Below, in pieces: positions 1 through 64,000 of a stretch of DNA of 64,000 bases. The position numbers and the translations under genes were made by a program. Positions within the stretch are counted from its first letter, which is position 1. Every line of letters starts with the position of its first letter. The stretch spans positions 13,014 to 77,013 of the forward strand of contig CAYHBA010000005.1 of assembly GCA_964354755.1 (NCBI GenBank), written 5' to 3'. The notes below the pieces were generated by a model. That model ran no database searches. It was given only the letters and a program-made list of their open reading frames with translations, and was not told the DNA's origin. This DNA is from an uncultured Thermoplasmata archaeon. Lineage in GTDB: Archaea; Thermoplasmatota; Thermoplasmata; SG8-5.

Positions 1-2135
1 TGACAACGAACCTGATGGTGACCTGCTGCTTGTAGAACACTGTCTCCGGGTCAATGGTCTGCTCGGAGATTGCCACGTCCTGCGTGAACTTGCTGGTGAT
101 GTTCCCGAGCCACAGTATGGCCTTGTAGGCGTACTGGCACTGCGTGGCTGTGTCGCTGATCCTGGAGAATTCCCAGGTCTGCGCCAGGATTCTCGAATCT
201 ATTATAGTGTCCGATGGATAATCGTCGGAATTATAGGAAAGAGCGTAAACCCTGGTGTTGGCGCTGTCGTTCAGCGCTATTCTGGGCTTGTCCGGTATGT
301 CGTTGTAGCCCCAGTAATAGGCAGAGTCGGTTCCTGCGACTCTCACCTCGGTATTGATTGGGATATCTGCGAAGTAATCGGTCACCGGGTGCGAGGCATT
401 TCCGTACAGCTCTGTCGGAAGCGGAGCGATATTGCCAGCCGAAGGAATGCTGACATGTAGATATGCGTTCGCGAAGGTTGCGAGGCTCGACGTGGTCTGC
501 GCTTCGGTCCAGAAGCCCTGGCTGATGAGCCATAAGCTCCCGCCGTTCAGACCGTCTATGACTGTGCCGTTGGGATTACCCGTAAGGTATTTTTGCAGGT
601 TGGCCACGTCGTCGGTCCTGTCGGACCACGGGGCATTGGACACGGTGAGAGTCTTGCTTGTCCGGTATCCGGTCATCCAGATGACCACGTCGTAATCCAT
701 GAGCGGGTAATCCCCGTAATTGTATCCGGGGCCGTCACCCGCGCCGACAATAGTGAAGTCGTACTCGAAGTCCGCGGACTCCAGCGAGGCGCGCATGAAG
801 GATACGGTGTCGCTGTCGCTCAGGTCATTGACATGCGAATCGTCGTCCACCAGTAGTATCTTCGGCATGACTGATATATTGGTGTAGTTCGTGTTGTCCG
901 TCATGTCCGGGTCATAGAAATCCGCGGTGACCGTGGCAGGGCTGACTTCCGCATAGACGATAATCATGTGAACGCCGCCGGGCGATGCCAACCAGGACAC
1001 CTTTGCGTCCTGCTGGCCTACCTCAGGGACCAGTATGGTCCTCGGAACCGTGTTGATGAGGCTGGCAGCGTTTAGGTAGTCCATGTAGAAATACACGTCG
1101 ACATTGGCGCCCTTCCCGCCCAGGTTGAGTATCGTGGCAGTTATCTCGACGGTGTCGCCGTTCGTGGGCTCCGGGTTGCTGAATGTGATGTATTCATATT
1201 TATCTGTCTCGGGATTGTTCCCCTTGACGACTATCTGGGGTTTCTCTCCCACAATCTGGCCGACCGGGAACCTTCCTGCAAACATTGACGAATGTCCTGT
1301 GATATCGGTCGCATTGAAGATGAACATGTAATAACCTATGGGTATCTTGAACGGGCCGTTGCTGTAGGCGACATAGATGTTGTCGTTCGGCGCGTCCCGC
1401 GAGTCAAGCACATCCTGGAGCTGTATGGGCGATATCGTGGAATTGAAGATGGAGCTCACATTGACCCAGAGGTCGCTCTTGTTAAGGCCGTTAACCGTGT
1501 CGAATCCCTCCGGGTCGACAATCTCAGCGTAGATCTTGAACTGCTTCTCGAACCCGATGGGGCCGTAATCGTCCACCTCCGGCGTGGCCAGGTCGCTGTC
1601 TATCCAGGCCCTCTTTATTATCGGGCCGTAGTTGTTCGCGCCCTCGCCCAATGTCTCGTGCCAGACCAGGGCGTTCTTCTCCTGGTCGATGATGGTGATT
1701 GTGTACACAGCGTTCGGGTCCAGTGCCACGGGCATTACTTCCACGTTGGATATTCTATAAACCCACCATTCCCCGACACCCCAGTTTGAATCGCCATTCA
1801 CGTCGGTCGAGTTGAGACCGTCAGCCACACCCTTAGTGAGCATCTTGTTGTCCACGGTTATGTATATCTTTATCCACAGTGGGTCCATCACCTGGCCGCC
1901 CTGGTGCAGCACCCTGAAATCCACGCCCTGCGTCCAGTCATCCTGGTTTACCGGCTTCAGGCTGCACTTCAGGTCCACGATGAAGGTCTGCCTCGGGGCC
2001 GGCATTGAGCCGACCATGGTGATTATACTCGAGAAAAGGACAACTGTGATGCTCAGCATCAGAATGGTCCCGATAATCTCGCTCACACCGGATTTCTCCC
2101 AAACAATCCGTCTCCTGATCATGTGTTCTGCCATA
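1..2135 (-). CDS. Large secreted/surface protein with an N-terminal archaeal class III (type IV pilin-like) signal peptide. The C-terminal part runs off the left edge of the window (partial).
   Basis: A continuous minus-strand reading frame runs from ATG (rc of cat at 2133-2135) to position 1, >700 codons with no stop, translated by eye. The N-terminus reads MAEHMIRRRIVWEKSGVSEIIGTILMLSITVVLFSSII, matching the [K/R]G-hydrophobic-E class III signal pattern. The mature part is rich in N-x-S/T sequons and Thr/Asp, typical of glycosylated surface proteins. An AT-rich TATA-like box (tataaata) and a purine run lie upstream. Confidence 0.6.
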
Positions 2136-2303
2136 ACGATACCTCTTTTCCTGATGGTACTATATCTAAAGGATGATATTTATACATAACTTGGTTAAAA
2201 CCACATTTTAACCACAGAACAGGCAGGAGAAAGCTGATTATTGCGGCATGCCCCGGCTGATGCTGGCATATTAGCGGCTGTAAGGCTGGGGCATGCGAAT
2301 GTT

Positions 2304-3278
2304 CTAGACAACTCTCTTTTTCGAGACCTTCTTCGCGGGCTTCGTCTCAATCTTCGTGCCGCATGCATAGCACATGACCGCGTCGTTGCTGATCATGGTT
2401 CCGCAGGACGGGCAGGGTATTTCCTCTTCGCCGCCGGCCGGGGCTTCCTCAGCCGGAGCCTCCTCGCTGCCGATCTTCGTGCCGCATGCATAGCACATGA
2501 CCGCATCGTTGCTGATCATGGTTCCGCAGGACGGGCAAGGCACTTCCCCCTCGGCTGCGGCTGCAGCCTCCTCTTTGACTGGCTCCGGTTCAGGTTCGGC
2601 CTCTGGTTCCGGCGCGGGTTCCTCTTCGGGCTCGGCTTTGGCTGTTTCGCCCACAGGCACTGGTTTCACGGCGCCGCGCAGCTGCTCCTCTTTGTCCAGG
2701 AGCTGTTGTTCCTTCTCTAACAGCTTTTTGGCGTCCTTCATCAGTTTGTCCTTATTGGCACCGAGTTCCTTTTCCTCCTTGGTAAGAGCCCTTTCTCTCG
2801 AAAGAATCTCTTCTGATTTGGATTTGAACTCCTCGAGAAGCGAGGCCATGTCCGATGCCGTGACCTTTGCCTTCTCGCCTGCTTCGATGAAGATCTTTCT
2901 CTTGTTGGCAATTTCGTCTTCGAGCTTCTTTATCTCTTCCTGCCTCTTCAGGATGTCCTGCTCTTGCGAAGAGAACTCCTTCTGCCTGCGTGTAATTTCA
3001 GCTTCTCTCGATTTCAGGTTGTTCTCTAGCTCAAGGATGGAATTCTTATGCGCCTCGAAGTCCTTCTGGTCATTCTTCAGTTTGGCGGACCTCTTCTCAA
3101 GGTCCCTCGTCTTCGAGTCAAGTTCATTTTGTTTGGAAGCCAGTTCCTTCTCATTGGCCTCGATGGCCTTGGTCTGTTCCTGGATGTCCAGGGCTTTCTG
3201 GCGGAGCTCCTGCTCTTTCTGCTTGAACTGCTCGGCCTGTTTCTGCATAACCTCCCAGATTGATGGTTCCTCACCCAA
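2304..3278 (-). CDS. Coiled-coil protein with two tandem C-terminal C4 zinc-ribbon modules
   Basis: 324-aa ORF. The N-terminal ~200 aa are strongly K/E/Q-rich heptad-like sequence (QKQAEQFKQKEQELRQKALDIQEQ...), then an acidic P/E/A linker. The module PCPSCGTMISNDAVMCYACGTKI occurs twice, 41 aa apart, encoded by a 123-bp tandem DNA repeat. Confidence 0.7.
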   Translation of the reverse strand: MGEEPSIWEVMQKQAEQFKQKEQELRQKALDIQEQTKAIEANEKELASKQNELDSKTRDLEKRSAKLKNDQKDFEAHKNSILELENNLKSREAEITRRQKEFSSQEQDILKRQEEIKKLEDEIANKRKIFIEAGEKAKVTASDMASLLEEFKSKSEEILSRERALTKEEKELGANKDKLMKDAKKLLEKEQQLLDKEEQLRGAVKPVPVGETAKAEPEEEPAPEPEAEPEPEPVKEEAAAAAEGEVPCPSCGTMISNDAVMCYACGTKIGSEEAPAEEAPAGGEEEIPCPSCGTMISNDAVMCYACGTKIETKPAKKVSKKRVV

Positions 3279-3356
3279 AGGGATTCCTCCGTTTCACTTA
3301 TGATATTGGTCGACATGGATACTTTGATACATTAAGTATTTTTGCTATATGAGCGG

Positions 3357-4067
3357 TCATTCGCCCGTGTCAAATATCGGCCCAAGGACAACTATGCCGT
3401 CCTTGGCGACCTCCACGGCATGCTTCTCCATGCTGTGCTGCGAAGCCCTCATCTTCTCGACCTGGAGATACCTGACCAGCTTTCCGCGGTTCCTGTCGAG
3501 GCCCAGCATTATGATCCCGTCCACCAGGAAACCCTCGTTGCCGAGCATCTGCGATTCTCCGCCAGCGGCTCTTTCCATCACGATGAAGGCCGTGATATTG
3601 TTGTCCCTCAGCATCTTGAAGAAGTAGAACATGCGCTTCCGCATCTTCGAGACATCCTCCATCAGAGAATAAAGGGCACCCAGGGAGTCGAGGCAGAACA
3701 CGGAGAACTTGTCCCCGTACTTTTTCTTGAAGTACATTATCATCTTCTCGACGAATTTGATGTAATCTGTTTCCTCGCCCTGGTCGACTACCTTGTCCAC
3801 TTCCCTCAGGTCAGTGAAATCGGAAATCTGCATGTGCGGCGAAAGCTTGATTCCCAAGCTCTTCATGTTCCTGAGATGGCTTTTGGATGTTTCCTCCAGG
3901 GTGCAGTAAAGTCCGAACTGGCTCACAGATTCCAGGTATCTCGACATCAGCGTGTAGCAGAAGCTTGTCTTCATGGAACCCGGCGGGCCCGTGATGAGCA
4001 CCACGCAGGGCGGATCAATATCTGTCTTGAACACCTTTTCCATTCCGGGTATCGAGTTCTTGAACAT
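3357..4067 (-). CDS. KaiC/RadA-like single-domain RecA-superfamily ATPase (COG0467-like)
   Basis: 236 aa. Walker A reads VVLITGPPGSMKTSF and a Walker B-like hydrophobic strand ends in D (FSVFCLDSLG). Size and motif spacing resemble archaeal KaiC-like/ArlH-like ATPases. It is co-directional with, and immediately upstream of, the coiled-coil zinc-ribbon gene. Confidence 0.8.
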   Translation of the reverse strand: MFKNSIPGMEKVFKTDIDPPCVVLITGPPGSMKTSFCYTLMSRYLESVSQFGLYCTLEETSKSHLRNMKSLGIKLSPHMQISDFTDLREVDKVVDQGEETDYIKFVEKMIMYFKKKYGDKFSVFCLDSLGALYSLMEDVSKMRKRMFYFFKMLRDNNITAFIVMERAAGGESQMLGNEGFLVDGIIMLGLDRNRGKLVRYLQVEKMRASQHSMEKHAVEVAKDGIVVLGPIFDTGE

Positions 4068-4176
4068 CGCAAACCCCCAAATATTTATTGTCGTGGGCTT
4101 GAAGGCATTTTAGGATTTATACTTACCCGTGCCTCACGCTCTCGCCCATGCATATTCAGTAATTATTAATACCCAA

Positions 4177-5883
4177 ATGAGTTTTACCGATGATAATACA
4201 ATAGGTGATAATCTGGCAGACGGAGCCAATGTGCAAAAAAGTAGGACTTGCCCAGTATGCGACGAGGCTGTTCCGCCCGATGCCCAGGTATGCCCTTCCT
4301 GCAGCACTGACCTATCGCTTTTCTCAGCCGATGACTCAGGCGGCGACCTGACAGACCCCGAGGAGCTTAAAAGGTCGCTGTTGTCAGCAGAAAATGGGCA
4401 TGTGGCTGAGCTTCTTCACGCGGCCGAGGACAACCTCCCGCCCCTTCCTCCGAAACCGTCCGCGGCAGAGTCTGGCGAGTCCGCCGAATGCCCTGCATGC
4501 CACAAATCCATAGCCATGGAGGCAGTGAAATGCCCGCATTGCGGCGTCGAGTTCGTTATAGAAGAGGTGTTCGAGTGCCCGATGTGCGGAACGCTTGTGG
4601 ATATTCATGTCAATAAATGCCCCAGCTGCAACGCAGAGTTCGTGGACGAAGCTGAACCGGCCGCCTCACAACCCCCGGTCCAACATGCGGCAGCCCCGAA
4701 ACCGCCCCAGCCCGAGCCCAAGCTCGAGCCTGCCAGTTTCGTCGACAGGCTCAGGCAGATGAAGGATGAAGGCCCGTCAAAACCGGCTGAATCTGCCCAG
4801 CCCAAGAAGGAACTGTCATTTGCGGAGCGGATGAAATTGATGAAGGGCGACAAACCGGCTGAGGTTGCGCCCGCGCAACCAGCTCCGACAACCCCGGCTC
4901 GGCCCCCCTCCCAGGCAGCCTCGAAGCCTCAGGCACAGCCGCAGAAGGTTCCTCCGCAGGCAACCCAGGCAGCAGCCCAGCCCAAGAAGGAGGCCAGCAT
5001 CTCGGACAGGGTCAAGTCATTGAAGGATGGGGCAGTTACACAGGCCAAACCCGCGCAGCCGGTGCCGACGCAGAAACCGACCCAGCCCCAGGTTCCGACA
5101 CCCGAGGCATCTGTGAAGGAGGGATACAAGGAACTGCCTGTTTACATCGGCGAGGTGAAGAAACTGCTTATCATAGCCAATAATCTTTACATTGATGTTT
5201 CAACGAGCAAGGCCCTCATCAACAGGGCCGTATCGGCCGGAAAGACCCGGGACCTGGAGAATGCAGTCAAACTCGTCAAGGAGGGCAAGACGGGTCTCGA
5301 GAAGGACATAAGAATCGCAATGCTGTCCAAGCTCAGGACATTAGAAACGGCTCTCTCCCTGGAGAGGAAATCGGGCAAGGACACATCCCCGCAGGAACGG
5401 GCCATCAGCGAATCCAGGAAATCCATCGATGTGGCCGATTTCCAGTCTGCCATAGACACGATGAAAAGGTTGGAGAATCATTTGCTCAGCACTTCAACCG
5501 CCAACCTTTCCCAGGTGGAACTGGAGTCCGTATCCTGCGCGATGGCCGACGCAGACGCCCTTCACCTGAATGTTGGCGAGGCCAAGGCATTGTACAATGC
5601 CGCTGTGCAGGCCAATGCCCAGAAGGATTCACAGAAATTGGCTCAGTATTCAAAGCAGGCAACCGAAGTGCTCAACAAGGTCTTGCCCCCCTACATCTCG
5701 GCCGAGATGAGGAAGGCCAAGGTCACCCTGAGGGAAATCAAAATGATGAACGTGGACATCTCCAGCCCGGTGAACCTCCTGAAGGAGGCCAACGATCACG
5801 TTCTCAGTGGCAATTACTGCGCGGCCCTGGGTTCCATTAAAAAATTCAAGGATTTTGTCGATAGGGCACAGCAGCAGGGTTGA
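4177..5883 (+). CDS. Multi-zinc-ribbon protein with a long P/Q/A-rich low-complexity linker and a C-terminal alpha-helical domain
   Basis: ATG at 4177 is in frame with track ORF 4129 (M17). It is preceded by an AT-rich TATA-like stretch and is likely leaderless. At least four C-x2-C...C-x2-C ribbons are present (CPVCDE..CPSC, CPACHK..CPHCG, CPMCG..CPSCN). A ~200-aa P/Q/A/K-rich linker is followed by a conserved helical C-terminal domain. Confidence 0.7.
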   Translation: MSFTDDNTIGDNLADGANVQKSRTCPVCDEAVPPDAQVCPSCSTDLSLFSADDSGGDLTDPEELKRSLLSAENGHVAELLHAAEDNLPPLPPKPSAAESGESAECPACHKSIAMEAVKCPHCGVEFVIEEVFECPMCGTLVDIHVNKCPSCNAEFVDEAEPAASQPPVQHAAAPKPPQPEPKLEPASFVDRLRQMKDEGPSKPAESAQPKKELSFAERMKLMKGDKPAEVAPAQPAPTTPARPPSQAASKPQAQPQKVPPQATQAAAQPKKEASISDRVKSLKDGAVTQAKPAQPVPTQKPTQPQVPTPEASVKEGYKELPVYIGEVKKLLIIANNLYIDVSTSKALINRAVSAGKTRDLENAVKLVKEGKTGLEKDIRIAMLSKLRTLETALSLERKSGKDTSPQERAISESRKSIDVADFQSAIDTMKRLENHLLSTSTANLSQVELESVSCAMADADALHLNVGEAKALYNAAVQANAQKDSQKLAQYSKQATEVLNKVLPPYISAEMRKAKVTLREIKMMNVDISSPVNLLKEANDHVLSGNYCAALGSIKKFKDFVDRAQQQG

Positions 5884-5890
5884 ATTCCGG

Positions 5891-8191
5891 CTATTTCTGG
5901 AGGAAGCTGACTATCTCCATCTCCCTTTCAAGTATTTTCAGGCCCTGTTCATCAATGGTCTCGGGCGTCACCGATGTTATGAATATGGCATCGCTTTCCG
6001 AGACCTCGTCGATGAGCCTCCTGAGGAATCTCAGCACGGCATCGAAGTTGTTGTTGCTGATAAGATAGTCAAGGCCGTCTATGAGCAGCACTGATTTCCC
6101 CGGGGAATTGAGGAAGTCCTCTATTCTGTAAATTATCCTCTCCAGAACAGGCATGACCCTGTTATCAGAATCGCCCTCCTTGTCTGTCAGCCACAGTATG
6201 GAGGCATCTCCGATGTCGAACTGCTCCCTCACGCGCTTCGGGTTGATTCTGGTCAGGGCAAAGCCCTTCATGCCCACGTTCAGATTGTCCACGAAGTACT
6301 CGAAGCACTTGACTGGTCTTTCCTCCTCGATGAGGTAGCTGTGGGAAATTTTCAGGCTCTCCTCCCTTTTGTGAATGGGCGCAATCTCCGCGGTGACCTT
6401 CACCTCCTCCTCCGGGACATTGTCCTCGGGCAGCTCGTCCTTGAGGGCCAATTTGGCTGTTTCGGTGGTGATGGGCACCTTCATGAGTTCCGAATAAGCC
6501 GCCAGGGTTTTCAGCGCCCCTTCCAGCATGCGGATGTTCCTGACGTACCTCTTTGCGATGTAGTACACGACATCGTCGCCCAATACGATTTTCTTGGCTT
6601 CCGCCTTTTTCTTGAGTATTGCCTGCCTCGTTTCAATGTCTGGCGGCAGCATTTCTGTGGCAAGGCCGGCGTCGAACCTCGATACCAGCCTCTCCTTCAT
6701 GCCGGAAACCTCCCTTATCGGGCGGTCGCAGGTCATGACAATCTGCTTCCCGTCCTTGTAAAGGGCGTTGAACATGTGGAAGAACTCGTCCTGCACAGCT
6801 TCTTGGCCAGCGATGAAATGCACATCGTCCAGGAGGAGGAAGTCCAGGTCCCTGTATTTCTTCCTGAACTGTTTCTTCTTGTTTCCTTTGATGGCATCGA
6901 TGAATTCGTTGATGAATTTCTCCGCCGAGACATACAGCACCCTCTTGTTGGAATAGTTCTCGGAAACATAGTTGCCTATGGCATGAAGCAGGTGGGTCTT
7001 TCCCAGCCCGGTGCAGCTGCATATGAACAGGGGATTGTACTGAGATGTCCCGGGTTTGGCCACGGCCGTGGCTGCGGACTGGCTGAATCTGTTGGATTCG
7101 CCCACGACGAAATTGTCGAAGGTGAAGTTAGGGATGAGGTTGGACTCCCCGATGGGCCGCGGCACATCGCCCAACGGCGAATTGTCCGCCCCGCATGTGG
7201 GGCATTCCATTTTCCCGTAAAGCCCTGCGCCGCACACCGTGCATTTGTCATCGTGCATCTTCTCGGGCGGGAAAATATCCCCCTGGCCGCCCAATTTTTC
7301 CTCCGCATCTTCCTCTGGCATTTCCGACTCCGAAACTGTAACGAGCTCCTGGGATGCCTGGACAGTGGAAGGCGATGTGGCTTTCTCCGGCGTCTCCGAG
7401 TCCTCGGCCAGGTATTGCGCCAGCTTATCCTCCCTCTTTTTGACCTTTTCAAGCTCTACCTTCAGTTTCAGCCCCTGGATGGCCGCCTCTATCGCGGTGA
7501 TCTTCGAGGGATTCTTCAGCATGGCCCTGATGCGCTCCACATCCGTGCTGAACATCTTGCAGTCAAGGGTTTCCATTTCTTTTTTGAGGAACTCGGCCCT
7601 TTCCAGATTCGCTCCGAACTGGTTGAAAGCCAGGGTTGCGCCGGCAGGGTTTTTCTGAAGCTCCTCCTCAAGAGGCTTGACAATGTATCCCCGCGACCGC
7701 CAGTCATCCAGCTTTTTCCTGAGTTCCTCTGGCGCACCGGCGATGTCCGCGGCCGCGGCCTGCTCCTCCTCCTCTCCCCAGGCCAGGGAAAAGCGTGTCC
7801 TCCTTTTGACCACCTTTTTCTCGGTCTTCACGACATTTGAGCTGGGATATTTCTGGAGAATATCGGATATGTCCAGCCTGCCATGGACCTCCAACAGGGC
7901 TTCGGGCTCGTATGTGTCCCCCCAGGCGAGCTTCAGACCCTCCTCGCCCAGCTTCGTGGGGACGAACCGACCTTCAGTCTGCCGCCCATAGATGGCCGCG
8001 ATGAGCACACCGTCCCTGATGACAAGGTACCCCTCGGAAGTGTAATTGTCGCGTTTCCGCTTGGTGAGCATATAGCCGGAGAAACCGAACTTCTTCAGCT
8101 TCTCGATGCTGAGTTCCAGAGCCTTTGGGCTGCCGTGTATGGTGCTCAGCACCTTACCCTCTGGGATGCCTTCGCTTGCGATATGCAACAC
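5891..8191 (-). CDS. Multidomain protein: N-terminal alpha/beta domain, coiled coil, C4 zinc ribbon, bacterial-DnaA-type AAA+ ATPase (DnaA domain III), and a C-terminal DUF835-like domain
   Basis: 766 aa. The central ~230 aa align residue-by-residue with E. coli DnaA domain III as recalled: FTFDNFVVGESNRF...YNPLFICSCTGLGKTHLLHAIGN (Walker A), DFLLLDDVHFIAGQEAVQDEFFHMFNAL (Walker B/sensor), TCDRPIREVSGMKERLVSRFDAGL (box VII Arg finger), and IAKRYVRNIRMLEGAL (sensor II). A zinc ribbon CTVCGAGLYGKMECPTCG lies upstream. The C-terminal ~130 aa (ALTRINPKRVREQF...LLIDGLDYL...) resemble DUF835. No DnaA domain IV HTH is present. Confidence 0.8.
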   Translation of the reverse strand: MLHIASEGIPEGKVLSTIHGSPKALELSIEKLKKFGFSGYMLTKRKRDNYTSEGYLVIRDGVLIAAIYGRQTEGRFVPTKLGEEGLKLAWGDTYEPEALLEVHGRLDISDILQKYPSSNVVKTEKKVVKRRTRFSLAWGEEEEQAAAADIAGAPEELRKKLDDWRSRGYIVKPLEEELQKNPAGATLAFNQFGANLERAEFLKKEMETLDCKMFSTDVERIRAMLKNPSKITAIEAAIQGLKLKVELEKVKKREDKLAQYLAEDSETPEKATSPSTVQASQELVTVSESEMPEEDAEEKLGGQGDIFPPEKMHDDKCTVCGAGLYGKMECPTCGADNSPLGDVPRPIGESNLIPNFTFDNFVVGESNRFSQSAATAVAKPGTSQYNPLFICSCTGLGKTHLLHAIGNYVSENYSNKRVLYVSAEKFINEFIDAIKGNKKKQFRKKYRDLDFLLLDDVHFIAGQEAVQDEFFHMFNALYKDGKQIVMTCDRPIREVSGMKERLVSRFDAGLATEMLPPDIETRQAILKKKAEAKKIVLGDDVVYYIAKRYVRNIRMLEGALKTLAAYSELMKVPITTETAKLALKDELPEDNVPEEEVKVTAEIAPIHKREESLKISHSYLIEEERPVKCFEYFVDNLNVGMKGFALTRINPKRVREQFDIGDASILWLTDKEGDSDNRVMPVLERIIYRIEDFLNSPGKSVLLIDGLDYLISNNNFDAVLRFLRRLIDEVSESDAIFITSVTPETIDEQGLKILEREMEIVSFLQK

Positions 8192-8298
8192 CTGCCTTCT
8201 GCCTCACTGCCGGTCTAGGCCGGGTGGAATGAAGCCAAGTATTGAACAGCGTTATATAAGTTTTCAGTTGATAGGTCAACATCATATAAAAGTATAAA

Positions 8299-8724
8299 AT
8301 GGGGAACGTGTATAAGGGTGCGATAAGCATGCTCACCGAAATCAGCGAACTGTTGGGAATGGAAGTTTACACAGACAAGGGAATAGCCCTGGGCAATGTC
8401 GACGATCTCATCATCGAGACCGACACCCAGAGGATAGACGGACTCTTCATCGGAAATCCGAATCCGCTTCTGGTCGAGCACTCCAAGCCTGTCAGCGTGC
8501 CCTACAGATGGATAAACAATGTCGGCGATGTTATTATACTCAAGTATTTCCCGAAATTCGTGCAGACCGGTGCATCTCCGGAGCGCGTGCCCAAGGTGAG
8601 GAAACTTGCCGATGAGATGAGGCAATTTGCCCATACTACCGAGGAGAAGCTTCTTCATGCGGAACATGCGGCCGCCGAGAAGCTGAAGGGCAAGCCCCTG
8701 TCAGAGGAAATCAAGGAAATCTAA
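8299..8724 (+). CDS. PRC-barrel domain protein
   Basis: 141 aa. The sequence ELLGMEVYTDKGIALGNVDDLIIETDTQRIDGLFIG matches the PRC-barrel consensus. TATA-like elements (tatataag 8255-8262, tataaaag 8284-8291) lie upstream. Confidence 0.7.
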   Translation: MGNVYKGAISMLTEISELLGMEVYTDKGIALGNVDDLIIETDTQRIDGLFIGNPNPLLVEHSKPVSVPYRWINNVGDVIILKYFPKFVQTGASPERVPKVRKLADEMRQFAHTTEEKLLHAEHAAAEKLKGKPLSEEIKEI

Positions 8725-9690
8725 TCAGATTTTCCTTATCTTGCCCATCATGGGTTCGTATATCATGCCTTTGTCCAGGAGTCCTTCCGCGGCACCGTCG
8801 AAAGCCTCCTTCTTCAGGCCTGCCTTCTTGGCAGCTTTCTCGAGCACATCCCAGTCGATTCCGGCGGCCTTGGGATCGGTGCTGGTTATGACCTTCAGCA
8901 ATTTCTCCTCATCGGCGGTCAGCTCCTCATCGCCCTCAGCTTCAGGCGCGGGTTCAGGTTCCGCGGCCGGCGGTGCAGGCGGCGTGTCTATGCCCTCCTC
9001 AACTTCCTCGAACTCGGGCGGTTCGATATCCTCTGTTTCCTCGGATTCCGGAATATCCGGGGTTCCGCCCTCCTCGGGTATGAGGTACCTCAGGCAGTCG
9101 ATGAGCATTGTATGGTATTTGTCAAGCGGCACATCCCCGTAATGGTCCCTTGCCCTGACTATGCCCTCTGCAAGGTTCTGGCCGTAACCCAGTTTCACCA
9201 ACGCCTCCGCGGAAAGGCCATCCATCTTGACAGCTTCCCCGGCTGCGTCAAGCCTGTGCCTGAGGCTTATACAGCTGTCAAGCACCCAAATGTCCCTCGC
9301 TGATTTTTCCATCTGCTTGACTGTCTCCGGCCGCACCGAAATGTACATGACCCCGTCCTCGGGCGAATACACCCTGACCTTGCCTATTATTGCGGCAAAG
9401 CCAGGGACAGTGAGCTTGGACATGGCCACGGCAGCTTCGGGCTGGAACTGGCCCGCCGAGATGTATGTGGTTCCGGTGGGGTCTATCAACTTGGCCCTCC
9501 ACAATGGCTCCTCGGGCGAGCCCATGTTCTCCAGGTCTGTCACGACGCCCACGATGTAGACGCGGTTGATCTTGGCCCCGAGCGGCGTTATGACATATGT
9601 CGGGGCGCGCTCCTCCTCGCCCTGCATGACCAGGGACGAATCGTTCAGCTCCCCGGCGAACACCCTCCACGCGACTTCCCTTGCGTTCAT
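8725..9690 (-). CDS. OB-fold RPA-associated protein (putative small RPA subunit / RPAP-like) with an acidic linker and a C-terminal helical tail
   Basis: 321 aa, immediately downstream of and co-directional with the RPA gene. An N-terminal OB-like region (INRVYIVGVVTDLEN...) is followed by an acidic P/E-rich linker and a C-terminal helical region. Euryarchaeal rpa-rpap operons are a known arrangement. Confidence 0.5.
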   Translation of the reverse strand: MNAREVAWRVFAGELNDSSLVMQGEEERAPTYVITPLGAKINRVYIVGVVTDLENMGSPEEPLWRAKLIDPTGTTYISAGQFQPEAAVAMSKLTVPGFAAIIGKVRVYSPEDGVMYISVRPETVKQMEKSARDIWVLDSCISLRHRLDAAGEAVKMDGLSAEALVKLGYGQNLAEGIVRARDHYGDVPLDKYHTMLIDCLRYLIPEEGGTPDIPESEETEDIEPPEFEEVEEGIDTPPAPPAAEPEPAPEAEGDEELTADEEKLLKVITSTDPKAAGIDWDVLEKAAKKAGLKKEAFDGAAEGLLDKGMIYEPMMGKIRKI

Positions 9691-9754
9691 GCATTCACCT
9701 CCTGCTTCGCAGCAGGCTCTTCATGAAAGAGCGATTGATGGAAAGCGATTAGTT

Positions 9755-11062
9755 TCATGATATCTCCTCCAGGATTCTGCGTGCTTCAGCCTGGGTGTCC
9801 ACCTTCGGGTAATCTGTCCCCGAGGCAATCATCATCAGCCCGAACTCGTCGGACGTAACATTCCCGGTGACGCTGATAGGCTTCGCCACCAGCTTCTCGA
9901 AGAGCTGGTCCTTGATTATGCCGTGGTCCATGGCCTTAGTCGCTTCCTTCAGGCACTTGTCCAGGGACTTGCCTAGCAACCTTTCCGTGATATCTCTATT
10001 CATTATAACATTAAGAGCTCCTGTGCCATCATCCACAATTGCCTTGATGCGCAGGTCCGCGATCCCCTCCTGTTGTCCGTGCACCCTGCATACATTCTTC
10101 TGCAAAGCCCGGTTGCATTCCGGGCATCTGAACACCAGGCCGCTGCCCTCCCTGACGTCCAGAATGACGCCGTTGAGGGAGGCGTCCACCATCCCCCCGA
10201 CCCTTGAAAGGTAATCGACACTGACCACGGACGGTTTCTCGAGTTCTTCGCTGGCCGGCATCTTCTCCTTGGACTTCTCGGTATTCGTTGCGTCAAAGTT
10301 CAGCTGCGGCATGCCCCTCCATTTCCTCAGGTAGCCGCTGTTGACCTTGATGATGTCCCCCTCCTTGAACTTGGCCTTGCCCCAGCAGGTAAATGAGACT
10401 TTTCCTGTTTCATCCGCCATTATGCCGGACATGACCTCCTTCTTCTCGCCGCTGACGGTGACTTCCCTGATATCCACGGTCAGGATTCTGGCCACGACCG
10501 AGAGGTTGCCTGTGGCATCCCCCAGGTCGATTATCTTGCAGGCCTTCGCGGTTCTGGGGGCGCCCGTGCCCTTGAACTCTGGCATTTCAGATTTATCCGC
10601 CTTCACGACCCTGCCCCTGTATCCTACATTTACCTGAGGCTCCTCGCGGTACTCGGTGATATAGGCATGCTCCATCCGCACGACGTCGCCCTTCTCCAGC
10701 TTCAGGTCCGCCTTCTCCCAGATTGTGAAGGGCACAGTCCCGGATTCGTCCCCCAGTATCCCAGAGATGATTGCCGTATCCTGCCCGTCCCTCTTGATGG
10801 TCTTCTCGGTGACGAAAACGACCCTGCAGAGCAAATTCACATTTTTATCCAGCGGGGTGAGTTCTTTTATTTGCTTCTTGTCCCCTTCCGGTGAAAACGA
10901 GCTCCCGCCGTGCTTCCTGATGACGAGCCTCGCCGCCTCGTCCGCCTCGAACCTGAACTCGTCCATGTAATGCTTCAGGTCCTTCTCGATCTCTTTCCTG
11001 TCGGCATCCTTGCCGAGCGCCTTCAGAATATCCTCAACATGCTTGTTTTTCTTTTCAGCCAT
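9755..11062 (-). CDS. rpa: Replication protein A (single-stranded DNA-binding protein, multiple OB folds plus zinc ribbon)
   Basis: 435 aa with repeated OB-fold segments (NVNLLCRVVFVTEK..., LSVVARILTVDIREV...) and the C4 motif CPECNRALQKNVCRVHG typical of archaeal RPA1. Confidence 0.8.
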   Translation of the reverse strand: MAEKKNKHVEDILKALGKDADRKEIEKDLKHYMDEFRFEADEAARLVIRKHGGSSFSPEGDKKQIKELTPLDKNVNLLCRVVFVTEKTIKRDGQDTAIISGILGDESGTVPFTIWEKADLKLEKGDVVRMEHAYITEYREEPQVNVGYRGRVVKADKSEMPEFKGTGAPRTAKACKIIDLGDATGNLSVVARILTVDIREVTVSGEKKEVMSGIMADETGKVSFTCWGKAKFKEGDIIKVNSGYLRKWRGMPQLNFDATNTEKSKEKMPASEELEKPSVVSVDYLSRVGGMVDASLNGVILDVREGSGLVFRCPECNRALQKNVCRVHGQQEGIADLRIKAIVDDGTGALNVIMNRDITERLLGKSLDKCLKEATKAMDHGIIKDQLFEKLVAKPISVTGNVTSDEFGLMMIASGTDYPKVDTQAEARRILEEIS

Positions 11063-11338
11063 AGGTTCACGTCCTGTTCAATGGTGAACTGTCGCAATCC
11101 CTATTCGCGGCTCGGTATTAAAGGGTTGAGGGGGGGTGGGCGAAACTACTCAAAGGATGAGAGAGACGGTTCCGTGCGAACCACGCAAGAGTTTGAAATA
11201 TGGATCCCCGGCCTTCAGTTCTTTTAATGCTATCATCAGCCGGGGCATCGAGGGATTCTGCACACGCAGTGAAAAGCGCACTCGCTCGGAAGATATAGTA
11301 AAACCCCGCCCTGCCAGGCGGGGCATGCTGCTGGCAAA

Positions 11339-11947
11339 ATGCCTGTTGGCAGATTGCCGAATGCGCTGGTGCCGAAAGGATTATTACAGCGCATTCGCAT
11401 ATTGCATTGTCCGGAGGTTGGCGTGTCCCCGATAGTCCACGGAATGATTGCTTGGCTTGTGGCAGTATTATTTGCCAAGCGGATAAATGACCGTCGGTTC
11501 ATCACAGTTGCTGGCGTTGTCCCCGACATTGACGGCATTTTCATCCTGTTGAGCAATTCCTCGTATTCGGAATTCCATCACACCTTCGGGCATTCTTTCG
11601 TGTTCGGGATTCTTGTAGCAGTCACTGTTTACGCGCTTTCTACTGACCGAGTGAAAGCATTCTTCGGGGCGCTGACAGCATTCTCGCTGCACCTTGCTGC
11701 CGATATCGTGGGGACCAATTGGTCTGTGCCAATTTTCTACCCGGTCTCTGATTTTTCAATGACCGCGGGATTGGACCATTTCCAAATATTCACCATCATT
11801 TCGGTTGTTTTCTTCGTCTCCCTGGCCCTCATAATTATCTTGATGTTCCGCAAAGGCATTTCCCCAATTGAGTTTATATCGGAGAGGCTGGACAGGTATC
11901 TTGTGGAGAAGGTTTTTCCGATGAGGATTGAGAAAAATAAAGGTTGA
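11339..11947 (+). CDS. Membrane-bound metal-dependent hydrolase (YdjM/DUF457-like)
   Basis: 202 aa, multi-TM, with conserved His/Asp (VHGMIAWL..., VVPDIDGIF, HHTFGHS). The start is uncertain and an internal ATG is possible. Confidence 0.55.
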   Translation: MPVGRLPNALVPKGLLQRIRILHCPEVGVSPIVHGMIAWLVAVLFAKRINDRRFITVAGVVPDIDGIFILLSNSSYSEFHHTFGHSFVFGILVAVTVYALSTDRVKAFFGALTAFSLHLAADIVGTNWSVPIFYPVSDFSMTAGLDHFQIFTIISVVFFVSLALIIILMFRKGISPIEFISERLDRYLVEKVFPMRIEKNKG

Positions 11948-11977
11948 GAGAAACGAGTCTGTGCGAGAATTGAAAAA

Positions 11978-12769
11978 CTACTCTTCCAGTATGCTCTTCG
12001 GCGCGCCCGCCAGCTCCACCAGCGCCCGCGCCTCCAAAAAGTGCAGCTCTCCCGGGATCACGACAGAATGCAGCGGAGGGCCGTAGTCCGCCTCAATCAT
12101 GTTGTCGAGCAGTCCAGCCCTAACCAGGCAGTCGTTGGATCCGGCCCTTGCCACCACGCAGACCAATCTCTCCGGCGTGAGGAAGTCCTCCCCAAGCTGC
12201 TCTTCGACCTCGGCCAGGGTCTTCAGGGCCTCGTTCGCTGTCATGAACCTGTTCTGTTCCTGTTTTATATCCAGCAGGCAGAGCGTGTGCATGCCCCGGC
12301 GGAAGTTCTCCAGAGTCTTCACGTAGAAGCTGGTCGGGCTGTAGTTCGGCTCAGGGAACGGAATAGTCACTGTGCAGCCAAACTTGTAGCTCTGCAGGCC
12401 CAGGGCTGCCGGTATGGCCGTGAATGCCGACACACCCCCGATTACCTCCGTGTCAATGCCCAGGGCATGGGCCCTCAGCCTCAGGTCCACATGGGTCGTG
12501 GCGCTCATCGCATCCCCGGGGACAAGCAGGCACGCGTCCTCAGCGGCCGCATGTTCCAGGACAGTGTCCTCTGTCTCGATTGCATTCCTGTTGACTATTG
12601 TGATTTTCCTATTCAGCAGCTCCTCCAGCCTCGGGATGCTGCCCTCCTCAAGCGTGGAAGTGTAATTCTCCATGAACAGAACCTTGCAGGACCGTGCCGC
12701 CTCCATCCCCCTGAGCGTTATGCCCTTCTCGTTTCCCAGCCCCAAACCTATGAATATTAGCTTTCCCAT
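11978..12769 (-). CDS. dph5: Diphthine synthase (Dph5)
   Basis: 263 aa. MGKLIFIGLGLGNEKGITLRGMEA... matches the tetrapyrrole-methylase-fold diphthine synthase N-terminus. The gene is universal in archaea and eukaryotes. Confidence 0.85.
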   Translation of the reverse strand: MGKLIFIGLGLGNEKGITLRGMEAARSCKVLFMENYTSTLEEGSIPRLEELLNRKITIVNRNAIETEDTVLEHAAAEDACLLVPGDAMSATTHVDLRLRAHALGIDTEVIGGVSAFTAIPAALGLQSYKFGCTVTIPFPEPNYSPTSFYVKTLENFRRGMHTLCLLDIKQEQNRFMTANEALKTLAEVEEQLGEDFLTPERLVCVVARAGSNDCLVRAGLLDNMIEADYGPPLHSVVIPGELHFLEARALVELAGAPKSILEE

Positions 12770-12778
12770 ATCAGCACC

Positions 12779-13780
12779 GTGAAATGTCTCTGCGCGGTCG
12801 TTCCCAAGGCAGAAGGGGAGAAGGTACGTAAAAAGCTTTCAGAGGAAGGCTTCCTGAGGTTGGACGCAAGGATTACTAGCGACGACAAGCATGTTTTCAT
12901 ACCCGTGCTGAAGATAAAGGGGCTTTTTTATCCGCTATTGGAGGTCGAGACCGAGCCTGTCGAGGTTCCGAAGAATTACAAGGAACTGTTGAACATGCCG
13001 CGCGGGCTCATGGAGCTCCTGCCGACATCCTTCGACGTGATTGGCGACATATTCGTCCTGAAGCTCATAGACGAGATACTGCCTTATGCAAAGGACATCG
13101 CGAATGCCCTCCTGGAGACTAACAGGAACGCCAAGGTCGTAGCGCTGGACCGCGGCGTCAAGGGCGAGTTTCGCACCAGGGACCTTAAGATACTTGCGGG
13201 GGAGAAGCGCACGACCACTGTCCAGAAGGAATACGGTCTCAGGTTCAGCGTTGACATTGCAAAGGTCTATTTCTCGCCGAGGCTGGCAACAGAGCACCGC
13301 CGCATAGCGGACCTGGTCCAGGACGGCGAAACCGTAATGGACATGTTCTGCGGGGTCGGCCCGTTCGCAATAATGCTGGCCAGCACCGGAAAGCCGACCA
13401 GCGTGTATGCCGTTGACAAGAATCCTGAGGCCATTGATTATTTAATTAATAATATAAAATTAAATAAAATTAATGGGATATCACCCATGCTGGGCGATGC
13501 CAGGGTTTTGGCGCCGCAGCTGCCCAGGCCCGACCGCATAATCATGAACCTGCCCCACACTGCGATAGACTATCTCGACGTGGCGCTAGGAATAGTCAAC
13601 AGGCGTGGCACGATACACCTTTACGCGATAATGGAGGAGGAGAGCAGGGAGCTGATAAGGAAGTCCATTGCCATGCTGGCTGTGGCCGAGGGCCGGGCCA
13701 TATCCTTCAAGAAGACACACGAGGTCCACACATACTCGCCCACCCAGTCCATGTATTGTTTCGACCTTATCATTGGATGA
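12779..13780 (+). CDS. trm5: tRNA (m1G37) methyltransferase Trm5 / Taw2 family (Met-10+ like SAM-dependent MTase)
   Basis: 333 aa. The motif DMFCGVGPFA and ...NLPH... are class-I MTase signatures of the Trm5/Taw2 family. Confidence 0.8.
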   Translation: MKCLCAVVPKAEGEKVRKKLSEEGFLRLDARITSDDKHVFIPVLKIKGLFYPLLEVETEPVEVPKNYKELLNMPRGLMELLPTSFDVIGDIFVLKLIDEILPYAKDIANALLETNRNAKVVALDRGVKGEFRTRDLKILAGEKRTTTVQKEYGLRFSVDIAKVYFSPRLATEHRRIADLVQDGETVMDMFCGVGPFAIMLASTGKPTSVYAVDKNPEAIDYLINNIKLNKINGISPMLGDARVLAPQLPRPDRIIMNLPHTAIDYLDVALGIVNRRGTIHLYAIMEEESRELIRKSIAMLAVAEGRAISFKKTHEVHTYSPTQSMYCFDLIIG

Positions 13781-13784
13781 TGCG

Positions 13785-14504
13785 TCATCGGATGAGGTTC
13801 ACGAGTTCGTCCATGGTCTGGATCTTTGTTATGTCCCTCGGAACCCCTGCCGGAATCCTCCTGCCCCTGAGAATCAGCACCGGCTTCATGCCAACTGCCT
13901 GGGAGCCGACATAGTCTTTGTCATAACGGTCCCCCACGAATATTATCTCGTCAGGCCTCAGCCCGAGGGTGCCGGCAGCATGGAGGAAAGGCCTGGGGTC
14001 AGGCTTTGAGGCTCCGGCTGTGTCCCTGCCCACGATGACATCGAACATCTCAGCCCTCAGAAGATTGCCCGGCTTCCCGGATTTGGACACGGACTCGATT
14101 ATGGCGTCCACCTCCTCCCTGTACCCGTTTGTCACTATGCCAAGGCGGAGGCCCATGGCAGACAGCCTCCTCAGCACGGGAACGGCATCGTCAAAAGCCT
14201 TCAGCCCTGCCATCTCGAACCAGCGCTGGTTGATGTACTTTCCCAGGCCTTTCTTCTTCACCCCCAGCTCCCTCATCACCTCGTTGTCCCAATCCGCATA
14301 CACCTGGTTATAATCCTCCATGGCATCGGGGCGGATGTCCCCGTGCCTGGCAAGAAATGTGGCCGTGGCCCGCCTGTGCGCCTCCTTTATCTCCACCAGG
14401 CTCTTTTCGATGCCCTTCTCCCTCAGTATCTGCTGGAAGATATCCTCGGTATCCAGGCTGGTTATCAGGGTCTCCCCTATGTCGAAGAGCACTGCACGTA
14501 TCAC
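13785..14504 (-). CDS. HAD-superfamily hydrolase
   Basis: 239 aa. Motif I LFDIGETL (DxG-like) at the N-terminus and motif IV GDRYDKD. Confidence 0.75.
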   Translation of the reverse strand: MIRAVLFDIGETLITSLDTEDIFQQILREKGIEKSLVEIKEAHRRATATFLARHGDIRPDAMEDYNQVYADWDNEVMRELGVKKKGLGKYINQRWFEMAGLKAFDDAVPVLRRLSAMGLRLGIVTNGYREEVDAIIESVSKSGKPGNLLRAEMFDVIVGRDTAGASKPDPRPFLHAAGTLGLRPDEIIFVGDRYDKDYVGSQAVGMKPVLILRGRRIPAGVPRDITKIQTMDELVNLIR

Positions 14505-14983
14505 GAGAGCTTCACCCCTCTCTGGCCCTGGTAGCTCCCGGAGCGCTGGGCATAGGCTTTCTCCGAAGGCGCGTCAAGCCTCTCGAAGACAATCTGGGCG
14601 AACCTTTGGCCTATGGGAATCACGACCTCCCTGTCCGATGAATTATACGCGGAGAGCGTGAGAGTGCCCTCGAAGCCCGCGTCTACTTTGCCGAAGCTGG
14701 AAATTATGCCTTTCCTGGCCCAGCTTGTCCTTATCCAGAGTTGCGTCGAGATTGTTGGGCCGCATCTCACGTATTCGAGCGTGCTGACAGCGAACCACTT
14801 TCCCGGCGGAACAGCGACGTCCCCGGATGCCTGGGTATTGCCGTCCTGCCCGACCTTTATCTCCGCAATGGTGAGGTCATACCCGTTCGGCGTGAGGTTC
14901 TTCTCGTTGAAATTCTCGATCGCCAGTTCCCCGGCCTTCATGGCCGCGAGTATGCCCCCGTCTGAAAGCACCGCCATGGCCAC
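14501..14983 (-). CDS. dcd: dCTP deaminase (dUTPase superfamily)
   Basis: 160 aa. LTPNGYDLT and the GQRFAQIVF-type C-terminal motifs match the dCTP deaminase/dUTPase fold. There is a 4-nt overlap with the downstream HAD gene. Confidence 0.8.
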   Translation of the reverse strand: MAMAVLSDGGILAAMKAGELAIENFNEKNLTPNGYDLTIAEIKVGQDGNTQASGDVAVPPGKWFAVSTLEYVRCGPTISTQLWIRTSWARKGIISSFGKVDAGFEGTLTLSAYNSSDREVVIPIGQRFAQIVFERLDAPSEKAYAQRSGSYQGQRGVKLS

Positions 14984-15168
14984 GCCATACTGTTCGGCCT
15001 ACAAAATCATTGCGGAGGAAAACTACCAGCCATGATTAGCCAGGGCACTCGGTTATCCTTTGTCAACTGGGCTGGAAATTTTCCGGATGGCAGTTGCATG
15101 CCAGATTTATCAAAGCCTTATGGCTTTGAATTACAGCGATAAAAATATGCACGGCATGCAACGGTCTT

Positions 15169-16155
15169 TCACGCCAGCCTCTGAAGGTCTCCAGCTGTGC
15201 CAATAAAAGGCTCCGCGTCGAGTTGGTCCAGCCATGCCTCTTTGCATTTGCAGCCCCCGGATTTCAGGTCGCCAGTGTCCCCGGACAGGGAGAACCTTTC
15301 GATGCACTTGAGCAGGGCTTCGTCGCATTTCCCGCAGTTGTGCACTCCGCGCTTCGATCCTCCACCGGAAGGCGAGGACATGAGCCTGGCATCAGTGAGT
15401 TTGGAGCCGCGCTCCAATACCGATATAAGGCTCCAGAGCCACGGAGGCCTGTACATTTTTTTCTTCCAAAGCCCCTCCACCAGGGTGCCGCGTTGCACGT
15501 TCATGGGATTCACCGATATCGTTTGGCTCATCTTCCCGGCCCTCTCAATCGAAGCAAGAGTATCCGCGATGGCATCGCCTTCGGTCATGTATGGGGGTTT
15601 CAGCAGGAGGTATGTGCGTACGCTGGCACCGGCATCCGCGACAGTTTTGCAGGCTCTCTCGAAGTCCTTAAAGGCAAAGCCCTTGTTGATGCACCTCGAC
15701 CTTACATCATCATTTGCCGTTTCCAGACCGATGGCAACTTCCAGGTTTTTCACATGAGCCAGCGCTGCATCCAGGGTTGTTTGGCTGACAAACTCAGGCC
15801 TGGATTCGACGAGCACATGGCTCGCCTTCTGCCCGGCAAGGCCGAGTATAGAATCCCTTGCCTTGGGCTCTATCTCCCCGGGGTCCAGGAAGCTCCCGGA
15901 TGTGTAAATTTTGATGAACGGCTGGTCCTTGTGCATATCCATGGCTTTGCTAAACTGCGCAATCAGGTCCTGGGCTCCCACGCTTTCAAGGCTGTCATTG
16001 TTGTAACCGCACATTAAACAACCCGACTTCTTGGACCAGTAACAGCCTCTGCTCCGCAGTATGACGACCAGGGCATTGACGGTCTTTCCGCCTATCACAT
16101 CTCTCTCTGCCCAGACCGACGCAGGCTCGGTCGGGTCAGCATTGCGCCTGGCCAT
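15169..16155 (-). CDS. Radical SAM protein, archaeal TIGR01210-like family (archaeosine/tRNA-modification-related?)
   Basis: 328 aa. Cys cluster RSRGCYWSKKSGCLMCGY (C-x7-C-x2-C). The remainder resembles the archaeal radical-SAM family linked to the ArcS/RaSEA system. Confidence 0.7.
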   Translation of the reverse strand: MARRNADPTEPASVWAERDVIGGKTVNALVVILRSRGCYWSKKSGCLMCGYNNDSLESVGAQDLIAQFSKAMDMHKDQPFIKIYTSGSFLDPGEIEPKARDSILGLAGQKASHVLVESRPEFVSQTTLDAALAHVKNLEVAIGLETANDDVRSRCINKGFAFKDFERACKTVADAGASVRTYLLLKPPYMTEGDAIADTLASIERAGKMSQTISVNPMNVQRGTLVEGLWKKKMYRPPWLWSLISVLERGSKLTDARLMSSPSGGGSKRGVHNCGKCDEALLKCIERFSLSGDTGDLKSGGCKCKEAWLDQLDAEPFIGTAGDLQRLA

Positions 16156-16816
16156 CCACGATCCTCCCGTCCTTTATCGTCACGACATTGTCTGCATATT
16201 CAGCAATGTCTCTCTCATGGGTGACAAGTATAACTGTCCTTCCCTGTGCGGCCAGGGATTTGAAAAGCTCGATTATCTCAAGACCGGTCTGCGAATCCAA
16301 GTTGCCTGTCGGCTCGTCCGCAAGTATGATGGGCGGGTCGTTTATCAGCGCCCTGGCTATCGCCACCCTCTGGCGCTCGCCGCCGCTGAGTTCGCCCGGA
16401 TGATGCTCCGGTCTTTGGGACATGCCCACCATCTTCAGAAGTCCGTCAGCTTTCCCCTGGTCCATGCCGCCGTCGAACATGGCCGGCATGAGGATGTTTT
16501 CCCTGGCAGTGAGAGTGGGAATCAGGTTGAAGAACTGGAACACGAATCCGATATTTTCCCTGCGGAATGACGTGAGCTCCGAATCCCCCATGCTGACAAT
16601 GTCCTTTCCGTTAATCGTCACAGTCCCTGAAGTGGGCGAGTCCAGGCATCCGAGTATATGCAGCAGCGTGGATTTCCCTGCACCGCTGGGTCCCGCGATC
16701 GAAGTGAAGCTCCCTCTCCGGATGCAGAGGCTTACGCCGTCAAGGGCCCGTATGTCCACCTTTCCCATCCTGTATGTTTTGCGAATCTCAGTCATCGTTA
16801 TGATCGGCTCATTCAT
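16136..16816 (-). CDS. ABC transporter ATP-binding protein (MacB/LolD-like)
   Basis: Walker A GPSGAGKST, signature LSGGERQRV, Walker B ILADEPT. The start was moved to the in-frame ATG (rc cat 16814-16816, MNEPIITM), just downstream of the permease stop. Confidence 0.85.
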   Translation of the reverse strand: MNEPIITMTEIRKTYRMGKVDIRALDGVSLCIRRGSFTSIAGPSGAGKSTLLHILGCLDSPTSGTVTINGKDIVSMGDSELTSFRRENIGFVFQFFNLIPTLTARENILMPAMFDGGMDQGKADGLLKMVGMSQRPEHHPGELSGGERQRVAIARALINDPPIILADEPTGNLDSQTGLEIIELFKSLAAQGRTVILVTHERDIAEYADNVVTIKDGRIVDGQAQC

Positions 16817-18122
16817 AGCGAAGCGCCTCCGTCGGTTCCAGCCTTGCGGCCCTCCATGCAGGGTACAGTGCGGCAAGCATTCCAACACCTATGCTTATGC
16901 CCACGACATAGCTGATGACGAAAGGCGTCATATGGGTCGGCGCGAAGAAAATCCCGCCGGCCTCGGCCTCGTACTGGAAGTCGAAGAACCCGACCAGGAA
17001 GCCACCCACCGCGCCCCCGATGACCAGGGACAGGAGAACGAGCAGTAAAGCCTCTCCGAGAACTATCTGGTAAATCCTCGGCTTCGATACTCCGACTGCC
17101 TTCAACGTGCCTATCTCCCTGCGGCGCTCGGTCACGCTCATCAGCATAGTGTTGCTGATACCCACCACCGTGATTATGCTCAGAAGCAGAATGACCGCGA
17201 GCAGCCAGCCGTCCACAGTCCTGCGCATCTCCTCCTGCTTTTCTATTTCTGTCTCATGGGCCTGAATCGTCCTCTTTATGTAGTTCTCGTTGTCGCTGAT
17301 GGCCCTGTCGTTTATGCCGGTCATGGACTTCAGGCCAGTCCGGACCTCCGTGAAATCAATGAGGGAAGCGTCCTCCACCCATATGGACACGAAGAAATAC
17401 TCGTATTCCCCGGTCGAGGGATCGTACATGCCTGTCTGCTCCTGCATGAACCTTATAGGCATTGCAGCGAAGTTGTCGTAGACGATGCTGGAGTCGAGAA
17501 TGCCGGTGATTGTCACGTTGCGAATTGTTATCAGCTGGCCGTCCAGGAAGGAAAGGGTCTCCACATCCACTATGTCACCGACCTGGGTCCCGGGGTAATT
17601 GGTCATCCAGACTTTATTACCCAACACCATCTGCGCCTCGGTGTCAGAGCTCAGGAACTGGCCCTGGACGTCCACTGTCTCACGGTTGAAGGTGATGAAG
17701 TCGTACTTTATCCCCTTCTCGGGGTCGATGCCGAAAAGCACGAACATGTCATCCGAGTCAGGCTCGACTGACTGAAGGAGGTTGATTCCTAGCGGATAGA
17801 CCTCGCCTGTCGTGTTGTGCTCATCGCAGTAACCGGCCATGAACTCTTCCATTCCCCTCAGTTCTGTGTCGTTGAACATGTCCATGTTGAAAGGGTCCAT
17901 ATTCATGAGTGTGAAGAATCCGGCTCTCTGCTCGGCAAGGGCATCTTCCTGCCTGGCTATCTCGTCCATGATATCGTCCTTCAAGCCTTGGCTAATTGAG
18001 GCGAACAGAAGGAAGAAGGCGATTACGACTGATATGCCGGTGACAGTGATGGCCGACCTTAGGCTGCGCCTCCTGACATTCCTGCCGACATACTTCAGCG
18101 CCCCGAACCTCTTGGCCGCCAT
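16809..18122 (-). CDS. ABC transporter permease, FtsX/MacB family
   Basis: 437 aa. An N-terminal TM helix and a large periplasmic/extracellular domain are followed by a C-terminal 3-TM FtsX-like region (LLAVILLLSIITVVGISNTML...). Confidence 0.8.
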   Translation of the reverse strand: MAAKRFGALKYVGRNVRRRSLRSAITVTGISVVIAFFLLFASISQGLKDDIMDEIARQEDALAEQRAGFFTLMNMDPFNMDMFNDTELRGMEEFMAGYCDEHNTTGEVYPLGINLLQSVEPDSDDMFVLFGIDPEKGIKYDFITFNRETVDVQGQFLSSDTEAQMVLGNKVWMTNYPGTQVGDIVDVETLSFLDGQLITIRNVTITGILDSSIVYDNFAAMPIRFMQEQTGMYDPSTGEYEYFFVSIWVEDASLIDFTEVRTGLKSMTGINDRAISDNENYIKRTIQAHETEIEKQEEMRRTVDGWLLAVILLLSIITVVGISNTMLMSVTERRREIGTLKAVGVSKPRIYQIVLGEALLLVLLSLVIGGAVGGFLVGFFDFQYEAEAGGIFFAPTHMTPFVISYVVGISIGVGMLAALYPAWRAARLEPTEALRYE

Positions 18123-18223
18123 GCTCGGGCGATTGCCTACATAGTAATAATGTATTCCTGTTATTCAATATCTATATATTCCTGTAGAGTTTTTCCCGAT
18201 TACTAATAATTGGAGATGAAACC

Positions 18224-19270
18224 ATGAACAAATGCCCGACATGTTCGAATCCCCTGAGTTATGTGCAGCAATATCAGCAGTGGTACTGCCACACATGCCA
18301 GGCCTATAAGGTCCCTGCTGTGGCTCCTGCGCAGCCGCAACATCAGCAGCAACCGGCGCAGCCCTATGCACAACCGCAGCAGCAACACCAATATCAACAG
18401 CCCGCACAACAGCAAAACCAGGGCCAATACCAGCAGCCCCATCAGGCTCCGACCCAACAGGCATACCAGCAGCAGCCTGCGCAGCAGCAATATCAACAGC
18501 CTGCACAGCAGTCGCAATACCAGGCACAACCCCAGTACGAACAGCCGGTCCAGCAACCCCTGCAGCAGCAATACGAACCGCAGCCCCAACCCATGGTCAG
18601 CGCTGACCTAGTCTGCCGGATAGAGCACTCCCCATCATTCTCAGTCCTGATATTCAGCCTGAAGCCTGGGCAGAGCGTTCTCACCGAAAAAGGGGCCATG
18701 ATGTACATGCACAACACGATAGACATCGAGACGCACGGCCGGAAGGGCGGTCTTACCACTTCCATCCTGGGCGGTGAATCCTTCTTCGTGAACACATACA
18801 CGGCCGCGCGCGGTCCAGGCGAGCTTGCCCTGGTTGGCCCGACAATGGGCGACATAAAGGCGTTGGATGTCGCATACAGGCCTATGATACTTCAGAGCGG
18901 CGCATTCCTTGCATCCCACACAACGGTAGAACTGGACACCAAGTGGCAGGGCCTCAAGGGCTTCCTCTCGGAACGGGACTTCGTCATGCTGCGGGCCTCG
19001 GGCCAGGGCAAAGTTTGGGTCACAAGCTTCGGAGCCATAATGGAGAAGAACCTGCAGCCCGGGGAGGTATTATCTGTCGACACTGGTCATCTGGTCGCAT
19101 TCCCGGACACCCTGCAGTTCTCGGTTCGCCGGGTGGGCGGCTGGAAGTCCACGCTGCTCAGCGGCGAAGGCCTCGTGACGGATTTGGTCGGGCCGGGGAA
19201 GATACTGCTCCAGACGCGGACGATACCGGCGTTCGCTGTGTCGCTGATACCGTATCTGCCTCAGAAATAG
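18224..19270 (+). CDS. Zinc-ribbon, Q/P-rich low-complexity region, then an AIM24/DUF124 (TIGR00266) domain protein
   Basis: 348 aa. MNKCPTCSNPLSY..WYCHTCQ forms a zinc ribbon. An ~110-aa Q/P/A/Y-rich region follows (QQQPAQPYAQPQQQHQYQQ...). The C-terminal ~210 aa match the AIM24 fold family. A TATA-like box (tctatatatt) and an SD (ggag) lie upstream. Confidence 0.7.
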   Translation: MNKCPTCSNPLSYVQQYQQWYCHTCQAYKVPAVAPAQPQHQQQPAQPYAQPQQQHQYQQPAQQQNQGQYQQPHQAPTQQAYQQQPAQQQYQQPAQQSQYQAQPQYEQPVQQPLQQQYEPQPQPMVSADLVCRIEHSPSFSVLIFSLKPGQSVLTEKGAMMYMHNTIDIETHGRKGGLTTSILGGESFFVNTYTAARGPGELALVGPTMGDIKALDVAYRPMILQSGAFLASHTTVELDTKWQGLKGFLSERDFVMLRASGQGKVWVTSFGAIMEKNLQPGEVLSVDTGHLVAFPDTLQFSVRRVGGWKSTLLSGEGLVTDLVGPGKILLQTRTIPAFAVSLIPYLPQK

Positions 19271-19304
19271 GCGAATTCGGTTCATAGATTTATAGGTGCA
19301 GCAT

Positions 19305-19329
19305 GCCCCGCCTGTTAGGGCGGGGTTTT
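19305..19329 (+). terminator. GC hairpin plus T4 tract downstream of the AIM24-domain gene (intrinsic-terminator-like)
   Basis: gccccgcctgttagggcggggtttt. A near-identical 35-bp copy lies inverted at 11296-11330. Confidence 0.5.
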
Positions 19330-19390
19330 GACAGCATTCTGGAACCGAGTGCGAATTACCCAAACATCTGGGGTATTTTGATGCAAAAAG

Positions 19391-19723
19391 CCCCGGGTGT
19401 AAGCCCGGGGTTGCATTTGGGAAGCTCTTGCAAAGGGGCGATTCTCTCTATCTTCCGCGGAAACACAGGCGAAGGGTCGGCGCCAAAGCTTCGGGACCGG
19501 GTTGTGTGCCGATTTAAACACCCCCCCGCCCTCACAGGCGAGGCTTCCTAAGGATGAGCTCAATCGTCACCAACCCGGTTCGCCCAACCGGGTCACGACC
19601 CCGGCCTTGACGCCGAATTCAACAATTCGGCTAACTCGCATTGATGCTCATTGAATGCTGGGGCGCTACAATGCTCGTCCAGTCGAGGCATGATGGCGAA
19701 GGCTGGAACTGAACACAGGGATG
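19391..19723 (+). ncRNA. Candidate structured non-coding RNA, copy A (homolog of the inverted copy at 36115-36308)
   Basis: No plausible ORF. Hairpin ccccgggtgtaagcccgggg, conserved blocks gggaccgggttgtgtgcc and ttcctaaggatgagctca.tcgtcaccaacccggtt, and a 3' block tcgaggcatgatggcgaaggctggaactgaa with RUGAUGR/CUGA (C/D-box-like) spacing. T tracts follow at 19761-19775. Confidence 0.35.
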
Positions 19724-19866
19724 GTTGACCGGTGCCGTGGTGAGGGTTATGGTTTGGCGCTATTTTCGGCATTTTGGGGTACACTTGTAATCAGCAAATC
19801 GAATTATTAGCAACTTTTAATAAGATAATGGCATTCGCGCTACTGCTTTCAGCGATATAAGATAAC

Positions 19867-19939
19867 GCCACTGTAGCTCAGTCGGTGGAGCAGCTGATTT
19901 GTAATCAGCAGGCCGGGAGTTCAAATCTCTCCAGTGGCT
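19867..19939 (+). tRNA. tRNA-Thr (anticodon TGT); CCA not encoded
   Basis: Cloverleaf drawn by hand. Acceptor gccactg/cagtggc, D stem gctc/gagc, anticodon stem gctga/tcagc with loop tttgtaa (anticodon TGT), variable loop aggcc, T stem gggag/ctctc with loop ttcaaat, discriminator T. Confidence 0.9.
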
Positions 19940-19942
19940 CTT
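19925..19942 (+). repeat. 18-bp direct repeat copy 1 (3' end of tRNA-Thr: atctctccagtggctctt)
   Basis: Perfect 18/18 identity with 20019-20036. Confidence 0.8.
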
Positions 19943-20018
19943 AGCTTTTTATTAGCAGAACTGGTGAGAGAGTCGAATTGTGGATTAGGACAATCCAATA
20001 TCTGAACAATTCGACGGC

Positions 20019-20036
20019 ATCTCTCCAGTGGCTCTT
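20019..20036 (+). repeat. 18-bp direct repeat copy 2 (att-like duplicate of the tRNA-Thr 3' end)
   Basis: atctctccagtggctctt, 76 bp downstream of copy 1. The intervening 76 bp contain nested palindromes (gtcgaattg...caattcgac; tggatt...aatcca). Confidence 0.8.
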
Positions 20037-20257
20037 TAATATTTTTCCAGCCACATACCGTGCCCTTACAGGCACGGCTTGGATTGATTTATGCAATTGG
20101 TGTTTGTCACTTGCTAATAAAATAAAACAAGTACCCCGGTCTCTGCGCCGAATTGTGTGCAATTCGGCTTGCTCGCATCGATGCTAATAAACTGAAGCGG
20201 AGCTACGATGCTCGTCCACCCGGGGCATGCTGCATTTAGTTTCGCCCACCTCTCATC

Positions 20258-20860
20258 ATGCTTTTAATACCCGGTCAGCCACATCCACTCATGGATTCCG
20301 CCCCCCGCTTCTTCTATGCCAGCGTCACAGTGAACGAGCATCTCATCCTGGATTTGCTCAAGGATCACGGGGACTGCGTGCTGCACGATACGGAGTCCCC
20401 GCTGGCGAAGCGGTTCAGGAGGGACTGGGACGGAAGGTGCAAGTACGGCGACATCCTGGCGCTGTTCAGGAAGAACAACCTGGACTATCTCGTGGGAATT
20501 GAGGTGAAGGACTGGAAGGCCAGGGTCACTCCCAAGATGTGCTATCAGTACCTGAGGACCTACAGGAAAGGCTGCCAGTATTTCTACATCGCGGCAAGGC
20601 ATTTCTCGCCCAGGTCGTTCGACATCAGCGAGATCGGGTTCATCGACCTTGAGAAAATGGCAGTCATCAAAAAGCCCGAATACCTTCATCCCAGGAAGAA
20701 GGACAGGGAGGGCGTCATCCGCAAGATGAACAAAGCTCCGCAGCCCAGGCGGTATTTCATAATGCACCCTGACCAGACGACCATGGCGGATTTCACGGGT
20801 TCCGCAGCAGAATCCCAGGCCGGCGAATCACAGCCCCTTTTACCAGCGTCTCCCTTGTGA
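20258..20860 (+). CDS. Hypothetical protein with a PD-(D/E)xK-nuclease-like motif
   Basis: 200 aa with no recognisable family. GDILAL...DYLVGIEVKDWK fits a D-x(n)-E-x-K restriction-endonuclease-like core. Its 3' end overlaps the convergent MFS gene by 68 nt. Confidence 0.45.
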   Translation: MLLIPGQPHPLMDSAPRFFYASVTVNEHLILDLLKDHGDCVLHDTESPLAKRFRRDWDGRCKYGDILALFRKNNLDYLVGIEVKDWKARVTPKMCYQYLRTYRKGCQYFYIAARHFSPRSFDISEIGFIDLEKMAVIKKPEYLHPRKKDREGVIRKMNKAPQPRRYFIMHPDQTTMADFTGSAAESQAGESQPLLPASPL

Positions 20861-22001
20861 ACAGGGTTGCAATCAATCCGATTGCCGCCACGGCTGCAGC
20901 CAGGAAGAAAATATTGTCCAGCATTTCCCTGGCCAGGAGATAACCCGCAAGCATCGAACCAATCGCAGCGCCCATGTTGATGGCAGAGTTGACAAGCCCT
21001 ATTCCCCTTCCCCTCTCTTCGGGCTTTGTCAGGTCAGAAACCATGGTGAAAGCCCCGACGCTGAAGAATGACCAGACCGGTATGGCCCACAGAATCGCCG
21101 TCAGAATTGGGTCCACAGTCATGCCCATGCCCCACCAAACAAGGACGTAAGCCGCCCCCGCGCCCATAAGCACCTTTCTGCGTCCGTGCCTGTCGCAAGC
21201 ATGCCCGGCAAGCCCGGAAGCGAATATTCCGGTAACCGCAGAAAGCGCGGTGAACATCCCGGCCACCATTGTCACATCCCAGGGTATGTCCAGGCCCTTG
21301 AGGTAGATTGGGAAGACAGAGAACACTATGTATCCGGCAAGGGGCAGCAGCAGCGCTACCGAAGAGACAGCGATGACTCCTCTTCTATCTCCGAAGGACA
21401 AGATGCCGCTTTTTGAAATTGCAGGCCTGCTCTTGGACCGTTCCTTCATAGGCAGCAATGACAAGGCACCCAGGACTGTTATTATCCCGGCCAGCCAGAA
21501 CACAAGGGTGACTGCACCCGAGCCAACTGACATCTGGTTCGATTTCAGGAGAAAGCCGCTCGCAAGGGCGCCCGCCGCCTGGCCTATCGCACCCATCAGT
21601 GCAAGGTTTCCGACGGACATACCCTTCCTCTTCGGGAAGCATTCTGTCGCGACTGCGTTGAGCAACACAAAAGATGTGACAAACGATACCTGGACCAGTC
21701 TTAGGGCAATCAGTCCCGTGGAGCCAACAAAGGGCATTCCGAAGAACAGGATTCCGCCAACAGTCCCTGCAAGGACCATTACAATCCGCCTGCTTCCAAT
21801 CCAGTCCGATACAATGCCCCAGACAATGCTCATTGGCACGGCTGCCAGGAAAGGCAGTGCAATGATTATGCCGACCAGAAAGAAGTCCTGGCTTATTCCG
21901 TAGACATACAATGCCATTATCGGGTAAAGCATTCCGTTGATCACTGAAGTCAGGCCGGAAGCCAGCAGCACGTGCCTGTAGGTTTTCACGGTCCCGGGCA
22001 A
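20793..22001 (-). CDS. MFS transporter
   Basis: 402 aa, 12 predicted TM segments. MFS motif-like G-x3-D-(R/K)-x-G-R (GIVSDWIGSRRIV) and a second-half repeat (AGHACDRHGRRKV). Confidence 0.8.
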   Translation of the reverse strand: MPGTVKTYRHVLLASGLTSVINGMLYPIMALYVYGISQDFFLVGIIIALPFLAAVPMSIVWGIVSDWIGSRRIVMVLAGTVGGILFFGMPFVGSTGLIALRLVQVSFVTSFVLLNAVATECFPKRKGMSVGNLALMGAIGQAAGALASGFLLKSNQMSVGSGAVTLVFWLAGIITVLGALSLLPMKERSKSRPAISKSGILSFGDRRGVIAVSSVALLLPLAGYIVFSVFPIYLKGLDIPWDVTMVAGMFTALSAVTGIFASGLAGHACDRHGRRKVLMGAGAAYVLVWWGMGMTVDPILTAILWAIPVWSFFSVGAFTMVSDLTKPEERGRGIGLVNSAINMGAAIGSMLAGYLLAREMLDNIFFLAAAVAAIGLIATLFTRETLVKGAVIRRPGILLRNP

Positions 22002-22065
22002 TCCGTTCCCGGATTAATAGCTAGCGCAAGTAGGTTCGGCCATCCCCCCGAAGCATTATAATGCG

Positions 22066-24078
22066 GTGAACATCTCGCGCCGGACAATGTCAATGTTCTG
22101 CGAGAGATGCAAGGGACTTCTCAGGATACCGCCGAGCGGACGGTTCGAAGAAAGATATTGCCCCAGGTGCGGTGGCATTGCCGCAGACATTATGGTCCCG
22201 GAGGAGCTCCCGGCCTTCCCGGAGAAAGGCCATCCGACAATGCCATTCTTCCCATTCCCGGAAGTGAGGAAAGGCCAGGACAAGTTCATACGGGACGTTG
22301 CAAAATCCGTTTCCACCAGGAAACATCTGCTCGCCTATGCCCCGACAGGCATAGGCAAGACAGCGGCCGCCCTTGCGCCGGCAGTCGAGGCAGCCATGGA
22401 AATGGGCAAGTGCGTCTGTTTCCTCACATCCAAACAGTCGCAGCATCACATAGCCATCGAGACACTGAAGCGCATGAAGGCGGTTTCTGGGAGGAACATC
22501 AGGGTCGTGGACCTGATTTCCAAGCAGGCCATGTGCCCCTCCGACATAGCCCAGGAATACCCGCCGGCCTTCAGGATGCTGTGCTACATGAACGTGATAA
22601 GCCATTCCTGCCAGTACTTTGAAAACGAGGACCAGGACACTGTCGGGTTCATCAGGTCAAACGTGATGCACGTGGAGGAGGTCAAGACCCTGGCAACCCG
22701 CAGGAGAACCTGCCCGCACAGGGCTGCAATGCAGGCTGCCGAGGCTGCGGACGTCATAGTCTGCGATTACAATCATATATTCGACCTCGTGGTCCGCGGC
22801 AATCCAGAGGAGGCTTTCGGCCGGCCGGTGGAGAATTTTATAATCATAGTCGATGAAGCCCACAACCTTCCTGACCGCATCAGGGGCTATTATTCAATGA
22901 GTCTCACCGCCAACATGGTGGAGGAGGCCCTCTACGAGGTGAGGGACCGCCAGGTGGCAGAAATGCTGAAAGGCTTGAAAAAGGACCTGGGCAAGATGCT
23001 CGAGGACTTGGAAGAAGGCAAGGAGAAACTAACTGACTCGCGCCCCCTCCTTGAGGCCATCGAGAAGCGGCTGGGTCAGTCAATAACAGACCGCCTGGAC
23101 TTCGATTCGTTCATCGAACAGCTCAGGGACACCGGTGTCAAGAGGATGGCCGAGGGAAGGCAAAGCATAGCCTTCGAGATTGCCGAATTCCTCCAGGGCT
23201 ACAGGCAGAATATCAAGGGCCAGGTCAGGATATTGAGCCGGAAGGACGGCATGATGCTGAACTACAGACTCCTCGACCCCTCGACTGTTGCGGCCCCGAT
23301 GTTCGCCAGTTTCCATTCCAGCGTGCTCATGAGCGGGACACTGTTCCCGAACAATGTTTACGCGGACATACTGGGCATCCCGGAGAAATCCCGGATGCTG
23401 GGCACGTACAAATCCCCCTTCCCGGAGGAGAATAGGCCTGTTTTCCTGGCTGGCGATGTCACCACGCTCTACAACGAACGGGGCGACGCCATGTACAGGA
23501 AGATAGCCGCGCGTATAAGCGATGCCTGTTCTCAGATACCGGGCAATGTGGCAGTGTTCTTCCAGTCTTACGGCATGCTGGAGAGCGTGAGCCAGTTCAT
23601 AGAAACACCGAAGAAGCGCATTGCCGAGTCAAGGGAGTCCACCAAGGCGGAGAAACGCGACCTCGTGACAAACCTGGTCAAGCTGAAAGCCGGAAAAGGG
23701 GGCATCATGCTGGCCGTGATGGGCGGGTCCATGTCAGAGGGCATAGACTACCGGGACAACCTGCTTGACTCCGTGATAGTCGTGGGCGTGCCTTATGCAC
23801 CGCCGTCGCTGGAGCAGGACCAGCTCATCAAGTACTATGAAGAGAAGTTCGGCCAGGGCAGGGGCAGGGATTATGGATACATATACCCTGCAATGAACAG
23901 GGTGCTCCAAGCACTCGGCAGATGCATCAGGTCTGAAACGGACAGGGCCGCTGTCATCCTGCTGGACAGGCGCTTCAGCAATCCCGTGTACAGGAAATAT
24001 TTCCCCCGGGACATCAGGCTGGACAACCCGAAGGACCTGAACGCCAGCCTCGGAAGGTTCTACGGCCAAAAGGGTTGA
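22066..24078 (+). CDS. xpd: XPD/Rad3-family 5'-3' DNA helicase (Fe-S helicase) with an extra N-terminal C4 zinc ribbon
   Basis: 670 aa. Helicase motif I AYAPTGIGKT, Fe-S domain with 4 Cys (CPSD...C..C...CPH), DEAH-box variant VDEAHNL, C-terminal motifs GSMSEGIDY and QALGRCIRSETD. N-terminus reads FCERCKGLL...YCPRCGG. Confidence 0.85.
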   Translation: MNISRRTMSMFCERCKGLLRIPPSGRFEERYCPRCGGIAADIMVPEELPAFPEKGHPTMPFFPFPEVRKGQDKFIRDVAKSVSTRKHLLAYAPTGIGKTAAALAPAVEAAMEMGKCVCFLTSKQSQHHIAIETLKRMKAVSGRNIRVVDLISKQAMCPSDIAQEYPPAFRMLCYMNVISHSCQYFENEDQDTVGFIRSNVMHVEEVKTLATRRRTCPHRAAMQAAEAADVIVCDYNHIFDLVVRGNPEEAFGRPVENFIIIVDEAHNLPDRIRGYYSMSLTANMVEEALYEVRDRQVAEMLKGLKKDLGKMLEDLEEGKEKLTDSRPLLEAIEKRLGQSITDRLDFDSFIEQLRDTGVKRMAEGRQSIAFEIAEFLQGYRQNIKGQVRILSRKDGMMLNYRLLDPSTVAAPMFASFHSSVLMSGTLFPNNVYADILGIPEKSRMLGTYKSPFPEENRPVFLAGDVTTLYNERGDAMYRKIAARISDACSQIPGNVAVFFQSYGMLESVSQFIETPKKRIAESRESTKAEKRDLVTNLVKLKAGKGGIMLAVMGGSMSEGIDYRDNLLDSVIVVGVPYAPPSLEQDQLIKYYEEKFGQGRGRDYGYIYPAMNRVLQALGRCIRSETDRAAVILLDRRFSNPVYRKYFPRDIRLDNPKDLNASLGRFYGQKG

Positions 24079-24114
24079 ATCCTCTCTACACAACAGGGAC
24101 GAGAGAGGAATCAA

Positions 24115-25272
24115 TCATTCCAGGCCGGACTCCAGCCTCTCCAGGGCCTCCCTTACCGTTTCCATGCTGGTGGCATAGGATAACCGGATGTATCCCTCAC
24201 CGCTCGGGCCGAACCCTGTCCCGGGCAGCAGCGCGATGCCCAGTTTCTCGATTGCGAAATCGGCGAACTGCCTGCTGTCCATGCCCGTCTTCGTGATGTT
24301 TGGGAAGGCGTAGAATGCGCCCTGCGGCATTACGCAGCTGAGCTTGGGAATCCTGTTCAGGCCGTTCACGAGTGTGTCTCGGCGCTCCCTGAAGGTCTTC
24401 ATCATCATGTCAACGAACTGCGGGCCTTTGAGCGCTGCAATGCCGCCATGCTGGATGAACTCGGGCACGCATGAGACCGAGGTTTCCAGGACTCTGGTCA
24501 TCTTTTCGATTACGTCCTTCGGGCCCACGGCATAACCCAGCCGCCATCCTGTCATGGCATATGACTTGGAGAATCCGTCCAGGAGTATTGTCCTTTCCTT
24601 GCACTCGTCCCGGACTGCTGCGCTGTGGTGCTTCCTGTCGTATGTCATCTTGCTGTAAATCTCGTCCGAGAGCAGGTAAACATCCCTCTCCTCGGCAATC
24701 TCGGCAACCCTTTCAATCTCCCCCTCGGTCATCACCCCTCCGGTGGGGTTTGACGGGGAATTGACAATTATCAGCCTGGTCTTTTCATCCAAAGCCTTCT
24801 CCAGGTCGTCCGGGTCCAGCCTGAACTCGTTCTCCTCCTTCAACCTGACCATGTTTCCTTTCACCCCGGAGCACTGCAACACGGCCAGATAGGTCAGGAA
24901 CATCGGGTCTTGCAAGGCTATGTTGTGCCTCTGGTCGGCCACGCATGTCACCAGATAGTAAATTATCGGGTTCCCTCCGGGCGTTACAAGGACCTGGTCG
25001 GGCTCCGGCCTGAATCCCCTTGTCCTCTCGACCTCCTCGCATATCGCCTCCCTCAGCTCGAATATCCCGTTGGAATTGACATATCTGGTCCGCCCTTCTC
25101 TCAAGGCTTTTACCGCAGCGTCCTTTATGTGGTCGGGTGTGTCGAAGTTGGGTTCGCCGATCTCGAAGTGCAGGACTTTCCTGCCCTGCCTCTCCAGGGC
25201 TTTGGCCTTGGCAAGGTACTCGAATGCCGCATTCGGCGTAATCCTTAGGGCGCTGTCCGTGAAAGACCTCAT
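24115..25272 (-). CDS. PLP-dependent aminotransferase, class I (aspartate/aromatic aminotransferase-like)
   Basis: The in-frame ATG at 25272 (MRSFTDSALRI) was chosen because the track start is a TTG. Fold-type I aminotransferase motifs are present (NPTG, SKSYAMTGWRLGY with the PLP lysine). Confidence 0.85.
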   Translation of the reverse strand: MRSFTDSALRITPNAAFEYLAKAKALERQGRKVLHFEIGEPNFDTPDHIKDAAVKALREGRTRYVNSNGIFELREAICEEVERTRGFRPEPDQVLVTPGGNPIIYYLVTCVADQRHNIALQDPMFLTYLAVLQCSGVKGNMVRLKEENEFRLDPDDLEKALDEKTRLIIVNSPSNPTGGVMTEGEIERVAEIAEERDVYLLSDEIYSKMTYDRKHHSAAVRDECKERTILLDGFSKSYAMTGWRLGYAVGPKDVIEKMTRVLETSVSCVPEFIQHGGIAALKGPQFVDMMMKTFRERRDTLVNGLNRIPKLSCVMPQGAFYAFPNITKTGMDSRQFADFAIEKLGIALLPGTGFGPSGEGYIRLSYATSMETVREALERLESGLE

Positions 25273-25329
25273 TGCGCCGGGCAATAACCCTCCGCATGAC
25301 AAATATCTTTTCCATGCTTTCGATGGAAA

Positions 25330-25923
25330 ATGTTTTATAGTCTGGAGGGACTATGTTCAAGCGAGAGCATGAAAGGCAAGCTTCCTGTCAGCGAGATAAT
25401 GTGCACGGACATCCCCCTGATGGAGCCGTTCGATACAGTGGAGGACGCCGCAGCCAAGATGGTCGAGCATGCCACCGGCTGCGTCATCATCACTGAGGAA
25501 GGGAATCCGATAGGCATGGTCACGGAGCGCGACATAGTAAGAAAAGTGGTGAGTGCCAGGAAGAATCCTGCCAGGGTGCAGCTGAAGGAGATAATGAGCT
25601 CGCCCATCGTATGGATACCAAGGAACACGGACATCCTTGAGGCTGCCAGACAGATGTCAAAGTTGAAGATAAGGAAACTGGTCGTGATGCACGAAGGCCG
25701 GCTACTCGGCGTGGTCTCGGTCCAGGATATTCTCGGAATCGCTCCACACCTCATCGAGGTTACTAGGGAACTGGCAAATCTCTCATCCGAGCAGGACGAC
25801 ATGCTCACGGCATCGATTGAGCAGGCATCCGGCTACTGCGAATCATGCAAAGTTTATTCGGACATGCTCGAGTATCATGATGATTTACTCATCTGCCCGG
25901 ACTGCAAGGAAAGGCTCGAGTGA
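25330..25923 (+). CDS. CBS-domain pair protein with a C-terminal zinc ribbon
   Basis: Two CBS motifs (VSEIMCTDIP..., LKEIMSSPIVWI...) and a C-terminal C..C...CPDC ribbon. The alternative ATG at 25369 (MKGKLPVSEIM) would give a canonical CBS N-terminus. Confidence 0.7.
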   Translation: MFYSLEGLCSSESMKGKLPVSEIMCTDIPLMEPFDTVEDAAAKMVEHATGCVIITEEGNPIGMVTERDIVRKVVSARKNPARVQLKEIMSSPIVWIPRNTDILEAARQMSKLKIRKLVVMHEGRLLGVVSVQDILGIAPHLIEVTRELANLSSEQDDMLTASIEQASGYCESCKVYSDMLEYHDDLLICPDCKERLE

Positions 25924-25968
25924 GGCCGACTAGTTACCTTTTTATAAACACCCGGTTTTCCTTCACAC

Positions 25969-26616
25969 ATGAAGCTTAATAGCCGACTGATACTGGCGCT
26001 GGACATCACGGATTGCGAGAAGGCCAATACGATAGTCTCAAAGGTCGCGGGCAGCGTAGATGCCGTGAAGGTGAATTATCCATTCGTTCTGGGCTGCGGC
26101 ATGGGCGCGGTCAGGGAGCTGGCTGAAAAGACCGATGTCATTTGCGACTTCAAGGTCGCGGACATACCCAACACGAACCGCCTTATCGTCGAGCAGGTGG
26201 TTAGATTAGGCGCGAAGGGCATGATATGCCATGCATTCCCTGGCAGGGACTCCCTGGAGGCCTGCATAAAGGCAGCTTCGGGAATGGATGTTTTCGTCGT
26301 CACCGAGATGAGCCATCCCGGAGCCGGGATGTTCATGGCCCCGGTGGCCGAGAAGATGGCCAGGCTGGCAGTCGAGGTCGGAGCTTCCGGGATAATTGCA
26401 CCGGCAACGAGGCCGGAGAGGATCATAGCACTGAGGAAAATAGTGGGTGGCCTGAAGATTCTTTCTCCCGGGGTCAGCGCCCAGGGCGGCTCGGCCGCCG
26501 ACACGATAAGGGCAGGCGCGGATTACATAATAGTCGGAAGGGCGATATACGACGCCAAAGACCCGGTCAAGGCTGCCAATGAGCTCGCCAGGGAAATCAA
26601 GGATGCAATCAGATGA
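25969..26616 (+). CDS. pyrF: Orotidine 5'-phosphate decarboxylase
   Basis: 215 aa. LILALD, the KVADIPNT catalytic Lys motif, and GADYIIVGRAI at the C-terminus. Confidence 0.85.
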   Translation: MKLNSRLILALDITDCEKANTIVSKVAGSVDAVKVNYPFVLGCGMGAVRELAEKTDVICDFKVADIPNTNRLIVEQVVRLGAKGMICHAFPGRDSLEACIKAASGMDVFVVTEMSHPGAGMFMAPVAEKMARLAVEVGASGIIAPATRPERIIALRKIVGGLKILSPGVSAQGGSAADTIRAGADYIIVGRAIYDAKDPVKAANELAREIKDAIR

Positions 26617-27245
26617 GCGCTCAAATACCCGCCTCGATGAACGCAGAATGCCCCGAATGCGGCGAAGAAACTCTCCACAAGACCCTGAAAGGCCGGATGG
26701 CCGGCAAGAAGCGGCTGGAACTGGTTCTTAAATGCACTAAGTGTGGCCACGTAAGGGCGGAGGCGATGACGGCCGCGCGCCAGGCCGATGTCAAGATAAT
26801 AATCAGCAGGGACGAAGTCTCCGAAAGGACCACCACCAGACTTCCGTTGGACTGGACGCTCTCTGTGGGGGAGGAGTTCATGCACGGGGACGAGAACCTG
26901 CTTGTCACCGGCATCGAGGTCAAGGGCCGGAAGACGAACAGTGCCAAAACCGGCGAAATACAGACCCTCTGGGCCAAGAACTTCGACCAGGTGAGGGTGA
27001 AGATAGCCATAAACAGGCACGGTCGGACTGTCTCGACCGAGATAATGGCCGATCCGGACGAAGAATTCACTGTCGAGGACGAGATGGAGATTGATGATGT
27101 TCCCGTGAAGATACATTCTATAAAGCTCGAGGACAGGACAATCCGCAGAGGTTCAGCTTGCGCTAGGGACATCGTGCGCGTCTATTGCACGGATTCACGA
27201 CCACCGCGCCAGCCCAGAAACCGGGGCGGAGTTAGTCGGTCTTGA
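26613..27245 (+). CDS. Conserved archaeal zinc-ribbon protein of unknown function
   Basis: 210 aa. ECPECGEETLHKTL...LKCTKCGHV forms an N-terminal C4 ribbon. The ATG overlaps the pyrF stop (ATGA). Confidence 0.6.
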   Translation: MSAQIPASMNAECPECGEETLHKTLKGRMAGKKRLELVLKCTKCGHVRAEAMTAARQADVKIIISRDEVSERTTTRLPLDWTLSVGEEFMHGDENLLVTGIEVKGRKTNSAKTGEIQTLWAKNFDQVRVKIAINRHGRTVSTEIMADPDEEFTVEDEMEIDDVPVKIHSIKLEDRTIRRGSACARDIVRVYCTDSRPPRQPRNRGGVSRS

Positions 27246-28293
27246 TAAGGGCCACCACGGCAACACCCACGATGCCTATGGCGGCCAGCAATGTCACGAG
27301 CCCGTCCACGCCCAGTTCGGGCTCAGGCCCGGCTATCGATATCACGCTGTCAGCGTTCTGCGGGATATAAACCACGACGTCGTATCCCATGTCGGTTTTC
27401 GATGCGAAGTACGATGCCTCGTCCCCTGTGCCCCAGAGGGTCTCGCTTATCCCCGCGCCCAGGCTCACCTTTGTTCCATTCAGCGTCACCCTGAGGTCGT
27501 CGGCTGACCCGTAATCCAGGTATGAATCGCTCACATGGAGGACGACGGCTTTTTGCGCGGAGTCGCCCAGGACCTGGATGTCCACTTTCTCTTCGGAAGC
27601 GGCCACGGTCCACATGTCGGTGCTGTCAAAGGACACAGTATCCCAGCCGACCTCCCACTCTCCTCCCGAGTCCAATATATACATCTCGGCGGAGACTAGA
27701 CCGTCTGCGACAGCGCTTCCCACAGTGGGGTCAAGTGGCGTATCCGCCCTGAAAATGACTGTCGAGCCGGCAGGCATGGCGAAAACCACGTCCTGGTTTG
27801 TGATGGACGCGGTCGCGCCCCCGGACATTACCATCACGCCACTGGCATCCTCGCTTCCCACCATCACGGCGCTGCCTTTTTTAATAGCGCCGGTCCCACC
27901 GGTCAGTTCGAACTTCATGGAGTTCGCGTCCGAAGCCGAGTATTCTATCACCGTGCTGGGCATTTCGTGAATGTGGAGAACGCCATACTGGTCGGTATGT
28001 GTTATTGTTGTCACTCCCTCGAACTCGATGCCTGACTCGAAATGCTGGAACCCCACCCTGCTGAACAATCCCACAGTTTCGCTGCCGCGGACAAGGGAAT
28101 AGTTGGCCAGCGGGTAAATGTAATCCGCAGACGGTGGGTGTACGGCAATCTCATAGGAGGAGTATTCATTGATTCTCGGGACATACTGGCCGCTGCCCGT
28201 GAGAATGATGACGGACACAGCGAGAGAGACCAGGGTGATTATGGCGACAAAGCCTCTTGCCAGTCTGCGCCTCGTTTTTGTCATAAACATCAT
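27232..28293 (-). CDS. Cell-surface protein with an N-terminal signal/TM and a C-terminal TM anchor
   Basis: The start was moved to ATGATG (rc catcat 28288-28293; MMFMTKTRRRLARGFVAIITLVSLAVSVIILTG). The upstream part of the track ORF is R/H/G-rich shadow. The C-terminus (LVTLLAAIGIVGVAVVALIKTD) is a TM anchor. Confidence 0.6.
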   Translation of the reverse strand: MMFMTKTRRRLARGFVAIITLVSLAVSVIILTGSGQYVPRINEYSSYEIAVHPPSADYIYPLANYSLVRGSETVGLFSRVGFQHFESGIEFEGVTTITHTDQYGVLHIHEMPSTVIEYSASDANSMKFELTGGTGAIKKGSAVMVGSEDASGVMVMSGGATASITNQDVVFAMPAGSTVIFRADTPLDPTVGSAVADGLVSAEMYILDSGGEWEVGWDTVSFDSTDMWTVAASEEKVDIQVLGDSAQKAVVLHVSDSYLDYGSADDLRVTLNGTKVSLGAGISETLWGTGDEASYFASKTDMGYDVVVYIPQNADSVISIAGPEPELGVDGLVTLLAAIGIVGVAVVALIKTD

Positions 28294-28448
28294 CTGGGAA
28301 AGAATGGAGGAGGCTACCTCCCCCGTTTCCGGGGGAGGTTCTATTATGTGGGCAGAATAATAGATATTAGCCTCTAATAGACAATAACGTTGATGTAGTT
28401 TATATAGGGTTTGGTACAAGCTTCGAACAGATGCCCTTGCCCGATTTT

Positions 28449-29090
28449 TCAGGACACGACCCGGCCGCCAAGCATTAATGACACAAGAACGCAGAGCATG
28501 GCAGTGATAATTCCCACTATCAGCATTTTGATTCCGTGGCGGAGCATGTTCTCCTTGGTCACCCTTGCCAGATAGACTCCCAGGAGGGCGAGTATCGTTA
28601 ATGTCATGGCCAGGGAGGCAATGAAGGCCGAGTTCATGGACAGCCAACCCAAGCTGACAAAGATGTAGGGCATGATGACTATGAATGCGGCAATTGCCGG
28701 GCTGACAGCATCCACCATTGCCGTGACCTTGGTGGCGAAAGCCGCGGCTTCTTTGTGCAGGGACTCGTCCTTCATAGGTGTGCACATGGCGGCTTCGATG
28801 TCCTTCAGTTCCTTGGTTCGTTCCGCACTTTCCGCCATGTAGGCGCCGCTGAAACCTGAAATGCCCATGGCAAAGGATCCTGATATCCCCGCTATTATTA
28901 TTACAGCAGGGTCATCCGAGTGCGCCATGCTTGCGCCGATGACAACTCCGAGCATTGTGAGCGCCCCGTCGAAGGCGTTCATCACAAAATACCGTCTGGC
29001 AATGGGTCCGAGGTCTGAGATTTCCGCATAGGTCCTCCAGCGCTCAAGGCGGCCGGTACGCTGTCTACTGCTCGGTTCCTCGTCTTCCAT
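28449..29090 (-). CDS. VIT1/CCC1-family iron/manganese transporter
   Basis: 213 aa with the DUF125/VIT1 pattern (NAFDGALTMLGVVIG...GISGSFAMGISGF...), 5 TM. Confidence 0.75.
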   Translation of the reverse strand: MEDEEPSSRQRTGRLERWRTYAEISDLGPIARRYFVMNAFDGALTMLGVVIGASMAHSDDPAVIIIAGISGSFAMGISGFSGAYMAESAERTKELKDIEAAMCTPMKDESLHKEAAAFATKVTAMVDAVSPAIAAFIVIMPYIFVSLGWLSMNSAFIASLAMTLTILALLGVYLARVTKENMLRHGIKMLIVGIITAMLCVLVSLMLGGRVVS

Positions 29091-29263
29091 CTAGGCTTCC
29101 GGAGGTTTGAATTGTCGGTGGGTATTAAAATTTTCGGTTTTTCCTGCCATTGGACATATCTCCCCGATTGAAAAAAAAAGAACTAACATTAAATAGGAGG
29201 ACACATATCCGTGCCTACCTCAACTGGTATTTTAATGTGCCAGCAATCACGGGGGGACATCAA

Positions 29264-29722
29264 ATGGCAAGGATGCATGCGCGCAAGAAAGGCAAGTCGT
29301 CTTCGAAGCGACCGTTCCTGACCGAGAACCCGAAATGGGTGCCTCTCGACAAAGCCGATATAGAGGACCTTGTGACCAAATTGGCCACGGACGGGAACAG
29401 CAGCGCGAAGATCGGCCTCATTCTGAGAGACCAGCACGGAGTTCCCAACGTGAAGTTGGCCACGGGGAAGACAGTGACCCAGATTTTGAAGGAGAAAGGC
29501 CAGATGCCCAAACTTCCTGAGGATCTTGGGGCGCTGCTTAAAAAAGTCATCAGCCTGAGCGCTTACCTGAAGCACAACCCGCGCGACCTGCACAACAAGA
29601 GAAACCTCCACCTGCTGGAAGCCAAGATAAGGCGTCTGGAGCGCTATTACAAGGGAAAGGGTGCGATTCCCGAGTCCTGGAAATACACGCTGGACCGTGC
29701 CGAACTGGAACTGAGCAGGTAA
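29264..29722 (+). CDS. rps15: 30S ribosomal protein S15 (uS15, archaeal/eukaryotic S13e type)
   Basis: ATG at 29264 is preceded by gggggg. MARMHARKKGKSSSKRPF... is the archaeal-type N-terminal extension. The C-terminal HLLEAKIRRLERYYK helix is the S15 signature. Confidence 0.85.
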   Translation: MARMHARKKGKSSSKRPFLTENPKWVPLDKADIEDLVTKLATDGNSSAKIGLILRDQHGVPNVKLATGKTVTQILKEKGQMPKLPEDLGALLKKVISLSAYLKHNPRDLHNKRNLHLLEAKIRRLERYYKGKGAIPESWKYTLDRAELELSR

Positions 29723-29724
29723 TC

Positions 29725-31098
29725 ATGCCCAAGGCCGAGTTGCCCACCCTCACATTCAGCGCCTCACTCTCGAGGCGCTTGGAGGATGCGGCTGCCCTAC
29801 TCAGGTCGCATGAAGGCCAGGTAAGAATATTCTCGCATTACGACCCGGACGGCATAGGCTCCGCGGCGGTTGCTTGCCAGATGGTAAAACGCCTGGGCCT
29901 TGGATTCCAGGCGACTCTCTCCCACAAGCTTGACGATGCCAAGCTGAAGGAAATGCAGGAGACGCCCCCGGAGCACCTTATTATACTTACGGACATGGGC
30001 GCCGCGAAGATAAGCCAGCTGGACGGGTTTCAGCACAGCATTATTGTCATAGACCATCACCAGCCCGAAGCCGAAGGCCAGAGAGTCATCCATCTTAACC
30101 CGCATCTTTTCGGGATTGACGGGGCCAGGGAAGCGTCCGCATCGAGCTTCGCCTTTGCCTTGGCGGTGACGCTGGACGAGGCAAACTGGAACCTCATTGG
30201 CCTTGCCCTTGCAGGCGCAGTGGGAGACCGCCAGAGCCTGGGCGGTTTCAGGGGGTACAACGAGGACCTCGTGATAGCGGCGGCTGGAAGGGAACTGGTG
30301 AAGCTCGAGCAGGTCCCGAACCTGAAGGGCGGCACAATACTAGAATCACTGCTTGAACACCCTGAACCTTATTTCAAGGGGATAAGCGGGCGCAAGAGGG
30401 AGGCAAGCCATCTCATCAAATGGCTGGGCTTCGGCAAGGAAGCCAAACTTTCCGACCTGGACGAGGAGAAGAAGCGCTTCCTGGCCTCCATATGCGCAAT
30501 GCGGCTTCTCAGGCAGGGCGCCACTCCGGAAGCAGCCTGCGACCTGGTCATGACAAGGTACTGGCTCTATGACTGGAGCATGCACGCGGACCAATTGAGC
30601 TCGCTGTTCAACAGCTGCGCCAGGCAGGGCGAGTCAGGCCTCGGACTTGCGCTGGCCCTGGGGGACAGAGAGGCAATGGGCAAGGCCCAGGAGCACGAGA
30701 GGGTCCACAGGGAATTCATACTTCAGAACCTCAGGGAGCTGGAGGCAGAGCCGCCCAAGCCAATGAAGCACATTCAGCATTTCCGGTCCTCGGAAGTAAA
30801 TTATGCGGGCGTCCTCGCCGGCCTCGGAACGCTTTATCTGTTCGACGGCTCGAAGCCAAGCTTTGCCATCTCCGAGAAGGACGGCGAGATTCATGTTTCC
30901 GCTAGGGCGCCGAGGAACCTGGTCAAGGCTGGGCTGAACCTCGGCCTGGCATGCAAGCTTGCTGCAGAGAGTCTGGGCGGCGCAGGGGGCGGCCATGACA
31001 TTGCGGCCGGGGCTACAGTGCCGATAGATGCGGAAAAGAAGTTCCTGAAGGAAGTGGACTCGTTGGTCGGGAAGCAGCTGGTCACCCCTGTCCAGTAG
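29725..31098 (+). CDS. DHH/DHHA1 phosphoesterase, archaeal RecJ-like (GAN-like) nuclease
   Basis: 457 aa. DHH motifs HYDPDGIGSAAV, IVIDHHQP, and the C-terminal DHHA1-like GGGH (GGAGGGHDIAAGA). Confidence 0.75.
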   Translation: MPKAELPTLTFSASLSRRLEDAAALLRSHEGQVRIFSHYDPDGIGSAAVACQMVKRLGLGFQATLSHKLDDAKLKEMQETPPEHLIILTDMGAAKISQLDGFQHSIIVIDHHQPEAEGQRVIHLNPHLFGIDGAREASASSFAFALAVTLDEANWNLIGLALAGAVGDRQSLGGFRGYNEDLVIAAAGRELVKLEQVPNLKGGTILESLLEHPEPYFKGISGRKREASHLIKWLGFGKEAKLSDLDEEKKRFLASICAMRLLRQGATPEAACDLVMTRYWLYDWSMHADQLSSLFNSCARQGESGLGLALALGDREAMGKAQEHERVHREFILQNLRELEAEPPKPMKHIQHFRSSEVNYAGVLAGLGTLYLFDGSKPSFAISEKDGEIHVSARAPRNLVKAGLNLGLACKLAAESLGGAGGGHDIAAGATVPIDAEKKFLKEVDSLVGKQLVTPVQ

Positions 31099-31135
31099 GT
31101 GCCGCCGTTAGGGACTGCGAAGCGGCAGCGAAATC

Positions 31136-31915
31136 GTGTTATACTACATGGAGGATTCTCTGGCAATGTTCACATTGATGGTCATCCTGCTCTACGGTTT
31201 TCTGATGGGCCTGAGGCGCGGTTTCAGTTCATGCCTTGCCCTCTGTATTCCATCCCTGATACCGACCATAATAGAGGAGGGCGGGGATTGGCGGAAAGGC
31301 GTCAAAATTGCCCTATGGTTCAATGCGCCGAGGATTGCATTGCTCACACTGCTCGGGGCCATCGTGGGCGCGGGCGGTTTTTTGATAGGCACCACTGTCG
31401 ATTCGACCGCAACGGGGTCGGACACCTTGCTGGCAGGCTACGCGCTCATAGGCATTCTGATGTTCCTCTACGGGCTTCATGTGTTCATTTCGGCCGACGG
31501 GAAACTGGAAGAGCTGGCTGAGGGCAAGGACCCATCATCGGAATGCAGGCCGGCCCACCCATTGCTCTCGAAATTAAAAATCGCGACTCCCAGGAGCAGG
31601 TCCGGATTATTGCTATGGGGGGGATTGGTCAGCATTGCCTGCATCGGCGAAACCGTGCTGAGCCTGGAGACTATTTTCGTCGGACTATCGCTGACAGATG
31701 TATCTTCACCCCTGGCCGGTGCTGTCCTCGGGGGCATGGCCTTTTTCCTGTTCTCTCTTGGGGCAACAGTCCCCAGCCTCGGGTTCGCGGGCATAGGCAG
31801 CAACATGGCGCGGAAGGAGAAGCGTACAGAAAGGCTGCTGCAGGCAGAGAGGGTGTCAGGCGGGCTGATGATATTATTCGGTGGAATATATTTATCTCTT
31901 TTTATATTCATATAA
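31136..31915 (+). CDS. Integral membrane protein (6-7 TM; possibly a CcdA/DsbD-like or TauE-like exporter fold)
   Basis: 259 aa hydrophobic ORF; family assignment uncertain. Confidence 0.5.
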   Translation: MLYYMEDSLAMFTLMVILLYGFLMGLRRGFSSCLALCIPSLIPTIIEEGGDWRKGVKIALWFNAPRIALLTLLGAIVGAGGFLIGTTVDSTATGSDTLLAGYALIGILMFLYGLHVFISADGKLEELAEGKDPSSECRPAHPLLSKLKIATPRSRSGLLLWGGLVSIACIGETVLSLETIFVGLSLTDVSSPLAGAVLGGMAFFLFSLGATVPSLGFAGIGSNMARKEKRTERLLQAERVSGGLMILFGGIYLSLFIFI

Positions 31916-31918
31916 TCA

Positions 31919-33037
31919 TTATATCAATTTTCCCCACGAGTGCTCGAAGTTGCTCGCAGTAAATCCAAGGTCATTCTTTCCGACAGTCAGCGAACCGTCC
32001 AGCATCCTGAACCTGAACTCATCGACCTCGGCAGGATATTCGTTGTAATAGAGGACCGACCGCATGCCCATCCTCCTGGGCTGTTCGAACCTCCAGAACG
32101 CGCGTGTATAGGCCTTCAGCCTGAGGAAGAATTCCTTTTCCCTGTCCTTGCCAGTTATCTCGAAGACAGGCAGGCCGCCCACCACCCTGTGCTTTATCCT
32201 GGTGTGCTTGGTCCTGAACTTATACTCCTTCCCGGTGGGCGCGTGGTAGAAGTGTATGGACTTGTGAAGCCGTATGTCGCAACTGTCCCACCATGACTCG
32301 GCAGCCTCCTTGTACCTGAATATCTGCGGCCCGATGTAGGGCATGAAATAGTCGATATAGCTCCCATCTTCGCAGTGCACCAGGCCCCAGTACCAGGGCG
32401 GAGCAGGCGCGTTGACGGTGACCCTCTGGTGGTAGGCGCTGCCCTCTATGGGCTTTCCTTTTATCGCGCCAGCGAGCTTCATCCCGAAGATCTTCATGAT
32501 GTTGTAGCTGTATTTTTTAGTGTACTGGCTCTCGTTGAACCTGTGCTGCTGCAGGTAGTCGTTCCAGGGCGTCATCTCGAAATGGAAGTCATTGTCTTTG
32601 TCCTTGATGTTGACAGTGTATTTATCAGGGCCGCCGAAGAACCTGTAATCAGTCCCTTCGAGAATGGGCTTCAGCTCGCCTCGGTCCCCATTGTGCCGCA
32701 CCTCGAAGTCCGCCTCCTCCAGAACCAGCGGGTCATACATCTCTTTTCCGTCGAACCACCATGCTGCCACCATGCCATTGAACTTCAGCACGTCCCCATC
32801 CCATGTCGGAAGCCTGGAAACGCTCCACTTGTGGTCCATGACCTTGATATTATCGGTATATTTCGTCGACCAAAGGATCATCAGCTGCTTCGTCCTGCCA
32901 GGATGCTCCGGGTCCCTTATGAAGAATATCCACCACCACCACCACCAGGTCAGGTTCGGAATCATCTGGTCCGTCTTGAGGACCCACATGTTCTCGTATG
33001 GTTTGTGCGCCTTAGCGGTCACGTCCTTGGCCATCAC
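31919..33037 (-). CDS. Hypothetical Trp-rich protein with a hexa-tryptophan run
   Basis: 372 aa. W6 is encoded by (TGG)6 at 32930-32947. Overall 23 Trp, plus many Tyr/Phe/His. No recognised family. Confidence 0.6.
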   Translation of the reverse strand: MMAKDVTAKAHKPYENMWVLKTDQMIPNLTWWWWWWIFFIRDPEHPGRTKQLMILWSTKYTDNIKVMDHKWSVSRLPTWDGDVLKFNGMVAAWWFDGKEMYDPLVLEEADFEVRHNGDRGELKPILEGTDYRFFGGPDKYTVNIKDKDNDFHFEMTPWNDYLQQHRFNESQYTKKYSYNIMKIFGMKLAGAIKGKPIEGSAYHQRVTVNAPAPPWYWGLVHCEDGSYIDYFMPYIGPQIFRYKEAAESWWDSCDIRLHKSIHFYHAPTGKEYKFRTKHTRIKHRVVGGLPVFEITGKDREKEFFLRLKAYTRAFWRFEQPRRMGMRSVLYYNEYPAEVDEFRFRMLDGSLTVGKNDLGFTASNFEHSWGKLI

Positions 33038-33123
33038 CGTTCTTGACTGCGCCCGGATACTTTAACCTGTCGGGCGGTAATTTATAATCATGCACCACAT
33101 ATCCAGCAGCGTGAGGTTTCCGG

Positions 33124-34626
33124 ATGGACAGAATCTATAAGGAACTGTGTGAGAAAGCGGCAGAACTATCAGATATCGGCGCGGCCGCATCGGTGCTTGG
33201 CTGGGACCAGCAGACGTACATGCCTCGGGGGGGCGCCGAGGCCAGGGGCAGGCAGATGGCCACGCTTGCCAAGATGGCCCATCAGAAGCTCATCGACCCG
33301 AGGAACGGCATGCTGCTGGAGAAGCTGGCGCCGTACGAGAAGGCCAAGGGCTATGATTCTCAGGAAGCTGGCCTGATCAGGCTTGCCAGGAGGGAGTACG
33401 AGAAGGCTGTGAAAGTACCCCCGGAGTTCACGGTTCGGATGAACATCACCCAGTCGGAATGCTTCGACCTTTGGCTGAAAGCAAGGCCAGCAAATGATTA
33501 TTCAATGGTCCGGTCGAGCCTCGAGAAGGTTTTCGGGCTGTGCAGGGAGTACTCCGACTTCTTCCCTGGATACGAGCATCCCCTGGACCCGCTTATTGAC
33601 AACAATGATTACGGGATGAAGGCCTCTGACATCCGGAAGATATTCGCCAGGCTGCGGAAGGAGCTTGTCCCTCTCGTGGATTCCATCGCGTCCAAAGAAC
33701 CAGCGGACAACTCATTTCTTGCACAAAGTTATGACGCTCAAACCCAGCTGGACTTCGGCAAAGCCGTGGTGACAGACTTCGGATATGACTTCGCCAGGGG
33801 CCGCCAGGACATGGCTGCCCATCCCTTCACCACGAGCTTCTCTGTCGGCGACGTCAGGATAACCACCAGGGTGCACCCCGAGTTCTTGGGCGCAGCCCTA
33901 TTCGGGACAATGCACGAGGCAGGCCACGCCATGTACGAGCAGGGCTCGGACATGGCATATGATGGCACGCTGCTGAGGGGAGGGACATCCATAGGCGTCC
34001 ATGAGAGCCAGTCAAGGCTCTGGGAGAACATTGTCGGCCGCTCGATGCCATTCTGGGGGCATTATTACCCTGCTCTGCAGGCGAAATTTCCGAACGACCT
34101 TGGCAATGTCCAGCTGGACAGGTTTTACGGGGGCATAAACAAGGTCGGACGCAGCCTCATAAGGGTGGAGGCGGACGAGGTCACGTACAGTCTGCATGTC
34201 ATGCTTAGGTTCGATTTCGAATGCTCGGTCATGGAGGGTTCGATGGCCGTAAAGGACCTTCCCGGGGCATGGAACGACAGGATGGAGGCTGACCTGGGAA
34301 TCAGACCTCCGAATGACGCGATGGGCGTGATGCAGGACATTCACTGGTACAACGGCATAGTAGGCTACTTCCAGGGATACGCATTGGGCAACATAATGAG
34401 CGCCCAGTTCTATGACGCCGCGGTCAAGGCCCACCCGGAAATTCCCGAGGAGACCGGCCAGGGCAAGTTCGGAACCCTGCATGCCTGGCTGGTTGAGAAC
34501 ATATATCGCCATGGCAGGATGTACACGGCCAACGAGCTGCTGGAAAGGGTCACGGGAAACGGCCTGGACATAGGCCCGTACATGAAATACCTAAGGACGA
34601 AGTACGGAGAGCTCTATAACCTCTAG
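33124..34626 (+). CDS. Carboxypeptidase Taq (M32 family metallocarboxypeptidase)
   Basis: 500 aa. HEAGHAMYEQG (HExxH), HESQSRLWEN, and DYGM family motifs. Confidence 0.85.
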   Translation: MDRIYKELCEKAAELSDIGAAASVLGWDQQTYMPRGGAEARGRQMATLAKMAHQKLIDPRNGMLLEKLAPYEKAKGYDSQEAGLIRLARREYEKAVKVPPEFTVRMNITQSECFDLWLKARPANDYSMVRSSLEKVFGLCREYSDFFPGYEHPLDPLIDNNDYGMKASDIRKIFARLRKELVPLVDSIASKEPADNSFLAQSYDAQTQLDFGKAVVTDFGYDFARGRQDMAAHPFTTSFSVGDVRITTRVHPEFLGAALFGTMHEAGHAMYEQGSDMAYDGTLLRGGTSIGVHESQSRLWENIVGRSMPFWGHYYPALQAKFPNDLGNVQLDRFYGGINKVGRSLIRVEADEVTYSLHVMLRFDFECSVMEGSMAVKDLPGAWNDRMEADLGIRPPNDAMGVMQDIHWYNGIVGYFQGYALGNIMSAQFYDAAVKAHPEIPEETGQGKFGTLHAWLVENIYRHGRMYTANELLERVTGNGLDIGPYMKYLRTKYGELYNL

Positions 34627-35555
34627 TCAAGGAATTTTACCCAGGGCTCCAGCATGTCATAGTCGCGGAACCCGGCCTTTTCATAAAGCGCCTTGGCGGC
34701 GTCGCTGTGCCCTGTCAGGTATGCCCTCCGGCATCCGAGCGTCCTCAACCGGCGAAGGCCCTCTGTAATGCAGGCAAGCGCCAGCCCCTTCCTCTGATGT
34801 TCGGGGTGCGTGCCAACCGGTTCGAAGTACGCGGTATTGGTGGCATCGTCGAACCATACTGTAGTGAAAGAGGCAATTTCGCCATCCGGTTCAACAACCA
34901 CCAAGTCTAGGTCGGGCCTGTATTGCGGGATAGCCTGCACATTTTCATACCATCTCCAGCCCTCGTATTTCTCGTCCGGATCGTTCGGGTGGAACGATTT
35001 CCAAGAGCACCAGCTCCTAGAAGGTATGTCATCCGGGTTCTGCGACCTCACCGAATATTCCGCGGGAATCTTTGCCGCCGGTATATCGCTGTTGAGGTCC
35101 TGCCAGCCTTGCCTTCCGGTTGCCTCCCACTCATCATACTTCTCGTATCCTCTCTTGCGGAGAGCCCTGTGGGCGATGTCGTCCTTCCAGTCAACCCAGA
35201 CATAGAGCTTGCGCTTCCCGTCACCGCCGATGCCGGAGAGGTCGGCTTCCGCGGTTTCAAGGATTTTCCCATAGAGGCTGCCTCTCAGGTATTCCGGGTG
35301 TATCTGGACGAACGCATTGATGGGCCCTTCAAGAAGAACGAATGCGACAATTTTCCCTTCTGCTTCCCAGAGTCTGACGTTCTCCAGGCCGGGATCGCCG
35401 CAGTTCATGACCCCGTGCCACCTGTACCAGTCCAGCCTGCCAGGGTGCCAGGAGAATTCCCGCAGCTCATTTGCCACGAGCGCATCGGCCAATAATTTCC
35501 GCAGCCCGGGATAATCCTCATCCCCGGCGTAATGCCGCATAACTGGCCTGGACAA
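34623..35555 (-). CDS. GNAT-family N-acetyltransferase (two-domain)
   Basis: 310 aa. The C-terminal GNAT motif A reads HPEHQRKGLALACITEGLRRL. There is a 4-nt overlap with the M32 gene end. Confidence 0.6.
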   Translation of the reverse strand: MSRPVMRHYAGDEDYPGLRKLLADALVANELREFSWHPGRLDWYRWHGVMNCGDPGLENVRLWEAEGKIVAFVLLEGPINAFVQIHPEYLRGSLYGKILETAEADLSGIGGDGKRKLYVWVDWKDDIAHRALRKRGYEKYDEWEATGRQGWQDLNSDIPAAKIPAEYSVRSQNPDDIPSRSWCSWKSFHPNDPDEKYEGWRWYENVQAIPQYRPDLDLVVVEPDGEIASFTTVWFDDATNTAYFEPVGTHPEHQRKGLALACITEGLRRLRTLGCRRAYLTGHSDAAKALYEKAGFRDYDMLEPWVKFLD

Positions 35556-35562
35556 AATCCCA

Positions 35563-35847
35563 CTATCCTCTTGTATCGGTGACCTTGATTATGTGCCAGC
35601 CGAACTGGGTCTTGATAGGCCCGACAATGTCGCCCTTCTTCGCGCTGAAAGCGGCCGTTTCAAATTCCTTGACCATCTTGTTCCGGGTGAAGTACCCAAG
35701 GTCGCCGCCCTTCTTCCCCGAGGGGCACGTGGAGAACTTCCTGGCCAGGTCCTCGAAGTTGGCCCCGCCCTTCAGTTTGTCCATAATCCTGTCCGCGTCT
35801 GGCTTCTTGTCCACAAGGATGTGGCTCGCACGTACTTCGTTTGCCAT
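35563..35847 (-). CDS. Parvulin-type peptidyl-prolyl cis-trans isomerase (PpiC)
   Basis: 94 aa. ASHILV...GGDLGYF...GWHIIK is the parvulin signature. Confidence 0.8.
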   Translation of the reverse strand: MANEVRASHILVDKKPDADRIMDKLKGGANFEDLARKFSTCPSGKKGGDLGYFTRNKMVKEFETAAFSAKKGDIVGPIKTQFGWHIIKVTDTRG

Positions 35848-35909
35848 GGTTGCACCGAAGGCTAATCCCTTTCGGAATATTTAATACTAATATTCTCTAT
35901 ATTGTAATC

Positions 35910-36101
35910 ATGGACTGCAAAAAAGAACAGAATCTGAAACACTGCAACTGCACCTACACATGCGGCAAGAAGGGCATGTGCTGCGAATGCCTCCGGTACC
36001 ACCTGGAGATGCAGCAGCTCCCAGCGTGCTGCTTCCCTCCCGAGGCTGAGAAGACCTACGACAGAAGCTTCGAAAAATTTGCGGAAGCCTGGAACCTCTA
36101 A
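35910..36101 (+). CDS. Small cysteine-rich protein (9 Cys in 63 aa)
   Basis: ATG at 35910; the track start at 35841 is a TTG. MDCKKEQNLKHCNCTYTCGKKGMCCECLRYHLEMQQLPACCFP resembles a conserved C-x-C/CC-x-C small-protein family (I recall it as DUF6485-like). Confidence 0.5.
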   Translation: MDCKKEQNLKHCNCTYTCGKKGMCCECLRYHLEMQQLPACCFPPEAEKTYDRSFEKFAEAWNL

Positions 36102-36114
36102 ATCAAACGGAAAA

Positions 36115-36308
36115 ATTTTTTCATCCATCCCTCCATTCAGTTCCAGCCACCGCCATCATGCCTCGCCTGAATGGGTACATTTTGATATCTAGAGGGCGGG
36201 GTTGTGACCCGGTTTCCGGAACCGGGTTGGTGACGACTGAGCTCATCCTTAGGAAACCCCGGGTGTAAGCCCGGGGAGGTGTCTAAACCGGCACACAACC
36301 CGGTCCCA
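36115..36308 (-). ncRNA. Candidate structured non-coding RNA, copy B (inverted homolog of 19391-19723)
   Basis: The reverse complement aligns block-by-block with copy A: gggaccgggttgtgtgcc, hairpin ccccggg.ttacacccgggg, ttcctaaggatgagctca(g/a)tcgtcaccaacccggtt, and gaggcatgatggcg.tggctggaactgaa. Hairpin loops differ with stems preserved. A T tract (minus strand) follows at ~36110-36122. Confidence 0.35.
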
Positions 36309-36361
36309 GGGCTATGGCACCGGCCAACTCCCTCTCGGAACCTGAGTCCCGATACCTAAAA

Positions 36362-37732
36362 TTACCGACCAATTCTTTTTATCGCAATATCCGCCGCTCT
36401 CGAGAGCAGGTCGAAGACATCGCTCACGGGCGGGCAGTACGCGAACTCCATGTCCTGAAGGTCATGGACGGTCATTCCTTTAGAGGCCATGATTCCGATG
36501 ACATTTATTCTCCAGGCAGCGCCTTCCTTTCCCATGGCCTGGCCTCCGAGGATTTTGCCTGTGTCCCCATCGACAATCAGCCTTAGTGACAGTTCTGAAT
36601 TGTTGGCTATGTAATGCGGCTTTATCGCGCCTTTTACTGAAACCGCTTTCACGTTCGCATGACCGGCCTTCTGCGCGGCCTCCAGGTTCAGCCCTGTGGC
36701 GGATATTTCTATATCGCCCACAAGGGATACGAAGGTGTTGTAGAAGCCCTTGTACTTCGCGTCCCCGCCGGCGGCATTTATACCAGCGATGGCGCCCTGC
36801 CTGTAAGCAGTCGTGGCTAGAAGGGCGGGACCTTTCGAGCCGTCAAGCCTTGAGAACGATTCTGCGCAATCCCCCACCGCGAAAACGCCAGGAACGTTCG
36901 TTTCCATGCGCTCGTTCGTGACGAATCCGTTCTTGTTTGCGATTATGCCGTTGCCTTCTGCCAAATATGTCCGGGCTTTCATCCCTACTGCCATCACGAC
37001 AATGTCGCAGGGGATTACCTGGCCCGCTATAGTCACGGACTCGACGCAGTCTGTTCCGTTCACGCTGTCTATGCCCTTTCCGAAGTACTGGTGTATCCCA
37101 AGTTCAGCAAGCTTGTTGATGACCAACTCACCCATCTCCGGGTCGAAGATATCCGCCATGACAGGCGGGGTCCTCTTTGTAACATGGACATCCAGACCCA
37201 GCACCTTCAGGGCTGCCGCGATCTCCAATCCTGTCGCACCGCCCCCGACCACGCATGCCGCTTTCTTCTTCGAGCTCAAGGCAGCCTCCCGCAGCGCCAT
37301 CGCATTGGACGGGTTGGTGCAGAAATGAACGCCTTTTCCCTCAAGCTCCTTCGCCCCCGGTATCGGGAGGTTTATCGGTTCCGCGCCTGTGGCTAATACC
37401 AGGGAGTCCCAAGCAATCTCCGAAACATCACCGGTCTTCAGGTCTTTTACAGTAAGCTTCTTTTCAGGGACGTCTATGGACTGGACCTCGTGCGAAAGTA
37501 GTTTTTTAAGTCTCCCGACCTCCGGGATAGAATACTGGAGATCGGCGAAGTCTTTGACCACGCCCTCTATGGCATAGGGCAGCCCGCAGGGGCTGAACTG
37601 GTCGAAGTCCCTCTTCTCGATTATCGTGATGTTCGCCTTGCGGTTCGTACCCGAGGCATACTTGGAAGCGTAGAGGCCCCCGATACCCAGGCCTATGATT
37701 ACCACATTCATTTCATTGTCCGCCGACGGCAT
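36362..37732 (-). CDS. FAD-dependent pyridine nucleotide-disulfide oxidoreductase, NADH oxidase / CoA-disulfide reductase family
   Basis: 456 aa. N-terminal GxGxxG (IIGLGIGG), active-site Cys in SPCGLPY (Nox/CoADR single-Cys type), a second NAD-binding GGGATG, and a C-terminal dimerisation domain. Confidence 0.8.
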   Translation of the reverse strand: MPSADNEMNVVIIGLGIGGLYASKYASGTNRKANITIIEKRDFDQFSPCGLPYAIEGVVKDFADLQYSIPEVGRLKKLLSHEVQSIDVPEKKLTVKDLKTGDVSEIAWDSLVLATGAEPINLPIPGAKELEGKGVHFCTNPSNAMALREAALSSKKKAACVVGGGATGLEIAAALKVLGLDVHVTKRTPPVMADIFDPEMGELVINKLAELGIHQYFGKGIDSVNGTDCVESVTIAGQVIPCDIVVMAVGMKARTYLAEGNGIIANKNGFVTNERMETNVPGVFAVGDCAESFSRLDGSKGPALLATTAYRQGAIAGINAAGGDAKYKGFYNTFVSLVGDIEISATGLNLEAAQKAGHANVKAVSVKGAIKPHYIANNSELSLRLIVDGDTGKILGGQAMGKEGAAWRINVIGIMASKGMTVHDLQDMEFAYCPPVSDVFDLLSRAADIAIKRIGR

Positions 37733-37900
37733 GGTTCACATCCTGCACTGCTGTCGGCAAAGCGCGTTTCGGATATGACCTTTTCGATAAATGACTTACT
37801 GCAGAAATGCCGAGAACACTCAGACCTTCAGGGCTGAGATGAATCGGCATGAGCAGTCGTCAATCCACCGTTGCATACCGTGCTTATATTATCAAAATAA

Positions 37901-37921
37901 ATCGAAGCTTCTAGCTTCGAT
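37901..37921. promoter_or_regulatory. Imperfect palindrome (9-bp arms, 3-bp spacer) in the divergent nox / gcvT intergenic region
   Basis: atcgaagct-tct-agcttcgat. A second 8-bp palindrome gtagctac lies at 37970-37977 and a partial repeat cgattcgaagc at 37978-37988. Candidate operator for a transcription factor. Confidence 0.3.
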
Positions 37922-38101
37922 AAATTAGGTGTGCAACTGCCCTATGGTAAACATACTGCCCCGAATCATGTAGCTACGATTCGAAGCGTAACGCCAGCCA
38001 CTTTAGGGGCTGGTAGTTTACACCCTTGACCGGAAGTCTAGATAAGTTTTTTGTATGCAATTCGTATGTCCCACCCTGGAAAAAGCGAATAAGGTGATGT
38101 A

Positions 38102-39190
38102 ATGACAATAAAAACTCCATTTTACGACAAACATGCAAAGCTCGGCGGTCACGTTGTGGATTTTCACGGATGGTTCCTGTCAATGATGTTCTCAGGCATA
38201 CCGGACGAGCACATGGTAGTCCGCGAAAGCGTCGGAATGTTCGACGTCTCCCACATGGGCAATTTCACCATCAAGGGAAAGGGGGCAACAGACTTCCTGA
38301 ACGAAACGCTGACGAACAGGTTCGATAATGTCAAATTGTTCCAGTGTAGGTACTGCCACATACTGCAGGATGACGGGAAGATAATAGACGACAACATCGT
38401 TTCCAAGATAGGGGACGAGGATTATTTCTGTGTGCCCAATGCCACCATGATAAAGACCGATTTCGATTGGTACACCAAGCACGCTCCCAAGACCGTGAAG
38501 ATCGAAAACCTCTCTGACAAGTACGGCATTCTTGCCCTTCAGGGTCCGAAGGCGAAACTGGTCATGCAGAAGGTGACGGACTTCGATGTCTCATCTGTGA
38601 AATTCTTCTTCTGCGGTATGATGAGGATTAAAGGTCTGGACCACGACACTCTCGTCTGGCGCACTGGATACACTGGAGAGGACGGCTTCGAGATAATGGT
38701 GCCGCAGAAGGACGCTTCCCATATCTGGGATGCGGTGTACGAAGCGGGCAAAGAGTTCGGGATAAAACCCATCGGGCTCGGGGCGAGGGACACTCTCAGG
38801 CTCGAGAAGGGTTTATTGCTCTCCGGCCAGGACTTCAATTACGACCGAACTACGGTTGAAACATACCAGAGCGGCCAGTTCGCACTGAACATGAATCACG
38901 ATTTTCGCGGGAAGAAGGTGCTTGAGCAGCAGCTTGCAAAGGACGATTACTGGCGCATTATCGGCATAGACATCGGAAAGGGCGGAATACCCAGAACCGG
39001 CTACGAGGTCGTCCACTCCGGCAAGGTCATCTCCAAGGTTACCTCCGGGACATTCGTGCCAACCACGAAGAGGGGGATCGCCATGGCCTACCTGCCGCCA
39101 GAGCTTGCGAAACCTGGTGTCGAGCTCTCGATACGCATTAGGGGAAAGGACATACCCGGGAAGGTCTTCAGTTTCCGCGACAAAGCCTAA
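38102..39190 (+). CDS. gcvT: Glycine cleavage system T protein (aminomethyltransferase)
   Basis: 362 aa. The ESVGMFDVSHMG signature of GcvT. An SD (aaggtgat) lies upstream. Confidence 0.85.
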   Translation: MTIKTPFYDKHAKLGGHVVDFHGWFLSMMFSGIPDEHMVVRESVGMFDVSHMGNFTIKGKGATDFLNETLTNRFDNVKLFQCRYCHILQDDGKIIDDNIVSKIGDEDYFCVPNATMIKTDFDWYTKHAPKTVKIENLSDKYGILALQGPKAKLVMQKVTDFDVSSVKFFFCGMMRIKGLDHDTLVWRTGYTGEDGFEIMVPQKDASHIWDAVYEAGKEFGIKPIGLGARDTLRLEKGLLLSGQDFNYDRTTVETYQSGQFALNMNHDFRGKKVLEQQLAKDDYWRIIGIDIGKGGIPRTGYEVVHSGKVISKVTSGTFVPTTKRGIAMAYLPPELAKPGVELSIRIRGKDIPGKVFSFRDKA

Positions 39191-39332
39191 TTCTGGGAAG
39201 GAAAATGTTGCTCGGACAATTCTCCACGGTCAAATCACATTTTCCCGGCCAATACAGCCTTTGACTTTTTCATATTCTATTAAATAGTCTTATTCTAATC
39301 ACCCCCCGCCTACATGGCAGGGTTGATATTGC

Positions 39333-39584
39333 ATGGAAATAATGTCCCTGATCAACATCGCTTTGTTATTGTCGACCGCAATACTGTTTGTGTTGGCCAT
39401 CGAGCTTAAAAAACTTGTGAATGCCTGCATCATGCTGGGTGCGGGAAGCGCAATACTGGCCTGTGTTTTCTTCATAGCCGGGGCACCGTTCGCAGCGGCG
39501 TTCGAGCTCGTGGTCGGCGCGGGCCTGGTGACTGTCCTCTTTATAAGCGCCATAAGCCTGACTAAGCCCGGGGGTGGTGAGTGA
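39333..39584 (+). CDS. Small membrane subunit of a group-4 hydrogenase / Mrp-like module (MbhD/E- or MrpB-like)
   Basis: 83 aa, 3 TM, first gene of the operon. Confidence 0.55.
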   Translation: MEIMSLINIALLLSTAILFVLAIELKKLVNACIMLGAGSAILACVFFIAGAPFAAAFELVVGAGLVTVLFISAISLTKPGGGE

Positions 39585-39823
39585 TGGACCATGCGGGCAA
39601 ACTGGCAGGCGCCCTGTTGGCAGGATTCGTTTTCGTCATGCTCATACTGGTTTTCGGCACGATGATGATGGATGAGGCCGAGGTGCAGGGCGGGGAAGCC
39701 CAGGAAATCGGCTTCCAGCTCTGGGAACTGAGGCCGCTAGAATTGCTGGTGCTGTCAGTCATAATGTTCGGCGCCGTTTTGGGAATCCTGAAGCTCGTCG
39801 GAGGTGAGTTCAGATGGAGCTGA
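39584..39823 (+). CDS. Small membrane subunit (MbhE/MrpB-like)
   Basis: ATG at 39584 overlaps the upstream stop (TGATG). ~80 aa, 2-3 TM. Confidence 0.55.
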   Translation: MDHAGKLAGALLAGFVFVMLILVFGTMMMDEAEVQGGEAQEIGFQLWELRPLELLVLSVIMFGAVLGILKLVGGEFRWS

Positions 39824-40110
39824 GCGATGTACAGGTCAATATGCTGGCTTCCCTCGTGCTCTTATTCCTGGGTCTTTACTGTGTCATCAGCAAGAAGAAC
39901 CTCATCAAGATAATAGTCGGCATCGAGATAATGGCCAAAGGCGCATTGCTGAGTTTCATAGCGAGCGGCGGGGCGAACATCCAATCCGTGGTCATAATCG
40001 CCATAGGGATAGACGCCATCATCGCTGCTGTGGCCCTATCAATAATAGTGAACGCCTGGAAACACACCAAGAGCTTGGATGTGACCAAACTTACAAAGCT
40101 GAGGGGGTAG
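39814..40110 (+). CDS. NuoK/MrpC-like membrane subunit (MbhG-like)
   Basis: 98 aa. LFLGLYCVISKKNLIKIIVGIEIMAKGALLSF matches the NuoK/MnhC consensus. Overlaps the upstream gene. Confidence 0.7.
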   Translation: MELSDVQVNMLASLVLLFLGLYCVISKKNLIKIIVGIEIMAKGALLSFIASGGANIQSVVIIAIGIDAIIAAVALSIIVNAWKHTKSLDVTKLTKLRG

Positions 40111-40116
40111 ATTCAA

Positions 40117-41934
40117 ATGTTGCTGGATAACGGCTTGCTGCTCGGGCTTGTCGTCCTCATTCCGTTCATTGCCGCGGCTCTCATACCCGTCATCGGAAAG
40201 GCAGCTCCAAGAGCGGTGGCATGGTTCGCTGTTTTGGCCGCCCTGATACTTGCCGGGCTTGTCGCATTGCTCGTCCCGGACATATTCCTGGACAATGTGG
40301 CGCCCATAGGCATGGGCGACGGCATCGAATATAATTGGATACCTGACGCGGGCATTACCTTCGGATTCCACATAGACCCGCTGGCCTTGACGCTGGCCGT
40401 GGTCGCCTCATTCATTGGCATGCTGGCCGTGATATACTCTGTCAAGTACATGGAGGGCAAGAAAGGCCTTCCGAGGTATTACTCGCTGGTCCTTCTGTTC
40501 ATAGGCTCTATGGTTTGCTTGGTTTTCACAAATAATTTACTTGTTCTCTACATATTCTGGGAGATAATAGGGCTGTGCTCCTACGCCCTCATCGGGTTCT
40601 ACAACGAGGACCCGAAGGCCGCGAAAGCCGGAATAAAGGCCTTCGTGTTCACCAGGATAGGCGACATCGGCCTTCTCCTGGGAATTTTCATTCTCTACCT
40701 GGGCGCAGGCACATTCAACATCCAGGACATTATAGCAAGCCCGCCGGCCATGGAATACCTCGGACCCGCAGCATTCCTGTTCATACTCGGCGCCATGGGC
40801 AAATCCGCCCAGGTGCCGCTGCACGTGTGGCTTCCGGATGCGATGGAAGCCCCGACGACCATCAGCGCCCTCATCCACGCCGCGACTCTTGTAAACTCGG
40901 GAATATATATCCTGGCGAGGATGTCGCCCGTGTTCTTCGACATTCCCGGCTGGGGAACAATGCTCCTGTTCATCGGCGGTCTTACGGCGCTGTTGGCTGC
41001 AGTAATGGCCTGCGCGGAGCCGGACCTGAAGAAGCTACTGGCCTATTCGACCATAAGCCAGCTCGGGTACATGGTGTTCGCTCTGGGCATCATTGTGAAC
41101 GAACCGGACATCGGCCTGGTTCAAATCGGCATCCTGGCAGCCACGTTCCACCTGTTCAGCCATGCAATATTCAAGGCGCTCCTTTTCCTGGGCGCCGGCT
41201 CTGTCATACACTCTGTCGGAACCAGGGACATGCGCGGGATGGGCGGTCTCAAGGACACCATGAAAATTACCCATTGGACAATGCTGTTCGGCGCGCTCGC
41301 GCTCGCAGGCATTGTGCCTTTCAGCGGATTCTGGAGCAAGGACCTGATATTCGCAGGCGCTTGGGAAGCCGACATGTGGTTCCCCCTGTTCGTGGTGGTT
41401 CTGACTGCGGTGCTCACTGTCGCTTACTCGCTAAGGATGTACTGGCTCGTGTTCCAGGGCAAGCCGCGCAACAATGCCCGCACCCACGAGTCCCCCGGAG
41501 CCATGACACTGCCCCTGGTCATTCTGGCCGTCGGAGCCATAGCCTCATGGGCACTAATCGGCGTATTCAGCGGAGCGATGCATGCACCAGTCTACGGATT
41601 CGAGGGCGCGGAATCCTATGACATTCCCGGGTTCCTGGAACACACGTTCACCAGCCCCGCGGTTCTGTTGTCGTTCCTGGCCATGGGCCTCGGGCTGCTT
41701 ATATTCCTCGCCCGCAAGAACTACCTGCTCAGGAGGCCGAGGACCTTCATCATGAAGCTGGCCGCCAAGGGCTTTCACTTCGATACATTCTATAACGGAG
41801 TGCTCTGCCGGCTCAGGATAATGGCCAAGGGCCTGAGGCTCACCCAGACCGGAGACGCCAATATGAACGCGGTCGGCATTGCGGCAGCCTTCCTGCTTGC
41901 ATTCATATTCATATTCATCTGGGGGGTGTTCTGA
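40117..41934 (+). CDS. Proton/sodium-translocating antiporter-like subunit (NuoL/MrpA family)
   Basis: 605 aa with ~16 TM. PF00361-type conserved core (WLPDAMEAPTTISALIHAATLVNSGIYILAR...). Confidence 0.85.
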   Translation: MLLDNGLLLGLVVLIPFIAAALIPVIGKAAPRAVAWFAVLAALILAGLVALLVPDIFLDNVAPIGMGDGIEYNWIPDAGITFGFHIDPLALTLAVVASFIGMLAVIYSVKYMEGKKGLPRYYSLVLLFIGSMVCLVFTNNLLVLYIFWEIIGLCSYALIGFYNEDPKAAKAGIKAFVFTRIGDIGLLLGIFILYLGAGTFNIQDIIASPPAMEYLGPAAFLFILGAMGKSAQVPLHVWLPDAMEAPTTISALIHAATLVNSGIYILARMSPVFFDIPGWGTMLLFIGGLTALLAAVMACAEPDLKKLLAYSTISQLGYMVFALGIIVNEPDIGLVQIGILAATFHLFSHAIFKALLFLGAGSVIHSVGTRDMRGMGGLKDTMKITHWTMLFGALALAGIVPFSGFWSKDLIFAGAWEADMWFPLFVVVLTAVLTVAYSLRMYWLVFQGKPRNNARTHESPGAMTLPLVILAVGAIASWALIGVFSGAMHAPVYGFEGAESYDIPGFLEHTFTSPAVLLSFLAMGLGLLIFLARKNYLLRRPRTFIMKLAAKGFHFDTFYNGVLCRLRIMAKGLRLTQTGDANMNAVGIAAAFLLAFIFIFIWGVF

Positions 41935-43407
41935 ATGGAAGCAATGATGCCCATTCTGGTTTTGGTGGGCGGTGCATACCTTTCATATGCCGCGCTCAGG
42001 GCAGTCCCGGGCAAGCCGCATATCGGCGGCATCGTGGCCACGATGTTCGCATTGCTCAGCTTCTTCCTGACGCTGTGGATAGGTCTGAAGGTCTGGGACG
42101 GGGAGGTCGTGGAATTCACCTTTGCCTCCAGCACTGTGCAGGCAGACGCCCTTGGCGTATTGCTGGCCCTGGTTGCGACCGGACTGGCCAGCATGGTCTC
42201 CGTATATTCAGTCGGATACATGAAGGACGACAATGGCTTGGAGAGCTATTACCCGCTGCTCCTGCTCATGGTCGCGGGGATAGTGGGCATCGGTTTCTCT
42301 ACAGACTTCTTCATGCTGTTCGTGTTCTTCGAGCTCATGGCTATTTCGTCATATGCACTGGTCACCTTCCACAAGGAGAAGCGCGACGCGGCAGAGGCAG
42401 GCGTGAAATACGTCATACTTAGCGCGATGGGCTCGGCAGTCGCCCTGTTCGGCATATCCCTGATATACGGCCAGACCGGAACCCTGAACATTGCGGCATC
42501 CATGCCCCTTCTCACAGACAATGCCTTCTCGATGATGGCCATAATGATGCTCATTGTCGGCTTCGGAGTGAAAGCCGCGATAGTTCCGCTGCATACCTGG
42601 CTGCCAGACGCGCATTCCGCGGCTCCGTCCGGCATCAGTGCGATACTGTCCGGCATAGTGATACAGGCCGGGTTCATTGCCATGCTCAAGTGCCTGCTGT
42701 CCTTCGGCGGCTCAGGCATATCCATAGGGATATTGCTCATCGGATTTGCCCTCATCACAATGACTCTGGGCAACATGCTGGCCTTCGCCCAGGCCTACAT
42801 CCGGAAAGGCGACCTGAAGCGCGTGCTGGCCTATTCGAGCATAGCTCAGATGGGATACATCATCCTCGGCATCGGGCTTTGGATGCAGTACGGCACCGAG
42901 ATGGGCCTGCAGGGCGGCCTGTTCCACATAATGACCCATGCATTCATGAAGGGCCTGGCCTTCATGTGCGCCGGCCTGATAATCTATAGGCTGGGCACGA
43001 GGCAACTGTCCAAGATGCAGGGCATAGGCCATGTTATGCCTCTCACAGCATTCTGCTTCACGGTCGCGGTGCTGGCGCTTGCCGGCGCGCCTCCGCTCAG
43101 CGGATTCATGAGCGAGTGGATGATATTCAAAGCAGGCGTGGACGCGAGCGCGACCATCGGCATCTGGGGGATACTAATCACCCTTGTAGCCGTTCTGAAC
43201 AGCATCCTGTCAATGGGCTATTACCTGCCCATGGTCAAGACATTCTTCCTGAAGCCCAAAGGGAGCTTTACTAATCTAAGACCTGCTCCGAGGTCCATGA
43301 TGGTGCCGATACTGGTGCTGACGGCAATAACCATAATCCTGGGCATATGGCCGCAGCTCGGCCTCGGGGCGATAACTCCGATACTCCAGCTACTGGGAGG
43401 TGCTTAA
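41935..43407 (+). CDS. Antiporter-like subunit (NuoN/NuoM/MrpD family; MbhH-like)
   Basis: 490 aa. WLPDAHSAAPSGISAILSGIVIQAGFIAMLK core. Confidence 0.85.
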   Translation: MEAMMPILVLVGGAYLSYAALRAVPGKPHIGGIVATMFALLSFFLTLWIGLKVWDGEVVEFTFASSTVQADALGVLLALVATGLASMVSVYSVGYMKDDNGLESYYPLLLLMVAGIVGIGFSTDFFMLFVFFELMAISSYALVTFHKEKRDAAEAGVKYVILSAMGSAVALFGISLIYGQTGTLNIAASMPLLTDNAFSMMAIMMLIVGFGVKAAIVPLHTWLPDAHSAAPSGISAILSGIVIQAGFIAMLKCLLSFGGSGISIGILLIGFALITMTLGNMLAFAQAYIRKGDLKRVLAYSSIAQMGYIILGIGLWMQYGTEMGLQGGLFHIMTHAFMKGLAFMCAGLIIYRLGTRQLSKMQGIGHVMPLTAFCFTVAVLALAGAPPLSGFMSEWMIFKAGVDASATIGIWGILITLVAVLNSILSMGYYLPMVKTFFLKPKGSFTNLRPAPRSMMVPILVLTAITIILGIWPQLGLGAITPILQLLGGA

Positions 43408-43753
43408 TATGGATTTCAGGCTGTTCTTCACGCCGCTTTTCGCCTTCCTGGTGTTCCTTCTGATTGCCTACCTGATATATAGGTTCGGAGGCGCCATAGG
43501 CCCGGCAAGGAAGCGCCAGTCCAGACACAAGCTGAGCACATACGCCTGCGGCGAGGAATTCGAAGGCGGCAAAGTCCAGCAGTCGTTCACGCTGTTCCAT
43601 GTGGCCTTCATATTCACGATTTTCCACATCGCGGCCATGATAATCGCCACGATACCGGACGGGGACAATGCGCTCTACGGGCTGCTGTTCATAAGTGGAC
43701 TTCTGATAGCCGCTGTTGCGTTGGTCACATCGGGAGGTGAGGGCCATGTTTGA
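43400..43753 (+). CDS. NuoA/MbhI-like small membrane subunit
   Basis: 117 aa, 3 TM. YACGEEFEGG resembles the NuoA YECG motif. Confidence 0.6.
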   Translation: MLNMDFRLFFTPLFAFLVFLLIAYLIYRFGGAIGPARKRQSRHKLSTYACGEEFEGGKVQQSFTLFHVAFIFTIFHIAAMIIATIPDGDNALYGLLFISGLLIAAVALVTSGGEGHV

Positions 43754-44177
43754 GAAAGTGGTCAAATGGTCAAGGTACAAGTCCCCCTGGGTGGTACATT
43801 TCAACTCGGGCAGTTGCAACGGATGCGACATCGAGATAATTGCCGCGCTGATGCCGAGGTTCGATGCCGAGAGGTTCGGCGTGCTCCTAAAGGGAACGCC
43901 CAGGCATGGCGACGTCCTGCTCGTAACAGGGCCGGTCTCGGAACAGATGAAGGACCGCCTCATCAAGATATACGAGCAGATGCCTGAACCCAAGTTCGTT
44001 GTCGCATTCGGCGAGTGCGGGTGCAGCGGCGCCGTGTACACTGGCGCATACAATGTCGAGGGCGGTGTGGACAAGGTGATACCCGTTAATGCATACATCC
44101 CGGGCTGCCCCCCCAAGCCCGAGGCGATTCTCGACGGCATAGTGAAACTGCTCACCGCTTTCAAGGAGAGTGAGTGA
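43746..44177 (+). CDS. [NiFe]-hydrogenase small subunit / NuoB-like (MbhJ-like) with a proximal 4Fe-4S cluster
   Basis: ATG at 43746 with SD ggaggtga. Cys ligands GSCNGCDIE, GECGCSG and IPGCPP. Confidence 0.85.
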   Translation: MFEKVVKWSRYKSPWVVHFNSGSCNGCDIEIIAALMPRFDAERFGVLLKGTPRHGDVLLVTGPVSEQMKDRLIKIYEQMPEPKFVVAFGECGCSGAVYTGAYNVEGGVDKVIPVNAYIPGCPPKPEAILDGIVKLLTAFKESE

Positions 44178-44178
44178 C

Positions 44179-44634
44179 ATGGCTGACGATTATGTGTCCA
44201 ACCTGACAGCCAGGTTCCGGGGCATTGCCAAAGCCATAACCGAGGACAAGCAGGCGAAGGTCTACATGGAAGTCCCCAGGGAATCGCTGCTGAAGGTCGT
44301 GGAGATACTGAAGAACGAATTTGACGGATACCACATCTCGACGATAACGGTTCTCGACTCGGGTGAAAGGTTCGAACTCCTGTACCACATGCCGATCGGC
44401 CCAAGGCTCCTGAGCCTGAGGGTATTCCTGCCGAAGGGCGACCCGACGATCGATACTCTCACAAGGATACTGCCTGGCGCCATCCTTTACGAGAGGGAGC
44501 TGCACGACATCATGGGCATCCAGGTCAAGAATCACCCTGACATGCGCCGGCTTTTACTTCCGGATTCCTGGGGCGACAAGGGCTACCCGCTTAGGAAGGA
44601 CTGGGCGGATCCAAGGAAGAAGGAGGTGAAGTGA
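44179..44634 (+). CDS. NuoC-like (30 kDa) subunit (MbhK-like)
   Basis: ATG at 44179 with SD aaggagag. ERELHDIMGIQVKNHPD matches the NuoC signature. Confidence 0.8.
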   Translation: MADDYVSNLTARFRGIAKAITEDKQAKVYMEVPRESLLKVVEILKNEFDGYHISTITVLDSGERFELLYHMPIGPRLLSLRVFLPKGDPTIDTLTRILPGAILYERELHDIMGIQVKNHPDMRRLLLPDSWGDKGYPLRKDWADPRKKEVK

Positions 44635-45815
44635 TGACCAAGGTCACTATACCCATAGGCCCCCAGCACCCGGCCCTCAAGGAACCGGAGCGCTTCATGG
44701 TGACCGTGGAGGGAGAGACGATAGTCGACGCAGACGTGCGCATCGGCCATACTCACCGCGGCCTGGAGAAGCTGTTCGAGCAGCGCACCTACCTGCAGAA
44801 CATACACATCACCGAGAGGATATGCGGCATTTGCTCGTTCACGCACAGCACCAATTTCTGCCAGGCCACAGAATATATACTCGGGGCCGAGCCCCCGAGG
44901 CGCGGCCTTTACCTGAGAACCCTGATGAACGAGCTGGAGAGATTGCACAGCCACCTTCTATGGCTGGGCGTCGCTGGGCACGAGATGGGCTTCGACACCC
45001 TGCTCATGTGGTCCTGGGACGACAGGGAGCGCGTGCTCGATTTATTCGAGGACCTCACTGGCAACAGGGTCACGCATGCCTACAATACCGTAGGTGGGGT
45101 AAGGCGCGACATCACCGACGCCCAGGTGCAAAGAGTGCTTCACACCATGGACATACTGGAGGAGCGCACAAAGGCCTACATACAGGTCGGCCTCAACGAG
45201 CAGACAATCCTCAAGAGGACGCAGGGCGTGGGTATTTTAACCACTGCCGATGCGAAGAAGCTATGCGCGGTGGGCCCGAGGCTGAGAGCCTCCAACGTGA
45301 AATACGACGTGAGGAAGAACCATCCCTACGCCGCCTACGGCGAGCTGCCGTTCGAGGTTATCACATCGGACACGCTGGACGTGCACGGCCAGTTGGTCGT
45401 GAGGGCTCTGGAGATAATGGAGACCGTCAAGATGTGCAGATACATGATGCAGAACCTCCCGCCCGGGGAAATCAGGGTAAAGGTTCCGAGGAAGGTCCCG
45501 CCCGGAGAGGCTATCTCCAGAACCGAGGCGCCCAGAGGCGAGGACATACACTACCTCAGGGCGAACGGGACAGACAAACCGGAGCGCCTGAAGGTCAGGG
45601 CTCCCACCATGGCCAACATACTCAACGTGGCCCACACCTTGAAAGGCGCCAACATCGCAGATATTCCACTTATTGTGGCAGGAATCGACCCGTGCATGGG
45701 CTGCATGGACCGCGTACTGATACTTGACAGGGACAAGGAGACGGCCAGCATCATGACTAAGGAGCAGCTGCGCGAGTATTCCATCGCATGGTACGAGAAG
45801 GAGGCGCACAGATGA
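44631..45815 (+). CDS. Group-4 [NiFe]-hydrogenase large subunit (NuoD-like; MbhL-like) with intact Ni-Fe ligands and a cleavable C-terminal extension
   Basis: 394 aa. N-terminal L1 motif RICGICSFTH (RxCGxCxxxH). C-terminal L2 motif DPCMGCMDR (DPCxxCxxR), followed by a 32-aa tail typical of a HycI-processed precursor. Confidence 0.9.
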   Translation: MMTKVTIPIGPQHPALKEPERFMVTVEGETIVDADVRIGHTHRGLEKLFEQRTYLQNIHITERICGICSFTHSTNFCQATEYILGAEPPRRGLYLRTLMNELERLHSHLLWLGVAGHEMGFDTLLMWSWDDRERVLDLFEDLTGNRVTHAYNTVGGVRRDITDAQVQRVLHTMDILEERTKAYIQVGLNEQTILKRTQGVGILTTADAKKLCAVGPRLRASNVKYDVRKNHPYAAYGELPFEVITSDTLDVHGQLVVRALEIMETVKMCRYMMQNLPPGEIRVKVPRKVPPGEAISRTEAPRGEDIHYLRANGTDKPERLKVRAPTMANILNVAHTLKGANIADIPLIVAGIDPCMGCMDRVLILDRDKETASIMTKEQLREYSIAWYEKEAHR

Positions 45816-46792
45816 ACGAGATCGAGTCGATAATTTACCTGCTCGTGTTCCCGGGATTCCTGTTCCTCACGAGCTTCGCATTCGCATGCCAGTACATCGA
45901 CAGGAAACTGTACGCAAGGTTCCAGAAGAGGGTCGGCCCCCCGTTCCTGCAGCCAGTCGCGGATTTCATAAAGCTCCTGTCCAAGGAGGACATAGTGCCA
46001 AAGGCCGCAGACAGGACCATGTTCACGGCCGCACCGATAGTCGGCCTGGCGGCTGTTTTAACTGCCTTCATCTTCATACCCGTGCTTGCCCTTCACGCCC
46101 TGATACCGACATTCGAGGGTGACCTGATTATGGTGCTCTACCTGCTGACAATTCCCTCGCTGGCCATTTTCCTGGCAGGATGGTCGTCCGGAAACCCGTT
46201 CGGCCAGATAGGGGCGATGAGGGCAGTCGTCCAGATGCTGAGCTACGAGATACCCTTCTTCCTTGCCCTGCTCGGCCCCGCTCTGGTGGTCGGGAGCTGG
46301 AGCCTTGGTAAAATACTTGATTACCAGCTCGGGGGCATGTGGCTCGTGCTGCTTGCGCCTCTCGGCCTGTTCGTGGCCATAATAACGCTCCAGGGGAAGC
46401 TGGAGCGTTTGCCCTTTGACATTCCGGACGCGGAAACCGAGATAGTGGGCGGGCCCATGGCCGAGTACTCGGGAAGGAGGCTGGCCCTGTTCAGGACCAT
46501 GCTGGACATAGAGATGGTTGTCGGAGCCGCACTGATCGTCACGCTGTTCCTGGGAGGCTACGACCTGATAATCAGTTTCTCAAACCTTCCGTGGTACCTT
46601 CCGTACATGGTCAATGGAGTGATATTCTTCCTCAAGGTCCTGCTTGTTGTGGGGATACTGGCCCTCATCAAGGCCGTGGTGGCCAGGTACAGGATTGACC
46701 AGATGGTGTCCCTGTCCTACAGGTGGATGATTCCGCTGTCGGTCGCGCAGATAATTGTGATAGTGATGCTGAAATTCGGAGGCTGGTTCTGA
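45812..46792 (+). CDS. NuoH-like membrane subunit (MbhM-like)
   Basis: ATG at 45812 overlaps the large-subunit stop (ATGA). ~326 aa, 8 TM. Conserved GLLQPVADFIKL-type motif (GPPFLQPVADFIKLL). Confidence 0.85.
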   Translation: MNEIESIIYLLVFPGFLFLTSFAFACQYIDRKLYARFQKRVGPPFLQPVADFIKLLSKEDIVPKAADRTMFTAAPIVGLAAVLTAFIFIPVLALHALIPTFEGDLIMVLYLLTIPSLAIFLAGWSSGNPFGQIGAMRAVVQMLSYEIPFFLALLGPALVVGSWSLGKILDYQLGGMWLVLLAPLGLFVAIITLQGKLERLPFDIPDAETEIVGGPMAEYSGRRLALFRTMLDIEMVVGAALIVTLFLGGYDLIISFSNLPWYLPYMVNGVIFFLKVLLVVGILALIKAVVARYRIDQMVSLSYRWMIPLSVAQIIVIVMLKFGGWF

Positions 46793-47133
46793 TGAAGAGG
46801 CCAGGAGTGATGATAAAGGATGCGTTGGGGCGCTTGGGCAAGAAGCCTGTCACATCGAAATACCCGTACGAGAAATCGCCTGCTGAGCCCGGATACCGCG
46901 GCGTGATGCAGTTCCACGTGGACCTGTGCATCAGCTGCGGGATGTGCGCGAAGGACTGCCCGTCCTTCGCCTGCGTGATGGAGACGATAGACGGCAAGAA
47001 GCGGCCCGTCTTCTACCTGGACAGGTGCATGTTCTGCGCCCAGTGCGAGGAGTCCTGCCCCAAGGACGCGATAAAGATGACGCAGGAATACGAGCTTGCC
47101 CATCTGGCCGGAAACCAGCCCATCGTGAAGTAA
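46792..47133 (+). CDS. 2x[4Fe-4S] ferredoxin-like subunit (NuoI/MbhN-like)
   Basis: ATG at 46792 overlaps the NuoH-like stop. Two C-x2-C-x2-C-x3-CP motifs (CISCGMCAKDCP; CMFCAQCEESCP). Confidence 0.85.
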   Translation: MKRPGVMIKDALGRLGKKPVTSKYPYEKSPAEPGYRGVMQFHVDLCISCGMCAKDCPSFACVMETIDGKKRPVFYLDRCMFCAQCEESCPKDAIKMTQEYELAHLAGNQPIVK

Positions 47134-47135
47134 AC

Positions 47136-47606
47136 ATGAGCTTCGCCGAACGCCTGACAAAAGCCCTCGAGGGTGCATCGAAAGTGGTGGTGGTCGGCAT
47201 GGGCAATGAGCTGAACGGCGACGACGGGTTCGGCGTCCATGTCGCGAAAGCACTTGGGAATTACAGGAATGTAATCAGCATCCAAGCTCATACAGTCCCG
47301 GAAAATTTCATCTCCAAAATAGCCTCCGAGAAACCCAGCCATGTGATTTTCATTGATGCTGCAATCCTCGATACTCCCCCCGGAACAATGGAACTCCTTG
47401 AGACTCAGGATCTGGCCAGGGTCAAAATCCTTACCCATCGCATGCCGCTTCCGAAGCTGATTGAGAGGCTGAAGGAGACCCACAAGGCCAAGGTCTTGAT
47501 AGTCGCCATGCAACCGAAGGGGATGGAAGTCGGAACCCCGCTGTCCCCAGAGGCCAGTTCGGCCGCAAGGGAATTGATAAGTCTATTCAGGAAGAACTTC
47601 TCATAA
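47136..47606 (+). CDS. Hydrogenase maturation endopeptidase (HycI/HybD family)
   Basis: ATG at 47136, 3 nt after the ferredoxin-subunit stop. VVVGMGNELNGDDGFGVHVAKAL and FIDAA are hallmark motifs of [NiFe]-hydrogenase C-terminal processing proteases. Confidence 0.8.
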   Translation: MSFAERLTKALEGASKVVVVGMGNELNGDDGFGVHVAKALGNYRNVISIQAHTVPENFISKIASEKPSHVIFIDAAILDTPPGTMELLETQDLARVKILTHRMPLPKLIERLKETHKAKVLIVAMQPKGMEVGTPLSPEASSAARELISLFRKNFS

Positions 47607-47652
47607 TTGCCCTTTAACTGTATGCTAATGTACAAATAGGCCCATTCCATAT

Positions 47653-48711
47653 GTGAAATATATGAATATCATGGATGACGAGTTCAACCTCAGACTTCTG
47701 AGGCTCCTGGTTTCCGGCGGGGGTGTGCGGGTGAACATCAATGCCCTGGCGAAGGAACTTAATATGCACCGGACCACAATAAAGAATCGTCTGGACTTTC
47801 TCTTTAAAGAAGGCCTTCTGGACAGACCCAGATATCCTTTCATTCACCTGTTCCAGGAATATCCCCTGCTCATACTGGCACTTGCCGACATCCCCCGGAC
47901 ACCACAGGCCAGGCACTTCTTCGAGGAGGATTCGCACATTTTTGCGGCGTACGCATGCAGGGAAGGGGCATACAACACCTTGCTCATCGAGTTCTTCAGG
48001 GACATCGAATCGTACCATTCCTGGCGCGAGAAAATCGTGCTCGAAGAGAAGCTGCCAAAGAGGGAGAGCCGCGCCACCGCGGACGTGTTCTTCTTCAGCA
48101 ACAGGCTCTGCTTCAAGTACAATCCTGCATGCTTCTTCACCGAGATAGGCGGGCTGATTGCCAGGGGCGGGACTGCCCGGCTGAAGGGCGCCTCGCTTGA
48201 TAAGACGGATTTCCTCATCATGAGCAATCTCTCGAACGGAAGGAGTCTCTACCCGAACGAGACCTTTCTCGCTGCCCAGCTGGATACGAACCGCAAGAAG
48301 GTTCAGAGGAGGATATCTGTCCTGCTCGAGAATAAGATAATTGACACGCCCAAATGTTATTTTCCGGACCTGCTCACTCCTCCAGGCTACAACATGGTGA
48401 TTACGCTTCTCGAAATTAAAGCCAAGAAAAGCCAGATAAAGCAGGATATCATGAACAACAACTACATTCCCAGGGCTTTGGAGAGCAGCACCGGAAGATA
48501 CAACACGCTCCTGTTCTCGTCATTCCCGACCATTGACGATTTCTTCGAATGGTCGGAAAATCTGGCGGATACGTACCCGGACAGCATCGGGGCCATGTCA
48601 AATTTCATTCTTTCCTCGAAGCCCAGGCATGCGATAAATCCGCAAAAAGTCTCTGTCGGGCTGATTGAAAAGAAACTGTGGGAATCCAAAACAGGAATTC
48701 GTACAGAATGA
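47653..48711 (+). CDS. Tandem (duplicated) Lrp/AsnC-family-like transcriptional regulator
   Basis: 352 aa. Two HTH_AsnC-like modules (DEFNLRLLRLLVSGGGVRVNINALAKELNMHRTTIKNRL and DKTDFLIMSNLSNGRSLYPNETFLAAQLDTNRKKVQRRI), each followed by an RAM-like domain. Confidence 0.6.
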   Translation: MKYMNIMDDEFNLRLLRLLVSGGGVRVNINALAKELNMHRTTIKNRLDFLFKEGLLDRPRYPFIHLFQEYPLLILALADIPRTPQARHFFEEDSHIFAAYACREGAYNTLLIEFFRDIESYHSWREKIVLEEKLPKRESRATADVFFFSNRLCFKYNPACFFTEIGGLIARGGTARLKGASLDKTDFLIMSNLSNGRSLYPNETFLAAQLDTNRKKVQRRISVLLENKIIDTPKCYFPDLLTPPGYNMVITLLEIKAKKSQIKQDIMNNNYIPRALESSTGRYNTLLFSSFPTIDDFFEWSENLADTYPDSIGAMSNFILSSKPRHAINPQKVSVGLIEKKLWESKTGIRTE

Positions 48712-48795
48712 TATGTTTTCTTATTATTTTCATCCCTAATTGTATGTTATTTACTGCCAGAAAATGCTATATCATTAAATACAGAAGTGTATTTT

Positions 48796-48814
48796 CCTGA
48801 TTTAGGAAATCAGG
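48796..48814. promoter_or_regulatory. Palindrome cctgattt-agg-aaatcagg immediately upstream of the gdh start and overlapping its SD
   Basis: 8-bp perfect arms, 9 nt upstream of ATG 48823. An AT-rich TATA-like stretch (tatatcattaaata) lies further upstream. Confidence 0.3.
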
Positions 48815-48822
48815 TGGCCGAT

Positions 48823-50106
48823 ATGGACAAAGGATTCAACGCATTCACAATGGCACAGGAACAATTCGACAAGATTGCGGAGCAACTTGAACTGGACCAA
48901 GCGACAAAGGAACTGCTGAGGACTCCAATGAGGGAGTATCATTTCTCGATACCTGTAAAGATGGACGACGGCACGACCAGGATATTCAGGGGCTTCAGGA
49001 TGCAGCACAACGATGCCAGGGGCCCGTGCAAAGGCGGAATACGCTTCCATCCTCAGGAAACAGGCGATACCGTAAAGGCACTTTCTATGTGGATGACCTG
49101 GAAGTGCGCAGTCGCTGACATACCCCTAGGCGGAGGCAAGGGCGGAGTGATTTGCGACCCCCACAACCTTTCCCTGAGGGAACAGGAGGCAATATGCCGG
49201 GGATGGGTAAGGCAGATATACCGGAATATCGGCCCTCAGGCCGACGTCCCGGCGCCGGATGTGATGACGAACAGCCAACATATGCTTTGGATGCTTGACG
49301 AGTACGAGAAATTGACAGGCGGCAGATACCCCGGGTTCATCACAGGAAAACCCGTGGGGATGGGCGGCTCTTTGGGCAGGACCGAGGCCACGGGATATGC
49401 GGCAGTGTTTGCGCTCAGAGAGGCATGCAAGGATCTCGAACTCGACATTGGCAAATCCACAGCATCCATCCAGGGTTTCGGGAATGTGGGCCAGTATGTC
49501 ATTGAAATGTACATCAAGTACGGCGGGACAGTGAAGGCCATATCTTGCTGGGACCAGAAGGAGAGCAAGGCCTACACATTCCTTAAGGCCGACGGCATAG
49601 GCCTTAAGGAACTCAGAGACATAACAGACAAGTTCGGATCCATAGACAAAAAGAAGGCCAAGGAGCTTGGCTACGACATTCAGGAAGGTCACGTATGGGC
49701 TGAGCAGGAAGTCGACATACTCATCCCGGCAGCATTGGAAAATTCAATCACCGAGGACGTGGCTGAGAAGATTCCCTCTAGCGTCAAGATATTATTGGAG
49801 GGTGCAAACGGTCCGACCACTCCCGAAGCTGACAAGATACTCAACATGAACAAGATCATGGTCATACCCGACTTCCTGGCGAACTCGGGCGGTGTTGTCT
49901 GCAGCTACTTCGAGCAGGTCCAGTCGAACATGAACTACTTCTGGCCCAAGGACGAGGTCCTCGGCAAGCTCGACGACAAGATGACACAGGCTTTCTACTC
50001 GGTGCTCGAGCTGTCCAAGAAGAAGAAATGTTCTCTCAGGGATGCGGCGTACATGATCGCCATCTCGCGGGTCGCGGAAGCCTGCCACCTGCGCGGCTGG
50101 GTCTGA
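48823..50106 (+). CDS. gdh: Glutamate dehydrogenase (archaeal/hexameric short type)
   Basis: ATG at 48823; the track start is a GTG. Glu/Leu/Phe/Val dehydrogenase signature [11 protein letters not shown], the GGGKGG catalytic-Lys region, and the NAD(P) fold GFGNVG. Confidence 0.85.
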   Translation: MDKGFNAFTMAQEQFDKIAEQLELDQATKELLRTPMREYHFSIPVKMDDGTTRIFRGFRMQHNDARGPCKGGIRFHPQETGDTVKALSMWMTWKCAVADIPLGGGKGGVICDPHNLSLREQEAICRGWVRQIYRNIGPQADVPAPDVMTNSQHMLWMLDEYEKLTGGRYPGFITGKPVGMGGSLGRTEATGYAAVFALREACKDLELDIGKSTASIQGFGNVGQYVIEMYIKYGGTVKAISCWDQKESKAYTFLKADGIGLKELRDITDKFGSIDKKKAKELGYDIQEGHVWAEQEVDILIPAALENSITEDVAEKIPSSVKILLEGANGPTTPEADKILNMNKIMVIPDFLANSGGVVCSYFEQVQSNMNYFWPKDEVLGKLDDKMTQAFYSVLELSKKKKCSLRDAAYMIAISRVAEACHLRGWV

Positions 50107-50113
50107 GATTCGC

Positions 50114-53059
50114 ATGCCACAGAAGCCTCAGGGCGAAAACGGCATAGCCAAACTGATCGGCGACATAGTCGGAAGGCGGTTGGACCAGTCCCCGCAGTCT
50201 CAGGTGCCCCCTTACAGAATAAACAATGTACTGGTGATTTCCACCGATTATGACTATTTCATTCTGGACGAGGAAGGCCGGCTGAGGAATCTCATAGTCC
50301 AGCAGTGCAGGAAGGAGGAGCGGACATCCGTTCCAGCCCTGACACATGCCACCGAGGAGAAGGCCGGCGAGGTCCTGAAGGCGGCGAAGTTTGACGCAGC
50401 CATCCTGTTCAATACTCCCACCAAGTCCGACATCATGGAACTGGCGAAGTCTGTTAAAGCGGTACAGGACATCCCGGTCGTGCTTGTCGGGAGAAGCGCC
50501 TCCGATATGACGAGAACCGCGAAAAGTTATAGCCAATCCCCAATAGACCACATGTTCACCTGGTCCGGCGACGGCAAGGTGTTCCTCGACATCATCCAGT
50601 TCCTGGAGGATTCCGAGCCCGAATCAGAGCCCCAAAGGCGGGCGATTCTTCTCGCTGACAGCCAGCCGCAGTATTATTCAAGGCTGGTTTACGAGGCCTA
50701 TAAAGTGGTTTCCGAGCACATGGCTGCGGTCGTGCCGGAGGACCTGATCCACAGCCAGAGAACCTCGAGGATGAGGAAGCGGCCCCGCGTGATCTTGGCC
50801 AAGACAAGCAAGGAACTGGGCGACATCTACCAGAGGAACAAACACTCAGTGTCCTGCATGATAATCGACATGAATATGGAGCAGCCAGAGACCGAATTGG
50901 CAGCATTCATATTAAAATTGCCGAAGTCGGGACCGCAGGTGCCAGTAATCCTGCTTTCATGCGCGAAGCATGACAGGTTCAGATGCCTGGATAAAAATTC
51001 TCCGGCATTCTTCACGGAATGCTCACGCTTCATTGCAGATGCCATAGGCCCGACACGCCTTTCGTTCAGGGATTCAGCCGGGACCGAGATTGCGTCCGTG
51101 TCTTCGCCCAAGGAGCTGGAGGCTGCCATGTGGAGCCTGCCCGCCGAGTCATTCGATCGGCACATGGACAATGGCGACGTGGCGAGATGGCTGGACGTGC
51201 TAATGGAGTCCGAGCTTTCCGAAAGGATCCGCAGACTCGTCAAATCCACGGGCGACATAGAGGAGCTTAGGAACAAGGCCATCAGTGCCATTTCGGAGCA
51301 CAGGAAAGCGGTCCAGAAGGGCGTGATAACGACTTACTCGAGGGGAGAAAACGAGCAGTCCAGGTTCAGCCGGATCGGCAAGGGCGCGATGGGCGGCAAA
51401 GCCCGCGGCCTGGCTTTCGCTGACAAGCTCATAAGCACCTACCTCGGGGAGGGCACGGTGCCCGGCATCAGCGTCAGGATTCCGAGGACCATTGTCCTCT
51501 GCTCGGACATATTCGACCAGTTCATCGAGGACAACGGCATCGACATAGAGGACCTGAGCCATCATTCGGACGAGAGAATAGCCCAGAAATTCATGGAAGG
51601 CGACCTTCCTGCGCCGGTGCTTGGGGACATCCGGGCATTCATTCGCGGGACCAAGGCGCCGATAGTTGTCAGGTCGTCCAGCCTCCTCGAGGACGCACTG
51701 CACCACCCGTTCGCCGGCGTTTACGCTTCACTTCTGCTTCCGAACGAATCATGGGAGACTGACATCCGGTTCCAGGAGCTCTGCGCTTCAGTGAAGTATG
51801 TCTTTGCGTCTGTATTCTTCCAGAAAGCAAGAACCTACATGGCTTCCCTAAAGGACATAAGGGAGGATGAGAAGATGGCCGTTGTCGTCCAAGAACTGGT
51901 CGGCTCAAAGCACGGCTCGATTTTCTATCCAACAACTTCAGGCGTGGCCAAGTCATACGATTATTACCCATCGGGAAGGTGCAAGGCCACGGACGGTGTG
52001 GTGAACATCGCCCTGGGTCTGGGGAAGGAAGTGGTGGACGGCGGAACCGCCTACAGGTTCTGCCCAGTACATCCGAAGACGCCGAAACACGGGACTCTCG
52101 AAAACCTTCTTGAGCATGCCCAGAAAGATTTCTTCGCTGTTGACCTGAATTCCTATGTGAACATAGTCCAGAGGAACGAGGACAGCACCATCAAGCATTT
52201 TCCCATATCTGTCGCTGAATCTCATGGTTCCTTGGAACAGGTTGCTTCGACCTACGAGCGTGAGGAGGGGCGTCTCTACCCCGGCACGGGAAGGGACGGA
52301 ATCAGGGTGCTTGACTTCGCGCCCCTGATAATTCTTGAGACCTATCCGGTAGCTAAACTGCTTCATACCCTACTGCGCGTGAACGAGCTGGCAGTGGGCT
52401 CGCCCGTAGAGATTGAATTTGCCATGGACATACCGTCGGAATCCAGCCAGCAACCGGATTTCTATGTGCTTCAGGTCAGAAGCATGCGCTCGACTGAGCA
52501 GGATTTCGACATCGAGCTGGGAACCCACGCCCCCGATGAAATTTTCTGCCATGCTATGCATGCGATGGGAAACGGCGTCATTTTGGGAATTCGGGACATA
52601 GTTTATGTCAAACGCGGGAATTACGACATTGCGGACAACCAGAAGATCATTCCGCAGATTCGCGTCATGAATGAAAAGATGTTGAAAGGCCGCACACCCT
52701 ACATTCTTGTAGGTCCTGGGAGATGGGGCTCTACGGACCCGTGGCTGGGCATACCGGTGAACTGGAGCGACATTGCCGGTGCAAGGCTGATAGTGGAGAC
52801 GCCAATAGAGGAAAGACCCGTGGATCCGTCGCAAGGCTCGCATTTCTTCCACAACATGGTGGCTGCCCGGACAGGGTATCTGACCATAATCCCAGGCACC
52901 GAGAGCTCGATAGACTGGGAGTGGCTCGAGGGCATCGGACCGGTCGAGGAGGAACAGCACATCATGCACGTTCGCCTGCCCGAACCGGTGGAAATCCGAA
53001 TCAACGGCGGAAGGGGCGAGGGCGTAATATTGAAAAAAGCAAAACCAGGAGCTGAGTGA
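50114..53059 (+). CDS. PEP-synthase-like phosphotransferase paralog 1: receiver-like domain, receiver-like domain, PPDK_N ATP-grasp domain, substrate domain, diverged phosphohistidine swivel domain (no PEP/pyruvate TIM barrel)
   Basis: 981 aa. GGKARGLAF and IVVRSSSLLEDALHHPFAGVYAS match PF01326 nucleotide-binding motifs. The C-terminal YILVGPGRWGSTDPW...ARLIVETP...GSHFFHN parallels the PEP-utilisers motif DILV..TDPDW...GIVTE.GG.TSHAAI. The two N-terminal domains have a REC-like fold. Confidence 0.8.
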   Translation: MPQKPQGENGIAKLIGDIVGRRLDQSPQSQVPPYRINNVLVISTDYDYFILDEEGRLRNLIVQQCRKEERTSVPALTHATEEKAGEVLKAAKFDAAILFNTPTKSDIMELAKSVKAVQDIPVVLVGRSASDMTRTAKSYSQSPIDHMFTWSGDGKVFLDIIQFLEDSEPESEPQRRAILLADSQPQYYSRLVYEAYKVVSEHMAAVVPEDLIHSQRTSRMRKRPRVILAKTSKELGDIYQRNKHSVSCMIIDMNMEQPETELAAFILKLPKSGPQVPVILLSCAKHDRFRCLDKNSPAFFTECSRFIADAIGPTRLSFRDSAGTEIASVSSPKELEAAMWSLPAESFDRHMDNGDVARWLDVLMESELSERIRRLVKSTGDIEELRNKAISAISEHRKAVQKGVITTYSRGENEQSRFSRIGKGAMGGKARGLAFADKLISTYLGEGTVPGISVRIPRTIVLCSDIFDQFIEDNGIDIEDLSHHSDERIAQKFMEGDLPAPVLGDIRAFIRGTKAPIVVRSSSLLEDALHHPFAGVYASLLLPNESWETDIRFQELCASVKYVFASVFFQKARTYMASLKDIREDEKMAVVVQELVGSKHGSIFYPTTSGVAKSYDYYPSGRCKATDGVVNIALGLGKEVVDGGTAYRFCPVHPKTPKHGTLENLLEHAQKDFFAVDLNSYVNIVQRNEDSTIKHFPISVAESHGSLEQVASTYEREEGRLYPGTGRDGIRVLDFAPLIILETYPVAKLLHTLLRVNELAVGSPVEIEFAMDIPSESSQQPDFYVLQVRSMRSTEQDFDIELGTHAPDEIFCHAMHAMGNGVILGIRDIVYVKRGNYDIADNQKIIPQIRVMNEKMLKGRTPYILVGPGRWGSTDPWLGIPVNWSDIAGARLIVETPIEERPVDPSQGSHFFHNMVAARTGYLTIIPGTESSIDWEWLEGIGPVEEEQHIMHVRLPEPVEIRINGGRGEGVILKKAKPGAE

Positions 53060-53060
53060 T

Positions 53061-56000
53061 ATGAGCGAGAAGGAGCAGCAGACCGCGGACACGACCAAGA
53101 TACTGCAGGAAAGATTGAAGGAACTCAACTGCATTTACGGAATATCAACATTGATACAGGACGAGTCCATCGACCTTGAAGGAACCCTTGAGAAGTCCAT
53201 GGTTCTGATTCAAAATGCATGGCAGTATCCGGATATCACATGCGTCAGGATAATTTCCGGAGACAAGACTTTCGCGACCACCAATTTCAAGGAGACGGAG
53301 TGGAAGCAATCAGCCCCCATATCGTACCGCAGGAAGAGGATAGGCGCGGTCGAGATTTATTACCTCGTGTACAAGGAAACCGCAGACGAGGGCCCGTTCC
53401 TTCGGGAAGAAAGAAGGCTGCTTAATGCGGTCGCGGACCTCCTTTCAACTTATATCGAAAAGCAGGACATCAACATAAAGCTGAACGGATTCGAGACCAA
53501 GGAGAAACCAATCGACAAAAACGACTGGGAAATAATACTCGAGCTTCTGGTGAAGACCGATCCGAGGGGCGCGCTGCGCATCACAAGGCGAATGATATAC
53601 TACCTTTACAGGATTCAGAACGAGGAGATCACCGGAATCCTGGCCAAAGTGTGTCCGATAGATGGTAAAGCAGACGAGTGGTGTGGCATCAATATACCCA
53701 ATCCGAAAGAGGACGCGCAGGAGCTTCAGAGAGTTCAGAGAAAGGTCTTCGAGATAGCCAAAAGAGCCATCCCCAAGGAGGAAATATCTGATCTCTTCCA
53801 GACCTGGCTGAAATCCGACAAGGGCCGTCCGCTTCTTATAGCCTCCCAGAAGCAAGGCATATCGCTGGGCGAGATAACCAGCGAAATAAACAGGTATTGG
53901 GACATTCCCGAGGATGCTAGGGTGCTTATGCCCGAGGACGAGCGAGCGATAAGCGCGGGCCTCATCCGCCGGTTCTTCTCCGGGCGTCTGAACTACCTGA
54001 ATGTGGCAAAGGACTACATTCACCTGGACGATTTTGTTGACCTCACAAAGCGCATTGTCGGCCCCTCCCAGGGAGAAGGGAAACTGGGTGGCAAGAGCTC
54101 GGGCCTGTACCTCGCCCACAAGATTGTGGAGGTCGAGAAGAAGCGGGTGAAGGACCTTGAGAACATTAAAACTCCGAAGAGTTGGTATCTCACCTCCGAT
54201 TCGATGATGCACCTGATACGCTACAACGACCTTGACGACCTGATAAATATAAAATATCTCGACCCGAACGAGATACGCCAAGAACATGCGTTCCTGGAAC
54301 AGCTTTTCAAGAACTCCGTGTTCCCGCCGGACATAATCTCCGGGCTGAGGAGCGTCCTGCTGGACGCAGGGGACCATCCGATAATCGTGAGGTCTTCGAG
54401 CCTTCTCGAGGACAGCTTCGAGGCTGCATTCTCAGGCAAGTATAAGAGCCTGTTCCTTGTGAACACTGGTACGCTCGAGGAGAGGCTGAGCAACCTGATG
54501 AACGCCATAGCGGAAATTTACGCATCCGTATTCGCCCCCTCGCCCCTGGAATACAGGAGGGAGCGCGGCCTTCTCGAGTTCTCAGAGGAGATGAGTATTC
54601 TGATACAGGAGGTGGTCGGCACCAGGATAGGCCCATACTTCCTCCCGGTTTATGCGGGTGTATCGCTTTGCAACAACGAGTTCAGCTGGTCCCCGCGGAT
54701 ACGCAGGGAGGACGGCATGGTCAGGCTCGTTTCCGGGCTGGGCACCAGGGCAGTGGACCGCGTTGGGGACGATTACCCCGTGCTCATGGCTCCGTTCAGG
54801 CCCGAGATACGCGTCAACAGGCTGATCGACGAGGCCATACAGTACTCCCAACGCTATATCGACGTGATAAATGTCGAGAAGCGAACCTTGGAGACAGTCG
54901 ACAGCACTGAACTCCTTACGAAATACTGGGACGAGTACCCAATGGTTCACCAGATGATATCCTTACACAAGGAGGGAATGCTCCAGCCAGCCAGGAGCGT
55001 CCTGATAGATTCCGAAGGCGCAGACATGGTCATCACCTTCGACAAGATGATAGAAAAGACAGAGTTTGTCCCGCAGATCAAAGCCCTCCTTACAATTCTG
55101 AAGAACAAGCTCGAGACACCAGTTGACATTGAGTTCGCCTATGACGGCAAGAACCTTTACCTGCTCCAATGCAGGCCCCAGCACCAGGCCTTGGAGGTCG
55201 ACAGGGTCCCTGTCCCCAAGAACATTGCCCCCAACAGGAAGCTGTTCTCAGCGAACAAGTATATCACGACCAGCCACCTGGAAAACATCGAGTACCTGGT
55301 TTACGTCGACCCGAACGAGTACAGCGACCTCAAGGACCGCAACCAGATGCTGGACGTCGCCAAGGCCGTGGGTATATTGAACAAGCAGCTTCCGAAGAGG
55401 CGCTTCATCCTGATGGGCCCGGGCAGGTGGGGCAGCAGGGGCGACATCAAGCTGGGCGTCCCGGTCCAGTATTCGGACATCAACAACACCTCGCTTCTGA
55501 TAGAGATAGCCAGGCAAAGAGGCGGGTATCAGCCGGACCTGTCGTTCGGGACTCATTTCTTCCAGGACCTGGTCGAGGCGGACATCCATTACATGCCGCT
55601 GTATCCCGACGAGACTGGCAACCTTCTCAACGAGGAATTCATATCCATGGCACCGAACAGGCTTGCTGAGCTTGTTCCGAAATACAAGGCTCTTGAGCAT
55701 GTGATAAAGGTGGTGCGGATATCCGATGTGGAGGACGGCGGCACCATGACTGTGGTCATGGACGGCGAAGCGAACCTGGCGCTTGCTTACACTGTTCCTG
55801 CGGACCATTGGATATGGCGTGTCAGGAAGGCCGAGGAGATTGGGATGGCGCTCGACACCGAGCTTTACGGTGTCGAGGCAATGTATCTGATTGGCAGCTC
55901 CAAGGACGGCACTGCCAGGGCAGCCAGCGATCTTGACCTGGTGATTCATGCGAAGGGGTCCCAGGACCAGACCGAATCCCTCTTGCGTTGGCTCAAAGGA

Positions 56001-56183
56001 TGGGATGAGAAACTCGCGGCTGAGAACCGCGAGCGCACAGGCGCGGATACCACAGAGATACTGGATGTACACATTGTCACCGACGAGGATATTGCCGCGA
56101 AATCGTCATGGGCCGCCCACATAGGCAATCCCTACAACCCTGCGAGGGAGATAAGGTTAAGGAAGCCAGCTACCGATGAGTGA
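53061..56183 (+). CDS. PEP-synthase-like phosphotransferase paralog 2: GAF-like sensor, PPDK_N ATP-grasp domain, substrate domain, swivel domain, C-terminal minimal nucleotidyltransferase (Pol-beta superfamily)
   Basis: 1040 aa. The N-terminus resembles an archaeal GAF sensor (LKELNCIYGISTL...QYPDITCVRII...). PPDK_N motifs GGKSSGLYLA and IIVRSSSLLEDSFEAAFSGKY. C-terminal swivel block FILMGPGRWGSRGD...GTHFFQD. The final ~120 aa carry an MNT motif YLIGSSKDGTARAASDLDLVIHA. Confidence 0.8.
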   Translation: MSEKEQQTADTTKILQERLKELNCIYGISTLIQDESIDLEGTLEKSMVLIQNAWQYPDITCVRIISGDKTFATTNFKETEWKQSAPISYRRKRIGAVEIYYLVYKETADEGPFLREERRLLNAVADLLSTYIEKQDINIKLNGFETKEKPIDKNDWEIILELLVKTDPRGALRITRRMIYYLYRIQNEEITGILAKVCPIDGKADEWCGINIPNPKEDAQELQRVQRKVFEIAKRAIPKEEISDLFQTWLKSDKGRPLLIASQKQGISLGEITSEINRYWDIPEDARVLMPEDERAISAGLIRRFFSGRLNYLNVAKDYIHLDDFVDLTKRIVGPSQGEGKLGGKSSGLYLAHKIVEVEKKRVKDLENIKTPKSWYLTSDSMMHLIRYNDLDDLINIKYLDPNEIRQEHAFLEQLFKNSVFPPDIISGLRSVLLDAGDHPIIVRSSSLLEDSFEAAFSGKYKSLFLVNTGTLEERLSNLMNAIAEIYASVFAPSPLEYRRERGLLEFSEEMSILIQEVVGTRIGPYFLPVYAGVSLCNNEFSWSPRIRREDGMVRLVSGLGTRAVDRVGDDYPVLMAPFRPEIRVNRLIDEAIQYSQRYIDVINVEKRTLETVDSTELLTKYWDEYPMVHQMISLHKEGMLQPARSVLIDSEGADMVITFDKMIEKTEFVPQIKALLTILKNKLETPVDIEFAYDGKNLYLLQCRPQHQALEVDRVPVPKNIAPNRKLFSANKYITTSHLENIEYLVYVDPNEYSDLKDRNQMLDVAKAVGILNKQLPKRRFILMGPGRWGSRGDIKLGVPVQYSDINNTSLLIEIARQRGGYQPDLSFGTHFFQDLVEADIHYMPLYPDETGNLLNEEFISMAPNRLAELVPKYKALEHVIKVVRISDVEDGGTMTVVMDGEANLALAYTVPADHWIWRVRKAEEIGMALDTELYGVEAMYLIGSSKDGTARAASDLDLVIHAKGSQDQTESLLRWLKGWDEKLAAENRERTGADTTEILDVHIVTDEDIAAKSSWAAHIGNPYNPAREIRLRKPATDE

Positions 56184-57114
56184 CGACTTCCCTCGTTGCA
56201 TTGTCCAGGTTGTCGGTGCTGAACCTCACAACGGCCAGCCCCGGACCGTCATGCGAACCACCGAAGGAATGTGACTTCCCGAGTCTCACCCTCCAGTCCC
56301 CGGTCAGCCTAACAGACTCATGTATATGGCCATGCAGTGTAAGGAGGGGAGAAGTTTTTTCTATGAATCTCCTGATGGCAATGCTGCCGACATGGATATC
56401 GGCGGGGGCATGGTCTACGAACTTGCCGTCATTGGCCGTCCTGTCCAGGGGAGTGTCGGAAGGCGGGGCATGGAACAGGTAGACTGTGCTACCAGGGTCG
56501 GATAGCTTGGCCAGTTCAACCAGGTCCTTTTCAATCGTGGAGTATCTCGCATCCTCGGGCGTGACCTCGACGGTTCTTATGCCCTCCTCTGGAGAGACGC
56601 AGCCCACGCCCGTGAACCTTGAAACATCGTATTTCTCCCAGTCCTTTAAAAGGAAAGGCGAGGGCGGAACGAAGGAATAGCCGACAACGCTCAGGCCTCC
56701 GAAGGTGACGCACTTTTGCTGGACATATTCAATAAGCCCGTCATTTGCCATTCTCTCGAGCATGGGCTCGTGAACCCTTGGGTCGTCATTGCCCGGTATA
56801 ATGAAGAAACGTGTTCTCCCGCAAGTTTCCCTGACTTTCCTGATGCGCTGGGACATCCGGCTCAGGAATTCCCCGATGTCGCCTGACCTGCCATATCCGC
56901 CAGGCAGGAGGTCTCCGCCAATGAGGACCCAGTCGGGGCACTCAGTCTCCGCAATGGAGAACAGGATGTCATACCTATCAGGCTTCCCGTGAAGGTCTGT
57001 GACGAAAATGCAGTTCATGCCCGTCATGGATTTCCTCTGTAAGTTCAACTGCCCGTCATACAAATATTTTTGCTTTTTCCTGTATTTTGGCATCAGGTGT
57101 GGAAACAAGGGCAT
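56170..57114 (-). CDS. Calcineurin-like metallophosphoesterase
   Basis: 314 aa. Motifs DLHG, GDLL, GNDD and GHIH. The real start is probably the internal ATG (MNCIFVTDLHG, ~57018). The tail overlaps the paralog-2 stop by 14 nt (convergent). Confidence 0.75.
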   Translation of the reverse strand: MPLFPHLMPKYRKKQKYLYDGQLNLQRKSMTGMNCIFVTDLHGKPDRYDILFSIAETECPDWVLIGGDLLPGGYGRSGDIGEFLSRMSQRIRKVRETCGRTRFFIIPGNDDPRVHEPMLERMANDGLIEYVQQKCVTFGGLSVVGYSFVPPSPFLLKDWEKYDVSRFTGVGCVSPEEGIRTVEVTPEDARYSTIEKDLVELAKLSDPGSTVYLFHAPPSDTPLDRTANDGKFVDHAPADIHVGSIAIRRFIEKTSPLLTLHGHIHESVRLTGDWRVRLGKSHSFGGSHDGPGLAVVRFSTDNLDNATREVVTHR

Positions 57115-57212
57115 TATGTTCGATACATCTCAAGAAAACAGTATAAGCGTTAAAATACTTGAAAACTTATCCCGCCGCATCGCGGGCAACTGCGAGTAAG
57201 AGGAGGAATTAA

Positions 57213-58556
<1,344 letters not shown>

Positions 58557-58582
58557 TCCAGACCAGCATTCCAAGAAACCTC

Positions 58583-58615
58583 AATCCCTGGCCTTTCGAG
58601 ATCAGGGATTCTTTT
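58583..58615 (+). terminator. Hairpin plus T tract between convergent gdhA and PEPS-like paralog 3
   Basis: aatccctg-(12 nt loop)-cagggatt followed by cttttcatttt. Confidence 0.5.
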
Positions 58616-58619
58616 CATT

Positions 58620-61586
58620 TTATTCTTGTTTTCTTGTTATACAGCCAAGACCGGTCCTGCCGTCGACCTTCACCTCTAGCTCGAACGGGAGCTCTACATG
58701 GGTAACATGACCCACCTTTTTCCTCTTTCCGGCTTTCTCCAGCCAATCCCAGTCTATCGATGCATCGTCCGAGCCATGTGGAATGGTGAAATACATTATC
58801 CCGAGTGAGGTGATGTTGTGGAAAAAATGCGTGCCGTGAGATGGATCGATCCTGTACCCCTCCAGGCCCACCTCCACCATTGCCCTGGCCCAGGAAATCT
58901 GTTTCCAATCCACAGGTATCCCCAGGAACCTGTCCCTTGTACCCCATCGTCCCGGGCCGATGAGCAGATAGGGCCTGTCCATGCCGTCGTTGACCTCCCC
59001 GATATCCCTGGCCAAGTCAGCGGTCTTTGTATTGTCGAATTCCGAAGGGCTGATATAAACCACATCCCTGATTCCCCTGAGCACGCCATTGCCGAGCGCT
59101 TTGGATGAATAGGCGAAGGCTCCCTGTCTGTCATCCTCCGACACGGTCACGCTTGCCTTTTCCCTCATGGTCAGAAGGGGGCGAATCTGGAGCACATTGA
59201 ACTCGGGTTTTCCCGCGCAGTCCAGCCTCAGCGCGAATTCCATCTCAATCGGCGAGCCCATTCCGACAGTGCCGAAATCCAGGAGACTGTCAATGACACC
59301 GGGCAGAGGCAGCAATCCGTATTTCAGGACACCGGAGAATGTCACCACTCTGGGGCCGTCAGCGCCAACTCCTTCCCTAATCCTGCCGTCAGCCGGGTCG
59401 TATGTGCTTGCCACATAATTCAGCGTGCCATCCTCCTCCGCGTCTGACACCTGCAGTCTGAGAAGGGTGGAATCGTCGCCTTTTATCAGGTCGTAATCGG
59501 ATGTGGCCATGTCAAGGCAGTAGAAGTAACTCTGCGTGTTCTTGATAATGTCATTCGGCGTGGAGAATCCCGGGGTTATGCCAGGATTCTTCGGTGAGAA
59601 TGCCAGGACCCTCCCGCCCTCCACGACAGTCTTGCCGAGCCCCAGCGCCACGCTCGCTATCCCGTCCTCCCGTTTCAGGGGCGCGACAGGATAGAAATTG
59701 TATGACTGGGCGACACCGGAGAAAATCGGGTAGAATCTGTCCCCGTATCTGTTGCCGACCATCTTCTGGAGAACGATGGCCATCTTCTCCTCCTCGGTTG
59801 TATGCACTGTGTTCTGGATGTAAGCCTTGGCCGATGCCAGAAACGCCGAGGCATAGACAAGTTTGATTGCGTCCAGGAGACGCACGAGCCTTGCATCGTT
59901 CCCAGTTTCGTTGTTGGGCAGCATGAATGTCGAGTAAATACCGGCGAAAGGCTGATTCTGGCTGTCCTCCAGCAGGCTTGAGGAGCGGACGGCCAGCGGC
60001 TCCCTGACATGCCTGATATATTCTCCCAGTGCCTTGAGGATGTCATCGGGCATCTTGCCCTTGAGGAAAATTTTCTTGATGCTGATGTCGTCCGGTTTCT
60101 TGGAAATTGCCTCGCTCAGCTTGTTTTCCTCGATGAACCTGTCGAATATATCGGTTCCCATTACCAGTGTGTCAGGGATGCGGACACGGCATTCTGGTAT
60201 TGTCTCGTCGATGTTCTTCTGGGCGAACAGGGCGAACAGGAATGCCAGACCCCTGCCCTTGCCCCCGAGCGAGCCGCCGCCCAGCCTGGTGAATGTTTCT
60301 TCCACTTCGAAATTCTGCTGCCAGAAATCTGTAATCATGCCCCGCCTTTTGGCCCGGTCCAGTTCCCTGAATGTGGCGGCCAGGTACCTTCTGATGTCCT
60401 CGTCGTCCTTGAAGTCAGAAACTTTCTTGGGTCTGAGCTTCAGGGCCATTCCTATCTCGCCCCTTGCCATAAGCCAGTTCGAGAAATGGTTGGCTCCAGC
60501 ATGGTATTTCAATGACTCTGCCGGCACCTTGTCTAGGAGAGTGAGGAATTCAGCCATGTCCCCGGCGCTGCCAATGATTGCGCCTGCAGGGGTTCTGAAA
60601 ACGAAATCGCCGAACCCCAGCGATTCCTTGAAGAACCTCCTCAGGTCGTGCATGAGCTTGTCCGAATGCTTTCCTATGAACTTGACGCCGAGGCTCTCAG
60701 CCTTGGCTCTGTGGGCATCGTCCGAGGACTGCACCAGGATGGGGATGCCCTCGTCCAGGCTCTTCACCAGCTCGAAACCTGCCAGTTCCAGTTCCTCGCC
60801 GTTCCTCGTATATGTCACGTCGGTGATGACGCCAAGGATGTTCTCCCGATACATGTTGTACTTCTCGACCGCCTCCTCATAGGTTTCGGCGAGCACTATC
60901 TTCGGTCTGGCTCTTTTCCTGTAGGTTTTCTCCTGCTCGTTCAGGCTGTCGGAGATGAGGTCATGCGTCTGGAGCATGATCTCCCTGTAAACTATAGGGA
61001 GGAACATCGAGTAATATTTCGGCGAGTCCTCTACCAGCAACAGCACCCGCACGAAGGCGTCCCTCGTGTCCGCCTTCACATTCATGAGGTCTTCGACGAA
61101 TTTGGTTATGGCAAAGAACAGGGCCGAGTCGCCGTTCCAATAGAATATCTTGTCAATCTCATCGCGTTTGTCGGGTATGCTGTAGATCGGAATCTCTGCC
61201 GTATCCGTGAGAAGCAGAATTACTGGAATACTAGGCTGAATGGCCTTTGCCTCCCTCCCGAACTCAAACGGGTTCCTGTCCGTGACCCTGGGCATAGTGA
61301 TGATCATGTCGTAATGTTTCTGCACGAGCGCCTCCAATGCGAGCCTGCAGTTGTCCACCCTCGTAACGGTGGGCGGGGAGGAAGAGATGGACATGGCCTT
61401 GTACTCGCCCGAAATACGGTCTGAGAGCAGCCCCTCCTCCTCAAGGATGAAAGCGTCATACAGGCTGGAGACCAGCAGTATGTCATAGACCCTGCGCTTC
61501 ATGAGGTCTGAAAGCCCGCGCCTGAAATCGCCGTTCTGGCTGTTGTCGTTGAGGTTGGTTTTCTTTGCCTTGCCGCGAGGTTCCAT
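58620..61586 (-). CDS. PEP-synthase-like phosphotransferase paralog 3: receiver-like domain, canonical receiver domain, PPDK_N ATP-grasp domain, substrate domain, swivel domain
   Basis: 988 aa. REC2 has canonical phospho-acceptor geometry (VLLLVEDSP..., ILGVITDVTY, PILVQSS). PPDK_N motifs GGKGRGLAF and LAVRSSSLLEDSQNQPFAGIYSTF. Swivel-like YLLIGPGRWGTRDRFLGIPV...GTHFFHN. Confidence 0.8.
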   Translation of the reverse strand: MEPRGKAKKTNLNDNSQNGDFRRGLSDLMKRRVYDILLVSSLYDAFILEEEGLLSDRISGEYKAMSISSSPPTVTRVDNCRLALEALVQKHYDMIITMPRVTDRNPFEFGREAKAIQPSIPVILLLTDTAEIPIYSIPDKRDEIDKIFYWNGDSALFFAITKFVEDLMNVKADTRDAFVRVLLLVEDSPKYYSMFLPIVYREIMLQTHDLISDSLNEQEKTYRKRARPKIVLAETYEEAVEKYNMYRENILGVITDVTYTRNGEELELAGFELVKSLDEGIPILVQSSDDAHRAKAESLGVKFIGKHSDKLMHDLRRFFKESLGFGDFVFRTPAGAIIGSAGDMAEFLTLLDKVPAESLKYHAGANHFSNWLMARGEIGMALKLRPKKVSDFKDDEDIRRYLAATFRELDRAKRRGMITDFWQQNFEVEETFTRLGGGSLGGKGRGLAFLFALFAQKNIDETIPECRVRIPDTLVMGTDIFDRFIEENKLSEAISKKPDDISIKKIFLKGKMPDDILKALGEYIRHVREPLAVRSSSLLEDSQNQPFAGIYSTFMLPNNETGNDARLVRLLDAIKLVYASAFLASAKAYIQNTVHTTEEEKMAIVLQKMVGNRYGDRFYPIFSGVAQSYNFYPVAPLKREDGIASVALGLGKTVVEGGRVLAFSPKNPGITPGFSTPNDIIKNTQSYFYCLDMATSDYDLIKGDDSTLLRLQVSDAEEDGTLNYVASTYDPADGRIREGVGADGPRVVTFSGVLKYGLLPLPGVIDSLLDFGTVGMGSPIEMEFALRLDCAGKPEFNVLQIRPLLTMREKASVTVSEDDRQGAFAYSSKALGNGVLRGIRDVVYISPSEFDNTKTADLARDIGEVNDGMDRPYLLIGPGRWGTRDRFLGIPVDWKQISWARAMVEVGLEGYRIDPSHGTHFFHNITSLGIMYFTIPHGSDDASIDWDWLEKAGKRKKVGHVTHVELPFELEVKVDGRTGLGCITRKQE

Positions 61587-61733
61587 GATGGAGGTTAATC
61601 TGTTAGGGTATAAAATAATTTGAGATGGCGCATGGATCGTCCGGGCGCCGTTTGCATCGGTTCCTCAGAGGCGGATCAAATGCCCAATGCGGGGATGTGG
61701 CGCGGTTCTTCCGCCAATCCAAAGTGCTCGTGC

Positions 61734-63239
61734 CTATTTCTTCGGCATCTCGCAGGTCATGTCCCCGGGCAGGGCCTCAGGCTTCGGAATGATTTTGGGG
61801 ATGCCCAATAATTTCTCGTGGATGTCCATGGCAGATTTCTTTCCTGCGCCCATGGCCTCGATTACCGTGGCCATGCCTGTGACTATGTCCCCGCCTGCCC
61901 AAACCATGTCTTTCTTCGTCTTCCCCCACTCATCCGCCGCGATATAGCCCCATTTGTTGAGCTCGAGCCCCGGAGTCGACCTTGTAAGCAGCGGATTGGC
62001 CCCTGCGCCGATGGCGTTGATGACTAGGTCGCAGTCGATGACATACTCGGAATCCGGGATGGGCACGGGCCTGCGCCTGCCGGACTCATCCGGTTCCCCC
62101 AGTTCCATCCTCGAGCACTTGAGCCCCTTCACCATGTTGTTCTCGTTGCCCAAAACCTCGACTGGATTGGTGAGGAGGCACATCTTCACCCCCTCCTCCT
62201 CCGCATGGTGGATCTCCTCTATTCTGGCCGGCATCTCCTCCCTGCTCCTGCGGTACACGACAGAGACGTCGCCGCCCAGTCTGAGCGCAGTCCTGGCCGA
62301 GTCCATGGCCACGTTTCCCCCGCCTATGACGCAGACCTTCTTCCCCTTGACGATGGGCGTGTCATACTCAGGGAACCTGTAGGCCTTCATCAGGTTGCTC
62401 CTTGTGAGATACTCGTTGGCCGAGTACATGCCCCCGAAATTCTCCCCAGGGATTCCCAGGAACTTAGGCAGCCCGGCGCCGACGCCTATGAAAACTGCGT
62501 GGAAGCCCCTCTCGTTCAGCAGCTCGTCGATCGATACAGTCCTGCCGACTATCTCGTTGAGCTTCAGCTTCACGCCCAACTTTACCAGATAGTCAACTTC
62601 CTTCTCCACGATGGCCTTCGGGAGCCTGAATTCCGGAATGCCGTACATCAGCACGCCGCCCGGCTTGTGGAAGGCCTCGAAGATAGTTACATCATAACCG
62701 AGAAGGACCATGTCCCCGGCCACTGTAAGGCCGGAAGGTCCCGAGCCCACAATGGCAATCTTTTTTCCGTTGGGCGCAGCCTTTTTGGGGAGCTGGATGA
62801 GATCGTTCTCCCTCTCGTAATCCGCTGCGAATCTCTCCAGTCTGCCTATTGCCACTGCTCTGCCCATCTTGTTAAGCACGCAGTGCTGCTCGCACTGCGT
62901 CTCTTGGGGACAGACCCTTCCGCAAATGGCCGGGAGTGCGTTTGTTTCCTTGATTTTCCTGGCCGCTTCTGCATATTTCCTCTCGGTTATCAATTTGATG
63001 AAGCCCGGGATGTTTATGTTGACAGGGCAGCCGCAGACACATGAGGGAACCTTGCACTGGAGGCATCGCCCGGCCTCCTCCCTGGCCATCTCATCTGTAT
63101 AACCCAGTGGAACCTCCAGGAAGTTGGTTGCGCGGACCTTCGGGTCCTGCTCGGGCATCGGGACTCTGTCCTTCCTGCGCGGTTTCTTCTCGGTCATTGC
63201 TTCACCCCGTGTTCCTCGACGTACTTCTGGAGAGAGCAT
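61734..63239 (-). CDS. Glutamate synthase small-chain-like NAD(P)H oxidoreductase (GltD / SudA / NfnB family)
   Basis: 501 aa. Two Fe-S Cys clusters (CLQCKVPSCVCGCPVNINIP; CGRVCPQETQCEQHCV), then FAD/NAD Rossmann motifs (IAIVGSGPSG, VCVIGGGNVAMD). The start may be the internal ATG at ~63197 (MTEKKPRRK), abutting the upstream partner's stop. Confidence 0.85.
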   Translation of the reverse strand: MLSPEVRRGTRGEAMTEKKPRRKDRVPMPEQDPKVRATNFLEVPLGYTDEMAREEAGRCLQCKVPSCVCGCPVNINIPGFIKLITERKYAEAARKIKETNALPAICGRVCPQETQCEQHCVLNKMGRAVAIGRLERFAADYERENDLIQLPKKAAPNGKKIAIVGSGPSGLTVAGDMVLLGYDVTIFEAFHKPGGVLMYGIPEFRLPKAIVEKEVDYLVKLGVKLKLNEIVGRTVSIDELLNERGFHAVFIGVGAGLPKFLGIPGENFGGMYSANEYLTRSNLMKAYRFPEYDTPIVKGKKVCVIGGGNVAMDSARTALRLGGDVSVVYRRSREEMPARIEEIHHAEEEGVKMCLLTNPVEVLGNENNMVKGLKCSRMELGEPDESGRRRPVPIPDSEYVIDCDLVINAIGAGANPLLTRSTPGLELNKWGYIAADEWGKTKKDMVWAGGDIVTGMATVIEAMGAGKKSAMDIHEKLLGIPKIIPKPEALPGDMTCEMPKK

Positions 63240-64000
63240 TTCTCCTCTGCAAGGTAGATCCTCTGTCTCGAAGTGAGGAGGTTCCAGTCAACCTGATGCC
63301 CGTCGAACTCCGGCCCATCCACGCAAGTGAATTTCGTTTTTCCGTCGATATTCACCCTGCAGCCGCCGCACATGCCTGTGGCGTCTATCATTATCGAATT
63401 GAGGCTGACTATGGTCTTTACACCGAATGGCTTGGTGGTCAGGGAACAGAACTTCATCATGGGGACCGGTCCGATGGCGTATACGATGTCCACTTTTTCC
63501 CTCTCGCAAACCTCCTTCAGGGGCTCGGTGACCAGGCCCTTCCTTGCGAACGTTCCGTCGTCAGTGGTGATTATGTGCTCGTCGCAAACTGTGGCAATCT
63601 TGCCCTGCCAGAACAGCAGGTTCTTCGACCTCGCGCCCTGTATACATATAACCTTGTTTCCAGCCACCTTCATCTCCCTGGCTATGGGATATATCGGCGC
63701 CGTGCCCACGCCGCCCGCCACCAGCACGACGGTCCCGTACTTCTTTATCTCGGATGCATGGCCAAGTGGGCCTACCAATGCGTAGTAGGACTGGCCCGCC
63801 TTCATCGCCGCAAGCTTGTAAGTTGATGTCCCGACTGCCATGAATACGATGGTGACGGTTCCTTTATCCCTGTCAAAATCAGCGATTGTCAGCGGGACGC
63901 GCTCGCCCTTCTCGTCCGGCATGACCACCAGGAACTCCCCGGCCTTCGCCTTCTTAGCAATCTCGGGCGCCTCGATTACGGCTTCGTAAATCGTGGGCAC
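63194..64000 (-). CDS. Ferredoxin-NADP reductase-like partner subunit (NfnA / SudB / PyrK-like: FAD-binding plus 2Fe-2S); N-terminus at or beyond the window edge
   Basis: 268 aa visible. FAD/NAD fold (VVLVAGGVGTAPIYPIA), C-terminal 2Fe-2S Cys cluster (CGGCRVNIDGKTKFTCVDGPEF). The track start is a GTG at the last window codon, so the gene is probably truncated by the window. Confidence 0.75.
   Translation of the reverse strand: MPTIYEAVIEAPEIAKKAKAGEFLVVMPDEKGERVPLTIADFDRDKGTVTIVFMAVGTSTYKLAAMKAGQSYYALVGPLGHASEIKKYGTVVLVAGGVGTAPIYPIAREMKVAGNKVICIQGARSKNLLFWQGKIATVCDEHIITTDDGTFARKGLVTEPLKEVCEREKVDIVYAIGPVPMMKFCSLTTKPFGVKTIVSLNSIMIDATGMCGGCRVNIDGKTKFTCVDGPEFDGHQVDWNLLTSRQRIYLAEEKCSLQKYVEEHGVKQ

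Follow-up and report, generated by a model that had tools for sequence, protein, structure and literature searches.

A dikinase-like ATP-grasp and nucleotidyltransferase fusion protein encoded beside glutamate dehydrogenase: a probable new regulator of this enzyme

INTRODUCTION

Covalent control of central nitrogen-assimilation proteins is known from GlnE, the adenylyltransferase of glutamine synthetase (GS), and GlnD, which uridylylates PII and also removes the UMP. Both are nucleotidyltransferases (NTases) of the Pol-beta fold that place a nucleotide mark on their target, and this activity is combined with a sensor (ACT in GlnD) and with a removal activity (an HD domain in GlnD and a second NTase domain in GlnE). 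EI-Ntr (PtsP) carries a GAF sensor at its N terminus, joined to a phosphotransfer enzyme of the wider PEP-utilizing type, again with a link to nitrogen status, and the GAF domain responds to glutamine and 2-oxoglutarate. A dedicated writer and eraser for a single metabolic enzyme are also found in the DraT/DraG-nitrogenase and AceK-isocitrate dehydrogenase systems. In the type VII HEPN/MNT toxin-antitoxin system, the minimal NTase MntA AMPylates a protein tyrosine, for which its GSX10DXD motif is required (PMC7641770).

Here, we describe a gene in a 64,000-nucleotide stretch of DNA (the window) from an uncultured Thermoplasmata archaeon whose product can be compared with all of these systems. 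As in GlnE and GlnD, a sensor is joined to an NTase, a phosphoesterase gene lies alongside, and the genes are found beside that of a nitrogen-metabolism enzyme. However, the NTase is of the minimal MNT type, the associated enzyme is glutamate dehydrogenase (GDH) in place of GS or PII, removal of the mark would fall to a metallophosphoesterase encoded by its own gene, and the fused ATP-grasp domain has no counterpart in GlnE or GlnD; a Pfam scan of the protein found no HD or ACT domain. The NTase shares with MntA the PF01909 family and the exact GSX10DXD motif, and its fold matches MntA/HepT-type structures (7ae2, 7ae9, 6m6v, and 8xeo), but it makes up the C-terminal tenth of a 1,040-amino-acid (aa) multidomain enzyme in a metabolic operon. 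With PEP synthase, pyruvate phosphate dikinase (PPDK), and rifampin phosphotransferase, the protein has in common a PPDK_N domain with conserved ATP-binding residues, and a Thr-His pair at the predicted start of a helix in the following domain recalls the T-S-H phosphohistidine motif, a colinear resemblance recognized by eye. In contrast to the dikinases, it lacks the TIM barrel that binds PEP/pyruvate, a PF00391 domain could not be detected, and PEP-utilizers_C was not matched, the C terminus being the NTase. EI differs in lacking an ATP-grasp domain and an NTase, in using PEP instead of ATP, and in passing the phosphate to NPr; no EI-Ntr partners such as NPr are present at the locus. The genes of DraT and DraG adjoin those of their target, but these proteins and AceK belong to unrelated enzyme families and use unrelated chemistry (ADP-ribosylation and serine phosphorylation).

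RESULTS

Domain architecture of the fusion protein

The gene is a single intact reading frame that starts with ATG and has no frameshift, and its product was divided into five domains as follows.

53061..56183, + strand: the fusion protein, 1,040 aa (ORF, Pfam, homologues, and AF2 model)
53088..53486, + strand: GAF-like sensor cassette, residues 10 to 142 (Foldseek and sub-threshold Pfam matches)
53523..54050, + strand: all-helical domain, residues 155 to 330 (AF2 model)
54081..55196, + strand: PPDK_N-type ATP-grasp nucleotide-binding domain, residues 341 to 712 (PF01326, E value of 6e-49)
55239..55796, + strand: Thr-His domain, residues 727 to 912, common to all three paralogs in the window and unclassified (three-paralog alignment)
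55806..56153, + strand: minimal (MNT-type) NTase of the Pol-beta superfamily, residues 916 to 1031 (PF01909, PDB profile, and Foldseek)

The mean pLDDT of the full-length AF2 model is 80.4. In a homologue search, the full-length fusion was conserved in more than 120 database clusters. Relatives were drawn from at least 593 matching genome stretches, of which the 80 loci inspected are the closest; their carriers belong to Thermoplasmatota and more than 12 bacterial phyla. A survey of other genomes, as proposed in the earlier note on this DNA, found the same architecture in another 74 ORFs of full length, from 16 archaeal and 58 bacterial loci, and the conservation counts below refer to these and the ORF studied here (75 sequences). 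Since these ORFs come from different assemblies and independently retain both the fusion and its catalytic residues, an artifact of assembly or frameshift joining two genes is ruled out, and a decayed, inactive fusion is of negligible probability. Together with GDH, a short PPDK_N paralog, and a metallophosphoesterase (see below), the fusion protein, as the central enzyme, forms a gene module that is conserved and has spread horizontally among genomes.

The N-terminal cassette (pLDDT of about 76 to 91 in the full-length model) has an invariant cysteine, Cys24, and the motifs ELNC.Y, AWQYPDIT, and EGPFL.EE. Foldseek matched it with a probability of 1.00 to the GAF domains of NlhI (4g3k; TM score, 0.58), NifA (8jrc), and PDE5A (3lfv), with E values for the GAF-domain matches of 0.03 to 0.12, and with a probability of 0.96 to CodY (8c7t). 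The Pfam GAF and GAF_3 scores were below the gathering thresholds (15.8 versus 22.4 bits and 14.2 versus 27 bits, respectively), and such sub-threshold matches were seen in only 5 of 20 members (E values, 0.015 to 0.06). Thus, the GAF sensor named in the earlier note stands as an N-terminal sensor domain that is GAF-like by predicted fold, whereas Pfam places it in the GAF family only below threshold. The cassette is mobile: its sequence is 42% to 50% identical to the N termini of a HisKA/HATPase_c histidine kinase and of a GerE (LuxR-type) regulator. The helical domain that follows is predicted with a pLDDT of about 64 to 92, except for a low-confidence loop near residues 200 to 210. It has no Pfam match, is covered in the N-terminal search only by fragments of the same family, and contains many invariant columns; this family-specific domain is a candidate for binding the substrate or a partner.

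The closest structural matches of the ATP-grasp domain were rifampin phosphotransferase (5hv3; E value, 5e-14), HpeI (9goj; 2e-9), and PPDK (1kbl; 2.5e-5). Residues K345, R444, E450, D451, E691, Q703, and R705 are invariant in the 75 sequences, and D689 is present in 74 of them. The next domain contains the motifs GPGRWGS (residues 786 to 792) and SFGTHFFQD (828 to 836), with T831-H832 invariant in all 75 sequences; the region from 789 to 840 had a low pLDDT when modeled alone and reached 50 to 76 in the full-length model. The domain had been read as a swivel domain preceding the NTase, which no sequence test supported: it had no Pfam or PDB sequence match, PF00391 (the PEP-utilizers swivel phosphohistidine domain) was undetected, hhalign against a 14-sequence swivel profile gave a probability of 0.3%, and the signal in an HMM search did not exceed that of shuffled sequences. 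Nor did hhalign relate it to the NTase domain (0.1% to 0.3%). Because the domain could not be demonstrated to be a swivel, a phosphohistidine mechanism is suggested at the level of the motif only.

Databases often label members of the three paralog families "PEP synthase," "pyruvate, water dikinase," or "PPDK." We regard these labels as misannotations, since the TIM barrel and PF00391 are undetected and the NCBIfam PEP-synthase scores of about 50 bits are far under the cutoffs of 600 to 880 (50.9 versus 739.75 for TIGR01418).

The C-terminal domain (pLDDT, 75 to 94) bears the Pol-beta/MNT signature that had been recognized in the sequence (GS-x9-13-D-x-D), here as G945-S946-X10-D957-L-D959 together with a third aspartate, D1002, in a predicted strand (residues 1001 to 1006). 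G945, D957, and D1002 are invariant in the 75 sequences, S946 is present in 74, and D959 is present in 73, being replaced by asparagine in two. Pfam NTP_transf_2 (PF01909) was matched at residues 934 to 985 above its gathering cutoff (23.3 versus 21 bits) and was found in all 23 homologue C-terminal segments (best E value, 1.7e-10); bacterial orthologues gave E values of 3e-8 and 6e-8. A PDB profile search with the domain retrieved 2rff (E value, 0.0015), and Foldseek matched the fold to the MNT antitoxin (7ae2/7ae9), AadA (5lpa), and 2rff with probabilities of 0.9 to 0.97 and E values of about 1e-2. GlnE-type PF03710 was matched in only 2 of 23 members (E value, 0.12), and the N-terminal NTase domain of class I adenylate cyclases gave weak, nonsignificant matches in 9 of 23 (best E value, 0.05). 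The proposal of an in-frame fusion of a kinase-type enzyme and an NTase is therefore borne out by PPDK_N and PF01909 in one ORF with their catalytic residues conserved. Both catalytic centers are under purifying selection in the 16 archaeal and 58 bacterial homologues, and judging from these residues the NTase is apparently active.

Gene neighborhood

The genes surrounding the fusion gene in the window are as follows.

47653..48711, + strand: HTH (AsnC/TrmB-like) protein, 352 aa (weak Pfam HTH_11, HTH_AsnC, and HTH_24 matches)
48787..50106, + strand: glutamate dehydrogenase GDH1, 439 aa, at the head of the conserved cluster (orthologues with ELFV_dehydrog_N and ELFV_dehydrog)
50114..53059, + strand: paralog 1, 981 aa, with a degenerate REC-like N terminus, PPDK_N, and a Thr/Ser-His domain (PPDK_N E value, 4.9e-36; weak Response_reg)
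56170..57114, - strand: calcineurin-like metallophosphoesterase, convergent with the fusion gene (PF00149 E value, 8.5e-9)
57213..58556, + strand: second glutamate dehydrogenase, GDH2, 447 aa (orthologues 62% to 91% identical in several loci)
58620..61586, - strand: paralog 3, 988 aa, with a REC-like region, PPDK_N, and a Thr-His domain, convergent with GDH2 (PPDK_N E value, 3e-40)

Upstream genes were compared in 65 loci and the downstream phosphoesterase in 74. In 64 of the 65 loci, a GDH is encoded no more than 3.5 kb upstream of the fusion homologue; the GDH1 orthologues, including those of bacterial loci, are mostly 61% to 74% identical to it (a few are lower). A PPDK_N ORF resembling paralog 1 or paralog 3 is directly upstream of the fusion gene in 52 of the 65 loci, typically overlapping it by 4 or 8 nucleotides (nt). 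In the window, the stop codon of paralog 1 ends 1 nt before the ATG of the fusion gene, and the two products have the GPGRWGS and G(S/T)HFF motifs in common. Bacterial upstream paralogs are mostly forms of ~585 aa without the REC region. The short paralog went undetected in 13 of the 65 loci, several of which reflect overlaps in ORF calling.

The metallophosphoesterase ORF was found, as previously noted, to overlap the 3' end of the fusion gene convergently, by 14 nt. Its orthologues align from residue ~33, and its true start is thus probably Met30 or Met33 (at about 57027 or 57018); PF00149 was matched by eight of eight orthologues. The gene is directly downstream of the fusion homologue in 53 of 74 loci (convergent in 48) and missing alongside in 21, an adjacency that fits the functional partnership suggested for it. 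Some loci without paralog 1 and the phosphoesterase retain GDH and the fusion, e.g., those of Oligosphaera (L067) and Syntrophomonadaceae (L026, L029, L053, and L063).

Members of the paralog 3 family carry PF00072 and DUF5752. In L099 and L101, an ELFV_dehydrog (GDH) gene adjoins the paralog 3 homologue convergently; in L100, the distance is 4 kb. Because this family also adjoins GDH, the association with GDH belongs to the shared core of ATP-grasp and Thr-His domains. Orthologues of the HTH protein (47% to 85% identity) are located upstream of GDH in 12 of 17 distinct Thermoplasmatota loci, and this protein probably regulates transcription of the archaeal clusters. Genes for glutamine synthetase, glutamate synthase, Nfn/GltD-like proteins, and the glycine-cleavage T protein are nearby in several loci, glutamine synthetase in only some. 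Hence, the pointer to nitrogen signaling in the earlier note gains support from the GDH synteny, but of the GlnE/GlnD-type domains that it brought to mind, HD and ACT were not found in the protein and PF03710 gave only the two weak matches mentioned above.

DISCUSSION

The fusion gene probably encodes an undescribed regulator of GDH. The reading that we prefer, with a probability of roughly 0.4, is a sensor-gated enzyme that modifies GDH covalently and reversibly, with the phosphoesterase as the eraser. The GAF-like cassette would bind a small-molecule signal, and our guess is a compound that reports on carbon/nitrogen status, e.g., 2-oxoglutarate, glutamine, or glutamate. The ATP-grasp domain would consume ATP, Thr831-His832 probably serving as a phosphate carrier or catalytic residue, as in dikinases. 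The C-terminal NTase would then move an NMP, most likely AMP, onto a target hydroxyl, as MntA, GlnE, and GlnD do, and the adjacent metallophosphoesterase would hydrolyze the phosphoester or phosphodiester mark. We infer that GDH is the substrate and that the phosphoesterase is the eraser, as well as the nature of the ligand and of the individual reactions; that one target is phosphorylated and then adenylylated, as first proposed, is speculation.

Modification of GDH is suggested by the gene order (GDH in 64/65 loci, the PPDK_N paralog in 52/65, and the phosphoesterase in 53/74), by the GDH genes beside paralog 3 homologues, by the conservation of both catalytic signatures with T831-H832 invariant, by the signal-input domains (the GAF-like cassette and the REC regions of the paralogs), by the NTase motif being exactly the GSX10DXD of MntA, and by the genes of nitrogen and amino acid metabolism nearby in several loci. 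The synteny itself indicates functional coupling of the fusion protein and GDH, not the identity of the substrate. To our knowledge, the characterized enzymes of the PPDK_N type all have small molecules or glucans as their phosphate acceptors (pyruvate, rifampin, phenols, or starch), and none has a protein, which argues against GDH modification. Substrate binding by minimal NTases normally depends on a further, HEPN-like domain or on a partner, and the absence of both here counts in the same direction, as do the 21 of 74 loci missing the phosphoesterase and the 13 of 65 in which the short paralog was undetected. Literature searches found neither reversible AMPylation nor any dedicated covalent regulator of a prokaryotic GDH, and they found no description of the module of GDH, paralog, fusion, and phosphoesterase.

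The nonprotein substrates of the characterized PPDK_N enzymes, and the closeness of the ATP-grasp domain to rifampin phosphotransferase and the phenol-type dikinase subunit HpeI, would also fit small-molecule chemistry. The core would phosphorylate and the NTase nucleotidylylate a low-molecular-weight compound, which could be one of the metabolites around glutamate and 2-oxoglutarate or else an effector or second messenger made from a nucleotide and acting allosterically on GDH, and the metallophosphoesterase would degrade it in the manner of class III cyclic-nucleotide phosphodiesterases. Sensor-gated synthesis with hydrolysis is the usual second-messenger layout, and the phosphoesterase gave weak, nonsignificant matches to YfcE-type phosphodiesterases and not to PPP protein phosphatases. 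The weak matches of some members to the NTase domain of class I adenylate cyclases point the same way but are not significant. However, the minimal NTase, of ~115 residues, is not accompanied by a further domain of the substrate-binding or cyclase type, neither GDH nor the neighboring proteins have an evident effector-binding domain, and GDH is the only candidate pathway enzyme conserved in the cluster; we consider such chemistry somewhat less likely than modification of GDH.

The position of the NTase, tethered straight after the Thr-His domain, suggests another possibility. In PPDK and PEP synthase, the threonine beside the catalytic histidine is modified as a means of regulation, and the NTase could likewise modify the fusion protein itself or paralog 1, e.g., at or near the Thr-His motif, switching the kinase-like activity and leaving phosphotransfer as the sole output toward GDH. 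The translational coupling of paralog 1 in many loci (overlaps of 4 or 8 nt), which suggests a complex, would be consistent with such internal regulation. Nevertheless, GDH and the fusion are retained in loci without paralog 1 and the phosphoesterase, and paralogs 1 and 3 operate with no NTase, making it improbable as the role of the domain.

A toxin-antitoxin or antiphage defense module of the HEPN/MNT kind, an analogy drawn in the earlier note from the NTase, is effectively refuted in spite of the NTase family, the MntA-like motif, and weak PADLOC matches to the PDC-S09 and PDC-S10 models, since those matches span no more than the common NTase and phosphoesterase cores, the neighbors in the inspected neighborhoods include no member of the HEPN, DUF86, or NTase_sub_bind families (in line with the lack of a HEPN-like partner noted earlier), a regular-expression search found no RX4HXY acceptor motif in any module protein, the NCBIfam MntA_antitoxin equivalog scored 20.5 bits versus a cutoff of 60, and the order with a housekeeping GDH is kept across more than 12 phyla, unlike in defense islands.

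Since the pyruvate-binding domain is lacking, gluconeogenesis has probably been assigned in error wherever a metabolic reconstruction relies on these genes for it. In peptide-fermenting anaerobes, the passage between amino acid carbon and ammonium is mainly through GDH, and many of the carrier lineages are of this type (Thermoplasmatota, Cloacimonadota, Aminicenantes, Ignavibacteria, and Syntrophomonadaceae). The module may, although we put this forward only tentatively, represent a widespread and unrecognized posttranslational control of GDH, in which a GAF-gated writer combining the dikinase-like ATP-grasp/Thr-His core with an MNT-type AMPylase would be opposed by a metallophosphoesterase eraser, and the REC paralogs would feed in two-component signals. 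One carrier, Oligosphaera ethanolica DSM 24202 (L067), is in culture, so that the hypothesis can be put to a direct test. If it is true, nitrogen regulation would gain a new branch, and the PPDK_N and MNT enzyme families would each gain a new function; the module would be to GDH what GlnE is to GS and DraT/DraG to nitrogenase, and its writer would be the first member of the PPDK_N family to act on a protein.

Fusion ORF and its occurrence

The target, at window positions 53061 to 56183 (+), is a single unbroken ORF of 1040 codons that begins with ATG. The same architecture was found in more than 120 database clusters (lengths, 1030 to 1105 amino acids), and 74 independent full-length fusion ORFs, from archaea and bacteria, were retrieved from genome assemblies. 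These occurrences bear out the earlier note, in which a C-terminal nucleotidyltransferase (NTase) domain was described as fused in-frame to an ATP-grasp kinase, and they rule out an assembly or frameshift artifact that joins two genes. Overall, the observation made in that note was confirmed, and its interpretation was partly supported. Automatic labels for proteins of this architecture read "nucleotidyltransferase domain-containing," "PEP/pyruvate-binding domain-containing," or, in error, "PEP synthase" or "PPDK." Full-text literature searches turned up no account of the fusion architecture or of a PPDK_N/NTase module linked to glutamate dehydrogenase (GDH). A 1635-amino-acid ORF in an Ignavibacteria MAG (locus L043; 6113 to 11020), in which the short paralog appeared to be joined in-frame to the target, results from an ambiguous base (X) where the two meet and was rejected as a true Rosetta-stone fusion.

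Domain organization

The full-length AlphaFold2 (AF2) model (44-sequence alignment; mean pLDDT, 80.4) and sequence searches together divided the target into five parts.

Domains of the target (residues)
10 to 142, alpha/beta sensor domain (AF2 model and sequence searches)
155 to 330, all-helical domain, strongly conserved and restricted to the target family
341 to 712, PPDK_N ATP-grasp domain (Pfam E value, 6e-49)
727 to 912, Thr-His domain, common to all three paralogs of the window
916 to 1031, NTase domain (PF01909, motif, and fold match)

The GAF assignment of the sensor, made in the earlier note, agrees with its fold, as Foldseek matched it to the solved GAF domains of NlhI, NifA, and PDE5A (probability, 1.00) and CodY (0.96); however, the Pfam GAF and GAF_3 profiles stayed below threshold (E values, 0.015 to 0.06, in 5 of 20 members). 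A database search with residues 1 to 335 showed that the same ~125-residue cassette heads HisKA/HATPase_c and HisKA_3 histidine kinases, PAS proteins, and GerE/LuxR regulators, one kinase matching at 50% identity and one regulator at 42%. The target thus carries a mobile module for signal input with a GAF-like fold, and its paralogs carry REC domains. Cys24 (window positions 53130 to 53132), in the first helix of the cassette (motif ELNC.Y), was kept in 74 of 74 aligned sequences (one gap) and also in the histidine kinase and LuxR-type proteins bearing the cassette; a redox or ligand-attachment role for this residue is possible.

The best structural matches of the ATP-grasp domain were rifampin phosphotransferase (Foldseek E value, 5e-14), HpeI, and PPDK. 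Its invariant elements are GGK345, R444-SSS-LLED451, E691, and Q703-C-R705-P, and D689 is present in 74 of the 75 sequences compared (the window protein plus 16 archaeal and 58 bacterial ORFs). We take these conserved residues to be the counterparts of the PPDK ATP-binding residues K22, R92, D321, E323, Q335, and R337. Like PEP synthase and PPDK, the target contains a genuine PPDK_N domain, but it lacks a TIM barrel and any detectable PF00391 domain, and it reaches ~50 bits in NCBIfam, against cutoffs of 600 to 880. As judged from these features, the target is neither a PEP synthase nor a PPDK. Members of all three paralog families bear the names "pyruvate, water dikinase," "pyruvate, phosphate dikinase," "phosphoenolpyruvate synthase," "histidine kinase," and "CheY-like chemotaxis protein"; as these proteins lack the pyruvate-binding domain, nothing supports the dikinase names.

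The Thr-His domain is marked by the motifs GPGRWGS and SFG-T831-H832-FFQD, the Thr-His pair being present in 75 of 75 sequences. Its previous designation as a swivel domain was not confirmed. Pfam PEP-utilizers was not detected in the domain among 23 members, a profile of the domain recovered no swivel domain from the PDB, and hmmsearch for swivel homology gave nothing above a shuffled-sequence control. When a 158-sequence profile was compared by hhalign with a 14-sequence swivel alignment (Escherichia coli PpsA and PtsI plus 12 plasmid-borne PPS, PtsP, or PEP-utilizer genes), the probability was 0.3%. Nevertheless, several motifs are colinear by eye with those of swivel domains (G.G..G..V; ILxGPGRWG versus ILVxxTxPxW; GG...G-T-H-FF versus GGxTSHAA; VxxDGxxG versus VxVDGxxG), and the Foldseek alignments to PPDK span 640 to 734 columns, far past the ATP-grasp domain, so that distant homology to the swivel domain is possible. 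The pLDDT of the motif region was below 50 when the C-terminal third was modeled alone and 50 to 76 in the full-length model. A degenerate NTase domain arising by internal duplication was also considered for this region and rejected (hhalign probability, 0.1 to 0.3%).

The C-terminal signature reported in the earlier note proved exact: G945-S946 is followed by ten residues and D957-L-D959, and D1002, on a later predicted strand, provides the third acidic residue of an intact catalytic triad. NTP_transf_2 (PF01909) matched residues 934 to 985 with 23.3 bits (gathering cutoff, 21), as well as all 23 C-terminal homolog segments (best E value, 1.7e-10). When 44 full-length homologs were aligned, all five motif residues proved invariant; across the 75 sequences, G945, D957, and D1002 were invariant, S946 was found in 74, and D959 was found in 73. 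Both catalytic signatures are conserved in archaea as well as in bacteria. A PDB profile search retrieved the Sulfolobus minimal NTase (2rff), followed by kanamycin NTase and MntA, and Foldseek matched the AF2 model of the domain (pLDDT, 75 to 94) to MNT antitoxins, AadA, and 2rff (probabilities, 0.9 to 0.97). By every sequence and fold criterion, the target belongs to the PF01909 minimal NTase family, with a predicted NTase activity. As the chain ends ~35 residues after D1002, the target has no HEPN-like substrate-binding domain.

Genomic context

The target is encoded in a cluster with two GDHs (GDH1 and GDH2) and with paralogs 1 and 3, the other two PPDK_N and Thr-His proteins of the window.

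Genes of the cluster (window coordinates, strand)
47653 to 48711, +, HTH regulator
48787 to 50106, +, GDH1
50114 to 53059, +, paralog 1
53061 to 56183, +, target fusion
56170 to 57114, -, metallophosphoesterase, convergent with the target
57213 to 58556, +, GDH2
58620 to 61586, -, paralog 3, convergent with GDH2

The ATG of the target lies one base past the stop codon of paralog 1, and the convergent metallophosphoesterase gene overlaps the target 3' end, as previously noted, by 14 nt (56170 to 56183). The listed start of the metallophosphoesterase ORF is probably too far upstream, since orthologs align only from residue ~33, making Met30 or Met33 (~57027 or ~57018) the likely start. The HTH protein encoded 5' of GDH1 (352 amino acids) has two weak winged-helix/AsnC-type HTH regions, and its position is conserved in 12 of 17 distinct archaeal loci (47 to 85% identity) and not in bacterial loci; it is probably a lineage-specific transcription regulator of the cluster. 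Amino acid catabolism and energy genes surround the cluster (36362 to 47606 and 61734 to 63239), including those for a dihydrolipoamide dehydrogenase-like flavoprotein, a glycine cleavage T protein, an Mbh/Ech-type membrane-bound [NiFe] hydrogenase cluster with a HycI protease, and an NfnB/GltD-like protein (Fer4_20 and Pyr_redox_2). Such a gene content fits a Thermoplasmatota archaeon that ferments peptides.

Species-representative genomes were scanned with two target-specific peptide patterns, which yielded at least 593 confirmed relatives, and the neighborhoods of the best 80 were compared by BLASTP of the window proteins against all ORFs of the loci. These 80 loci belong to Thermoplasmatota and to many bacterial groups, including Acidobacteriota, Planctomycetota, Ignavibacteria and Bacteroidota, Cloacimonadota, Syntrophomonadaceae, Chloroflexota, Calditrichota, Zixibacteria, Krumholzibacteriota, and Lentisphaerota, the last with the cultured carrier Oligosphaera ethanolica DSM 24202.

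Conserved neighbors of target homologs (loci with enough flank among the best 80 of at least 593)
GDH no more than 3.5 kb upstream, 64 of 65
PPDK_N paralog immediately upstream, 52 of 65
Metallophosphoesterase immediately downstream, 53 of 74
Adjacent metallophosphoesterase convergent with the target homolog, 48 of 53

The target is thus coupled at the operon level to GDH, paralog, and phosphoesterase. The bacterial upstream paralog is usually ~585 amino acids long and consists of the ATP-grasp and Thr-His domains alone, the commonest gap between paralog and fusion being -4 or -8 nt, and the smallest conserved pair is GDH plus fusion (Oligosphaera and Syntrophomonadaceae). Other metabolic neighbors are genes for glutamine synthetase, Nfn/GltD-like proteins, glycine cleavage T protein, and membrane-bound hydrogenase. 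The closest relative among the best 80 of at least 593, Methanomassiliicoccales archaeon UBA147 (L018), shares the order of seven genes, whose products are 70 to 91% identical to those of the window, so that a related lineage of Thermoplasmatota is the probable source of the window. Between archaea and bacteria, GDH1 orthologs are mostly 61 to 74% identical and the fusions 41 to 45% identical, which suggests that the module has been transferred as a unit. In the 48 convergent loci, the 3' ends of the target homolog and phosphoesterase genes abut or overlap (outside the window, commonly by ~-4 to +6 nt); most of these loci leave little or no space for terminators, which may give rise to transcriptional interference or antisense effects.

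GDH2 and the REC-bearing paralog 3 form a convergent pair of their own that recurs in other Thermoplasmatota (L099, L100, and L101), and in L101 the paralog 3 homolog also adjoins glutamate synthase genes. In many paralog 3 relatives, a DUF5752 (PF19027) segment separates the REC region from the ATP-grasp domain (residues ~336 to 406 in proteins P0218 and P0237). Among three loci examined for paralog 3 homologs (REC, DUF5752, and PPDK_N), GDH was convergently adjacent in two and 4 kb away in the third. Since these homologs also lie near GDH, the association with GDH is a property of the common ATP-grasp/Thr-His core, and the target is a version of that core to which a GAF-like input and an NTase have been added.

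Possible function

The genomic context is the decisive evidence on the target. We tentatively propose, with a confidence of roughly 0.4, that GDH is controlled by the module acting as a sensor-gated writer/eraser system, in which the ATP-grasp/Thr-His core would use ATP, possibly via a phospho-His832 intermediate, the NTase would move an NMP onto a hydroxyl, and the metallophosphoesterase would take the mark off. NMP transfer is suggested by the GSX10DXD sequence of the target, which is the exact motif that MntA requires for protein AMPylation (PMC7641770).

The main rival, which we consider somewhat less likely, is that the module synthesizes and degrades a small molecule, which could be a metabolite or an effector nucleotide. 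To our knowledge, all characterized PPDK_N enzymes act on small molecules or glucans, and the structural neighbors of the ATP-grasp domain are consistent with this reading, as is the sole, nonsignificant resemblance of the phosphoesterase, which is to YfcE-type phosphodiesterases. A third reading, in which the kinase module or paralog 1, and not GDH, would be under the control of the NTase, is improbable. A toxin or defense module, also raised in the earlier note, is contradicted by the metabolic synteny, generic and weak PADLOC matches, and the lack of both an RX4HXY motif and, as that note had seen, a HEPN-like partner among the neighbors; the target is not a HepT/MntA system.

For the proposed modification of GDH, the closest systems in working would be GlnE and GlnD, which by analogy combine a sensor, an NTase, and a removal activity directed at an enzyme of nitrogen metabolism, and the likeness to DraT/DraG would lie in a writer and an eraser encoded beside their target; none of these has homology to the fusion beyond the NTase fold. 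PtsP/EI-Ntr, a GAF-gated phosphotransfer enzyme reporting nitrogen status, also serves as a useful analogy. We rate the whole as a putative sensor-coupled covalent-modification system of known folds, whose combination and context are undescribed in the literature searched. The finding exceeds the fusion itself, as it comprises a conserved module of GDH, PPDK_N paralog, fusion, and phosphoesterase that is present in archaea and in more than 12 bacterial phyla.
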